DNA from: Chthoniobacterales bacterium
Lineage (GTDB): Bacteria > Verrucomicrobiota > Verrucomicrobiia > Chthoniobacterales > JAFAMB01
Direction of reading: 5' to 3'
Assembly (NCBI GenBank): GCA_035483355.1
Contig: DATHPZ010000004.1
Span: 1-44,635 of the forward strand
DNA: 44,635 bases
Position 1 is the stretch's first letter. Each line of letters starts with the position of its first letter. Under the pieces are notes generated by a model. The model searched no databases and had not been told where the DNA came from. It saw only the letters and a list, made by a program, of their open reading frames with translations. Position numbers and translations under genes: made by a program. This document shows, piece after piece, positions 1 through 44,635 of the stretch.

Positions 1-2
1 TT

Positions 3-932
3 TTCCGATTTGAAAAACCGCAGAAAGGCCGGCTGCGGGAGTTCTATCAAATTAACTGTGATATACTCGGGGACGGCACTCCGGCAGCCGACGCGGAACT
101 GATCGGGCTTGCCATCGCTTTACATCAGGTCTTCGGTTTGACCGCTGACGATTTTTTCGTCCGAGTCAATAACCGTAACCTCTGGGCGGAGTTCCTGATC
201 AAGCATCAACAGCCAATCGATCGATTGTCTGAGTTTCTCTCCATCGTGGACAAACTTGAGCGCGAGAGCGAGGACGTCACAACACGCAAACTCCAATCTT
301 TTCAACTCGACCTCGCCCAAGTTCGGGAATTTCTTGCAACGCCTGCGGGGTCGGTCCCCGGTTTCGGTGACTTGTTCCGCGAACTACAGTGGCGGGGCTT
401 GGAAAAATTTATCGAGCTGGACCTGACGATCGTACGCGGTCTCGACTACTATACCGGTCTTGTTTTCGAGATTTTTGATCGCAAAAAAGAAAATCGCTCG
501 CTCGCCGGCGGCGGCCGCTACGATAACCTGGTCTCAGCGGTCAGCGAAGGCGAGGTAGACCTCCCCGCTGCTGGTTTTGCGATTGGGGATGTGACGTTCA
601 CCAACCTGTTGCAAGAGCTCGATCATACTCGCACTCGGATCGCAGATGCGCTCAAGGCGCCCCGCGGCGCGTTCATCGTCGTTGCCGACGAAGGCCGGCG
701 TCCGGAAGCGATAGGACTTGCCAGTAGCCTGCGTCAATCAGGGATGGTGGCCGACTATTGTCTTCAACCGGCTAAAGTCGGGCGCCAATTTCAGCAGGCG
801 GAAGCTATGGGTGCCAAATACGCTGTGGTGATTGGTCAAGAATGGCCGCAGGTACGAGTCAAACTGTTGTCAGAACGAACTGAAAAGATCATGTCCAAAG
901 ATGACCTCCCTGATGTTCTGGGAAGCAAGTGA
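3..932 (+). CDS. hisS: Histidine--tRNA ligase, 5'-truncated by the window edge
   Basis: The frame is open from base 3 (FRFEKPQKGRLREFYQINCDILG, class II motif 2-like). It has GGGRYDNL (motif 3) and a C-terminal anticodon-binding-like domain (AFIVVADEG...KYAVVIGQEW). Stop at 930-932. Confidence 0.9.
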   Translation, partial: FRFEKPQKGRLREFYQINCDILGDGTPAADAELIGLAIALHQVFGLTADDFFVRVNNRNLWAEFLIKHQQPIDRLSEFLSIVDKLERESEDVTTRKLQSFQLDLAQVREFLATPAGSVPGFGDLFRELQWRGLEKFIELDLTIVRGLDYYTGLVFEIFDRKKENRSLAGGGRYDNLVSAVSEGEVDLPAAGFAIGDVTFTNLLQELDHTRTRIADALKAPRGAFIVVADEGRRPEAIGLASSLRQSGMVADYCLQPAKVGRQFQQAEAMGAKYAVVIGQEWPQVRVKLLSERTEKIMSKDDLPDVLGSK

Positions 933-953
933 GTTTCTTCAATTATTCGAACC

Positions 954-2720
954 ATGTACCGCACACATCATTGCAACGAACTGAGGACCTCTGACATCGG
1001 TCAAGAAGTCACCCTGGCCGGCTGGGTTGATTCCACACGCGATCATGGCGGTGTAATCTTCGTTGATCTCAGAGACCGGGAGGGGCGAACTCAGGTTGTC
1101 TTCCGGCCCGAGGAACACGCCGACGTCGCCGCGACCGCACACACGCTGCGAAACGAAGATGTGGCCCAGATCGTCGGTATGGTCACGCGCAGGGTCGAGG
1201 GGACCCAAAATCCAAAGCTGAAAACGGGGGAAATCGAAGTTGTCGCTTCGTCTTTGAATATCCTGAATCGAGCCGACGTTCTCCCTTTCCCGCTTGACTC
1301 CGACGTCGGCAACGAAGATCTCCGGCTTGCCCACCGCTATCTTGACCTGCGCAGACCCTCGCTGGTGCGAAACTTGAAAGTCCGCCATCTGGTTGCCAAA
1401 GTCACCCGAGAGTATCTGGACCGAAACGGATATCTCGAGATCGAGACTCCGATCCTCTCAAAAAGCACTCCGGAGGGCGCCCGGGAGTTTCTTGTACCGA
1501 GCCGGCTGATCCCAAATCACTATTACGCCCTTTCACAATCACCCCAGCAATATAAACAATTGCTGATGGTCGGCGGAATCGAGAGATATTTTCAGATCGC
1601 AAAATGTTTTCGGGACGAAGATCCGCGTGCGGACAGAATCACCGAGCTGACCCAAATCGACCTCGAAGCATCATTCATCGACCGAGAGGATATCTTTCGG
1701 CTTATCGAGGGTCTTTTGCAGGAGATATTCCGCGCAACAAGAGGTGTCAATGTTCACACGCCGTTCCTCCGCTTGAGCTATCGCGAAGCCATGGATCGAT
1801 TTGGCGTCGACAAACCGGATCTGCGGTTTGGGATGGAACTCGTCGATTTGAGCGGCCTCTTCTCCGAATCGAAGTTCAAAGTCTTCCGCGGGGCCCTGGA
1901 CATGGGCGGCGTGGTGAAATGCATCAACGCGAAAGGTTTCGCCAAAATTACGACCGGTCAGATCGAGGATCTGACCAGCCTCGCGAAAGAATCGGGCGCC
2001 AAAGGGCTCGCCTTCATCAAAGTTGAGGGAGGGGAATGGAAATCACCGATCGTTAAATTTTTCTCCGAAACCGAAAAGGAAGCTCTCCAACAAAAGCTGG
2101 GCGTTGAGGAGGGCGACCTGCTTCTGTTCGGAGCAGATCGTTGGGAGGTTGTTTGCACCGTACTCGGGCGCATACGGTTGAAGGTCGCAGAGACCCAGAA
2201 ACTGATCAAGGATGCGAACGAGTTGCAATTTCTGTGGGTCTTCGACTTTCCGTTGTTGGCGTTTGACCCTGCGGAAAGCAAGTGGAACGCTATGCATCAC
2301 CCGTTCACACGCCCTAAAACGGAAGACTTCCCGCTCCTGGACGCTGGTGAATACGGGAAAGTGCGCGCGGAGGCCTACGATGTCGTGCTGAACGGCGTCG
2401 AGATCGGCGGCGGCAGCATCCGAATACACGAACAAGACCTCCAGGATAAAATGTTTCAAGTACTCGGCTTCAATCGCGAACAACAGAAACGACTATTTGG
2501 CCATCTGTTGAAGGCCTTTACCTTCGGCGCCCCGCCACATGGCGGGATCGCCCTGGGAGTCGACCGTTTGGTGATGTTGATCACCGGAACATCGAACATC
2601 AGGGAGGTTATCGCGTTCCCGAAGAACAGTCGCGGCTTCGATCTAATGATGGAGGCGCCCAGTGAAGTTTCCGAGAAACAACTCCGTGAGTTACATATCC
2701 AGAATCGGAAATCCCAATGA
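954..2720 (+). CDS. aspS: Aspartate--tRNA ligase
   Basis: 588 aa. N-terminal OB-fold signature (GWVDSTRDHGGVIFVDLRDREG), FRDEDPRADR, and GGGSIRIH near the C-terminus. Starts 21 nt after hisS. Confidence 0.95.
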   Translation: MYRTHHCNELRTSDIGQEVTLAGWVDSTRDHGGVIFVDLRDREGRTQVVFRPEEHADVAATAHTLRNEDVAQIVGMVTRRVEGTQNPKLKTGEIEVVASSLNILNRADVLPFPLDSDVGNEDLRLAHRYLDLRRPSLVRNLKVRHLVAKVTREYLDRNGYLEIETPILSKSTPEGAREFLVPSRLIPNHYYALSQSPQQYKQLLMVGGIERYFQIAKCFRDEDPRADRITELTQIDLEASFIDREDIFRLIEGLLQEIFRATRGVNVHTPFLRLSYREAMDRFGVDKPDLRFGMELVDLSGLFSESKFKVFRGALDMGGVVKCINAKGFAKITTGQIEDLTSLAKESGAKGLAFIKVEGGEWKSPIVKFFSETEKEALQQKLGVEEGDLLLFGADRWEVVCTVLGRIRLKVAETQKLIKDANELQFLWVFDFPLLAFDPAESKWNAMHHPFTRPKTEDFPLLDAGEYGKVRAEAYDVVLNGVEIGGGSIRIHEQDLQDKMFQVLGFNREQQKRLFGHLLKAFTFGAPPHGGIALGVDRLVMLITGTSNIREVIAFPKNSRGFDLMMEAPSEVSEKQLRELHIQNRKSQ

Positions 2721-2734
2721 AGCATTGGAAGTTT

Positions 2735-2855
2735 GGCGTTCGGCGTTCGGCTTGCCTAAGTAAATAAGGCTTCCCGCCTCACCTCTTCAACTGCAGGCCG
2801 CCCAGAGCAAGCCGGGACGGCTTGTCTACAGTAACCCCAGCCGGCCCGCCGAATC
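2735..2855. repeat. Heptamer-bracketed hairpin element (member 1) in the convergent aspS/FKBP intergenic region
   Basis: GGCGTTCGGCGTTCGGC at 2735-2751. Internal hairpin AAGGCTTCCCG (2766-2776) / CCGGGACGGCTT (2812-2823). Inverted GGCCCGCCGAATC at 2843-2855. The architecture and the CCGGGACGGCTT...GCCCGCCGAA segment match 30731-30967. Confidence 0.5.
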
Positions 2856-2870
2856 TCCGATACGTTTCCG

Positions 2871-3698
2871 CTAAGACCCGGCCGGTTTCTTGTCGGGGCC
2901 GTTATCGGGCGGTGCGTTCGGGTTTGGAGTACTATTTGCGGCATTCTTCTTAATGTTCAGGAGCTCCACCTCAAAAACGAGGGTTGAACCCGGGGCGATG
3001 TCGTCACCGGCGCCTTCATCTCCGTAAGCGAGTTCCGAAGGAACGTAGAGTTCCCATTTTGCACCAAGAGGCATCATTTTCAACGCTTCTGACCAGCCCT
3101 TGATCACGCCATTGACCGGGAAACTGGAGGAGTTCCCATGTTTCGCGGAACTATCGAACTCTTTCCCGTCAATCGTTGTGCCCCGATAATTGGCTTCGAC
3201 GACATCCGTATCTTTCGGCTTATCCCCAGAACCCTCTTTGATCACCTTGTACTGCAGCCCGCTGGCGGTCGTTTTCACGCCAGCCTTCTTGGCGTTGTCC
3301 TCGAGAAACTTTTTGCCGTCGGCCTTATTTTTCTCGGCGACTCCCTTCATTTCCTCCTGCTTCTTGGCCATCGCCTCCTGCTGCTTCTGTACCATTTTCT
3401 GCTGGAAAGCCTGCAGTGTCTCTTGCAACGCCTGGTCAGTCATGGCCATCGGTTTATTGCCCAGAACGTCCGCAATCCCTTGAGCGAGTGCCGTCTCATT
3501 CAGGTCGAGCTGGAACCGTTGCAACGTCCTTCCGATATCGACGCCTAAACTGTAACTGATTTTGTCTTTATCATCCTTAATAGTCGAAGTCGGGGAGGCA
3601 CTGACTGCGGGGGAAGGACTCGGTTTGGCGTCTTCGGCGTACGAAACAAAGGCCGGACACATTAACAGAGCCACGAGAGTAATTCGAATCCGTTTCAT
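2871..3698 (-). CDS. FKBP-type peptidyl-prolyl cis-trans isomerase (FkpA/Mip-like), secreted
   Basis: Signal peptide MKRIRITLVALLMCPAFVSYA, FKBP_N-like helical region, and a C-terminal FKBP domain (YRGTTIDGKEFDSS...VIKGWSEAL...LVFEVELL). Start trimmed to the ATG at 3698. Confidence 0.85.
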   Translation of the reverse strand: MKRIRITLVALLMCPAFVSYAEDAKPSPSPAVSASPTSTIKDDKDKISYSLGVDIGRTLQRFQLDLNETALAQGIADVLGNKPMAMTDQALQETLQAFQQKMVQKQQEAMAKKQEEMKGVAEKNKADGKKFLEDNAKKAGVKTTASGLQYKVIKEGSGDKPKDTDVVEANYRGTTIDGKEFDSSAKHGNSSSFPVNGVIKGWSEALKMMPLGAKWELYVPSELAYGDEGAGDDIAPGSTLVFEVELLNIKKNAANSTPNPNAPPDNGPDKKPAGS

Positions 3699-3859
3699 GG
3701 TGGTGGCGTGCAGCCTCAACGCAAAGGCAGCGGGCTGCAACCCATTTTTGAGCACCCAAAAAGGCGCTCATCCGAGGCTCAATTCGGCCTTTCCGCGTAC
3801 CGACGTTTCATCGATCGCGCGAATATTGCACAAGCATTTTGGCTTATGAGAGTTTCGCG

Positions 3860-5731
3860 CTAATTGCTCTGATCCTGCGTTCGAGAGGAGTCTTCATCCA
3901 TCTCGTCTGACTCATCCTGCTGCGGAGCTTTCTTCGACGACGTTTCTCCTTTAAAGAGTTCGCGTAACAACTCGCCGATCATTGGAGCAGCGACTGCTCC
4001 GCCATGCGCCATTTCGCCGGGAGCGCCTTCGTAGAGCGCCGCGAAGGCGTACTTTGGCGACCCGTCGGCCGGAGCGAATCCCGCAAACCAAGCCGCCGTT
4101 CTTTCCTTCTTTTTGGGCCCCCATTGCGCAGTTCCGGTTTTGCCCGCCACTTTGACGTTCTTTAGTTCAGCGGCACCCCCTGTCCCGCTCGAAACCACGT
4201 CCATCATTCCTTTCCGCAGTTCATCCATAGTGACGGAACTGAGCTTGAGAATGTCTTTGGCCCGCGGATTGTACACATAGACCACTTCGTTGTTCAACGT
4301 CTGAACCTGCCGGGCAATTCTGGCCTGATAAACGATTCCGCCATTGGCCAACCCACCCATCGCCTGGGCCATTTGCAGCGGCGAAATCAGAATGTCTCCC
4401 TGACCAATCGAGAGGTTTGCCAGGTCGCCCCCCAGAATATGCCGATGGTACGTCTGTTCCATGTACTCATCCGTGGGGATTCTGCCGTCGGCTTCTCCAT
4501 TCAAAAGGATCCCGGTGCGCGCACCCAATCCAAATCGCTTGGCCCAAGTCACCAATGCGCGCGAACCAATTTTCTGACCGGCCTGATAAAACCAGGTATT
4601 GCACGACTGTGCGAGCGCTTGCCGAAAGTTTAGATCGCCTGAGTCCGTTTTCTTCCAGTTCCTGAAGACGATGTTCCCGATTTCTAAAGCGGATGGACAA
4701 TCGAATTCATCTGTCGGATCAAGGGCGTGCGTTTCGAATCCCGCTACCCCGACGAACATCTTGAACGTGGATCCAGGCGGATACGCGGACCGATACGCGC
4801 GCGGCAGCATCGGAATATTCGGATCGCTCGCTATCTTTTTAAATTTTTCTTCCGAAATCGTGGGAACAAAATCGTTCGGGTCAATCGTCGGCCAGGAAGC
4901 GAGCGCGAGCACTTCCCCGGAGCTTGGATCCATCACTACGATGGCACCCCGTTTCGCCCTTTTCTGCAGAATCTTTTCAGCCAGCCGCTGCATATCGACG
5001 TCAAGGGTCGTCACCAAGTTGTATCCTGGTTCCGGCGGTACGGCGATTCGTTCCCCTGATTTGTTTCCATCCTTGTCAAAGGTAAGATTCAGCTGACCCG
5101 GCTTACCACGCAGTTGATCGTCAAATGTCTGTTCAAGCCCCTCGCGACCTTCGCTCTCCGGCCAGAGCGGCTCATTATTTTGCAGGATTCGCGTACTCTC
5201 CCGGCTCGTCCGACCGGTATATCCGACGACCTGCCCCGCCAGAGATCCTTGCGGGTAAGTACGTACATAAATCGCTCGCAAGATGAGGCTAGGCGGCATT
5301 TTACCTTGCGCCTTTGCCACCTCGTCGTCCGATAGATCTGAGGCTATATCAAACGGAATCGCGCCTCGATTCCGGTAGTGCTGAACGGCGGCATCATCCG
5401 AAAATCCAATCGGACGACTGGTTAGTCCATGGGCGGATGCCGCGGCGCGATTCACAAAGTCGATCACCTGCCGGTCGGTAAAATCAAACGGTGTCGGAAA
5501 AACGACGCTCAGATTGTGACTGACCCGGGTTTGAGCCAGAGGTACCCCGTTTCTATCCGTGATCTGGCCCCTGGGTCCAGGGATGGCCAGGGCGTAAGTG
5601 GCAGCCTGGCGCTGCGTCTCCCAACTCGGCGTCATGTGCGTTGGATTTGCTGGAGCCACCTCTTGCGCCCAGGCGCTTGAAATCCACCAGAGCAAGGCGA
5701 CGCACGTTCCAAATATCAAGCGGCTGCACAT
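3860..5731 (-). CDS. mrdA: Penicillin-binding protein 2-type peptidoglycan D,D-transpeptidase
   Basis: N-terminal anchor, RGQITDRNGVPLA, and the transpeptidase motifs STFK (SxxK), SCN (SxN) and KTGT. Acidic C-terminal tail. The start could be GTG 5752 or ATG 5731. MrdA versus FtsI is not resolved. Confidence 0.8.
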   Translation of the reverse strand: MCSRLIFGTCVALLWWISSAWAQEVAPANPTHMTPSWETQRQAATYALAIPGPRGQITDRNGVPLAQTRVSHNLSVVFPTPFDFTDRQVIDFVNRAAASAHGLTSRPIGFSDDAAVQHYRNRGAIPFDIASDLSDDEVAKAQGKMPPSLILRAIYVRTYPQGSLAGQVVGYTGRTSRESTRILQNNEPLWPESEGREGLEQTFDDQLRGKPGQLNLTFDKDGNKSGERIAVPPEPGYNLVTTLDVDMQRLAEKILQKRAKRGAIVVMDPSSGEVLALASWPTIDPNDFVPTISEEKFKKIASDPNIPMLPRAYRSAYPPGSTFKMFVGVAGFETHALDPTDEFDCPSALEIGNIVFRNWKKTDSGDLNFRQALAQSCNTWFYQAGQKIGSRALVTWAKRFGLGARTGILLNGEADGRIPTDEYMEQTYHRHILGGDLANLSIGQGDILISPLQMAQAMGGLANGGIVYQARIARQVQTLNNEVVYVYNPRAKDILKLSSVTMDELRKGMMDVVSSGTGGAAELKNVKVAGKTGTAQWGPKKKERTAAWFAGFAPADGSPKYAFAALYEGAPGEMAHGGAVAAPMIGELLRELFKGETSSKKAPQQDESDEMDEDSSRTQDQSN

Positions 5732-5784
5732 AGAAGAGCGTAAACTCAACACTCACACCGAATACTCGCAAGGAGTTTCTCTTT

Positions 5785-5912
5785 GGAGGAGCCAAGCAGC
5801 CAAGGAGTCAGGAAGCCAGAGGCTGAGAGTCGAGTAGTCGAGTTGAGGCACCCAAACAAAAGCCGCCAAGCTCGTCTCCTGGCTTCTGGCACCTTGGCTC
5901 CTTGGCTTCTTC
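5785..5912. repeat. Imperfect ~38 bp-arm inverted repeat built from GCCAAGG/CCTTGGC short repeats, probable uvrC terminator or structured spacer
   Basis: Left arm GGAGGAGCCAAGCAGCCAAGGAGTCAGGAAGCCAGAGGC (5785-5823). Right arm ...CTCCTGGCTTCTGGCACCTTGGCTCCTTGGCTTCTTCC ends at 5912, directly abutting the uvrC stop codon. Confidence 0.5.
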
Positions 5913-7481
5913 CTATTTCTGCAGGAACTGAAAAATGACTTCGGCAAGTTTGCCGCTGATGCCATCCACTTGCTCGATCTCCGCCACCGACGCTTTCCGG
6001 AGACGTTCCACTGAACCGAACCGCTTTAGCAAAGCTTGCTTCCGGTTCTCACTGATACCCGGACAGCCATCCAGAACGCTCTCTGCGATCCGCTTCTTCA
6101 TCAGGAGTTGATGATAACCGTTCGCGAACCGATGCGCCTCGTCGCGAATTCGCTGGAGAATCTGCAACGCGCCCGAATCATCGGGCAATTGCAGCGGCAA
6201 CGGTCTCCCGGGTCGATAGACTTCCTCAAATTCTTTCGCCAGGCCGATAATCGGAACATTTTGCAGACCCAGGCGCTGAAGCTCTTTACATGCGGAATTG
6301 AGCTGACCTTTGCCCCCATCGACGATGATCAAATCAGGCAGACGCACCAATCGTTCGGGCGTGGTACGCTGAATTCTGGCCACTGAATCGTCCACTGCCT
6401 CCTGGCTGAACTCGGCTAATTCCGGCGCCGCATTCCTGTTCTCCAGGAGCACGCGCGAATAGCGGCGGCGAACCACTTCGGCCATGCTGGCAAAGTCGTC
6501 CTGACCTTCGACGGTTCTTATGCGATACCGCCGATAGTTGGATTTATCAGGAACGCCGCTGCGAAAGCTGACCATCGAAGCCACAATATGCGTGGTCGAA
6601 ATGTTCGATATATCGAAACACTCCATTACTGTGGGAGCACCCGGCAACAGCAACGCATCCGCCAAAGCCTGCAGATCCGCTTTCGGATCAATCGATGTCG
6701 GAAATGAGCCGCGCGTAAAACGCCGAGCCGGCCTGGTGGTGCGACGCAGATCGTCCAACATATTTCGCAATTCTGCGGCCTTTTCAAATTCGAGGTTTTC
6801 AGCGGCCCTCTTCATCTGATCTTCGAGCTGTTTCAGCATCTCCTGGCTCTGGCCCTCGAGAAACTCACACGCTTCAAGAACGCGCGCTTTGTAGTCATCC
6901 AGAGTCACTCGACGGATGCAGGGCGCCGAACAGTTTTTAATGATGTGATCCATGCACCGCTTATAGTCGGATTCTCCCGGCTCCAACACCCGGCAGGACC
7001 GAATGCCGAAGCGCTTCTTCATCCACTTCAACGTTGTCCGCAGCGCCCCAGCGTGCGCGAACGGACCGAAGTATCTGTACCCATCTTCCATCTTCAAACG
7101 GGTTAGCTGAAAGCGGGGAATCGCATCCGCAAGGTTCACCTTCACCAAGAGAAAGCGTTTGTCGTCGCGAAAACTGACGTTGTACTTCGGACGAAATTCT
7201 TTGATCAGCTTGCCTTCGAGCAGTAGAGCCTCCGGCTCATTTCGAACAAGATGCACCTCGAAATCCCATATACTATCAAGCAAAGCCCGCGTCTTTAGAT
7301 CCGCGGTCATCCGGCGAGACGGCATAAAATATTGGGCCAATCGTTTTCGGAGATCCCGCGCCTTGCCGACGTAAATAACGCGTCTAAGCCGATCCTTCAT
7401 CAGGTAGACACCCGGCTTATGAGGCACTTCGCGCAATTTCTTGTTCGGGTCCGGCTTATCGGCGAAGAAGAGCCCCTCCAT
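5913..7481 (-). CDS. uvrC: Excinuclease ABC subunit C
   Basis: GIY-YIG module (PGVYLMKD...VIYVGKARDLRKR), UVR domain (LEFEKAAELRNMLDDL), C-terminal endonuclease and HhH regions. Start trimmed to the ATG at 7481 (MEGLFFADK...). Confidence 0.9.
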   Translation of the reverse strand: MEGLFFADKPDPNKKLREVPHKPGVYLMKDRLRRVIYVGKARDLRKRLAQYFMPSRRMTADLKTRALLDSIWDFEVHLVRNEPEALLLEGKLIKEFRPKYNVSFRDDKRFLLVKVNLADAIPRFQLTRLKMEDGYRYFGPFAHAGALRTTLKWMKKRFGIRSCRVLEPGESDYKRCMDHIIKNCSAPCIRRVTLDDYKARVLEACEFLEGQSQEMLKQLEDQMKRAAENLEFEKAAELRNMLDDLRRTTRPARRFTRGSFPTSIDPKADLQALADALLLPGAPTVMECFDISNISTTHIVASMVSFRSGVPDKSNYRRYRIRTVEGQDDFASMAEVVRRRYSRVLLENRNAAPELAEFSQEAVDDSVARIQRTTPERLVRLPDLIIVDGGKGQLNSACKELQRLGLQNVPIIGLAKEFEEVYRPGRPLPLQLPDDSGALQILQRIRDEAHRFANGYHQLLMKKRIAESVLDGCPGISENRKQALLKRFGSVERLRKASVAEIEQVDGISGKLAEVIFQFLQK

Positions 7482-7687
7482 GCGGGCAACGGTACGCTGG
7501 TGTGCGGGAAAGCTCCAGCGGATAAGCGGGGCACTTCTCGGGCCGGGTATTGCAATGCGAGCTAAAAGCATATGACTTCGATCGTATTTAAAGAAAAAGA
7601 AGCGATCGCAATGCAGTCCGCCCTCAGGTTCAATCGAACGAGTTTGCACTTCGCCATCAGGTGCATTTAAATAAGGAGCTAATAGGC

Positions 7688-8440
7688 ATGAATCGGTTCG
7701 TTCTCGTCATCGTCCCGCTCTTGGCACAGGCGGTTGAAGCTACACCGACCCCTGGCTCCACGCAGGCGACGTTGCTGCAGCTATTGAAATCGGGCGGCTG
7801 GGTCATGTGGCCCTTGATTTTGCTCTCGGTGATCACGCTCTCTCTCATCTTTGCCTGTCTATTCAGCCTGCGGCGCGGAACGGTAGTGACGCGCCGATAT
7901 ATGGAAACAGCGGAAGCGCTCCTGCGAAAGCGCGATTACCTCGGTTTGATTGCGGTTTCCAATCGTCACTCGGAAGCCGTGGCACGAATCACGGCGCGAA
8001 CATTGGACTTCGCGACGAAAAATCCGGTGGCTTCAGCCGAGGCGATTCGTGAAGTGGCCGAGACAGAAGGTTCGCGGGTCGCCAGCAGACTGAATCATCG
8101 AATCGTTTATCTGGCCGATATTGCAACGCTTTCCCCGATGCTTGGCCTGCTGGGAACCGTTATCGGCATTATCAAGGCTTTCGGAGTTCTCGCTAGTAAC
8201 ACTACGCAGCCCCGCCCGATGCTCCTCGCCCACGGCGTGTCGGAAGCACTGGTGGCAACCGCCTCAGGGTTGGTGATTGGAATCGTCGCCATGGCTTTCT
8301 ACGCCCTCTTTCGAGGCAAAGTCGCCGCCATGGTTTCAGATCTGGAATCGGCAACAACTCATATCGTTAATATCATTACCGCGACGAACCAAATCCGCCG
8401 ACCGGAGCGGTCCCGGGTGCTGGACAGCGACGAGATCTAA
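7688..8440 (+). CDS. MotA/TolQ/ExbB family proton-channel protein
   Basis: AAGGAG lies 9 nt upstream of the ATG at 7688. Signal-like N-terminus, then the typical GGWVMWPLILLSVITL and LSPMLGLLGTVIGII segments. Confidence 0.85.
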   Translation: MNRFVLVIVPLLAQAVEATPTPGSTQATLLQLLKSGGWVMWPLILLSVITLSLIFACLFSLRRGTVVTRRYMETAEALLRKRDYLGLIAVSNRHSEAVARITARTLDFATKNPVASAEAIREVAETEGSRVASRLNHRIVYLADIATLSPMLGLLGTVIGIIKAFGVLASNTTQPRPMLLAHGVSEALVATASGLVIGIVAMAFYALFRGKVAAMVSDLESATTHIVNIITATNQIRRPERSRVLDSDEI

Positions 8441-8449
8441 CTTGACTAA

Positions 8450-8866
8450 ATGAATTTTCGTAAACACGCGGAACCCGCGATATTAGGGTTTTTGATCGCG
8501 CCGATGGTCGACATCCTGTTGGTCATTCTGGTGTTTTTTATCGTCACCTGGAATTTTGCTCTCAGCGAGAATGAACTGGACGTTCGAGTACCGACTGCCA
8601 CCAAAGCGAATGAAACCCAGCCGTACGTGGGTCAGGTCGTAATCAATATCAAGGCAGACGGGACAGTCATCGTCAATCGACAACCAAAGAGTTCTCAGGA
8701 ACTTCTGGAACTACTCAAAAAACTTTCCCAACTTTATCCAGACCAGGCTGTCATCGTACGTGGTGATCAAGGAGTCGAGTACAAACACATTGTCGATGTA
8801 CTTGATATTTGCCGACAGGCAGACATCTGGAACGTTGCATTTGCAACGGGTAAACTAGACCGATGA
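8450..8866 (+). CDS. ExbD/TolR family biopolymer transport protein
   Basis: 138 aa. Single N-terminal TM segment (PMVDILLVILVFFIV) and a periplasmic ExbD-like domain. Starts 9 nt after the previous gene. Confidence 0.85.
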   Translation: MNFRKHAEPAILGFLIAPMVDILLVILVFFIVTWNFALSENELDVRVPTATKANETQPYVGQVVINIKADGTVIVNRQPKSSQELLELLKKLSQLYPDQAVIVRGDQGVEYKHIVDVLDICRQADIWNVAFATGKLDR

Positions 8867-11436
8867 GATTGCGTCCTTGGCAAATATTTACCTGCAGCAT
8901 TTGTCTTGCTTCGACCCTGCAGAGCCAGGAAGTACGGCGCGCGCTACCGGTAACGCCGACGCCGGTGCCGGCTCCGCGAGCGCAACCGGTTTTTCCCGAT
9001 CAAGTGGGACAACCGTCGATCCTGGACGAGAACATCCCGTCCTCACAGAGCGCGCAGCCTCGGCGTCCCGTTGACAATACCAAAGACGTGAAGACTTCGA
9101 CCGGCAGTCCCGCTGAGCCGGACTCGAAAACCAGAGACGAAGCGGACCAGGACGAAATCCGGTTGGCGCCCGGTCAGGGACTGGATGCGCAGAACGCCGA
9201 CCCGGCCAAAGCTCAACTGGCTATTGCCGACGGACTCTACATCCGCAAGCTGTACGATCTAGCGGTACCCGAATATGAGAAATATCTCGGCCAATTCCTT
9301 ACCGATTCCGGGCGACCTTCCGCCATGTATCGTTTGGCAGACTGTTACGCGAACCTTGGCCAGGAAGAGCCCGCGCTTAACACCTATCGCATGCTAGTCG
9401 ATGAAGTTCGCGCGGGCGAATTTGTGGGCAGCGCAGCATTCCGCCTTGGTTCCAGGGCGTTCGACAAGAAAAACTTCCAGGAAGCAGCTCCGTTGTACGA
9501 GAAAGCATACGCCAATGCGAAATCGCCGGAGATCAAGCTAACCGCAAGATATTATCAAGCAAAGTGCCTGGAATTGATCGGCAAAAAGGCGGAAGCAGCC
9601 GTTGCCTACGGAGATGTCGCGAAATTCACAGGCAAGAATCCGTACCGCGATGCAGCGCGATTATCTCTGGCCTACTTCGCGCTCGAGAACAATCAGAAGC
9701 AACAGGCATTCGACCTTTTCAGCCAGCTTGGAACAGATGCTGCCAAACCAGCGGTCAAGGCCGAGGCGTTGACGCGGGCCGGAATCCTCGCAGCCGACTT
9801 GAAGCAAAAGGATAACGCCGACCAGCATTTCAAAGCCGCAATCGCATTGAATGCTGAAGGCAAATGGAAACAGATCGCCGAGCTGGAACAGATGAAGCTT
9901 CAGTACGAAGGAGATAAGTTCTCGCAGGTTCTCGATTCGTACGCGAAAAGCACAAACTCCCTGGGCGACGAAACAAGACCCAGTGTGATGCTGCTGGTGG
10001 CAAACTCTTACCGCCAGTTAGGGAAACAGCAGAAGGCGCTCGAGCTCTACAATCAACTAATCCACATCTATTCGAACACGCCTGAAGCTTACGATGCGCG
10101 TTATCAACGATTGGTTTCTCTCGACGCGATCAAGGATCCGTCCCTGGTGACCGAGGTCGACTCCTACCTTGCCACAGGGCCTAGCCGCGACCGGGCAGAC
10201 AAGGCTAAGCTTCTGAAGGCGCAAACGCTGTTCCAGCAGAGACGTTTCGAGGCGGCCGGAAGGCTTTACCTCGAACTCACCAATTCGTCGCTCGCAGATC
10301 AGTACAAGGCCGATTGTTACTACGCCGCCGGATTTTCATTTCTACAACTGAACGACAACCAGTCTGCAATCCACGCGTTCACCGGTTTGATCGACAAGTT
10401 CCCCAAGCATCGGATGACTTCAAAGGCCTTGTTGAAGAGGGCCCTGCTTTACCAGGAAGCGAAGAATCTCCCGGCCGCCCTGAACGATTTTAGCAAGATC
10501 ATCGCTGACTATCCGGCATCGGCAGAAACGGAGACCGCGCTTCTTCAAAAGGGGTTAACTTTGGGCCAACAGGCACAGTACCCGCAAATGACAGCCGCCT
10601 TCCGTGAATTGCTGAAGAATTACCCTAACAGCACCGGCGCGGCTCAAGCCAACTACTGGATCGGCTGGGCGGCTTTTGAAGGCAAGCATTTCGAGGAGGC
10701 AATCGCTCCACTTTCTAAGGCACGGGACCTTAATCCTGACGAGTTCGCCGAAAAGACCACGCTCCGTTTGATTTTGTGTTACCAGAATCTGCGTAAGAAA
10801 ACGGAGGCCGCCAAAGAGGTCGACGGCTTTATCCAGAAAGATCCTCAGCGAATCTCGATGGTCCTGGATGTCTGCCGATGGCTCGGTTCCGAGTTTTACA
10901 ACGAGAACAACTTCGAGCAAGCGGCGAAATACTTCGGGCTGATGACCAAGAACACGGAACCGGCCAAGGTCGATAAAGGTATCTGGCTCAATTATGCCAA
11001 ATCTCTCAATGATCTAAAAAATTATCAGGACGCAACCGGCGCGATTGACCATTACCTGGAGCTGGCGACCGATCCGGCCGAGCGCGCGCAGGGTTTCCTT
11101 GTTTTAAGCAGCGCACAACTTGGCGCCAAAGATCTGGACCCGGCAACCAAGTCGGCGGAACAGGCGTTGTCGCTTCAACCGGAGGGCAGGCTGAATGCCG
11201 AGGCTCGAATGTCAATCGGAGATATCGAGTCTGCGCGGGGTAATTACGAAAATGCGGCGCGTTCCTACATGAGCGTAGCTCTGCTGTATGAGGATCCGGA
11301 AGTCACCCCACGCGCTCTGGAACACGCCTACGGAGCATTTCAAAAGGCCGGGAATGAACCCCAAGCGACAAAGACTCTTTCAGAATTGAAATCCCGATTT
11401 CCGAATTACACCATGAAGGTCTCGACCGCAGGCTAG
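8863..11436 (+). CDS. Secreted tetratricopeptide-repeat protein with a Pro-rich N-terminal linker
   Basis: 857 aa. Its ATG overlaps the exbD stop (ATGA at 8863-8866). Signal-like N-terminus, the stretch PVTPTPVPAPRAQPVFP, then many TPR-like A/Y/L-rich repeats. Confidence 0.8.
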   Translation: MRLRPWQIFTCSICLASTLQSQEVRRALPVTPTPVPAPRAQPVFPDQVGQPSILDENIPSSQSAQPRRPVDNTKDVKTSTGSPAEPDSKTRDEADQDEIRLAPGQGLDAQNADPAKAQLAIADGLYIRKLYDLAVPEYEKYLGQFLTDSGRPSAMYRLADCYANLGQEEPALNTYRMLVDEVRAGEFVGSAAFRLGSRAFDKKNFQEAAPLYEKAYANAKSPEIKLTARYYQAKCLELIGKKAEAAVAYGDVAKFTGKNPYRDAARLSLAYFALENNQKQQAFDLFSQLGTDAAKPAVKAEALTRAGILAADLKQKDNADQHFKAAIALNAEGKWKQIAELEQMKLQYEGDKFSQVLDSYAKSTNSLGDETRPSVMLLVANSYRQLGKQQKALELYNQLIHIYSNTPEAYDARYQRLVSLDAIKDPSLVTEVDSYLATGPSRDRADKAKLLKAQTLFQQRRFEAAGRLYLELTNSSLADQYKADCYYAAGFSFLQLNDNQSAIHAFTGLIDKFPKHRMTSKALLKRALLYQEAKNLPAALNDFSKIIADYPASAETETALLQKGLTLGQQAQYPQMTAAFRELLKNYPNSTGAAQANYWIGWAAFEGKHFEEAIAPLSKARDLNPDEFAEKTTLRLILCYQNLRKKTEAAKEVDGFIQKDPQRISMVLDVCRWLGSEFYNENNFEQAAKYFGLMTKNTEPAKVDKGIWLNYAKSLNDLKNYQDATGAIDHYLELATDPAERAQGFLVLSSAQLGAKDLDPATKSAEQALSLQPEGRLNAEARMSIGDIESARGNYENAARSYMSVALLYEDPEVTPRALEHAYGAFQKAGNEPQATKTLSELKSRFPNYTMKVSTAG

Positions 11437-11441
11437 CGTGC

Positions 11442-11483
11442 CGTCTCGCATATGAAGGTGATGTCGCCATTATATGCGAGACG
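11442..11483 (+). terminator. Perfect 12 bp-stem hairpin just after the TPR gene stop
   Basis: CGTCTCGCATAT (11442-11453) and ATATGCGAGACG (11472-11483) flank an 18 nt loop. No U-tract follows, so intrinsic-terminator function is uncertain. Confidence 0.35.
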
Positions 11484-11534
11484 CCACACTACTGTGTAAT
11501 TTCAAACGGACGCCACACAACTTCTTTTCCCGGA

Positions 11535-12650
11535 ATGACGTTTGCCCGGCTATTTTGCCTATCTGACCGTCCCAGGAGTCAGACGATAAATCACTTCGTC
11601 ACTTTGCTCGAGCCGATTGAGGACGCGCAATTGGCCCGTTTGGCCAACCAATCGCAAACGCTCACGCGTCGGCTTTTCGGGCGAACAATGCGCCTGTTTG
11701 CTCCTCTTTATCTTTCGAGCGAGTGCATTAACAACTGTCAGTACTGCGGGTTTTCGCGGGACAATCCAATCTTGCGAGTGACTTTGTCTACGGATGAAGT
11801 GGAAGTGGAAGCTAGACACCTGGTTGGCCAAGGCTTCCGAAATATCCTGCTGGTTTCCGGCGAACATCCGAAGTTCGTCTCCAACGGCTATCTCCTGGAT
11901 GTTGTCCGGAGATTGGTTTCTTTTGTGCCGTCCGTCTCGATCGAAGTTGCGCCGATGGAGATCGACGAATACCGGCCACTCGTTTCGGCCGGCGCGGAAG
12001 GTCTGGTCGTCTACCAGGAAACGTACGATCGCGCAGCTTATGCCGCGGTGCACACGGCCGGACCAAAACGGGATTTCGACTGGCGATTGGAAACTCCGGA
12101 ACGTGGGTACGCGGCAGGCTTCCGGCGGATCGGGATCGCCCCGTTGTTCGGCCTAGCGGAATGGCGATCCGAAGCGATCGCCCTAGCCGAACATGTCGAG
12201 TATCTCCTCAAGAATTGCTGGCGCGCGCAATTGACAGTCAGTTTGCCTCGGCTGCGGCCGGCCGCCGGTGGATTCCGTCCTCGACATTCGGTTTCGGATC
12301 GGGACCTCATCCAGTTGCTGTGCGCGCTCAGGATTACCTTCCCGCAAGTGGGCATCGTCCTGAGCACCCGGGAATCCTCGGATTTTCGAGATGCCTTGAT
12401 GCCAATTGGTGTCACTATGATGAGTGCCGGAAGCCGAACCGAGCCGGGCGGGTACACGGGACAAGGAACGCACTCGCTGCATTTGACGGTCAAAGGGCGG
12501 GTCAGCCAAACGACCTGCGGCGATTCGAAGGCAGGCGGCCAATTCGAAGTTGAGGATACCCGATCTCCGGATGAGGTCGCCGCAGCGCTTCGTGCGAATG
12601 GTTTGGAGCCTGTCTGGAAAGATTGGGATTCAGCGATTCTTTCGGTATGA
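11535..12650 (+). CDS. thiH: 2-iminoacetate synthase (tyrosine lyase) ThiH, radical SAM
   Basis: CINNCQYCGF radical-SAM cluster motif in a ThiH-like context (LYLSSECINNCQYCGFSRDNP...LLVSGEHP). 371 aa. Immediately followed by thiS. Confidence 0.88.
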   Translation: MTFARLFCLSDRPRSQTINHFVTLLEPIEDAQLARLANQSQTLTRRLFGRTMRLFAPLYLSSECINNCQYCGFSRDNPILRVTLSTDEVEVEARHLVGQGFRNILLVSGEHPKFVSNGYLLDVVRRLVSFVPSVSIEVAPMEIDEYRPLVSAGAEGLVVYQETYDRAAYAAVHTAGPKRDFDWRLETPERGYAAGFRRIGIAPLFGLAEWRSEAIALAEHVEYLLKNCWRAQLTVSLPRLRPAAGGFRPRHSVSDRDLIQLLCALRITFPQVGIVLSTRESSDFRDALMPIGVTMMSAGSRTEPGGYTGQGTHSLHLTVKGRVSQTTCGDSKAGGQFEVEDTRSPDEVAAALRANGLEPVWKDWDSAILSV

Positions 12651-12847
12651 AGCTTATGCTCAACGGACAAGTGCGCGATGTGGAAAGCGGCGCATCTCTT
12701 TCGGATCTCCTGGCCTCAGTACAAATGGCAGAGAAACTGGTTCTAGTCGAACTGAACGGCCGTGCCATACCACGGGCCGATTTTTCGGCGACAAAACTCG
12801 CCGACGCTGACACGATCGAGATCGTACGCCTGGTCGGCGGCGGCTGA
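12647..12847 (+). CDS. thiS: Sulfur-carrier protein ThiS
   Basis: 66 aa with the beta-grasp pattern MKLMLNGQ...IEIVRLVGGG and a C-terminal GG. ATGA overlap with the thiH stop (12647-12650). Confidence 0.85.
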   Translation: MKLMLNGQVRDVESGASLSDLLASVQMAEKLVLVELNGRAIPRADFSATKLADADTIEIVRLVGGG

Positions 12848-12853
12848 CTTCTT

Positions 12854-14662
12854 ATGCCTCGTATCGCTCAGGAAACCGTTGAACAGGTAGCAGCCGCCTC
12901 GGATATCGTCGCGGTGATCGGCGGCTATTTCCCGCTTAAGCGAGCCGGAACGGAGTTTCGGGCCATCTGTCCATTTCATCAGGAGAAAACCCCTTCTTTC
13001 TTCGTTAATCCATCCAAGCAATCGTATTACTGCCACGGCTGTGGCGAGGGAGGGGCTGTTTTCCATTTTCTGATGCGGTACGAAAGTATCGATTTTCCGG
13101 AAGCTGTGCGTCGGCTGGCGTCACGAGCCGGAATCGCGATCATCGAGGATGAACTCAGCGCTGAGGAAGAAACCAAACAGAGCCTGCGCAAACGCTTGCT
13201 TCGACTCCACTTCGAAGTGACCGCCTGGTTTCACCACAATTTGCTGCGCACCAAGGCGGCAGAGCATGCACGGACTTATCTGAAGAACCGGAGAATCAAC
13301 ATCGAGACAGCGAAGCGTTGGCAGATCGGCTACGCGCCGAATTCGTGGGATTCGCTGGTTCGCTGGGCAACCGTCGCTGGGTTCGTCAGAGAGGAGCTCA
13401 TCGAGAGCGGACTTGTCAAGCTGCGCGAAGAGGGAAATCCGCGTTCGCACTTCTACGATCGATTCCGGGATCGGTTAATGTTCCCGATCAACAATGATCT
13501 CGGTGAAGTCGTTGCCTTCAGCGGACGGGTTCTCGATCCAAAGGCGCCGGGCGGCAAGTACGTGAATTCGCCGGAGACGCCCTTGTTTTCAAAAGGGAAC
13601 CTTTTATTTGGACTTCATCAGTCAAAACGGTCCATTGCGAAAGCGGGGCAAGCGATCGTATTGGAGGGTCAGCTCGATCTCATCACCACCTTCGAAGCTG
13701 GCATCCAAAACGTCGTCGCTCCGCAGGGCACCGCGCTAACCGCGCGGCATGCAGCTTTGCTCCGTCGTTTCGCGGACGAAGTGATTTTATTCTTTGACGC
13801 AGATGCAGCCGGTCAGAAAGCGGCCGAACGTGCGCTCGAAGTTCTTTTTGGGGCAGGGCTGCAGGTGAAAATCGGCGAAATGCCAGCAGGAGAGGATCCA
13901 GACTCATTGATCCGCAAATCCGGAATCGACGCCTTCCGTGCGCGGGTGGAATCGGCCGAAGATTTTTTCGATTTTCAAGTCAATCATAAATTGAGCGCGG
14001 CGGAATCGAAAACAACCGCAGGCAAAGTTGCCTTCGCGCGGAAGATGTCTCAGTTTATCAGTGTTGTCCCCGATCCCGTTCTACGAGACACGTTGATCAG
14101 CCGGTTAGCGGTTCGCCTCACGATTCCACGGGAAACACTGCAGCAGATGGTCCGTTCATCGTCCAGGCAAACGGCGGGAAGAACACTTGCGGAAGATGTT
14201 GTAACACCACAGGTTTCGGTGCCGCGCCATGATTTGGCTGTCATTTGCAAAGCCGCTCTCGTTGTTCCCGATCTCTTAAGGGAAATTCGGCAACAACCTT
14301 GGAAATCCGTCTTGCAACACGTCGATGGCGCCGAATTAATCGCGAAAATTTTTGCGTCGTCGCTGGAGCCGGGAGAGCCAGCCAGCCTCGCTGCGTTCTT
14401 CGCTTCGCTGCCGAAATCGGAAGCCGCGATTTTATCTTTCCTTCTTGGCAACAAAGAATTGAACGAACAAATGGGCCATTTGTTCTGGACGCAGTTGGCC
14501 GCCGCTGAGCTTCAGCGCAGAAAGCGGCAACTGGAGACCATCCTTCGGCTTGCCGGGGACGATCTGGCAGCCCAGCAACAGGCGAACGACGAACTCAAAG
14601 AAGTCCTTGACCTCGAATCTTGGTTCACAGATATTTCGCGACTTCCGAGCCGGGCACTGTGA
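12854..14662 (+). CDS. dnaG: DNA primase
   Basis: Zinc-ribbon CPFHQEKTPSFFVNPSKQSYYCHGCGEGG and a TOPRIM region (VLEGQLDLI...FFDADAAGQKAA). 602 aa. Confidence 0.95.
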   Translation: MPRIAQETVEQVAAASDIVAVIGGYFPLKRAGTEFRAICPFHQEKTPSFFVNPSKQSYYCHGCGEGGAVFHFLMRYESIDFPEAVRRLASRAGIAIIEDELSAEEETKQSLRKRLLRLHFEVTAWFHHNLLRTKAAEHARTYLKNRRINIETAKRWQIGYAPNSWDSLVRWATVAGFVREELIESGLVKLREEGNPRSHFYDRFRDRLMFPINNDLGEVVAFSGRVLDPKAPGGKYVNSPETPLFSKGNLLFGLHQSKRSIAKAGQAIVLEGQLDLITTFEAGIQNVVAPQGTALTARHAALLRRFADEVILFFDADAAGQKAAERALEVLFGAGLQVKIGEMPAGEDPDSLIRKSGIDAFRARVESAEDFFDFQVNHKLSAAESKTTAGKVAFARKMSQFISVVPDPVLRDTLISRLAVRLTIPRETLQQMVRSSSRQTAGRTLAEDVVTPQVSVPRHDLAVICKAALVVPDLLREIRQQPWKSVLQHVDGAELIAKIFASSLEPGEPASLAAFFASLPKSEAAILSFLLGNKELNEQMGHLFWTQLAAAELQRRKRQLETILRLAGDDLAAQQQANDELKEVLDLESWFTDISRLPSRAL

Positions 14663-14740
14663 GCAAAGTGGATCCATCCGATAACAATTATTTCTCATTT
14701 CCCCCTGTCGGAGCCGCAGCGAAAGTATTCGTAGGTGGTT

Positions 14741-16594
14741 ATGGCAAAGCTTACTTCTCAAAACTCATCCAAATCGAAGGTTGCCAACTTAAAAACCGCC
14801 GCCGAGGAGAAGAAACCTAAGATCCTTGGCAGCAAATCCGCATTAGCCGCAAAAAAGATTGCTCAACTTGTGACAAAAGACAAGGTTCGGACGCAGACAT
14901 CGCAGGAGTTGCACATTTCCGTCGTGACGACGAATGGACACTCCGGAATAGCAACCAAGCTGGTATCTTCGGATCCAGCCCTTGACCTCCAGGAACGCGT
15001 CCGGGACATGGTGAAGCTTGCCAAGGAGCAGGGCTATGTCACCTACGACGACATCAACGAGGCTCTTCCGGAGAACATGGCTGATCCGGAGGAAATGGAG
15101 CAGCTCATCAACCGGCTCCGGTCGATGGAAGTGGACATCATCGATGCATCCGAAGTCGATCGCTATAAGGACGGCAAAAAGGACATCGACGACGAAGAAG
15201 AGGAGAAAGATCAGAAACTCGATATTCTCGATGATCCGGTCCGGATGTATCTGAAACAGATGGGGCAAGTGCCCCTGCTAACGCGGGAACAGGAAGTCGA
15301 GATTTCGAAGCGGATCGAAGACGCTGAATTGATGGTTCAAAAATTTATTAACAGGTTCGGGTTTACTTCAAAATCGCACCTGGATCTCGCGCAGAAGTTA
15401 ATCGAGGGAAGAGAACGATTCGACCGCGTCATTCTCGATAAGAAAATCGAGAGCCGCGAACGTTACATGAAGGGGCTCCCGAAGCTCTGTTCGCAAATTG
15501 AACGAACCAGCGGCGAAGTCGCAACGCTTTATCGCCAACTGATGGAAGCCCGCGACGCGGGAAAAGAGTCCTCTGTAAAATCGGAGTTTCAGAAGGCGCA
15601 CACCAGTTTGATGAAGCTCTACCCGAGATTTTACTTCAAACAAAAGGTCACTGAGGAATTTGTCCAACTGGCCGATGATTATCTGCGGTTGTTAAGCAAT
15701 TTGCAGAACGAAATTGCTCGGACCGAGCAGGGATCGGCGACCGGACGAGACCGTTTGCCCGATTACCGGAGCCGTTTGCGCGAGCTCGAATACAAACTCT
15801 GGCTAAAACCCGACGATTTCATCCGTCAACATTGCGATCTGAAAGACTGGCTCAAGCGAGCGCTTCGAGCCAAAACGGAGATGGTCGAAGCCAATCTGAG
15901 GCTGGTGATTTCGATCGCCAAGAAATACACCAATCGCGGCCTTTCGTTTCTCGATCTGATCCAGGAAGGCAACATGGGCTTGATGAAGGCCGTCGAGAAA
16001 TTCGAGTATAGACGCGGGTACAAATTTTCTACCTACGCCACTTGGTGGATTCGTCAGGCGATCACCCGATCGATCGCGGATCAAGCCCGTACAATCCGCA
16101 TTCCTGTGCACATGATCGAGACGATCAACAAACTGATGCGCGTGCAGAAGCAGTTGGTCCAGGAATACGGGAGAGAACCTACCCCTGAAGAGGTGGCCGA
16201 GGAAATTCAGTTGCCCGTCGAGCGGGTCCGCGCCGTGCTCAAGATGGCCCAGCAACCGATCTCGCTTCAAAGCCCAGTAGGCGATAGCGACGATACGAGC
16301 TTCGGTGATTTCATCGAAGATAAGGGTGCCGAAAATCCGAGCGACATGACTGCGATCGTCTTGCTTCGGGAAAAAATCCGAGACGTCCTGGATACCTTGA
16401 CCGAGCGTGAAAGGCAGGTTCTCGAACAGCGGTTCGGTCTCGTCGACGGTTACAGCAGAACGCTCGAGGAAGTAGGCCGACAATTTCGGGTCACCCGCGA
16501 GCGCATCCGGAAAATCGAAGCCAAGGCGCTGCGAAAGATGCGCCATCCGACCCGGATCCGACAACTCGAAGGATTCCTCGAAGCAGGCGAGTAA
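14741..16594 (+). CDS. rpoD: RNA polymerase primary sigma factor (sigma-70)
   Basis: Acidic region 1, region 2 ([37 protein letters not shown]), and regions 3 and 4 ([30 protein letters not shown]). ATG at 14741. Confidence 0.95.
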
Positions 16595-16828
16595 GGGCGT
16601 TCGGGCTCCTCATTAAAGCGTCGTATCTGTATAGCGAAGTCTTCGACCTCAAACCGACCAGTCCAAAGCGTCTCGCTTTACCTACCGCGTTCCTCGGTGA
16701 ACGCCGGGCACAAAACGTCCTTGAGTGGGGCCTCACTGCGTTGTACTTATTCTTTGCCTTGGGATTAAAGAGAAGGCCACTTGGTCCGATTGAAACTTTA
16801 GGCAATCTGTGGTGTTCAATTCAACGCG

Positions 16829-17206
16829 ATGAACGATCCAGAACGCGATCAACTTTGGTGCTTGCTTGGAAAGGCGAAGGTCGAAGAGACTTCACCTTTT
16901 TTTGCGGCCAAGGTCGTTGCTTCAGTCAGAAAGCTAAAGGAGGATCGCAGAGTATTCTGGACGAATTGGATACGATTTGGGCTGCCCGGAGCGTTGGCGG
17001 GCGCGCTTGCAGTCTTTTTGACCGTTTTCAGCGTTCGCGTCGAACATAAGATTGAGTCCAAGCCAGTAATTGTCACACAGACTGAGCCAAGCGACCTCGA
17101 GTTGATAGCCGACCTGGATTCTGCTCTCTCCTCCGAGGAATCTTCCGTATGGTTAGATCCGCAAAACCGCGGGAACCCTGGCTCAGAGCCGACGCAGACG
17201 CATTAA
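16829..17206 (+). CDS. Hypothetical single-pass membrane protein
   Basis: 125 aa with an ATG start and one hydrophobic span (FGLPGALAGALAVFLTVFSV). I recognised no family. Confidence 0.45.
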   Translation: MNDPERDQLWCLLGKAKVEETSPFFAAKVVASVRKLKEDRRVFWTNWIRFGLPGALAGALAVFLTVFSVRVEHKIESKPVIVTQTEPSDLELIADLDSALSSEESSVWLDPQNRGNPGSEPTQTH

Positions 17207-17364
17207 AGTCTCCGAAGAAGAGGCTTTCAGACAAAAATTCAGATAGAGTGTCTCAACAGATCTCACTCTCCCTGGCACGCACGTGCGAACGCTGGCGCCT
17301 CGGCCAAGATCCACGGCTCGATGGTCGGGTAATCCACCCCTACTCCCGTCCGAAAAAGGAGGGC

Positions 17365-17705
17365 ACCGAATCAACGGCCCGCCGCAATGTCGAATAACCT
17401 GTTCGTAATGAATGAAAGTCTTGTCCTCAATCGTCCCGCGCTGGCGGGCCAACCATTGATCCACGAACTCCGCGATTGACGGATCTTAGGGCTTTTTTCG
17501 GTGACCAGCTTGATCGTCTCGCCGACGATCCGTTCCCGTTTAGCGACGGCGGCCTCGACGGTCTCGAAGCTGTGCAACATCAGCCCGCGCCTTGGCTTTT
17601 TCAGAAGTGCCGCTCGACTTCTTCTGCCACCGGCCTTGGGCGGTCTCCTACAAGAGGTAATAGTTCGGCGACCGGCCCCTTGGAGTCTTTAAAGATGGAA
17701 CCCAT
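17365..17705 (-). pseudogene. Possible remnant of a tyrosine-integrase N-terminus, frameshifted and lacking the catalytic domain
   Basis: The minus strand reads MGSIFKDSKG from 17705, with RSPNYYL after a -1 shift. A second frame gives ...HSFETVEAAVAKRERIVGE. A third gives IAEFVDQWLARQRGTIEDKTFIHYEQVIRH (SAM-like core-binding pattern). No R..HxxR..Y domain follows. Confidence 0.35.
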
Positions 17706-17897
17706 GAGATTGTGCGGTGTTTAAGGTATACTAGCGTCTCTCCACGGATCATATGGAATCCACTTGAGGTCAGACAAGAATTCAGAATGAAAAAAGTCAG
17801 ACAAACCAGTCAGACAAGACTCTCACCGGATCATGATGGCTTTGGAAGCCTCCCCGATAGAGGAACGGCGGGCTTTTCCCAGGGGCAGATCGAACGT

Positions 17898-18413
17898 ATG
17901 GTTAGATTCTTCGTCGCATTGATTCTCGCGGGTTTCGCTGGCGCGGGTTTCGCTGGCGCGGAGAGTCAGGCGCAGGTTGCAACCTCCTCACCGAGCTCCT
18001 CTGCAACGCCGCAAGCAACCCCTTCCGTTTCAACCAGCGCCAGCCGGTTTGAGTCGTTGCGCAAAGCGTTCGAGCAGCTTTCAGCGGAGCAGCAGGAGAG
18101 GATCCTCCAGAATTTTCATCGTTGGCAGGATCTGAGCCAGGACGAGAAAGAAGTCTTGCGCCAGAGAGAGCGTGTCCAGCGGCAAAAGCTGGAGGCTTCC
18201 ATCAACGAAGCATATCAGAAGTCCGGTTTACAGCTCAACGACGAGCAGCGCGCACAATTTCGCAAGCGTTACCTGCAGGAACGACGTCGTTTGGAAGAAC
18301 AACTCGTGCACGACATTCAGGAGAAACGCCAAGCCGGCAACGCTGCCATTATCGAGATGCTAAAGAAGGAGTTCTCCAATCAAAAGCCCCCGGCCAGCGC
18401 GGCCATCCACTAG
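17898..18413 (+). CDS. Secreted coiled-coil protein, DUF3106-like
   Basis: Signal peptide MVRFFVALILAGFAGAGFAGA, a Ser/Thr/Pro linker, then repeated ...FHRWQDLSQDEKEVLRQRE.../...QRAQFRKRYLQERRRLEEQ helices. Start trimmed to the ATG at 17898. Confidence 0.55.
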   Translation: MVRFFVALILAGFAGAGFAGAESQAQVATSSPSSSATPQATPSVSTSASRFESLRKAFEQLSAEQQERILQNFHRWQDLSQDEKEVLRQRERVQRQKLEASINEAYQKSGLQLNDEQRAQFRKRYLQERRRLEEQLVHDIQEKRQAGNAAIIEMLKKEFSNQKPPASAAIH

Positions 18414-18417
18414 TGTA

Positions 18418-18465
18418 GCGTTCGGCGTTCGGCGTTTATCGTTTACCGTTCTGCGTTCGGCGGCG
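18418..18465. repeat. GCGTTCG heptamer array spanning the 22 nt intergenic gap and the 3' end of lipA
   Basis: GCGTTCGGCGTTCGGCGTTTATCGTTTACCGTTCTGCGTTCGGCGGCG. Its reverse complement encodes the last residues of LipA (ARRRTQNGKR*). Confidence 0.6.
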
Positions 18466-19344
18466 AGCCGGATGATAATCCGCGGCGTGATAAGAACTCC
18501 GCACCAGCGGCCCGGATGCCACATATTCGAAACCCTTTTGTTCGGCAACCTGTTTATATAGGTCGAACAGTTCCGGACGAATATACTCCACCACCGGCAG
18601 ATGATCCGGAGTCGGTCTGAGATATTGGCCGAGGGTCAAAACCTGGACCTGCGCCTCGCGCAGATCTTCCATCGCCTGGAACAGCTCCGTTTCAGTCTCC
18701 CCGAGCCCCAACATGATTCCGCTCTTGGTGACGGCGCCCGGGTCCAATTCTTTGGCCCGTCGGAGCACTTCGAGGGATAATCGGTATTTTGCCCGCGACC
18801 GTACGACAGGCGTCAGGCGTTCGACAGTCTCCAGATTGTGATTAAATATGTCGGGTTTCGCTTCTAAGACGAGCCCGAGAGAACTCTCTTTTCCGTTGAA
18901 ATCCGGGGTCAGAACTTCAACGACAATATCCGGATCCAGGTCCCGGATGGCCCGGATCGTTTCCGCAAAATGATTCGCCCCTCCGTCGGAGAGGTCATCG
19001 CGCGCGACAGCAGTGATCACCACGTGCTTTAATTTCATCCGCCGGATCGCTTCGGCAACCCGCACGGGCTCGTCATCTTCCAAGGCAAATGGCTTAGCCG
19101 TCGTCACCGCACAAAAACCGCATGCTCGGGTACATCTCTCCCCGGCGATCATGAACGTGGCGGTTCCTTGACTCCAACACTCCCAACGATTTGGGCACTG
19201 GGCAGATTCGCAAACCGTATGTAGCCGAAGATCTGAAATCAGTGCCTTGGTGGAGAAAAAAATGGGACTCGACGGCAACCGTACTTTGATCCACGCGGGT
19301 TTTTTAGACTGGTGCAATGACGGATCAATTTTCGAGCAAGACAT
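18436..19344 (-). CDS. lipA: Lipoyl synthase
   Basis: CESAQCPNRWEC auxiliary cluster, CTRACGFC radical-SAM motif, and a C-terminal RSSYHA. Start trimmed to the ATG at 19344. Confidence 0.9.
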   Translation of the reverse strand: MSCSKIDPSLHQSKKPAWIKVRLPSSPIFFSTKALISDLRLHTVCESAQCPNRWECWSQGTATFMIAGERCTRACGFCAVTTAKPFALEDDEPVRVAEAIRRMKLKHVVITAVARDDLSDGGANHFAETIRAIRDLDPDIVVEVLTPDFNGKESSLGLVLEAKPDIFNHNLETVERLTPVVRSRAKYRLSLEVLRRAKELDPGAVTKSGIMLGLGETETELFQAMEDLREAQVQVLTLGQYLRPTPDHLPVVEYIRPELFDLYKQVAEQKGFEYVASGPLVRSSYHAADYHPARRRTQNGKR

Positions 19345-19427
19345 CAGTGAGCCCAAGCTACCGGGTCGGACGAGGAAAAGCAACCAGTCGACTGGAGATC
19401 CAGCCGTTGAGAACCTGAATTCTCGTC

Positions 19428-19817
19428 TTAACGTTTCGAGAACTGGAATCGCTTACGCGCACCGGGCTGGCCCGATTTCTTGCGCTCCTTCATCCTCGGG
19501 TCGCGAGTAAGGAGGCCTTCCTCCTTCAGCACGGGCCGCAACGCGGCGTCATGGGCAAGCAGCGCACGTGAAATCGCCAAACGTATAGCACCCGCTTGAC
19601 CGGTGATTCCACCACCCGTCGTCCTGACTTTGACGTCAAACGAGTTGCTCGTTTTGGTCACCTCGAACGGCTTAAGAACGGTGAATTGCAGGGAGGGCGT
19701 CGAAAAATATTCTTCCAACGGGCGACCGTTCACTTCTATTTTCCCCGATCCGCGAGAAACGCGAACTTGGGCGACTGCTGTTTTGCGGCGACCGGTAGCG
19801 GCGAATACCTCTGACAT
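19428..19817 (-). CDS. rpsI: 30S ribosomal protein S9
   Basis: 129 aa with GRRKTAVAQVRV...GGGITGQAGAIRLAISRAL...PGARKRFQFSKR. Confidence 0.95.
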   Translation of the reverse strand: MSEVFAATGRRKTAVAQVRVSRGSGKIEVNGRPLEEYFSTPSLQFTVLKPFEVTKTSNSFDVKVRTTGGGITGQAGAIRLAISRALLAHDAALRPVLKEEGLLTRDPRMKERKKSGQPGARKRFQFSKR

Positions 19818-19831
19818 ATTAAGAAATAGGA

Positions 19832-20257
19832 TTAGGGAACCGGGATGGGCTGCTGCGCTTCGTGCGGATGCTGCTCACCTTGGTAAACTTTTAGTTTGGT
19901 GTAGAGCGCCCGCCCGAGACGGTTGTGCGGGATCATCCCTTTGACCGCATGTTCGATCAACAACTCTGGCCGACGCTGTCGACGGCGTTCCACGGATTCC
20001 GATTTGTGTCCGCCAACGTATAAGGAAAAACTGGTAAATTTCTTTTGGACTTCCTTCTTGCCAGTCAGACGAACTTTTTCCGCGTTGATGACGACGACAA
20101 AGTCGCCCGTATCGATATGCGGCGTAAAGATTGTCTTACCTTTTCCCCGAAGAAGATTCGCCACCGTCACCGCGACACGACCTAGCGGACGGTCCTTCGC
20201 ATCAACGATATACCATTTACGCTCTATCCCACTCGACTTGGCTGAAAAGGTCCTCAT
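19832..20257 (-). CDS. rplM: 50S ribosomal protein L13
   Basis: ERKWYIVDAKDRPLGRVA...YTKLKVY. Lies immediately upstream of rpsI. Start trimmed to the ATG at 20257. Confidence 0.95.
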   Translation of the reverse strand: MRTFSAKSSGIERKWYIVDAKDRPLGRVAVTVANLLRGKGKTIFTPHIDTGDFVVVINAEKVRLTGKKEVQKKFTSFSLYVGGHKSESVERRRQRRPELLIEHAVKGMIPHNRLGRALYTKLKVYQGEQHPHEAQQPIPVP

Positions 20258-20384
20258 GAAAGTCTTTTTCGAAAAGAGCCGGAGCCTATGGCTAGGCTGG
20301 CTCGCTGTCAACGGGATTCTACAACCGAGCCGCAACATCGACAGGCCGCCTTGCAAAAGGTCGTCCTGACCCGATCATAGGTCC

Positions 20385-21140
20385 ATGCGAATTTTCTCCG
20401 TCACCGCGACGATCTGCTGGATTCTGATTGCTACTGTCGCACGAAGCCAGGATGTTTCGACGCTGCTTCGAAAGTCCGATGAACTCAATGCGCAAGAACG
20501 GACCGACGACGCGATCGAAGTCCTGAAACAGGCAGAAAAAATCAGCGCGAATAATCCCAACTTGCTCATCAAGTTGTCGCAGGGCTATTCAGACAAGATT
20601 GATGCCGCCAAAGATCGGACGCAAAAATTGGGCTTTGCGAAGTTGTGTCTGGAATACGCCAAAAAAGCGGTGCATGAAGCGCCGGACAATGCCGACGCCC
20701 ACGTCTGTCTCTCTATCGCTTATGGAAAGATGACGGACTTCACCGATAACAAAACAAAAATGGAATATTCCAAGGTTGTGAAATCGGAGGCAGAAAAAGC
20801 TGTCGCTCTAAATCCGAAAAATGATCTGGCTCTGCTCATTCTTGCTCGCTGGAACTTCGACATGGCCACTTTGAATCCGATTCTTAAAGCTATCGCCCAG
20901 ACGCTATACGGTCAGCTTCCGCCAGCATCCAAAGAACAAGCCGTAGAGTACTTTCAAAAGGCTATCGCCGCGGCCCCCGAGCGGATTATCCACCATGCCC
21001 AATTCGCACTGGCCTTGGAAGCGATGGGAAAAACGAAGGAAGCCCAAGCCGAATGGTTGAAGGTAAAACAGCTCAAACCGGCCGATGCCGAGGATCGCCG
21101 GTACGTCGCCGAAGCGGAACGGAAGCTGAAGTCCATGTAA
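20385..21140 (+). CDS. Secreted TPR-like helical repeat protein
   Basis: Signal peptide MRIFSVTATICWILIATVARSQD, then TPR-like helices (DDAIEVLKQAEKI..., EQAVEYFQKAIAAAP..., KEAQAEWLKVKQLKP). Confidence 0.65.
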   Translation: MRIFSVTATICWILIATVARSQDVSTLLRKSDELNAQERTDDAIEVLKQAEKISANNPNLLIKLSQGYSDKIDAAKDRTQKLGFAKLCLEYAKKAVHEAPDNADAHVCLSIAYGKMTDFTDNKTKMEYSKVVKSEAEKAVALNPKNDLALLILARWNFDMATLNPILKAIAQTLYGQLPPASKEQAVEYFQKAIAAAPERIIHHAQFALALEAMGKTKEAQAEWLKVKQLKPADAEDRRYVAEAERKLKSM

Positions 21141-21171
21141 GACCGCGACTCAAAAATGGCGGCTTGGCGTT

Positions 21172-21531
21172 TCAGGCCTTTGCCAAAGCCAGAATCAACC
21201 AGCCGGCTAACATACCGAGACCGCCAAGCGGCGTGATCGCGCCGAACCATTTGAAATTGGTCAAAGCCAACAGATAAAGGGATCCGCTGAAAACGATCAC
21301 CCCGCCCAGAATCAAGCGATAGGCAGCCCGCGGCACCGGCCGCCATCCGCTCAGCACAAGGAGCACCACGGAGTGCACGAGATGATAAAGCACCCCGGTC
21401 TGCCAGATTTGCGTCATCCCGGATTTTTCCAGCAAACCGCGAAGAATATGCGCGCCGAAGGCGCCAAGCAATACGCCGGAAAAGCCCAAAAAACCCGCCA
21501 CACGTTTCTCCAGAGAATGGGTCGTTGTCAT
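21172..21531 (-). CDS. DUF423 (YgdD-like) small inner-membrane protein
   Basis: 119 aa with four hydrophobic spans and the characteristic LGAFGAH...YHLVHSV pattern. 4 nt overlap with the yggS stop. Confidence 0.75.
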   Translation of the reverse strand: MTTTHSLEKRVAGFLGFSGVLLGAFGAHILRGLLEKSGMTQIWQTGVLYHLVHSVVLLVLSGWRPVPRAAYRLILGGVIVFSGSLYLLALTNFKWFGAITPLGGLGMLAGWLILALAKA

Positions 21532-22220
21532 TTCGCTCCCCGCTCACCGAAGATCGCCGTCCCGACCCGTACAAGAGTTGCGCCCTCCTCGACCGCAATG
21601 CGGTAATCCCCACTCATACCCATCGACAAATGAGGTAGAGGAAACCGGGACTCCTTCTCCAACCGGTCACGGAGCTCCCGCAATTGCACAAAGTATTTCC
21701 TGGAGTTTTCCGGATTGGAAGCCAGTGGCGGAATGGTCATAAGTCCTTCCACCTCCACTCGCTCGGCGCGAGATATCTGTTCGACCTGCGAGAACAGCCG
21801 CTCAGGGGTAAATCCGAATTTTGAGGACTCCCCCGCGACGTTTACCTGCAGCAACAGCCGGGGAAAGAGACCGAGATCCCTCGCCACCCGCTCGATATCA
21901 TCGATCAATTCAACTGAATCGACCCCATGAATCATTTCAAAAATGGGTAATGCCTGGCGAATTTTGTTGCTTTGCAAGTGTCCGATCAAATGCCAGCGCA
22001 GTCGCACCGGCAAGTCGGGTATTTTCGCCTTCGCCTCTTGAACCCGGTTCTCGCCAAACAACAACTGACCGGCTTCAACAGCCTGCCGGATCACTTCCGG
22101 AGGATGCGTCTTGCTAACTGCCAATAACTCAACGCTCCCAATCGGCCGCCCCGACGTCCGTTCAGCTTCGGCGATTTCCGATCGAACGAAATGCAGATTT
22201 TCAGCAATATTGGGCTCCAT
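21528..22220 (-). CDS. yggS: YggS-family pyridoxal-phosphate homeostasis protein
   Basis: 230 aa with LLAVSKTHP (PLP lysine), WHLIGHLQSNK, LSMGMSGDY and a VRVGTAIFG end. Confidence 0.9.
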   Translation of the reverse strand: MEPNIAENLHFVRSEIAEAERTSGRPIGSVELLAVSKTHPPEVIRQAVEAGQLLFGENRVQEAKAKIPDLPVRLRWHLIGHLQSNKIRQALPIFEMIHGVDSVELIDDIERVARDLGLFPRLLLQVNVAGESSKFGFTPERLFSQVEQISRAERVEVEGLMTIPPLASNPENSRKYFVQLRELRDRLEKESRFPLPHLSMGMSGDYRIAVEEGATLVRVGTAIFGERGAK

Positions 22221-22328
22221 GGATGCGATGAGCTGAAACTATTCTGAGCGGATCGTCGTAGCAAAGCTTTCGCCGCGGTGCCAGCTCACAGAACGGCGCC
22301 AAGACCGAATGGATGAGCTCATTGTCTG

Positions 22329-23978
22329 CTAACGTTCCCATAGACCCATGGCCCATGCACCTCCCAAAAGCATGGCCACGGCCTCATACGCGGTGACCGG
22401 TCCGACCGATTCGTCAATGACTCCGTTCGCCACGCGATGTCTTGAGAGCACAATCGGACTCAGATGTTTGCTGATATCGTCGGTGTCCGGAAGCGCCATT
22501 GCGTCGACGTATCGATTCAGGGTAGGCATCAGGGCAATACCAAACACCATCATCGGCCTCGACACCTCATAAAATTTCTCAAAGCCCGCCTTGGCGTCCA
22601 GATAGGCAAACAAATCATTCGGTTCATCCACCAGTTTAGCAATCGCCTTGAATTGATTGTCCGCTTCTAGTCCAGGAGCGTGACTTTGCAACCGATGCAC
22701 CAGCTCGGCAAAGTTCGATTGACTCGTTGAAATCAGCAGCCGACGCTCCGTGAGAGCGAAAACGATCGAGGCTTTCTCGTTCACCTGAATCAAATAAGCA
22801 GGGACAGCTGCCACGTCGATCTTTCTGCAGTTATCCGGAAATTTTTCGGTCACCACCTGTTCCATCAAGTGCCTTAATTTTTCTGGATCAGTGACTTGGA
22901 ACGAAATCGCGGCATTCAGGGCATCCGCTTTCGGTTCGCGATCGACGATGATTTCTGCCCCGGAAATCAGATGGTCGAGGTCTCGAGGCTCAATACCGAA
23001 CGATTTCACCTGGCCCAAGTAGTTTCGAATGGTCTCGGCCAATTGAGACTCCTCCGATAGTTGGACACACCACCGCCAAATCTCAGAAAAACCCAATTGC
23101 GTCGCCAGATAACCGACAGTTGCCGGGCTCGTCATCGCCATTCCTTTTCGATCGAGAGGGCTGGCCTTTGCGGGCGCACCCGTCAAGGTAAACACCGTGT
23201 CGCGGAGCCGTGCGCCGACGATGGTGGTGACCGCCAGCACCGCACGATCGCTCCTTTGAGTTTCCTGACCGCGAAAACGCCAATGCAATCCGTCGGAGGG
23301 ATCAAGAGACGGTCCGCCTTGAACAAAAGTGAGAAGGTCGTACCCGATCGGAACGTTTGCCCGACATTCCTGAAACAATTTTAGAGACTGCAACCCACCG
23401 GAACTCGTTCTCGAATTCCGAACCGCTTCAAGTAACAATTCGGTGCTGCAACTCAGCAAGGTCCAGGAACCAACACGGACGCAATAGATCTGCGCCACAA
23501 TCTTGCCGGCGCCTTCCCCGTCAATCCCCGTGTGTTCGAGACTGTCCGGGGCGACTTCTTTGATGTCCCGTCCAAAAAGAGCTTTGGAAAAATTGGCGAT
23601 TTCACGCCGCCAGGTCGATTGATCGACAGCCGTTTGCAATCCGCAAATCCATCGGTCCCGATCGGGTGGCGTCGTTCCCAGGAAAAGCGCGCTGCACCGC
23701 AAAGCCGCGAACGAACCCCACGCGCTTTGATAGGTCGCCGGGGTCTTGGAAATCGGTTGTCTCAGGAAATGTTGAACGGAAGGTTCACTTAAGATTCGGC
23801 AAAGAGCCGCGTCGGGCCAACGCTTTGCAGTCTGAACTAGATTCGGCAGCTCGAAGTAGACCAGGCAGTCGGCTGGCGCCACCTGGCTCGCCGATAAAGA
23901 ATTTCCGTTCTGCCGCCAGAGAAATATTCCAATCGCTCCAAGCAGCAAAAGCAGCCCTCCGGCGATGAGTCGTTTCAT
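22329..23978 (-). CDS. Hypothetical membrane-anchored periplasmic protein, possibly DUF3352-like, last gene of the opg operon
   Basis: N-terminal anchor MKRLIAGGLLLLLGAIGIFLW followed by ~520 aa with no recognised catalytic motif. The start is ATG 23978 or a GTG at 23999 that overlaps the opgH stop (GTGA). Confidence 0.65.
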   Translation of the reverse strand: MKRLIAGGLLLLLGAIGIFLWRQNGNSLSASQVAPADCLVYFELPNLVQTAKRWPDAALCRILSEPSVQHFLRQPISKTPATYQSAWGSFAALRCSALFLGTTPPDRDRWICGLQTAVDQSTWRREIANFSKALFGRDIKEVAPDSLEHTGIDGEGAGKIVAQIYCVRVGSWTLLSCSTELLLEAVRNSRTSSGGLQSLKLFQECRANVPIGYDLLTFVQGGPSLDPSDGLHWRFRGQETQRSDRAVLAVTTIVGARLRDTVFTLTGAPAKASPLDRKGMAMTSPATVGYLATQLGFSEIWRWCVQLSEESQLAETIRNYLGQVKSFGIEPRDLDHLISGAEIIVDREPKADALNAAISFQVTDPEKLRHLMEQVVTEKFPDNCRKIDVAAVPAYLIQVNEKASIVFALTERRLLISTSQSNFAELVHRLQSHAPGLEADNQFKAIAKLVDEPNDLFAYLDAKAGFEKFYEVSRPMMVFGIALMPTLNRYVDAMALPDTDDISKHLSPIVLSRHRVANGVIDESVGPVTAYEAVAMLLGGAWAMGLWER

Positions 23979-23995
23979 TGCAACCCGGCTGCAAA

Positions 23996-26125
23996 TCACG
24001 CGGCGGCCGAGTGCGTCTTCGTCAAGCTCGCTTGCGGCGCTTCCGGCTTGGATCGATTCCGGCGAAATGACGACCGATACTGTGCCAGTGCCAACGCCCA
24101 GGCCGGGTTCATCATTTCCGACGGTGTCTTCCAGATCAGGTTATGCATAAAAGCCAACGTCTCGCCATCCGCGAGCAGTGCCCGCTTTTGCTGGGACGTC
24201 AGACATTCCGGCCCCTCTTTGAATAGTCTGGTCGCCAGGGATGCGACATATCCGTCCACGGCGGGAGAACCGGCTTCACGCGAGCGCTGAAGCGCCACGT
24301 GCACGGCATTATAAAAGGGATCGAGTACAGCGTGGACGAACTGATCGCCGTCTCGGAGCTGCAACTGAAACCGCGCTGAGAGTTCCTGTGGCGGTTGGAG
24401 TTCTTCGGGTGTCAGAAATAGGTTACGAAACAGATCAGTACGAGCACTGAGCTTGGCGACCGGAATTGCGAGCAATAGCCCAATCAGCATCGGAGAGAGC
24501 CAAGCCAAGTAACTGGGGGCGATCCACCACGCCAACGCGCCGAGTCCAACTCCGGCGATCGGCAACGGCCAATACTCGCGGACAATTTCGATCCACCGAG
24601 GTCCGGCGCCGCCATCGCGCGTCTGAGTATGCCACAAGACTGTTTGTCCGCCGATATTCCGGAGAACAAATCTCGTGTGGAACCAGACCAAAACGGGAGC
24701 CGTCAGAATCGAAAATAATGTCTCCAAAACCGCACTCAGCAGTACGCGAACCGGACCCCCAAATGAAGCGATCTCCTTTGGACGCGCAAAAAGATGCAGT
24801 AAACTCAACACCTTCGGGCCAAACAACAAGATCACCGTCATCAACAAAAGCACGCCGGCCGAAGCCGCCGAAAACGTCCCAACCTTCTCTTGCAAACGGT
24901 CGATGCCGGCTTGTAGCCCACCGAAAAGCACAAACAACACGAGAAGAGGAGCCGAAGCATAGGCGAGAATCCCCTGGACCAGGTGGATCCGACTAATCGG
25001 TTGAATGTTCTGGGCCAACAGGAACCACATATGTTGCAAGTTCCCCTGGCACCACCGGCGATCCCGCTTGACGTATTCGGTCAAATTCGGAGGCAACCCT
25101 TCGTAACTTCCGTCCAGATCATAGGCGAACCAGACTTCCCATCCTGCGTTTCGCATCAGAGCCGCTTCAACGAAATCATGGCTCAGGATCCTCCCGCCCA
25201 ACGGTTCCCTACCCGGTAAACCGGGAAGGGCGCAGCTCGCGAGGAAAGGTGACACCCGGATAATCGCATTGTGTCCCCAATAGTTGCCTGCGCCCTGCTG
25301 CCAGAAATTCAATCCGGCCGCAAAAATCGGGCTATAAACACGCGACGCAAACTGTTGAATCCGGCCAAACAGCGTTTCTGTCTTCGCCAGTCGCGGCATT
25401 GTTTGAATAATCCCAGCACGCGGATTGGTCTCCATTAAACGGACCAAAGAAGAAACTGCGGCCCCGGTCATCAGGCTGTCCGCATCGAGCACGACCATGT
25501 AACGATGTCGATGTCCCCAACGCCGGCAGAAATCCGCGATATTTCCGCTCTTTCGATTCACCGGAAGTTTCCGGCGGCGATAATGAATTTTGCCAAATCC
25601 ATTCGTCTGACGACAGATATCCGACCAAGCCAACTCCTCTTCGATGGCTTTCGCAGGATCGGTCGAATCGCTTAGAATGTAAAAATCGTATGAATCGAGT
25701 TCGTGCCTTTGCTGAATCGACTCGTACAAGGCGCGGACATTCCCAAATACGGTTTCGGCGTCTTCATTGTAGACCGGCATCACGACGGCCGTGGAGGCCA
25801 GCGGGGTGGTTTCATCCAGGGTGTTCGTAATTTTGAGCGGTTCGTGCCCCTCTGCCAGAACCAGAAATCCGAGAAAGGCCTGGGTAAAGCCAAACGCCAG
25901 GTTGGTGAACAAAACTCCGAATAAGCCTATCTCTAAGACCTCGAGGGGCGTCCATCCCCTCGCACCGACGATGTCAATCATCAGCCACAAACCCAGGAAC
26001 GAAATGCCGAAAGTCACGAGAGCGACTCCCAAACGACGCTGCCTAACCTTTTTGTGAAATGCTTCCTTAACGCCCGCAGCACCGATCAACCCAACGAGCT
26101 TCCCCGACCTGTGATTTTCACTCAT
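23996..26125 (-). CDS. opgH: Osmoregulated periplasmic glucan glucosyltransferase H (GT2)
   Basis: 709 aa, multi-pass. MPVYNED, ...LSDSTDP, RRRKLPVNRKSGNIADF, VVLDADSLM and RWCQGNLQH match the MdoH/OpgH signature. Confidence 0.9.
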   Translation of the reverse strand: MSENHRSGKLVGLIGAAGVKEAFHKKVRQRRLGVALVTFGISFLGLWLMIDIVGARGWTPLEVLEIGLFGVLFTNLAFGFTQAFLGFLVLAEGHEPLKITNTLDETTPLASTAVVMPVYNEDAETVFGNVRALYESIQQRHELDSYDFYILSDSTDPAKAIEEELAWSDICRQTNGFGKIHYRRRKLPVNRKSGNIADFCRRWGHRHRYMVVLDADSLMTGAAVSSLVRLMETNPRAGIIQTMPRLAKTETLFGRIQQFASRVYSPIFAAGLNFWQQGAGNYWGHNAIIRVSPFLASCALPGLPGREPLGGRILSHDFVEAALMRNAGWEVWFAYDLDGSYEGLPPNLTEYVKRDRRWCQGNLQHMWFLLAQNIQPISRIHLVQGILAYASAPLLVLFVLFGGLQAGIDRLQEKVGTFSAASAGVLLLMTVILLFGPKVLSLLHLFARPKEIASFGGPVRVLLSAVLETLFSILTAPVLVWFHTRFVLRNIGGQTVLWHTQTRDGGAGPRWIEIVREYWPLPIAGVGLGALAWWIAPSYLAWLSPMLIGLLLAIPVAKLSARTDLFRNLFLTPEELQPPQELSARFQLQLRDGDQFVHAVLDPFYNAVHVALQRSREAGSPAVDGYVASLATRLFKEGPECLTSQQKRALLADGETLAFMHNLIWKTPSEMMNPAWALALAQYRSSFRRNRSKPEAPQASLTKTHSAAA

Positions 26126-26218
26126 AATCCTGATCAGAACTCCGACTTACCCACTGAAATCTTGCTTAGCCATACCATCCCTATTCGCGCGTGGCATGTG
26201 TAAACGGTTTTCGAAACC

Positions 26219-26803
26219 TCACGATCTGTAAAGACTGCCGAACACAAGGAGCCCGAGGATCACCAGCCCGATCATCCAGCCGACAATGCGATTCGCACCC
26301 AAAGGAGAGAGCTTTTCCGCGAGCGAGATGATCCTTTTCCCAGGCGACGAAAATTCCAGCGGTCGTGCGGTGATGCTCGCTACTTGCAGGTTCGGCGCCG
26401 CCTGAAGGCGGACCTCGCGCAAGGCCTGGCGGACTTCTTCCGACATCTCATCGGTGCGCCCGAGGAAGTTTCCGTCGGCATTCTCGGTCAGGTAAAGCCG
26501 GACCCGCTGCTCGACAGAACGGCGATCCTCTGAAACCCCTTCATCGATCAAGTGCCGAAGCGCGAAATCGAGAGTTTTTTGGGCCTCTTCGAACGCGAGC
26601 TCGGTCGCCGGTGTAAACGGTTGCCGGCGCTTGCGGACGATCGCACGTTCAAAACTCGAAAGCAGAATGAGTTCACGGTCGATGGTGTCCGGCGTCCTGA
26701 GCGCGTCGAGATAGTCATTGATGCGTTCCCAGGCCTCTTTCCATTCCGGGGAGGAACCGATGCCGATCCGCAAAAGCGCTATATATTCAGGAGATATTGC
26801 CAT
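26219..26803 (-). CDS. Hypothetical C-terminally membrane-anchored protein between opgG and opgH
   Basis: 194 aa from the ATG at 26803, overlapping the opgG 3' end by 25 nt. Helical N-terminal part and a single C-terminal TM span (IVGWMIGLVILGLLVFGSL). No family recognised. Confidence 0.55.
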   Translation of the reverse strand: MAISPEYIALLRIGIGSSPEWKEAWERINDYLDALRTPDTIDRELILLSSFERAIVRKRRQPFTPATELAFEEAQKTLDFALRHLIDEGVSEDRRSVEQRVRLYLTENADGNFLGRTDEMSEEVRQALREVRLQAAPNLQVASITARPLEFSSPGKRIISLAEKLSPLGANRIVGWMIGLVILGLLVFGSLYRS

Positions 26804-28317
26804 TTCTCTGAGAAGTACGTGTCCCGGCGTAATATAACACAACTTATATCCAGCGGGCGGGAATAATCAGGATCGAAGATCGTGAAGCTGACCAACCAAC
26901 CCCGGTCAGTCGGGGTAAATTGGACGTCTTTCACCTGGGCGCCTTGACCAGCCAGAACGTAAGGACGCAGCTCCGCCACAGGAATCGTTTCGCTGCCCTC
27001 TGGCTTCCCGAATTCAATTGCGAAACGCGTTTCGTTGGAACCGGGGCTTGGCCGTACGGTCGTCGACAACACTCGAAACTGGTTGGTGTCCGGCTCGTCT
27101 CCGCGCCATTTCAACTGGTAGGCAAATTCCAAACTCGCCCCCGGTTCCGGTAGCTTCTGCGGTTGCCAGCCGGCCACGATGTTGTCCGAATATTCGTCGC
27201 TGCTTGGAAGTTCAAGAAGCCGGACAAACCCTGGCCCGAAATCGCTTTTCGGGATCACCGTAAGGCTCGGTCGCATGTGGTATTCCGCTTCGCGATCGAG
27301 GTAATCATTCAGATTGCGGTCCCTCTGCACCAGCGAATAGGAAAGCACATTGGAAAAGAGGCGCACACTGACTGCCCGAGGGTTATTCAACGGCGCCCAC
27401 AACCTTTCGCCGGAGGCAGTATCCAGCAACAGTCCGTCAGAATCATGGACCTGGGGGCGGAACTCGCGCCGATGGAAGTCCGTCTTGTTCATTGAAAACT
27501 CGATTTTGCCCGTTGGTTGATAGTCTGGCTTCAGCGTCGGTTTATTCACCGTGTTGCCGCCGAAGTAGAACATGCTCGTCAAAGGCGCAAGGACCAGGAC
27601 TTCCACTTTCTTCCGCATGAAGATGGTCGCCTTGATATCCATGGTCGTGATCGCCCCGTAACGCACAATGAACTGGTAGCCGCCCGTGACACTTTCACTA
27701 TCAAGGAGGACATAGAACTCCAGAAAATCATCCGATGGATTTGGCTTCCGCATCCAGAATTCGCGAAAATCAGGGAATTCTTCGGGTCCGTTGATCCCGG
27801 TGTTAACGGCTAAGCCTCGCGAAGACAGCCCCCAATGCAGACCCTTGGCGATTGCTCGAAAATAGCTGGCCCCGAGGCAGGACATGAATTCATCCTGCAC
27901 ACCCGGCTGACTGGATGGGACAAATGCCTTAAAGCCAACGAAGGTCTCATGCCCGCTGAAACTGAGCGGTTTATCGTAATAAAAATATTCGGGAGAAAAC
28001 GGGATATCCCGAAGACGATCTTTCTCGATCTCCTCAAACAGCACGCGCCGCTTGAAGTAATAGCCCGGATGGAAAAAGCCGAGACGATAAGGAGCATCAC
28101 GCCAGACAGAGCGCTCCGGCAGGAAACGAATCCTGCGGTAGAGATCGTAGTCCAGGTTCTGCAAATCAGGCGAAAGCTCCTGATTCTGAATTACGAAAGG
28201 CTGTTTGGAAAGAACTTCAGCCTTCTGAACAACGTCCCGATAGCCGAACACATTCTCCTCTTGAGCAACCGTCGCGCGCGCCAGGATCAGAGCGAGGAGA
28301 ATCGTGAAAATTTTCAT
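26779..28317 (-). CDS. opgG: Periplasmic glucan biosynthesis protein G
   Basis: Signal peptide MKIFTILLALILARATVAQ. 512 aa with MdoG-like segments (FFHPGYYF, SYFRA..., GLAVNTG, EEFPDFREFW, HDSDGLL). Confidence 0.88.
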   Translation of the reverse strand: MKIFTILLALILARATVAQEENVFGYRDVVQKAEVLSKQPFVIQNQELSPDLQNLDYDLYRRIRFLPERSVWRDAPYRLGFFHPGYYFKRRVLFEEIEKDRLRDIPFSPEYFYYDKPLSFSGHETFVGFKAFVPSSQPGVQDEFMSCLGASYFRAIAKGLHWGLSSRGLAVNTGINGPEEFPDFREFWMRKPNPSDDFLEFYVLLDSESVTGGYQFIVRYGAITTMDIKATIFMRKKVEVLVLAPLTSMFYFGGNTVNKPTLKPDYQPTGKIEFSMNKTDFHRREFRPQVHDSDGLLLDTASGERLWAPLNNPRAVSVRLFSNVLSYSLVQRDRNLNDYLDREAEYHMRPSLTVIPKSDFGPGFVRLLELPSSDEYSDNIVAGWQPQKLPEPGASLEFAYQLKWRGDEPDTNQFRVLSTTVRPSPGSNETRFAIEFGKPEGSETIPVAELRPYVLAGQGAQVKDVQFTPTDRGWLVSFTIFDPDYSRPLDISCVILRRDTYFSEKWQYLLNI

Positions 28318-28397
28318 ACGCGCACCGACGATCGCAATACGATCTCCTTCAAGTCAACCCGCAAAATGCTTTTGCTGCACCGGAAACTTGTAGTTTT

Positions 28398-28444
28398 TCG
28401 CCGTTCGCCGGTGCACCGTTCACCGTTCGCGGTTCACCGGCGCC
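28398..28444. repeat. Degenerate CGTTCGC/CGTTCAC short tandem repeat upstream of opgG
   Basis: TCGCCGTTCGCCGGTGCACCGTTCACCGTTCGCGGTTCACCGGCGCC lies between the opgG start and the 3' end of the FAD oxidoreductase gene. Confidence 0.5.
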
Positions 28445-28487
28445 CCGGGCGCATCAAGCGGCGGCAAGGCGATACGGGATCTGCCGC

Positions 28488-29612
28488 TCACGCCGACACG
28501 CTCTCCCGATCGGGCTGGAAGGAGGAGATATCCGAGGAAGGCGTTTCTTCAACTGCCAATTGCGCCGCAAGCAATCCCACATATGGCCCCAGAGTCAGTC
28601 CGTACCGCCCAAGTCCCGTCGCCAGGATCAAACCGTCAATCGCAGCGGGCCGGCCGAGTAACGGCAAGCCGTCCCTGCTCATCGGCCGGAATCCGACCCG
28701 GATTTCCTCCAACGTTGCGTTCTTCAAGCCAGGCGCAATCCGCAATCCCTCCTGAAGTACCTCTGCGACTCCGCCGGCGGTCACCCGAAAATCGAATCCA
28801 GAACCGGTTTCGCGAGTTGCTCCCACCACGATTCGAGAATCGCGGAATGCAAGCATGTAATAGTCGCTCAGGACAGGCACGATAACAGGCAACGCCTCCG
28901 TATTTGTCTCTGAGACTTTGAGATGCAGGATCTGGCCGCGTTGCGGTCGAATCGCAAAATGAAGGCCAAGCGGCCGGCACAGTTCACTCGACCAGGCGCC
29001 CGCAGCGACGATCACAGCGTCCGCGCCGATGAATTCTTCGGCAACTTGCACACCGACGACGGCGCCGCTGGAACACCGTAAAACCGCAGTTCCAGACAAT
29101 TCCCCGGCCCCGGCTTTTCGCGCCGCTTTCAGCAGCGCAAGTCGGAGACTCTCTCCAGAAACTCGGGCGGCGCCGCTCAAATACACGCCGGCCAAGCCGG
29201 AATCGAGGTACGGAAATAACGCCTTGGGACCGCCGGTCTCAAGCAATCGGACTTCCCCAACCTCTTCGATTCCGCGCTCCAGATGCTTTTGCAATCTCCG
29301 GACGACAGGATCGAGTTGTTCGACGGACTCACCGACCACCAGACCGCCAACCACGTCGTAGTCCACGCCGTTTTTATTCGCCACCGAAAGCGTGGCGGCA
29401 AGTTCTGGGTAATACCTGACCGCCGCGAAGGAGAGAGTCTCATAGCGCGGATCCTGGTTAGCCGAAAGCCACGGACAAATAATTCCGGCGCCCGCAAGCG
29501 TTGCTCGACCTGGCGCATTGCTGTCTACCAGGTAAACTTCGACGCCAAATTGGGTCAGATGAAATGCGGCACTCGCCCCGGCGATTCCTGCTCCTACCAC
29601 CACGACTTTCAT
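28488..29612 (-). CDS. FAD-dependent oxidoreductase (DAO family)
   Basis: MKVVVVGAGIAGASAAFHL Rossmann GxGxxG motif and a ~374 aa DadA/ThiO-like layout. Substrate not assignable. Start trimmed to the ATG at 29612. Confidence 0.85.
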   Translation of the reverse strand: MKVVVVGAGIAGASAAFHLTQFGVEVYLVDSNAPGRATLAGAGIICPWLSANQDPRYETLSFAAVRYYPELAATLSVANKNGVDYDVVGGLVVGESVEQLDPVVRRLQKHLERGIEEVGEVRLLETGGPKALFPYLDSGLAGVYLSGAARVSGESLRLALLKAARKAGAGELSGTAVLRCSSGAVVGVQVAEEFIGADAVIVAAGAWSSELCRPLGLHFAIRPQRGQILHLKVSETNTEALPVIVPVLSDYYMLAFRDSRIVVGATRETGSGFDFRVTAGGVAEVLQEGLRIAPGLKNATLEEIRVGFRPMSRDGLPLLGRPAAIDGLILATGLGRYGLTLGPYVGLLAAQLAVEETPSSDISSFQPDRESVSA

Positions 29613-29738
29613 GAGGCGGTAGCTTCCGCTATTCCTGTCGATGACGCGAATCCGCAGCGGCCTAAGCTGGGCATCGACAAAGAAAGCGGCTCCTGGAAAG
29701 TCGTCGCCCTGGCTTCTCGGCTTCTCTTGAATCAGCGG

Positions 29739-30015
29739 GTCAAAGACCAAGCCTGTCCAACGTTATACACCCTAACGGGAAGTTGTCGAAAAACCATCCC
29801 GGAACGCGAGTTCCATTTGCCCTTTGTTACCTTTGCTTTCTTCTGTTCAAATTCTCTTTGCTTCCTTCTGTGCGCCGTCAAAGACCAAAGCCTTGCGAAC
29901 GTAACACGTTCAAACGGGAATTTGACGAGAGGCCATCTCGGAACGCCAGTCCTGGTTACCCTTTGTTACCTTTGCTTTCTTCTGTTCAAATTCTCTTTGC
30001 TTCCTTCTGTGCGCC
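29739..30015. repeat. Two tandem 138 bp half-units of the long-hairpin repeat family (right core plus right arm only)
   Basis: 29739-29876 and 29877-30015 both begin GTCAAAGACCAA and end CCCTTTGTTACCTTTGCTTTCTTCTGTTCAAATTCTCTTTGCTTCCTTCTGTGCGCC. They are alignable to the right half of the units at 38861-40050. Confidence 0.8.
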
Positions 30016-30069
30016 ATAATTTTCGCGGCCTGCATCGCTGACAATCTCCAGATTTGTCGGCGTTCCAGT

Positions 30070-30681
30070 CTAAGGCACCCTCCGCAACAGGCCGATCATC
30101 ACCCCCTGGATGACGAGTTCTGCCGCCGGAAGTAAGTCAGGATAAAGCGGATTCTCCGCTTTCAGGAATGGTTCGCCACGATCGAGCAGATAACGTTTCA
30201 AAGTGGATTCGCCGTCGATCAGTGCTGCGACGATTTCCCCGTTTTTCGGAACCCGTTTCTGAAGAAGCACCGTGTCACCGTCGGCGATCTGAGCGCCAAT
30301 CATCGAATCCCCACAAACCCTGACGGCAAAGACTTCCGCCCCGCTTTCTACCCCGAACGCTGCCAGATCGACCCCTACCTTGGCACTGCTCCATTCTAAC
30401 GCTTCGCTTGGCATGCCCGCCGGAATTTGGCCTAAGACCGGGATCGGCCGAAACCCGGGCAAAATACGTAAATTAGGATCGACCGCCGAACGAGCTTTTC
30501 CCGGGGTCCGATTGATCACACCCTTTCGTTCCAGGGCTCGCAGATGATTCATCGCGGCGGTCTGACTGTGAAACCCGAAGTACGCCTGGATTTCGCGACT
30601 CGAGGGGGGAAACCCGGTCTGTTGTTGTTGTTGCCGAATGAATTCGAGGACCTCCTGCTGGCGCGCGGTGAGTTCAGCCAT
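30070..30681 (-). CDS. lexA: LexA repressor (S24 peptidase)
   Basis: wHTH N-terminus (LTARQQEVLEFI...REIQAYFGF), cleavage-site region VLGQIPAGMP, catalytic GDSM and LKR. Confidence 0.95.
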   Translation of the reverse strand: MAELTARQQEVLEFIRQQQQQTGFPPSSREIQAYFGFHSQTAAMNHLRALERKGVINRTPGKARSAVDPNLRILPGFRPIPVLGQIPAGMPSEALEWSSAKVGVDLAAFGVESGAEVFAVRVCGDSMIGAQIADGDTVLLQKRVPKNGEIVAALIDGESTLKRYLLDRGEPFLKAENPLYPDLLPAAELVIQGVMIGLLRRVP

Positions 30682-30684
30682 AGA

Positions 30685-30698
30685 TGTTCAGCCGAACA
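30685..30698. promoter_or_regulatory. LexA operator (SOS box), Verrucomicrobia-type palindrome
   Basis: TGTTCAGCCGAACA is a perfect TGTTC-N4-GAACA palindrome ending 3 nt from the lexA ATG. On the lexA strand a TATTAT -10-like hexamer lies just upstream of it. Confidence 0.75.
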
Positions 30699-30730
30699 CT
30701 ATAATAGGAAGTTAACGGACGCAACAGAAA

Positions 30731-30967
30731 GCGTTCGGCGTTCGGCGTTCGGCGTTCGGCGGGTGCAGTCAGGACATCGGTAACACTTCTGGATCAGGAC
30801 ATTCATGGATGCGCTTTTACATGATGGTTAGAGCTGCTCGTCGGATAAGCAAAAGCGTCCCGCTCTATTTCTTATGAAAGACAGGTAAACCGGGACGGCT
30901 TACTTACCTCTCCGCAACCGCGCCCGCCGAACTGCGCCGCCGAACTGCGCCGCCGAACGCCGAACGC
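30731..30967. repeat. Heptamer-bracketed hairpin element (member 2) in the divergent lexA intergenic region
   Basis: (GCGTTCG)x4 at 30731-30762 faces inverted GCCGCCGAACTGC x2 plus CGAACGC x2 at 30921-30967. The outer 17 nt are perfectly complementary. The ~155 nt interior contains AGCGTCCCG (30854-30862) / CCGGGACGGCTT (30890-30901). Confidence 0.5.
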
Positions 30968-31006
30968 TTTTAGTTGCGGGCGTCACTTCCTGGTCCAAAC
31001 TTGAGC

Positions 31007-31432
31007 ATGCGCACGAAGCCCAGAAAGGAGATCGATCGAGACACCGCCCGAAGCATCCAGTATTATTCCGGCCGGCCAATCCAACTGGTCAGTCAGCGAA
31101 TTGAGGAACTTGAACAGGAAATACCTCTCGAAGCATTTGTCTACCGCGGAGGCGCCATCCTGACGATCGCCAGTCTCACCCTGCTGCTCCTGCGGCACAA
31201 GACCAGAACAGCGTGGACACTTGCCGTGGCCGTTGCCGCACTCCAGCTTCAATACTCTTATCAGGGCCGCAACGCGTTAACCGATATTTTGCGAAAGCGA
31301 GGCTACCGTTCGCGGAAGGAGATCGAAGCCGAGAAATATTCGCTCGAAGCGCTCCGGGGTGACTTTGCCGCTCTCACTGAACTCTCCGACCCGGTCGCGC
31401 GGGCGCGCAAGTGTCTCGATCTTTTTCTATGA
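31007..31432 (+). CDS. Hypothetical membrane protein
   Basis: 141 aa from the ATG at 31007, with two hydrophobic spans (GGAILTIASLTLLLL, WTLAVAVAALQL). Its stop overlaps the next gene's start (ATGA at 31429-31432). Confidence 0.5.
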   Translation: MRTKPRKEIDRDTARSIQYYSGRPIQLVSQRIEELEQEIPLEAFVYRGGAILTIASLTLLLLRHKTRTAWTLAVAVAALQLQYSYQGRNALTDILRKRGYRSRKEIEAEKYSLEALRGDFAALTELSDPVARARKCLDLFL

Positions 31433-32199
31433 TTCCCCCTCTGGTGACTCTCAGCCTGCTGGTGTTGTATTGTTCGCCGCTTCTTGCGCAAGATGACGCA
31501 GTCACGAATCGGGACCCGAATAAGCTCATTCTCTTGCTGTTGACCAGCATGCCCAAAGGCGGCGGCTACTCGGCGACCTCTGGCGCCACCCGCAATCTCC
31601 AATCGGCTGTTCAAGTGAGTGGAGGCAGACTTTACGTGAAACCGGCTGCCGCTCGACCGACTTACTGCTCCGGTGCGACCTACCTGGTCTTTATCCAAGC
31701 CATTCAAAGGTTGCTGCCCGAATCGCGAGTCGGAGAGCACCTTGCGGAAGCACTTGCGATCAGGGGGCAACCGGACGGAGTCGGTGTCTGGGGTCGCTGG
31801 AATGCGAACGGGCCCGGCACCGCCTGTCTATTTCGTGAGCTGAGACTAGGCCAAAATTTCACTTCGTTCGCCGAAGCCAGACCCGGTGATTTCATGAAGA
31901 TCTTTTGGACCGATGCTGTCGGTATGCGAGAGCATGGCCACTCTGTGATTTATCTAGGCAAAGGTCTGGCGAATGGCGTTGAGACCGTTCAGTTCTGGTC
32001 GAGCAACAAGCCCAACGGCTACGGCGAAAAAGAGGTACCGCGTTCGCGAATTTCTTACGCCATTTTTTCGCGCCTTGAAGCACCGTCCAATATAGAAGGG
32101 TCGGTGACTCTGCCATCGAAAAATGCTTATCTTTCGGGTCTGATCAGGAGGGAGTCTTCCATCGGCGAAGCACTCGACCAGTCCGGAATAATTCGCTAG
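31429..32199 (+). CDS. Secreted NlpC/P60-like (papain-fold) putative hydrolase
   Basis: Signal peptide MIPPLVTLSLLVLYCSPLLAQ. YCSGATYLVF resembles the NlpC/P60 Cys motif (xCSG). RPGDFMKIFW...HGHSVIYLG resembles the GD...H-V-x-I-Y-x-G His motif. The Cys-His spacing is longer than in canonical members. Confidence 0.5.
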   Translation: MIPPLVTLSLLVLYCSPLLAQDDAVTNRDPNKLILLLLTSMPKGGGYSATSGATRNLQSAVQVSGGRLYVKPAAARPTYCSGATYLVFIQAIQRLLPESRVGEHLAEALAIRGQPDGVGVWGRWNANGPGTACLFRELRLGQNFTSFAEARPGDFMKIFWTDAVGMREHGHSVIYLGKGLANGVETVQFWSSNKPNGYGEKEVPRSRISYAIFSRLEAPSNIEGSVTLPSKNAYLSGLIRRESSIGEALDQSGIIR

Positions 32200-32348
32200 G
32201 AACAGACGCGGAATAGGCTCGCCTGCTGCCGTCGCAAGGGCAGCGCAAAGCTCCCGCGCGGTCCGCCCGAAATAGAATTTGCATTTCACCAGAATTCGCC
32301 CACCATTGCCGGGTGCGAGGCCCCCGGCGCGCGCCTGAGGGTTTGAAA

Positions 32349-34238
32349 ATGAGCAAAGAATCCAAAAAAAAGAGTGGTATCCGAACAACATCTGATCCGG
32401 TCCCGTCTGAGAAAACCAAGGGGCAGGAACCCAAAAGTAAGGCTCCCATCGAGCCGGCCGACAAGCTGAAGTTTGAAGATTTAGGACCGTTACCGACCGG
32501 ATACGGCGAGATGTTTTTGATCGCGCGTGATCCACATTGGCTATTCACTTATTGGGATTTTGATTATTCGAAATTTCCGTCTCCGCGAAAACTGTTTATC
32601 CAGGTCTATCGAAATAATGAGCTCGAATCGACCGTCGAGATTAACGAAATCGCGCGCAATTGGTATATCCCGGTCCAATCAGCCGGATCGCCCTACAGCG
32701 TGGTTTTCGGATACCGGGACGCGAAAGACGCCTGGACAAGCGTAGGCAAGGCTGGACCGACTCAAACACCGCCAGAGTCGATTAGTCCAAATTGGGACAC
32801 CCAGTTTGCCACGGTGCCGTTCCACCTTAGCTTCAATTTTCTACTCGATGTCGTTTCGGCCGCGCGATCGGAAGGCCAGCCGTTGACGGAAACGTTGGCC
32901 CGCTTACAACAGGCAGCCATCGGCGGCGAAGCGGGCAGCTCGAGTTGGGGCGGCGAACAAATCAAGGTCTTGGAAACGCTACTCGGAAAACAATTTCTCG
33001 ATCGACTCTTCTCCATGAGTTCACAGGATGTCCTTCAATTTCTCCATTCAGAATTGAGCGGTCGCCTGGATTCGGAATCGGCCAGTGAGCTTCTTGCAAA
33101 AGGTCGTTTGGCTTCTTTGCTGGCCCCAGGGGAGTCCAGTTTGTTCAGCGCCTCGATCCGGGAATTTGTGCAACAGGAGCTCTCCAGCGGAGGAGTTAGC
33201 AGTTTCGGGAGTTCGGAGGTTGGCGGAGTCTCTTCACAGCTTGGCGGACTCTCTTCACAACTGGGCGGAGTTTCTTCACAACTCGGCGGCCTCTCCTCGC
33301 AACTCGGCGGCCTTTCTTCGGAAGTACTGGCCGGCGGAAGCGAAACGCTGGCCAGTTGGCAATCCGGAGTTAGAGCGATCATTTCAAATTGGGAACAGGC
33401 GCTCAGCTCACTGGGACTTGGCAGCGAAGTGATGGCCAGCTGGCACGCTGGTCTGGGGGAGATCGCCTCCAGTTTCACCAGTGCGGTCAGTTCGTATGGA
33501 TTCAGCAGCGAAACGCTGGCCAGCTGGCAGGCGGGTGTCGGAGAGATTTTCGCGAAATGGGAATCGGCGTTGAGTTCCTACGGGGTGAGCAGCGAGATGC
33601 TGGCCAGTTGGCAAGCAGGTCTTGGTGAAATTACCTCGAGTTGGGAGACTCTGCTCAGCTCGTACAGCCTGAGCAGCGAAATGCTTTCCAGCTGGGAGAC
33701 AGCGTTTGGGTCCTACAACGTCAGTTCGTTTTCTTTTGGATCCGAGCAAACGTCGAGCTGGAATCTTGCCAGCTGGAGTGGTTTGGAGTTTGGCCCCTCA
33801 AGTTGGGGCGCCTCGGAGTTCGGCCCTTCAAGCTGGAGCGGCTTGGAATTCGGCCTCTCCAGTTGGAGCGAGTTGGTTTCCGAAAGCAGTCTTTTCAGCG
33901 GGATCGGGGCAAGTTGGAGCGGGCAGCCTTTCGGCCAGTCCGGGCGCGAATTTTTCATGCATGTGAACGCTGAAGTGATCTTCTATGGCGGAACCGATCC
34001 GCAGGCGAAAGTCACGATCGCGGGCAGACCGGTTCAACTGCAACCAGATGGAACGTTCCGGTACCATTTTAAGTTTCCGGATGATGACTTCGAAATACCG
34101 ATTGTCGCCGTGTCTCCGGACGGCGTCGAGACGAGATCGGCGGTACTCTCCCTGCGACGGGATACCGCCCGGTATGGAGATGTCGACGCTACGGCGCAGC
34201 CCGAATATCTCGGCACGCCGATGGGCGAGAAGCATTAG
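32349..34238 (+). CDS. DUF4912 domain protein with a long internal Ser/Trp/Gly-rich repeat region
   Basis: GAGGG lies 8 nt before the ATG at 32349. N-terminal LPTGYGEMFLIARDPHWLFTYWDF matches the DUF4912 signature. The C-terminal FFMHVNAEVIFYGGTDPQAKVTIAGRPVQLQPDGTFRYHFKFPDDDFEIPIVAVSPDG module is typical of the family. Confidence 0.75.
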   Translation: MSKESKKKSGIRTTSDPVPSEKTKGQEPKSKAPIEPADKLKFEDLGPLPTGYGEMFLIARDPHWLFTYWDFDYSKFPSPRKLFIQVYRNNELESTVEINEIARNWYIPVQSAGSPYSVVFGYRDAKDAWTSVGKAGPTQTPPESISPNWDTQFATVPFHLSFNFLLDVVSAARSEGQPLTETLARLQQAAIGGEAGSSSWGGEQIKVLETLLGKQFLDRLFSMSSQDVLQFLHSELSGRLDSESASELLAKGRLASLLAPGESSLFSASIREFVQQELSSGGVSSFGSSEVGGVSSQLGGLSSQLGGVSSQLGGLSSQLGGLSSEVLAGGSETLASWQSGVRAIISNWEQALSSLGLGSEVMASWHAGLGEIASSFTSAVSSYGFSSETLASWQAGVGEIFAKWESALSSYGVSSEMLASWQAGLGEITSSWETLLSSYSLSSEMLSSWETAFGSYNVSSFSFGSEQTSSWNLASWSGLEFGPSSWGASEFGPSSWSGLEFGLSSWSELVSESSLFSGIGASWSGQPFGQSGREFFMHVNAEVIFYGGTDPQAKVTIAGRPVQLQPDGTFRYHFKFPDDDFEIPIVAVSPDGVETRSAVLSLRRDTARYGDVDATAQPEYLGTPMGEKH

Positions 34239-34300
34239 CCTGCGTTTGCCACAGACGACTCTTCCAGTGCAACCGTTCAAAGTCTCTCGGATTCTTTCGT

Positions 34301-34750
34301 GTGGATAAGACGAAGGAAATCATTGCCGAGCTGAGAAGATCCTACGCCATCGAGTTGGAGACGATCCAAAACTACCTCGCCAACTCGATCGGCCTGGAGG
34401 GAGCGGATGCGGAAGTCGTCAGGGAATCGCTCGAAGAACAGATTCCCCTCAAGCTGAAGCGCGCGCGGCGCCTGGCGAAACGAATCAATGTTCTGGGCGG
34501 TCGCCTCCCGGGCTCGCTGGAGTTGCCGCGTGATCAGAAATTATTACAACCACCGTCGGACAACGCTGATGTAACGGCGGTGATCCGAGGAGTCATCAGC
34601 GCAAACGAAGCATCCATCGGCCAGTACCAAAAGATCATCAATCTGACGGAGGGACACGATTACGTAACGCAAGACATGGTCATTGATCTTCTCTCCGACG
34701 AGCGAGAACATCGCCGGTCGTTTCTCACCTTTCTGACTCAGAACGCGTAG
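34301..34750 (+). CDS. Ferritin-like domain protein
   Basis: 149 aa four-helix pattern (AIELETIQNYLANS..., EEQIPLKLKRARRLAKRI, ANEASIGQYQKII, LLSDEREHRRSF). GTG start. Confidence 0.65.
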   Translation: MDKTKEIIAELRRSYAIELETIQNYLANSIGLEGADAEVVRESLEEQIPLKLKRARRLAKRINVLGGRLPGSLELPRDQKLLQPPSDNADVTAVIRGVISANEASIGQYQKIINLTEGHDYVTQDMVIDLLSDEREHRRSFLTFLTQNA

Positions 34751-34766
34751 TGTACTGTTCCCAGGC

Positions 34767-35666
34767 ATGGCGTACCCAAAAAAGGACCGGCTTCTTGAGC
34801 GCTACCTGGAGTATCTTCATGTCGAACGAAATGCCTCTCCTCGGACTGTCGTTGCCTATCGAATTGCCCTGGCGAAATTCAAGCATTTCGCGGCCGGAAA
34901 GACATCGTGGGTAGACTGCACCGCACAACAGTTCCGCGCCTTTCTGCTTGACTGCATGAAAAACGGGATGGCCAGATCGTATGTCCGGCTCACGTTCGCC
35001 GCATTGCGCAGCTTCTATAAATACCTGGTCGAACGGGAAGGATTTCACCATAACCCACTAAGGGAAGTGCAACTGCCAAAGATGGAAAAAAAACTCCCGA
35101 TTGTTCTTTCAGTCTCACAGGTCGATGAACTGTTGACGGCACCGAACAAGATCGAACGCCAGTCTCAAGCTCCTGCCTGGGCCGCGGCACGCGACGCAGC
35201 GATGATGGAGCTTTTCTACAGCAGCGGTCTTCGTCTGAGCGAACTAGCCGCTTTGAATGTCGCCGATGTCGATACATTCAGCGAGACCGTGCGCGTGCTC
35301 GGAAAAGGTCGCAAAGAAAGAATCGTTCCGGTGGGACAATTGGCATTGAAGGCAATCCAGCAATACCGGATGGAAGCAGGCGTGCAATCCGGCCCGCTGT
35401 TCCTGAGTAAATTAAGAAAGCGCATGTCTGTGCGATCCGTATGGTTGATGCTGAAGAAACATTCATCTCAGACATCCATCCAACTTAGCGTCAGCCCGCA
35501 CAAACTTCGCCACAGCTTTGCAACGCATCTTCTGGATAACGGCGCCGATTTGCGAAGTGTCCAGACTTTGCTCGGGCATGCCAACCTTTCAACGACACAG
35601 ATTTACACGCATGTCACAATGGAGCGCGTCAAAAAGGCCTACGACGATGCGCATCCGCGCTCCTGA
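34767..35666 (+). CDS. xerC: Tyrosine recombinase XerC/XerD
   Basis: 299 aa. The N-terminal SAM-like domain is followed by catalytic residues in SGLRLSEL, HKLRHSFATHLL and LGHANLSTTQIYTHV. XerC versus XerD is not resolved. Confidence 0.88.
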   Translation: MAYPKKDRLLERYLEYLHVERNASPRTVVAYRIALAKFKHFAAGKTSWVDCTAQQFRAFLLDCMKNGMARSYVRLTFAALRSFYKYLVEREGFHHNPLREVQLPKMEKKLPIVLSVSQVDELLTAPNKIERQSQAPAWAAARDAAMMELFYSSGLRLSELAALNVADVDTFSETVRVLGKGRKERIVPVGQLALKAIQQYRMEAGVQSGPLFLSKLRKRMSVRSVWLMLKKHSSQTSIQLSVSPHKLRHSFATHLLDNGADLRSVQTLLGHANLSTTQIYTHVTMERVKKAYDDAHPRS

Positions 35667-35716
35667 GCCAGAAAATCTCTGCCGTTTCGTTGATCCACCG
35701 GCACCCGTTTTGCACT

Positions 35717-37522
35717 ATGACGACCGCTCGCCAGATTCCGACACGATCTGAAATCCCTGAAGCAGATATCTGGGATCTCACTCATTTATTCAAAACAGAA
35801 GAAGATTACCGAAGATCTTTTTCCAATTTAAGAGACAGCTATTCGAAGATCGCTGAGTTCAAAGGCCATCTTGGAGAATCGGCTGACACGCTGCTCAGCT
35901 GCCTGGAGTGCGAGAACCTGCAAGAGCAAACTGCCGAACGACTCGGTCACTACTCCTCGCTCAAAAACTCCGAAGACAGCTCGGACGATAAAAACCTTTC
36001 TCGTCGCGCCGAATTGACCAACCTTCTCACCAAGGTCCGCGAGGTCTGCTCCTATATCCAACCGGAAATCCAGGCGATTCCCGACGATCAATTTCAACGT
36101 TTTCTGGATGACCCGAAACTTGCCGCCTGGAAGATCTCTCTCTCCAGACTCCGCCGATACAAGCCGCACACGCTATCCGAATCGGAGGAACGGCTCTTGA
36201 CTCTTGGTGCACCAGCCATTCGCGGCCATTCAGACACCTTTTCACAGCTCACGAATGTCGACATGAAGTTCGGTGTTTTGACATCCGACGATGGCCAGGA
36301 AATCGCCCTCTCTCAGAGCACCTATCTGTCGTTTCTGCACAAACAGGACCGGGAACTGCGACGCAGGGCCTTTCATCAGTTCTACCAGGAATTTGATGAT
36401 CACAAATTCACCCTGGCCTCCGCGCTGGCATCCTCGGTCCGAGCCGACGTTTTTTCCGCCAAGATCCGTAATTACCCTTCCGCCCGCCATGCATCGCTGT
36501 TCGGAGATAACATCCCTCTAACAGTGTACGACAACTTGATCGCGACGGTTCGCAAAAACCTCCCTGTCCTCCACGAGTACTACGAGCTCCGTCGTGAGCT
36601 CCTGAAGCTGGAAGATCTTCACCAATACGACACCTTCGTACCACTGGTCCCACCGATTCAAACCAACGTCGATTTCAACGAAGCGATCGATCTCGTCGTT
36701 CAGGCTCTCAACCCTCTCGGCGCCGAGTACGTCGACACGCTCCGAAACGGGCTACGCTCTCGATGGGTCGATCGCTACGAAACCAAAGGAAAAAGAAGCG
36801 GGGCATTCTCCTCCTCCAGTTACGGTAATCCTCCCTATATTTTGATGAACTACAAACCGGATGTGTTTTCCGATGTGTTCACTCTTGCTCACGAAGCGGG
36901 ACATTCGATGCACACGTGGTTTGCCCAGAAGCATCAACTCTTCCAGGATTACGGCTACCCAATCTTTCTCGCAGAAGTAGCCTCGACATTTAACGAAGAA
37001 CTGCTCACGCACTACCTTCTGGACCGGGCGGAACAACCGGCCGTACGGGCGTACCTCATCGACCGACAGATCGAAGATGTCCGCCAGGTCCTGTTTCGCC
37101 AGACGATGTTCGCAGAGTTCGAAAAGCAGGTGCATGAAATCGAGGAAAACGGCGGTCCCCTGACCCTCAACGTGTTCTGCAAAGTTTACCGTGAACTGCT
37201 TGAGGCCTATTTCGGACCACGTTTTGCAATCGATGACGAACTTAGTATCGAGTGCCTTAGAATCCCGCATTTTTACTCGGCATTCTATGTGTATAAGTAT
37301 GCCACGGGAATCTGTGCATCCATGTCACTGGCTGACCGAGTTTTGCACGGGGGCGCCGCGGAACTGGATGCCTACCTGGGTTGTCTCAAGTCGGGCGGAG
37401 CAAAATTCCCGATCGACACGCTCCGGGACGCGGGTGTCGATATGCAATCTGCGGAACCGATCGACAAAGCAATGAACCTTTTCCAAAAAAGGATCGGCCA
37501 GCTGCGCGAGTTGCTGAAATAA
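35717..37522 (+). CDS. pepF: Oligoendopeptidase F (M3B metallopeptidase)
   Basis: HEAGHSMH zinc motif plus a downstream E in LAEVAST, ~600 aa PepF layout. Start trimmed to the ATG at 35717. Confidence 0.9.
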   Translation: MTTARQIPTRSEIPEADIWDLTHLFKTEEDYRRSFSNLRDSYSKIAEFKGHLGESADTLLSCLECENLQEQTAERLGHYSSLKNSEDSSDDKNLSRRAELTNLLTKVREVCSYIQPEIQAIPDDQFQRFLDDPKLAAWKISLSRLRRYKPHTLSESEERLLTLGAPAIRGHSDTFSQLTNVDMKFGVLTSDDGQEIALSQSTYLSFLHKQDRELRRRAFHQFYQEFDDHKFTLASALASSVRADVFSAKIRNYPSARHASLFGDNIPLTVYDNLIATVRKNLPVLHEYYELRRELLKLEDLHQYDTFVPLVPPIQTNVDFNEAIDLVVQALNPLGAEYVDTLRNGLRSRWVDRYETKGKRSGAFSSSSYGNPPYILMNYKPDVFSDVFTLAHEAGHSMHTWFAQKHQLFQDYGYPIFLAEVASTFNEELLTHYLLDRAEQPAVRAYLIDRQIEDVRQVLFRQTMFAEFEKQVHEIEENGGPLTLNVFCKVYRELLEAYFGPRFAIDDELSIECLRIPHFYSAFYVYKYATGICASMSLADRVLHGGAAELDAYLGCLKSGGAKFPIDTLRDAGVDMQSAEPIDKAMNLFQKRIGQLRELLK

Positions 37523-37564
37523 AAAGGATGCGGACTATCCCTTTCCGGCGGAACAGTTCAGGCA

Positions 37565-38851
37565 GTGTCAACCATTGAATTAGTCGTCCACTCTTATCCT
37601 CGCGAGCTTTCAGAACAGATTTGGTCGCTCTGGCAGCGAGCAAATGGCGCAGACACGCTTCTCGGTTCCGCCGAGAGACTGAATGGATTCCTGAGCATTG
37701 CCTATCAGGCCAGCCTTCTCTGTGAGGAGGGCCGCCCGGTCGAATGCCGGATCGCGCTTTTGGGCCGCCAGGCACTTGAGCCCGGCGCTCTCGCCCGTAT
37801 CGGTTTTCACGCCGTCCGCTTCGCGAAACGGCGGGTGTTTGGGGAGCAGGAAACTCGCCGGCTGGGACCGGCGACCGGATTTTATCGATCGATGATCGCC
37901 GTCGAATGGTCAGACGAAACAGGATTCGAAATATCCGGAATGATCCACACCGGTGCATGGTCCAGGGATTTGACCGTGGCCGTGGACACCGTCAATCACC
38001 CTATTCCGGATTGGCTGATCATCCATGTCAGAGGTCCGGGGAACCTGGTGATTCACCGCGGTTCCGAACGCATTGTGACTTTGCTCAACGGTAAAGTCGA
38101 AGGTCACGGTTTCAATCTTTTCGACTCTTCGTGGTTGCTTCAGCGCTACCGCACGGTAGGTGAAGGATTTACAGGCGCAGTTGCGCCCAATCTGCCGGAT
38201 TCGGTGCTCATTCGCGATGATCTCGCCGAACAAATTGGAATCCACTTTATGCGCAGAGTCATCCGGGAGATTCGGAATTCCCGGCAGGGCGGCACCATCG
38301 TCTTCGCCCCGAGGTTGCTCATGGGAAACCTTCTCAAGTCCGGCGGCCCGCTACGGGCAAAATATCTGATCGAAGAAACCTGTACGGCCTCTCCGTTTGC
38401 TCTCATTCTCGAGGATGTCGCACTGCGTCTGGCTCAATTCGCCGTGATTAAAGGAATATCATCGCCAGGCTGGTCAGAGTACCTGGCATGGTACGAAGAC
38501 TTTCCGTATACGTTCAGCCAACGATTTGTGGAGCTGGCATTGTGGCTTTCAGACCTCACGGCAGTCGACGGTTGCTTGCTGCTCGATCACAAATTCACCT
38601 TGTTTGGATTTGGCGTTGAGATTCAGGTCCCCAGTTTTGAAGACGAAATGGTGTATCGCGCCCTCGATATCGAAGGACAAGATTGCGTCCTCGAGTCGAT
38701 GGAAAGCGCCGGGACCCGGCACCGAACAGCCTACCGTCTCTGTCGCGAGTACGCGCAATGTCTGGCAATTGTGGTCTCGCAGGACGGCACGGTCAAATTC
38801 GTCGCCAACCATGAGGACAAAGTGGTCTACTGGAACCACCTGGATTTCTGA
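37565..38851 (+). CDS. Diadenylate-cyclase-fold (DAC/DisA_N-like) protein with an uncharacterised N-terminal domain
   Basis: 428 aa with a GTG start. The C-terminal half carries DAC-like motifs in order: GGTIVF (aa 242-247), VDGCLLLD (334-341), GTRHRTA (383-389, the same heptapeptide I recall in DisA) and IVVSQDGT (402-409). The first ~230 aa match nothing I recognise and may be the DACNV-type sensor domain. Confidence 0.6.
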   Translation: MSTIELVVHSYPRELSEQIWSLWQRANGADTLLGSAERLNGFLSIAYQASLLCEEGRPVECRIALLGRQALEPGALARIGFHAVRFAKRRVFGEQETRRLGPATGFYRSMIAVEWSDETGFEISGMIHTGAWSRDLTVAVDTVNHPIPDWLIIHVRGPGNLVIHRGSERIVTLLNGKVEGHGFNLFDSSWLLQRYRTVGEGFTGAVAPNLPDSVLIRDDLAEQIGIHFMRRVIREIRNSRQGGTIVFAPRLLMGNLLKSGGPLRAKYLIEETCTASPFALILEDVALRLAQFAVIKGISSPGWSEYLAWYEDFPYTFSQRFVELALWLSDLTAVDGCLLLDHKFTLFGFGVEIQVPSFEDEMVYRALDIEGQDCVLESMESAGTRHRTAYRLCREYAQCLAIVVSQDGTVKFVANHEDKVVYWNHLDF

Positions 38852-38860
38852 AATCGGCCC

Positions 38861-40050
38861 TCACAGAAGGAAGCAAAGAGAATTTGCACAGAAGGAAGCA
38901 AAGGAAACGAAGGGTTGGATACTGTGTGCAAGCCGGCCGTTGACAGCGCTTTCCCTAACCACCTACGGCTTCTTAAATCGCCCGGGCAAAGGCCGAGCCC
39001 ATCGAACGTTACACGCGCAAACGGGATTCTGCCGAACGATCCTCCAAAAAACTTTGGTCCTAATCGCCCTTTGTTTCCTTTGCTTCCTTCTGTTCAAATT
39101 CTCTTCGCTTGCTTCTGTCAGCCGCGAAACCTCAACGTCGCGAGCCTTAGGTAAAGCGTCGTCGCTCACAGAAGCAAAAAAGACGGACTTGAACAGAAGG
39201 AAGCAAAGGAAACGAAGGGCCGGATACGGTGTAAGCCGGCCCTTGACTGCGCCTTCCCTAACCGCCTACTGGTTTCTTCTATCGCCCCGCCAAAGGCCGA
39301 GCCCATCGAACGTTACACGCGCAAACGGGAATTTGCCGAACGATCCTCCCAAAAGACCTGGTCCTGATTGCCCTTTGTTTCCTTTGCTTCCTTCTGTTCA
39401 AATTCTCTTCGCTTGCTTCTGTCAGCCGCGAAACCTCAACGTCGCGAGCCTTAGGTAGGTAACGCGTCGTTCGCCTCACAGAAAAGAAAAAAGACGGACT
39501 TGAACAGAAGGAAGCAAAGGAAACGAAGGGTCAGATACGGTGTAAGCCGGCCGTTGACTGCGCCTTCCCTAACCGCCTACTGGTTTCTTCTGTCGCCCCG
39601 TCAAAGGCCGAGCCCATCGAACGTTACACGCGCAAACGGATTCTGCCGAACGACTCCCAAAAAAACCGGTCCTGATTGCCCCTTTGTTTCCTTTGCTTCC
39701 TTTGCTTCCTTCTGTTCAATTCTCTTCGCTTGCTTCTGTCAGTCGCAAAACCTCAACGTCGCGAACTCTATGTGAAGCATAGCCACACCATAGAAGGAGC
39801 GAAAACGACTTGAACAGAAGGAAGAAAAGAAAACGAAGGGAAGGATACGGTACAAGCCGGGCGCTGACGGCGACTTCCGCAAAGCCTCAACTCCTGGGCT
39901 CTTTAATCGTCGCGTCAAAGGACAAAGCCCGTCGAACGTCACGCGCGGCAACGGGAATTTGCCAAAGGACCTCCCCGAAAGCCCGGTCTTGATTGCCCTT
40001 TGTTTCCTTTGCTACCTTCTGTTCAAATTTTCTTCGCTTGCTTCTGTGAG
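38861..40050. repeat. Array of four tandem ~300 bp long-hairpin units (MITE-like or structured-RNA-like)
   Basis: Units at 38861-39152, 39166-39456, 39476-39773 and 39790-40050. Each has a purine-rich left arm (...TTGAACAGAAGGAAGCAAAGGAAACGAAGGG), a 150 nt core and a complementary right arm (GCCCTTTGTTTCCTTTGCTTCCTTCTGTTCAA...GCTTGCTTCTGTCAG). Units 1-3 also carry a conserved linker (CCGCGAAACCTCAACGTCGCGAGCCTTAGGT). Confidence 0.85.
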
Positions 40051-40059
40051 GTCCTGGCT

Positions 40060-41085
40060 TCAATAAGAAGCCTGTGCGCCCTTAATATTTTTCTTCTGTA
40101 TCCAGGGCATCAGCGAGCGCAGTCGTTCGCCCGTCTTTTCGATCGAATGTTTTTCGCCGTCCTTGAGAAGCCTTTTGTAGTTCGGCAAGCCAGCTGCGTA
40201 CTCTGCGATCCAGCCTTTGGCGAATTTCCCGCTCTGGATATCCTTCAGAGCCTTCTGCATCTTCTTTTTGACCGAACTATCGATCACGTTCGGACCCACC
40301 GAGACATCCCCCCACTTGGCGGTCTCGGAGATCGAAAATCGCATTCCGGCGATCCCGGACTCGTACATGAGATCCACGATCAATTTCAATTCATGCAAAC
40401 ACTCGAAATAAGCCATCTCCGGCTGATAACCGGCTTCCACGAGAGTTTCGAACCCGTTTTGAACCAGTGAAGTCAGACCGCCGCACAAGACCGTCTGTTC
40501 CCCGAATAGATCCGTTTCTGTTTCCTCTTTGAACGTCGTTTCGAGTACGCCTGCCCTGGTCGCTCCGATCCCTTTCGCCCATGCCAACGCCAGTTTCTTC
40601 GCTTGCTTGGACGGATTTTGGTAGACCGCGACAAGGGCCGGGACGCCTTTCCCTTCCAGGTATTGCCGGCGCACGATGTGGCCGGGGCCTTTTGGGGCGA
40701 CCATAATGACATCCACCTCTTTTGGGGGAACAACGGTTTTAAAATGCACCGCAAATCCATGGCTGAACAAGAGCGCTTTTCCCTTCTGCAGATGAGGCGC
40801 CACTTCGGTTTCATAGATCGATGCGCTCTTGAGATCGGGGGTCGCAAAGAAAATGATATCAGCCTTTTTTGCCGCTTCACTCACTTCCAGGACCTGAAAA
40901 CCGTGCTCCTCGGCGACAGGGACAGACTTGCTGCCTTTGTACAAACCGACCACCACCTGTACTCCACTGTCCTTGAGGTTCAGCGCGTGCGCGTGACCCT
41001 GGGACCCAAATCCGATCACCGCGCACATCTTTCCATTGAGGTGGGCGAGGTCTGCGTCCTTATCCGTGTAGACTTTTGCTGGCAT
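40060..41085 (-). CDS. ilvC: Ketol-acid reductoisomerase (class I)
   Basis: 341 aa with [27 protein letters not shown] and FSHGF. Confidence 0.95.
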
Positions 41086-41112
41086 ACTTAAATTTGATTT
41101 AGAAGAAAGGGC

Positions 41113-41607
41113 CTACTCCACTCGGGCCATGGCAACTTTGCCCGTGCGCGTCAAGTCGCTGATACCAAAGTTTTCCATCAGTTTCAGAAACTTGTTGATC
41201 TTGCTTTCGTTTCCGGTGATTTCGATGGCGAGACGCTTGGGCTGAACATCCACGATCTTGGCCCGGAAGATGTCGCATATCTGCATCACTTCCGACCGAT
41301 TCGCGGAATCGGCATTCACACGAAGCATCACCAACTCGCGATCGACATAGTCTCCATCCCGAAAATCCTGAATTTCAATCACGTCGACGAGCTTGTTCAA
41401 CTGTTTTGTGACCTGCTCAAGAACCGTGTCATCTCCGCGTACCACGATCGTCATTCTGGAGGCAGAAGAATCATTTGTCGGCGCAACATTCAGACTATCG
41501 ATGTTGAATCCACGCCCGCTGAACATGCCGGCAATCCTGGCCAGGACGCCGAACTTGTTTTCCACCAGAACAGATATCGTATGACGCATAGAACGGAGAG
41601 GAATCAT
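41113..41607 (-). CDS. ilvN: Acetolactate synthase small (regulatory) subunit
   Basis: MRHTISVLVENKFGVLARIAGMFSGRGFNIDSL ACT domain plus the C-terminal ALS_ss_C domain. The start is ATG 41607 or ATG 41589. Confidence 0.9.
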   Translation of the reverse strand: MIPLRSMRHTISVLVENKFGVLARIAGMFSGRGFNIDSLNVAPTNDSSASRMTIVVRGDDTVLEQVTKQLNKLVDVIEIQDFRDGDYVDRELVMLRVNADSANRSEVMQICDIFRAKIVDVQPKRLAIEITGNESKINKFLKLMENFGISDLTRTGKVAMARVE

Positions 41608-41711
41608 CCCGGGAAAGCGTCCAAAATCAATAAAAATTCTGCGATTACCCGCTTTTCCCGGAACCGGTTGTGATCTCTTCGAACACGTGCAAGTATCCCC
41701 GGGTTCGCGTT

Positions 41712-42296
41712 ATGACAGTATTTACTCCGCCTGAAAAACTGTACGCAGGATACATCTTTGACTGCGATGGCACCCTCGCCGATTCCATGCCGCTGCACTA
41801 CCGTGCTTGGGCCGACACCGTGGAGAAGCACGGGGGGCAAATGCCGGAAGAACTCTTTTATGCGCTGGGCGGATGGCCAAGCAATAAGATGGTCGAATTT
41901 TTGAACGAACGATTCGGTACATCACTCGACCCGCAGATTGTCGCCACTGAAAAGGAGCATCTATACGTCGAGCGAATCGCTATGATTCAACCGATTCGGG
42001 AAGTGGCCGAGTTCGCGCGTCAAGTCGCTGCCTTTGCGAAGGTATCAGTTGCCTCCGGAGGCGTCCTTCCCGTCGTCACCAGGACCCTGGAAACGATCGG
42101 ATTCAAAGACTTTTTCCCCGTCATCGTCACGACCGAACAGGTCAAAAGAGGTAAGCCTTTCCCGGATATGTTTCTCGAAGCCGCCCGCCGGATGAATGTA
42201 CATCCTTCCGAGTGCCTGGTTCTCGAAGACAGCACCGCTGGCTTTGAAGCCGCGAGCGCAGCCGGAATGGACTATGCCAAAGTGGGAAGACCTTAA
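41712..42296 (+). CDS. HAD-superfamily hydrolase (subfamily IA phosphatase)
   Basis: FDCDGTLADS (DxDxT motif I), SVASGG (motif II), K..GKPFPDMFLEAA, and EDSTAGFEAASAAGM (motif IV). Start trimmed to the ATG at 41712. Confidence 0.8.
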   Translation: MTVFTPPEKLYAGYIFDCDGTLADSMPLHYRAWADTVEKHGGQMPEELFYALGGWPSNKMVEFLNERFGTSLDPQIVATEKEHLYVERIAMIQPIREVAEFARQVAAFAKVSVASGGVLPVVTRTLETIGFKDFFPVIVTTEQVKRGKPFPDMFLEAARRMNVHPSECLVLEDSTAGFEAASAAGMDYAKVGRP

Positions 42297-42298
42297 CC

Positions 42299-42329
42299 CG
42301 CTCACAAATCCCCTCATGATTGGTGAGCG
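42299..42329. terminator. Hairpin in the convergent HAD/carboxypeptidase gap
   Basis: CGCTCAC (42299-42305) and GTGAGCG (42323-42329) flank a 17 nt loop within the 43 nt between two convergent stop codons. The stem is weak and there is no U-tract. Confidence 0.3.
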
Positions 42330-42339
42330 ATTCAGGCAC

Positions 42340-43368
42340 CTACAACACGGTTTCTCTCAGCAAGCTCTGGCGATGGTAACCACTTGAATACATGTTATTA
42401 AGTGGAGCGCTCCCTCGTCGTTCCAGTCCCCAGAGCAAAAGCCTTTGGGCGTCATCGAACAACATCCGATGAGTGCCACCAAGTTGAACAAGGATGATGT
42501 CTTTGCCGCCCTCCGATGCACTTGAGACCAAGCACCGACCGCTCATCTCCGTGTAACCAGTCTTCATGCCTGTAAATATGGAGGACCGAGTCACCAGCCT
42601 ATTGGTCGGCTCCAGGAAACGCCGCCTCCCTGAGCTATAGGTAAAGATGAGACCCGGCAGCCGCATGAACTCGCGAAGCGTCGGATTGTGATAGGCCGCA
42701 AACGCGATCCTCGCCATGTCGCGAGCGGTGGAGAATTGACCCGGCTTGGGTAGGCCATTCGGGTTGACGAAATGGCTGTTCGCTGCGCCCAGTTGAGCCG
42801 CTTTCGCGTTCATCAATTGGGCAAAGGAAACGACGCTGCCGGCGTCGTTCCGGGCCAGGCATACCGCTGCATCGTTGCAACTATGCACCAGCATCGCCGC
42901 CAGAAGTTGTCTTTTGGTGTAGACTTCCCCCGGCCTGAACCCGAGTTTCGTCGGTTCAACTGCGCAATCCTCGGAAACGACCCGGACGCTGCTATCCAAT
43001 CCCCCATGTTCCGCGACCAGCAACGCCGTAAGAAGCTTCTGTGTGCTGGCGACCGGCCGCTGGATATCCGGATTCTTGAAAAAGAGCACCTCCCCGCCCT
43101 TCGCATCAATCATGATCGCAGAACTCGCGATGGTCACCGGCGCACTCGCCGGATAAACTGGCAGCGCCGACATGGCGGGCGGAGTCCCAGCAACAGCAAT
43201 GTCTGCCATCGTCCGCGAATCATCCTGCGCGGTCGGAGAATTTGACGGAGACGCCGTGTCCGCAGGCAGAGCACGGCGCACCTGCCGATCGCGAGCGAAG
43301 CCCTGCACGCACCCCTCCCAACCGATCCACCAGCCAAGCACCAAAATCAATATCCAACGCTCCAGCAT
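42340..43368 (-). CDS. D-alanyl-D-alanine carboxypeptidase (S11, PBP5/6 type)
   Basis: ASTQKLLT (SxxK), SCND (SxN) and KTGYT (KTG). N-terminal hydrophobic segment MLERWILILVLGWWIGW. Start chosen at ATG 43368; upstream ATGs exist. Confidence 0.85.
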   Translation of the reverse strand: MLERWILILVLGWWIGWEGCVQGFARDRQVRRALPADTASPSNSPTAQDDSRTMADIAVAGTPPAMSALPVYPASAPVTIASSAIMIDAKGGEVLFFKNPDIQRPVASTQKLLTALLVAEHGGLDSSVRVVSEDCAVEPTKLGFRPGEVYTKRQLLAAMLVHSCNDAAVCLARNDAGSVVSFAQLMNAKAAQLGAANSHFVNPNGLPKPGQFSTARDMARIAFAAYHNPTLREFMRLPGLIFTYSSGRRRFLEPTNRLVTRSSIFTGMKTGYTEMSGRCLVSSASEGGKDIILVQLGGTHRMLFDDAQRLLLWGLERRGSAPLNNMYSSGYHRQSLLRETVL

Positions 43369-43469
43369 AACCGGCGTTTTTATTCCAGATTCCAGCTTCG
43401 CGCAACAGCTGTAGAATTCAGGATAAAAATTGTTCATTCTTTTTCCAGATCCCGGTATGATCAACCCGC

Positions 43470-43973
43470 ATGAAGTTTCGCGTTGTTCGCCAGGTCGCGT
43501 GCGCGACTATGGCGATCCTGTTCGTTGGTTGCGCTGGGCGCTCTCTTCCGGAATATGAGGCGCCCTTGCCACGCAGCCAGTTCATGAAAGTGCGCACCAC
43601 CGCTTACACCGACACCGAGAGTGATCATCGACGCTACGGTAAATCCAATGCCATTGGCACGACTCTCGTCGGAGCCGGGTCCATCCGCAGCGCAGCCGCC
43701 GATTGGGCCAGGTGGCCCGCCGGCACGAAATTTCTGATTCTCGCCACCGGTCAGGTCTACGAGGTCGACGACTACGGCTGGGCTCTGTCCGGCCGGAACA
43801 CGATCGATCTCTATTGTCCGACTTGGGCGGAGATGAACAATTGGGGTGTTCGTCGCGTTACGATTCAGATTTTGGAGTGGGGCGATCCCTGGAAAAGCTA
43901 CCATGTCCTGAAACCGCGTCGCGACTACGCCCACGTCCGGCGCATGTTAGACGAAATCCGGAATTTCTATTAG
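43470..43973 (+). CDS. 3D-domain (MltA/RlpA-like double-psi barrel) lipoprotein
   Basis: Lipobox ILFVGC, then TTAYTDTE...AADWARWPAGTKFLI...YEVDDYG...IDLY, matching the 3D-domain pattern. Confidence 0.7.
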   Translation: MKFRVVRQVACATMAILFVGCAGRSLPEYEAPLPRSQFMKVRTTAYTDTESDHRRYGKSNAIGTTLVGAGSIRSAAADWARWPAGTKFLILATGQVYEVDDYGWALSGRNTIDLYCPTWAEMNNWGVRRVTIQILEWGDPWKSYHVLKPRRDYAHVRRMLDEIRNFY

Positions 43974-43983
43974 ACCGACGCTC

Positions 43984-44635
43984 TTACTCCGCTCCTCCAA
44001 CGGCGTTCCACATGAAGGCCAGGATTTCAGATTGTTCGTCGATGATTTTGCTGATCGGCTTGCCTGACCCATGTCCGGCCTTCGTTTCGATTCGAATCAG
44101 GACCGGATTCGGACACCCCTGCGCAGCCTGCAGTGTGGCGGCGAACTTGAACGAGTGACCCGGCACCACTCTGTCGTCATGATCCGCCGTGGTCGCTAAA
44201 GTGGGCGGATAGCATGTTCCCGGTTTGATATTTTGGAGGGGCGAATACTTGATCAGATACTGAAATCCATCAGGAGTGTCAGAACTTCCGTAGTCGGATT
44301 CCCACGCCCATCCGATCGTAAATTTCTGGTACCTCAGCATGTCGAGAACACCGACCTCCGCGACCGCTGCCCCGAACAGATCTGGGCGCTGGGTGAGCGC
44401 AGCGCCGACCAGTAATCCGCCGTTCGAGCCTCCCACGATGGCGATCTTTCTTGCCTTGGTATATTTCGCATCGATCAACGCTTGAGCAGCTGAGATGAAA
44501 TCATCAAACACATTCTGCTTGTGTTCCTTAATCCCTGATTCATGCCATTGCCGGCCATACTCTCCACCGCCACGCAGATTAGGGAGAGCAAAGACCCCAC
44601 CTCTTTCCAGCCAGCTCGCGTACGACGCCGCAAAC
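43984..44635 (-). CDS. Prolyl oligopeptidase family serine peptidase (S9), C-terminal catalytic domain, 5'-truncated by the window edge
   Basis: GGSNGGLL nucleophile elbow, ADHDDRV and KAGHG complete the Ser-Asp-His triad. The frame stays open to the window end. Confidence 0.85.

Follow-up and report, generated by a model that had tools for sequence, protein, structure and literature searches.

The closest described counterparts of the repeats reported here are the REP and BIME sequences with their RAYT proteins, together with the REPINs (Nunvar 2010, PMC2817692; Bertels & Rainey 2011, PMC3116915; PMC3337134). We analysed 44,635 nucleotides of a Chthoniobacterales bacterium, and by the window we mean this whole stretch of DNA; it contains four tandem hairpin units, which we call array A, and two tandem half-units, array B, all built with purine-rich or pyrimidine-rich arms, and in related Verrucomicrobia such arms bracket a gene for a GxxExxY protein. 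Like REP and BIME sequences, the arms are abundant, extragenic, lineage- or species-specific and often found at the 3′ ends of genes; as in BIMEs, they are regularly spaced and alternate in orientation, and as in REPINs, their inverted doublets form long hairpins. Target-site duplications are absent, as they are from REP/RAYT systems, and the GxxExxY gene resembles a RAYT gene in being low in copy number, at a fixed chromosomal locus and flanked by two inverted repeats, with a repeat sequence that changes along with the gene lineage. Unlike REP sequences, which are palindromes of 20–40 nt, the arm is 52 nt long, is not palindromic and has a dG of 0, and the arm family lacks the GTAG/CGTC tag; the spacers between arms are long for REPs or REPINs, at ~150 nt. 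Whereas RAYT is a Y1 HUH transposase of the IS200/IS605 type, the partner protein here has a PD-(D/E)XK fold (PDDEXK_3/GxxExxY), and a mobilising activity for the arm family, in contrast to REP/RAYT, is something that we infer.

Correia and ERIC elements are among the bacterial MITEs with which the arms may also be compared. Like MITEs, of which BrickBuilt from Porphyromonas gingivalis, with its internal minisatellite, is a bacterial example (PMC4596501), the elements are small, non-coding, intergenic and dispersed in many copies; they have terminal inverted repeats of fixed polarity, with fixed outer ends, may contain or form tandem repeats, and may supply stop or C-terminal codons to their neighbours. 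They differ from MITEs in having neither a target-site duplication nor a parent insertion sequence with a recognised transposase, and in that half-elements and direct arrays match complete inverted pairs in frequency. MIRU-VNTR loci are mycobacterial intergenic minisatellites, reportedly described by Supply et al. in 1997; the arrays resemble them as intergenic tandem repeats that are oriented with the flanking genes, occur at many loci and have strain-polymorphic copy numbers, but their units are longer (139–304 nt vs 46–101 nt), contain inverted arms and carry no small ORFs overlapping the stop and start codons of neighbours. The GxxExxY cassettes, rather than array A, recall 23S rRNA intervening sequences with a small ORF, such as the IVS of Coxiella burnetii (PMC4990558), in being apparently selfish inserts of roughly 400–500 nt, with one small ORF between inverted repeats that would pair in the transcript and with co-directional insertion in a transcribed unit. 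The cassettes differ from the IVS in lying outside rRNA and in encoding a PD-(D/E)XK protein in place of the four-helix-bundle S23p, and array A differs in having no ORF.

Structure of array A

Array A and the genes on either side of it comprise the following features, the cores being divided into core1 and core2:

37565 to 38851, plus strand: DACNV sensor / DAC-domain protein, flanking array A (Pfam PF21751, E=2e-18; PF02457 weak)
38856 to 40058, no strand assigned: array A, four hairpin units that fill the convergent DACNV–ilvC gap (TRF, map of inverted and direct repeats, three- and four-unit alleles in other assemblies)
38860 to 38914, minus strand: A1 purine-rich arm, the family arm reversed, starting 9 nt past the DACNV stop codon (repeat map, arm HMM)
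38915 to 38990, plus strand: A1 core1, locus-specific (core1 nhmmer profile, no match outside the locus)
38991 to 39066, plus strand: A1 core2, a member of a dispersed core family (core2 profile)
39067 to 39121, plus strand: A1 pyrimidine-rich arm (repeat map, arm motif, arm HMM)
39122 to 39165, plus strand: linker 1, the junction from pyrimidine to purine arm, holding CGCGA-N10-TCGCG (sequence, folding)
39166 to 39220, minus strand: A2 purine-rich arm (repeat map, arm motif, arm HMM, folding)
39221 to 39370, plus strand: A2 core, core1 and core2 (unit comparison, core profiles)
39371 to 39425, plus strand: A2 pyrimidine-rich arm, which alone does not fold (repeat map, arm motif, arm HMM)
39426 to 39474, plus strand: linker 2 (sequence, unit comparison, folding)
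39475 to 39530, minus strand: A3 purine-rich arm (repeat map, arm motif, arm HMM)
39531 to 39679, plus strand: A3 core (unit comparison, core2 profile)
39680 to 39742, plus strand: A3 pyrimidine-rich arm, with one additional 9-nt sub-repeat that is missing from allele L008 (TRF, allele comparison)
39743 to 39785, plus strand: linker 3, diverged (unit comparison)
39786 to 39840, minus strand: A4 purine-rich arm, diverged and not called by the arm HMM at E<=1e-3 (repeat map, arm motif)
39841 to 39995, plus strand: A4 core, diverged (unit comparison, core2 profile)
39996 to 40050, plus strand: A4 pyrimidine-rich arm, with 9 nt between its outer end and the stop codon of ilvC (repeat map, arm motif, arm HMM)
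40060 to 41085, minus strand: ilvC (ketol-acid reductoisomerase), flanking array A (Pfam KARI_N, KARI_C)

TRF reported a period of 304 with 3.8 copies and 83% matches at 38859–40047, between the plus-strand gene at 37565–38851 and the minus-strand gene at 40060–41085, which bears out a sequence-only reading of this DNA that had placed four tandem units in the DAC–ilvC gap. The purine-rich left arms and complementary pyrimidine-rich right arms of that reading were recovered at ~55 nt each and with 81–91% complementarity; the window holds ten matches to the arm motif where 100 shuffles gave none, and chance is thereby ruled out. Long hairpins result because the arms sit in opposite orientation: RNA folding reproduced the fold proposed for unit 2 (a 10-bp outer helix, then an internal loop, then ~32 bp of inner helix; dG −118.7, z −9.6) as well as the almost continuous pairing proposed for unit 1 (z −8.9), and besides pairing over the 150-nt core, arm partners are also able to pair across a linker of 31–45 nt. 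The arm HMM returned the map < 152 > 70 < 151 > 77 < 159 >, which is the alternating and regularly spaced arrangement of a BIME, and TRF detected a 9-nt periodicity at 39681–39711, inside the A3 pyrimidine arm. Unit 4 is, as had been noticed, more diverged than the others, at 83–85% compared with 91–97% among units 1–3.

The finer details of that reading fared less evenly. The linker hairpin CGCGA-N10-TCGCG is present, but its stability is no better than that of shuffled sequence (z −0.4); the core box was found, but its spacer is 3 nt (CGC) and not N4, and an exact copy occurs in unit 2 only. The array was correctly taken to be non-coding, there being no conserved reading frame, and neither a transposase nor another partner gene was found nearby in the window; within its 44.6 kb there is no GxxExxY gene either.

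A dispersed arm family and growth of the array in place

Absence elsewhere would, by the terms of that reading, have argued for a local duplication of junk DNA; instead, the arm pattern recurs at six loci in three Verrucomicrobiae/Chthoniobacterales MAGs and in more than 119 soil metagenome contigs. The hairpin of ~300 nt, previously taken as the basic entity, is not what is dispersed: the part that recurs is the arm of ~52 nt, often with a core2 of ~85 nt, while core1 and the linker are unique to the locus. The arm is asymmetric in its purine and pyrimidine strands and non-palindromic, with sub-repeats of 9 and 25 nt around AAGAGAATTTGAACAGAAGG, and a single arm is unstructured (dG 0 to −0.4 kcal/mol, no improvement on shuffled sequence). 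Between unrelated loci the arm is ~87% conserved and its surroundings are not; cores vary between genomes that have the arm in common, and spacers inside one array nearly duplicate one another.

In 852 kb of arm-selected Chthoniobacterales soil contigs, the arm HMM called 326 arms; some stand alone and others form inverted pairs or direct arrays, with solo arms and direct arrays as frequent as inverted pairs. Sixty-one inverted doublets run from purine to pyrimidine arm, with a spacing mode of 150–160 nt, and all inverted pairs have the end CACAGAAGG...CCTTCTGTG on the outside, the internal junctions of arrays excepted; at one further locus (L135), three hairpin units follow one another at a period of ~237. 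An nhmmer profile of core2 gave 63 matches at 22 loci, 56 of these matches abutting an arm, and the corresponding core1 profile gave no match outside the array A locus. The unit common to different loci is a half-element of core2 and arm, core1 being locus-specific.

The second array of the window, which the sequence-only reading had overlooked, consists of right half-units only, that is, of core and pyrimidine arm:

28488 to 29612, minus strand: FAD-dependent oxidoreductase (DAO), downstream of array B (Pfam DAO; start at the ATG conserved in the alignment with L132)
29739 to 30015, plus strand: array B, two tandem half-units of core2 and pyrimidine arm in the lexA/DAO gap (TRF period 139, 2 copies; sequence)
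29820 to 29874, plus strand: array B arm 1 (arm motif, arm HMM)
29959 to 30013, plus strand: array B arm 2 (arm motif, arm HMM)
30070 to 30681, minus strand: lexA, upstream of array B (Pfam LexA_DNA_bind and Peptidase_S24)

The array B arms are purine-rich on the minus strand, which is the sense strand of both lexA and the DAO gene. A LexA box was considered and rejected: the arm has TGTTC without the palindromic TGTTC-N4-GAACA that is the LexA motif of Verrucomicrobia.

Independent assemblies of the array A locus from the same species hold three or four units, and these alleles also differ by an indel of the 9-nt sub-repeat; array B has one unit in two assemblies (L007 and L009) and two in the window, and is absent from a relative (L132). 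Copy number is variable at other arm loci too; tandem repeats can be collapsed in metagenome assemblies, and several independent assemblies agree for each allele. Such head-to-tail repeats with strain-variable copy number are those of a VNTR or minisatellite. In two relatives with DACNV proteins 83% and 90% identical to that of the window, the ilvC–DACNV gap measures 7 and 52 nt, and arms were absent from ~60 kb of syntenic relatives. The near-empty gap of the relatives and the strain-variable unit number indicate recent insertion followed by recombinational amplification: the array is a dispersed, non-autonomous Chthoniobacterales repeat that inserted into a once almost empty convergent gap, and it has grown in place, in the manner of a BIME or VNTR, by unequal recombination or slippage between near-identical arms. 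Tandem duplication of a whole unit, as first proposed, therefore stands, the three- and four-unit alleles differing by exactly one unit plus linker, whereas the accompanying downplaying of a mobile-element origin does not, since the arm is dispersed beyond the window and the origin of the array is thus mobile-element-like.

Arms frequently begin 0–20 nt from a stop codon, and of the arms that follow stop codons, 48 carry their purines on the sense strand and 15 do not, a count built on crude long-ORF gene calls. Convergent gaps outnumber divergent ones among the settings of arms, 19 to 7.

GxxExxY genes and their inverted repeats

Across ~0.9 Mb, GxxExxY was the only recurrent gene bracketed by arms. 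The bracketed gene belongs to PF13366 (PDDEXK_3, E=1.4e-33) and TIGR04256; in related Verrucomicrobia the purine arm lies upstream of it and the pyrimidine arm directly after its stop codon, and core2 of the type found in the window flanks it at L056, L067 and L072 (E 1e-8 to 1e-12). At the LysA locus (L135–L144), arms bracket GxxExxY. We rejected the notion of GxxExxY as a cargo of many loci: L056, L067, L072, L091 and L135–L144 are one conserved LysA–MetH locus, and each lineage has one conserved GxxExxY locus. The association of arm and gene is upheld only because independently chosen loci show it, namely two in Verrucomicrobia that were selected via the protein and not the arm (L145 and L146), where arms bracket GxxExxY as well, and those in other phyla.

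Purine/pyrimidine inverted repeats of 25–30 nt, 86–92% complementary, surround GxxExxY in Bacteroides (L155), Bernardetia (L156) and Sphingomonas (L157), and in Gemmatirosa (L161) mini-hairpins with fully complementary (100%) arms of 32–35 nt stand on both sides of the gene. The gene–repeat pairing was thus seen in Verrucomicrobiota, Bacteroidota, Gemmatimonadota and Alphaproteobacteria. Gene-less copies of the repeats are dispersed in Bacteroides, Sphingomonas and Gemmatirosa, the three of these four hosts in which dispersal was examined; gene-less hairpins of B. finegoldii start 5–13 nt past stop codons, and one of them fills a convergent gap. Flanking repeats were missing at two of the ten GxxExxY loci examined, those of Persicobacter and Prevotella, and were weak in Treponema; flanking inverted repeats were not seen in L163 or L164. 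Repeats of other phyla gave no statistically significant match to the arm HMM; their common design and a 22/26 match to the Bacteroides arm are suggestive of homology across phyla.

To our knowledge, no function has been assigned to GxxExxY (PDDEXK_3) proteins since they were catalogued in 2012, and we know of no case in which PD-(D/E)XK nucleases alone transpose DNA. The family is large, with more than 5,000 homologues at E<=1e-20 in one search. A sequence search of the PDB gave no match to the GxxExxY protein, and a fold search with its AF2 model gave generic matches only, to Cas4 (TM 0.50) and other PD-(D/E)XK nucleases; we found no literature linking GxxExxY or PDDEXK_3 with repeats. The resemblance by eye of HAQTGICRTILP to HAVTLKEGICRMILP had raised the idea of core2 as a remnant of the GxxExxY C terminus, which we rejected: tblastn gave E=1.7, a profile of the gene's 3′ end gave E=8–35 on the window, and the reverse profile missed the gene.

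We consider it likely that the units of the window are locally amplified, non-coding copies of a soil-Verrucomicrobia repeat whose arm occurs as the inverted repeat on either side of GxxExxY in relatives, in a relationship like that of REP and RAYT. The arms would act in cis as the ends of a small GxxExxY cassette, and the gene-less copies, array A included, would be non-autonomous derivatives of it. By analogy with RAYT and REP/REPIN, the protein, with its PD-(D/E)XK nuclease fold, may recognise or mobilise the arms; the sense-strand bias could then reflect insertion of cassettes immediately downstream of genes and in the same direction as them, and effects on flanking genes, whether through a 3′-end hairpin, an RNase III site or a barrier to convergent read-through, would be incidental. 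More broadly, GxxExxY proteins could be the trans-acting partners of phylum-spanning hairpin repeats with purine/pyrimidine arms, forming a second, independent association of the REPIN/RAYT kind in which the repeats owe their maintenance or spread to a PD-(D/E)XK nuclease in place of a Y1 transposase, with array A as an amplified non-autonomous population; we hold this wider analogy tentatively, as a serious possibility that falls somewhat short of probable. An orphan protein family of very large size thereby gains a candidate function that is concrete and testable. Should the link hold, the combination of a domesticated nuclease and a repeat population would have arisen more than once, with unrelated enzymes, a result of relevance to the unsettled origin and persistence of REP-like elements.

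Alternative readings of the array

Taken as a whole, the region is probably selfish or neutral repetitive DNA and no RNA gene. Compatible with a mobile origin, if unlikely, is an exapted cis-acting RNA, in which a stem of 45–55 bp formed from either convergent transcript serves as a bidirectional terminator or read-through barrier, as an exonuclease block that stabilises mRNA 3′ ends or as an RNase III processing site. Such a role would suit the very stable hairpins (z −9.6 and −8.9), the position of arms 9–12 nt from both stop codons at array A and 0–20 nt from many stops elsewhere, the 48:15 sense bias, the over-representation of convergent gaps (19 vs 7 divergent) and the like placement of the B. 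finegoldii hairpins. The gap also lacks a canonical terminator: no intrinsic terminator was found within 38852–40059, and the sole terminator-like site of the scanned stretch, at 40113–40130, lies inside ilvC. However, close relatives cope with a gap of 7 or 52 nt and no element, the unit number varies freely between strains, cores are completely different between genomes, and no such stem can form from solo arms or direct arrays. Neither compensatory evolution nor a G:U bias is seen in partner arms, which are hardly more alike than non-partners (0.90 vs 0.87 identity), show almost no compensatory change and have balanced mismatches (A:C 44 vs G:T 38); this speaks against the selected RNA or cruciform stem that had been suggested from the long arms.

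An ordinary MITE of a DDE-type insertion sequence, with the arms as terminal inverted repeats for a transposase encoded at another place in the genome and the GxxExxY link as the coincidence of a hot spot, is improbable. In its favour is the fixed polarity of the pairs, with the outer end CACAGAAGG in 61 of 61 purine-to-pyrimidine pairs, along with a patchy spread among related lineages and an IS110-like C terminus that adjoins one arm, at a distance of ~150 nt, in L003, where the locus ends. Yet we found no target-site duplications, the best direct repeats around 13 complete elements being of 2–4 nt and no more than in shuffled flanks, and no transposase between or beside arms in ~0.9 Mb. Direct arrays and solo arms equal inverted pairs in frequency; GxxExxY loci chosen independently of the arm are still arm-flanked on both sides, and other phyla show the gene–repeat pairing again, there with repeats of different sequence.

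We regard it as very doubtful that the array offers sites to a DNA- or RNA-binding protein of the host, for example a nucleoid protein or one of the Hfq/CsrA type acting on the A-R-N- or GGA-rich purine strand, in which case the function would lie in the arm sequence itself. Conservation of the arm at ~87% between unrelated loci with dissimilar surroundings, the internal periodicity of 9 and 25 nt, which suggests multimeric binding, and the strand bias relative to genes all accord with it; against it, related species of the same family have no arms, copy number is unconstrained, and no candidate binding protein was identified. Finally, a tandem structured ncRNA gene (an sRNA, a ribozyme or a riboswitch-like element) with functional core boxes is largely refuted and most improbable, for although core2 holds conserved blocks across 22 loci, RNAalifold found no consensus structure in 15 unique core2 members on either strand, neither promoter nor terminator was found, core1 is specific to one locus, relatives lack the element, and, in line with the earlier failure to recognise a named RNA family, Rfam 15 gave no match at the gathering score in the whole window and, at permissive thresholds, matched the long hairpins only to plant miRNA precursors, with sub-threshold scores.

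A phage origin was rejected on the basis of 0 matches in viral contigs, as was a CRISPR-like array, spacers being near-identical within arrays and no cas gene being present among the six Pfam-scanned ORFs that flank the two arrays.

For annotation, reading the array as an amplified repeat accounts for a large and puzzling non-coding stretch, as repetitive DNA specific to a lineage. Arrays of this kind disrupt assemblies, vary among strains and yield spurious ORFs, and real genes take stop or C-terminal codons from them; some ORFs at arm loci terminate at a TGA within the arm.

Two repeat arrays in the window

Four hairpin units (array A) occupy the gap between a DACNV gene and ilvC, and a second, shorter array (array B) lies between lexA and a FAD (DAO) oxidoreductase gene.

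Arrays and flanking genes
29739-30015, array B: period 139, two copies, only core2 and the pyrimidine-rich arm in tandem, without the purine-rich arm
37565-38851, + strand, DACNV/DAC-domain gene, flanking array A
38859-40047, array A: period 304, 3.8 copies, 83% matches (TRF)
40060-41085, - strand, ilvC, flanking array A on the opposite side

In each unit of array A, a core of ~150 nt (core1 and core2) separates a purine-rich arm of ~55 nt from a pyrimidine-rich one, and the two arms are 81-91% complementary. Folding bore out what the sequence-only reading had described for the first two units: nearly continuous pairing in unit 1 (z = -8.9) and, in unit 2, a 10-bp outer helix that an internal loop separates from an inner one of ~32 bp (z = -9.6). 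The hairpin it placed in the linker between units does exist, but shuffled sequence folds equally well (z = -0.4). An arm motif matched ten times within the window versus none in shuffles; two of the ten fell outside the region first described and led us to array B, which that reading had missed. Its observation stands, and its interpretation was right in part. Taken by itself, array A is nothing unusual: MITE/REPIN-like DNA that has been amplified.

Array A is not an RNA gene; RNA-type conservation is absent. Rfam gave no matches at gathering thresholds, and a permissive scan returned only sub-threshold matches to plant miRNA precursors, that is, generic long hairpins; RNAalifold found no consensus structure for core2 on either strand, and neither a sigma-70-like promoter nor an intrinsic terminator was found within the array. 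There is also little to suggest selection for arm pairing: partner arms are 90% identical versus 87% for non-partners (35 hairpin pairs, of which 31 had the length needed for scoring), and mismatches in paired arms are balanced (44 A:C versus 38 G:T), so that complementarity mostly reflects two conserved copies facing each other. Effects on ilvC or DACNV expression, through a 3' hairpin or an RNase III site, are possible, though not required, because relatives lack the element.

Other tandem repeats occur in the window. A DUF4912 gene (32313-34238) carries in-frame repeats at 33222-33319 (21/42 nt, 4.7 copies) and 33785-33870 (30 nt, 2.9 copies), and in a strain variant (L012) the product called is truncated to 185 aa, beside ~1.5 kb without called genes. 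Upstream of lexA, perfect short repeats lie in the divergent promoter region: 4.4 copies of GCGTTCG and 2.7 of a 13-mer (30731-30761, 30924-30958).

A dispersed, lineage-specific family of arms and core2

The repeat family is dispersed, lineage-specific and non-coding. Exact-pattern scans for the invariant part of the arm matched six loci in three Verrucomicrobiae/Chthoniobacterales soil MAGs and more than 119 metagenome contigs among the matches listed, with no matches in viral contigs; a 54-column profile mapped 326 arms within 852 kb. These arms stand alone, as purine-to-pyrimidine inverted pairs (gaps of 9-821 nt, mode 150-160 nt) or in same-orientation arrays of up to eight copies at spacings of ~45, 80, 90 and 170 nt. 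Spacers inside any one array are near-copies of one another, which identifies the arrays as tandem duplications and rules out a CRISPR reading; between genomes the spacers differ and the arm alone is common.

The arm is ~52 nt long with sharp boundaries and consists of two ~25-nt sub-repeats (ACAGAAGGNAGCRAAG...) with 9-nt periodicity, its most conserved stretch being AAGAGAATTTGAACAGAAGG. Folded alone, one arm gives dG = 0 and is therefore no palindrome. A profile built without arm sequence showed core2 to be a family too, with 63 members at 22 loci, 56 of which abut an arm in the correct orientation. Because core1 and the linker were found at the array A locus only, the dispersed module is [core2 + arm], ~139 nt, exactly the unit of array B. 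One arm subfamily (loci L018, L022, L023, L129, L047 and L042 from other assemblies) extends the inverted repeat outward by ~20 nt (AACCGCTTCGATCAATGCTC / GACAGAAGG...), so element boundaries vary among subfamilies.

Looking up the exact ilvC protein retrieved the array A locus from six further soil assemblies, four with three units and two with four; what sets the alleles apart is exactly one unit with its linker, and a 9-nt sub-repeat is missing from one allele. Two of these assemblies have a single array B unit, against two in the window, and copy number also varies at other arm loci. In syntenic relatives collected through DACNV homologues, the DACNV-ilvC gap is 7 nt (83% DACNV identity), 52 nt (90%) or 393 nt of unrelated sequence (76%); no arms were found in ~60 kb of such loci, and a relative's 135-nt lexA-DAO gap lacks the array B element. 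The elements therefore arrived after the lineages split, and their copy number is still changing: array A is a recent insertion into a near-empty gap, locally amplified and polymorphic in copy number. Insertions seem to recur in this convergent gap. One relative (L132, 85% identical DACNV protein) holds ~5.8 kb there (11288-17147), with CheB/CheR-PAS genes, several small unannotated ORFs and no arms.

GxxExxY genes bracketed by inverted repeats

GxxExxY genes recurrently lie between inverted copies of the arm or, in other phyla, of analogous repeats. A 133-aa ORF between arms in several contigs is PF13366 PDDEXK_3 (E = 1.4e-33), TIGR04256 'GxxExxY protein'. We considered it as mobile cargo at several loci, which context look-ups ruled out: all those contigs represent one conserved locus, ordered Gnd-FolD-LysA, GxxExxY, MetH. 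At this hot spot the arm arrays differ greatly from assembly to assembly; in some, one 47-nt arm takes up the GxxExxY-LysA gap and supplies the final codons of LysA, and in one contig (L072) the array downstream of GxxExxY repeats a segment made of the gene's last ~110 nt and the arm. In L072 and two further contigs (L056, L067), the gene is also flanked by a core2 module of the window type.

The association holds at two loci selected through the protein rather than the arm. At L145 (70% GxxExxY identity; neighbours VWA and OmpA), TTTGAACAGAAGGCAACAAAG... lies 9 nt before the ATG and an inverted copy 17 nt after the stop, a 30-nt repeat with 87% complementarity. At L146 (67% identity; neighbours a 294-aa protein and 6PGD), a purine-arm fragment lies upstream and the inner half of the pyrimidine arm begins 2 nt after the stop.

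Searching plasmid and megaplasmid records by tblastn revealed GxxExxY genes of other phyla wedged co-directionally between housekeeping genes. In each of the three listed below, inverted repeats of 25-30 nt, purine-rich upstream, pyrimidine-rich downstream and internally periodic, bracket the gene.

Inverted repeats around GxxExxY genes in other phyla
Bacteroides finegoldii: radA, then GxxExxY; TTCACCACAGAGGACGCAGAGGACACGGAG, 90% complementary
Bernardetia: ade, then GxxExxY; AACACAGAGATAAGGAGAACCACAGAGA, 86% complementary
Sphingomonas: fabD, GxxExxY, fabG; TTCACGCGAAGGCGCGAGGACGCGA, 92% complementary

In Gemmatirosa, two complete mini-hairpins flank the gene (TGAACCGCAGAGGACGCAGAGG...). Across ten GxxExxY lineages, flanking repeats are clear in seven, weak in one (Treponema) and absent in two (Persicobacter, Prevotella). 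The two repeats counted are also dispersed without the gene: the Sphingomonas repeat lies at 19 places, almost all in Sphingomonas replicons, and the Bacteroides repeat at 84, 48 of them in the two Gemmatirosa megaplasmids. In a 24.8-kb B. finegoldii record, three hairpins stand without the gene; two start 5-13 nt behind a stop codon, and one fills a convergent gap. Because the verrucomicrobial arm profile gave no statistically supported match to the repeats from other phyla, the cross-phylum link rests on shared design and context, together with a 22/26 match between the window and Bacteroides arms.

In Sphingomonas parapaucimobilis (L157, NZ_CP155749.1, 482837-483265), the gene and its repeats sit inside the fatty-acid synthesis operon between fabD and fabG, with gaps of 33 and 2 nt; the insertions after radA in Bacteroides and ade in Bernardetia are similarly tight and co-directional.

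Orientation behind genes and a candidate cassette

By crude long-ORF gene calls, 19 of the gaps with arm clusters are convergent, 26 tandem and 7 divergent. Arms are biased in orientation after stop codons: where an arm lies nearest a gene 3' end, by the same calls, the purine-rich strand is the sense strand in 48 de-duplicated cases versus 15, the exceptions mostly involving short, doubtful ORFs; orientation at 5' ends is unbiased (17 versus 23). The arm often begins 0-20 nt from the stop codon, several ORFs terminate at an arm-internal TGA (L040, L079, L128, L033), and no target-site duplications were found.

We suggest that a small GxxExxY cassette inserts co-directionally just behind genes and has the arms as its cis ends; with the purine arm as the cassette's upstream end, this would account for the bias towards the sense strand. 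Gene-less units would then be non-autonomous derivatives, and the nuclease-fold protein would recognise the arms. Its AF2 model is confident (pLDDT 93.8) and resembles only generic PD-(D/E)XK nucleases (best, Cas4 SSO0001, E = 7e-4, TM 0.50); the PDB holds no sequence homologues, and a 2012 PD-(D/E)XK survey entered the family as function unknown.

This pairing follows the logic of REP/BIME/REPIN sequences and RAYT as defined by Nunvar et al. (PMC2817692). However, two defining features of that system are missing here, the palindromic repeat of REP and the Y1 transposase of RAYT; we therefore class the system as working like REP/RAYT, not as a member. The association with GxxExxY, apparently undescribed in the searchable literature, is the part worth following up, rather than the array itself.

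Two observations concern coding sequence near arms. IS110 elements are known to target repeats; in one MAG (L003, CAWBKA010000033.1, 7733-8000), at the end of the locus, an ORF whose last residues look like the C-terminus of an IS110-family transposase (...KWIRILFACWKNRVPYDPDRYLKALQSRGSEYAQTAP, then stop) lies ~150 nt from a full arm, the 37-aa fragment having no Pfam matches. Arms also donate coding sequence to neighbours, the last codons of LysA (...ITEG, then stop) being the arm's outer end (L072, 1900-1925; L135, 1226-1290).
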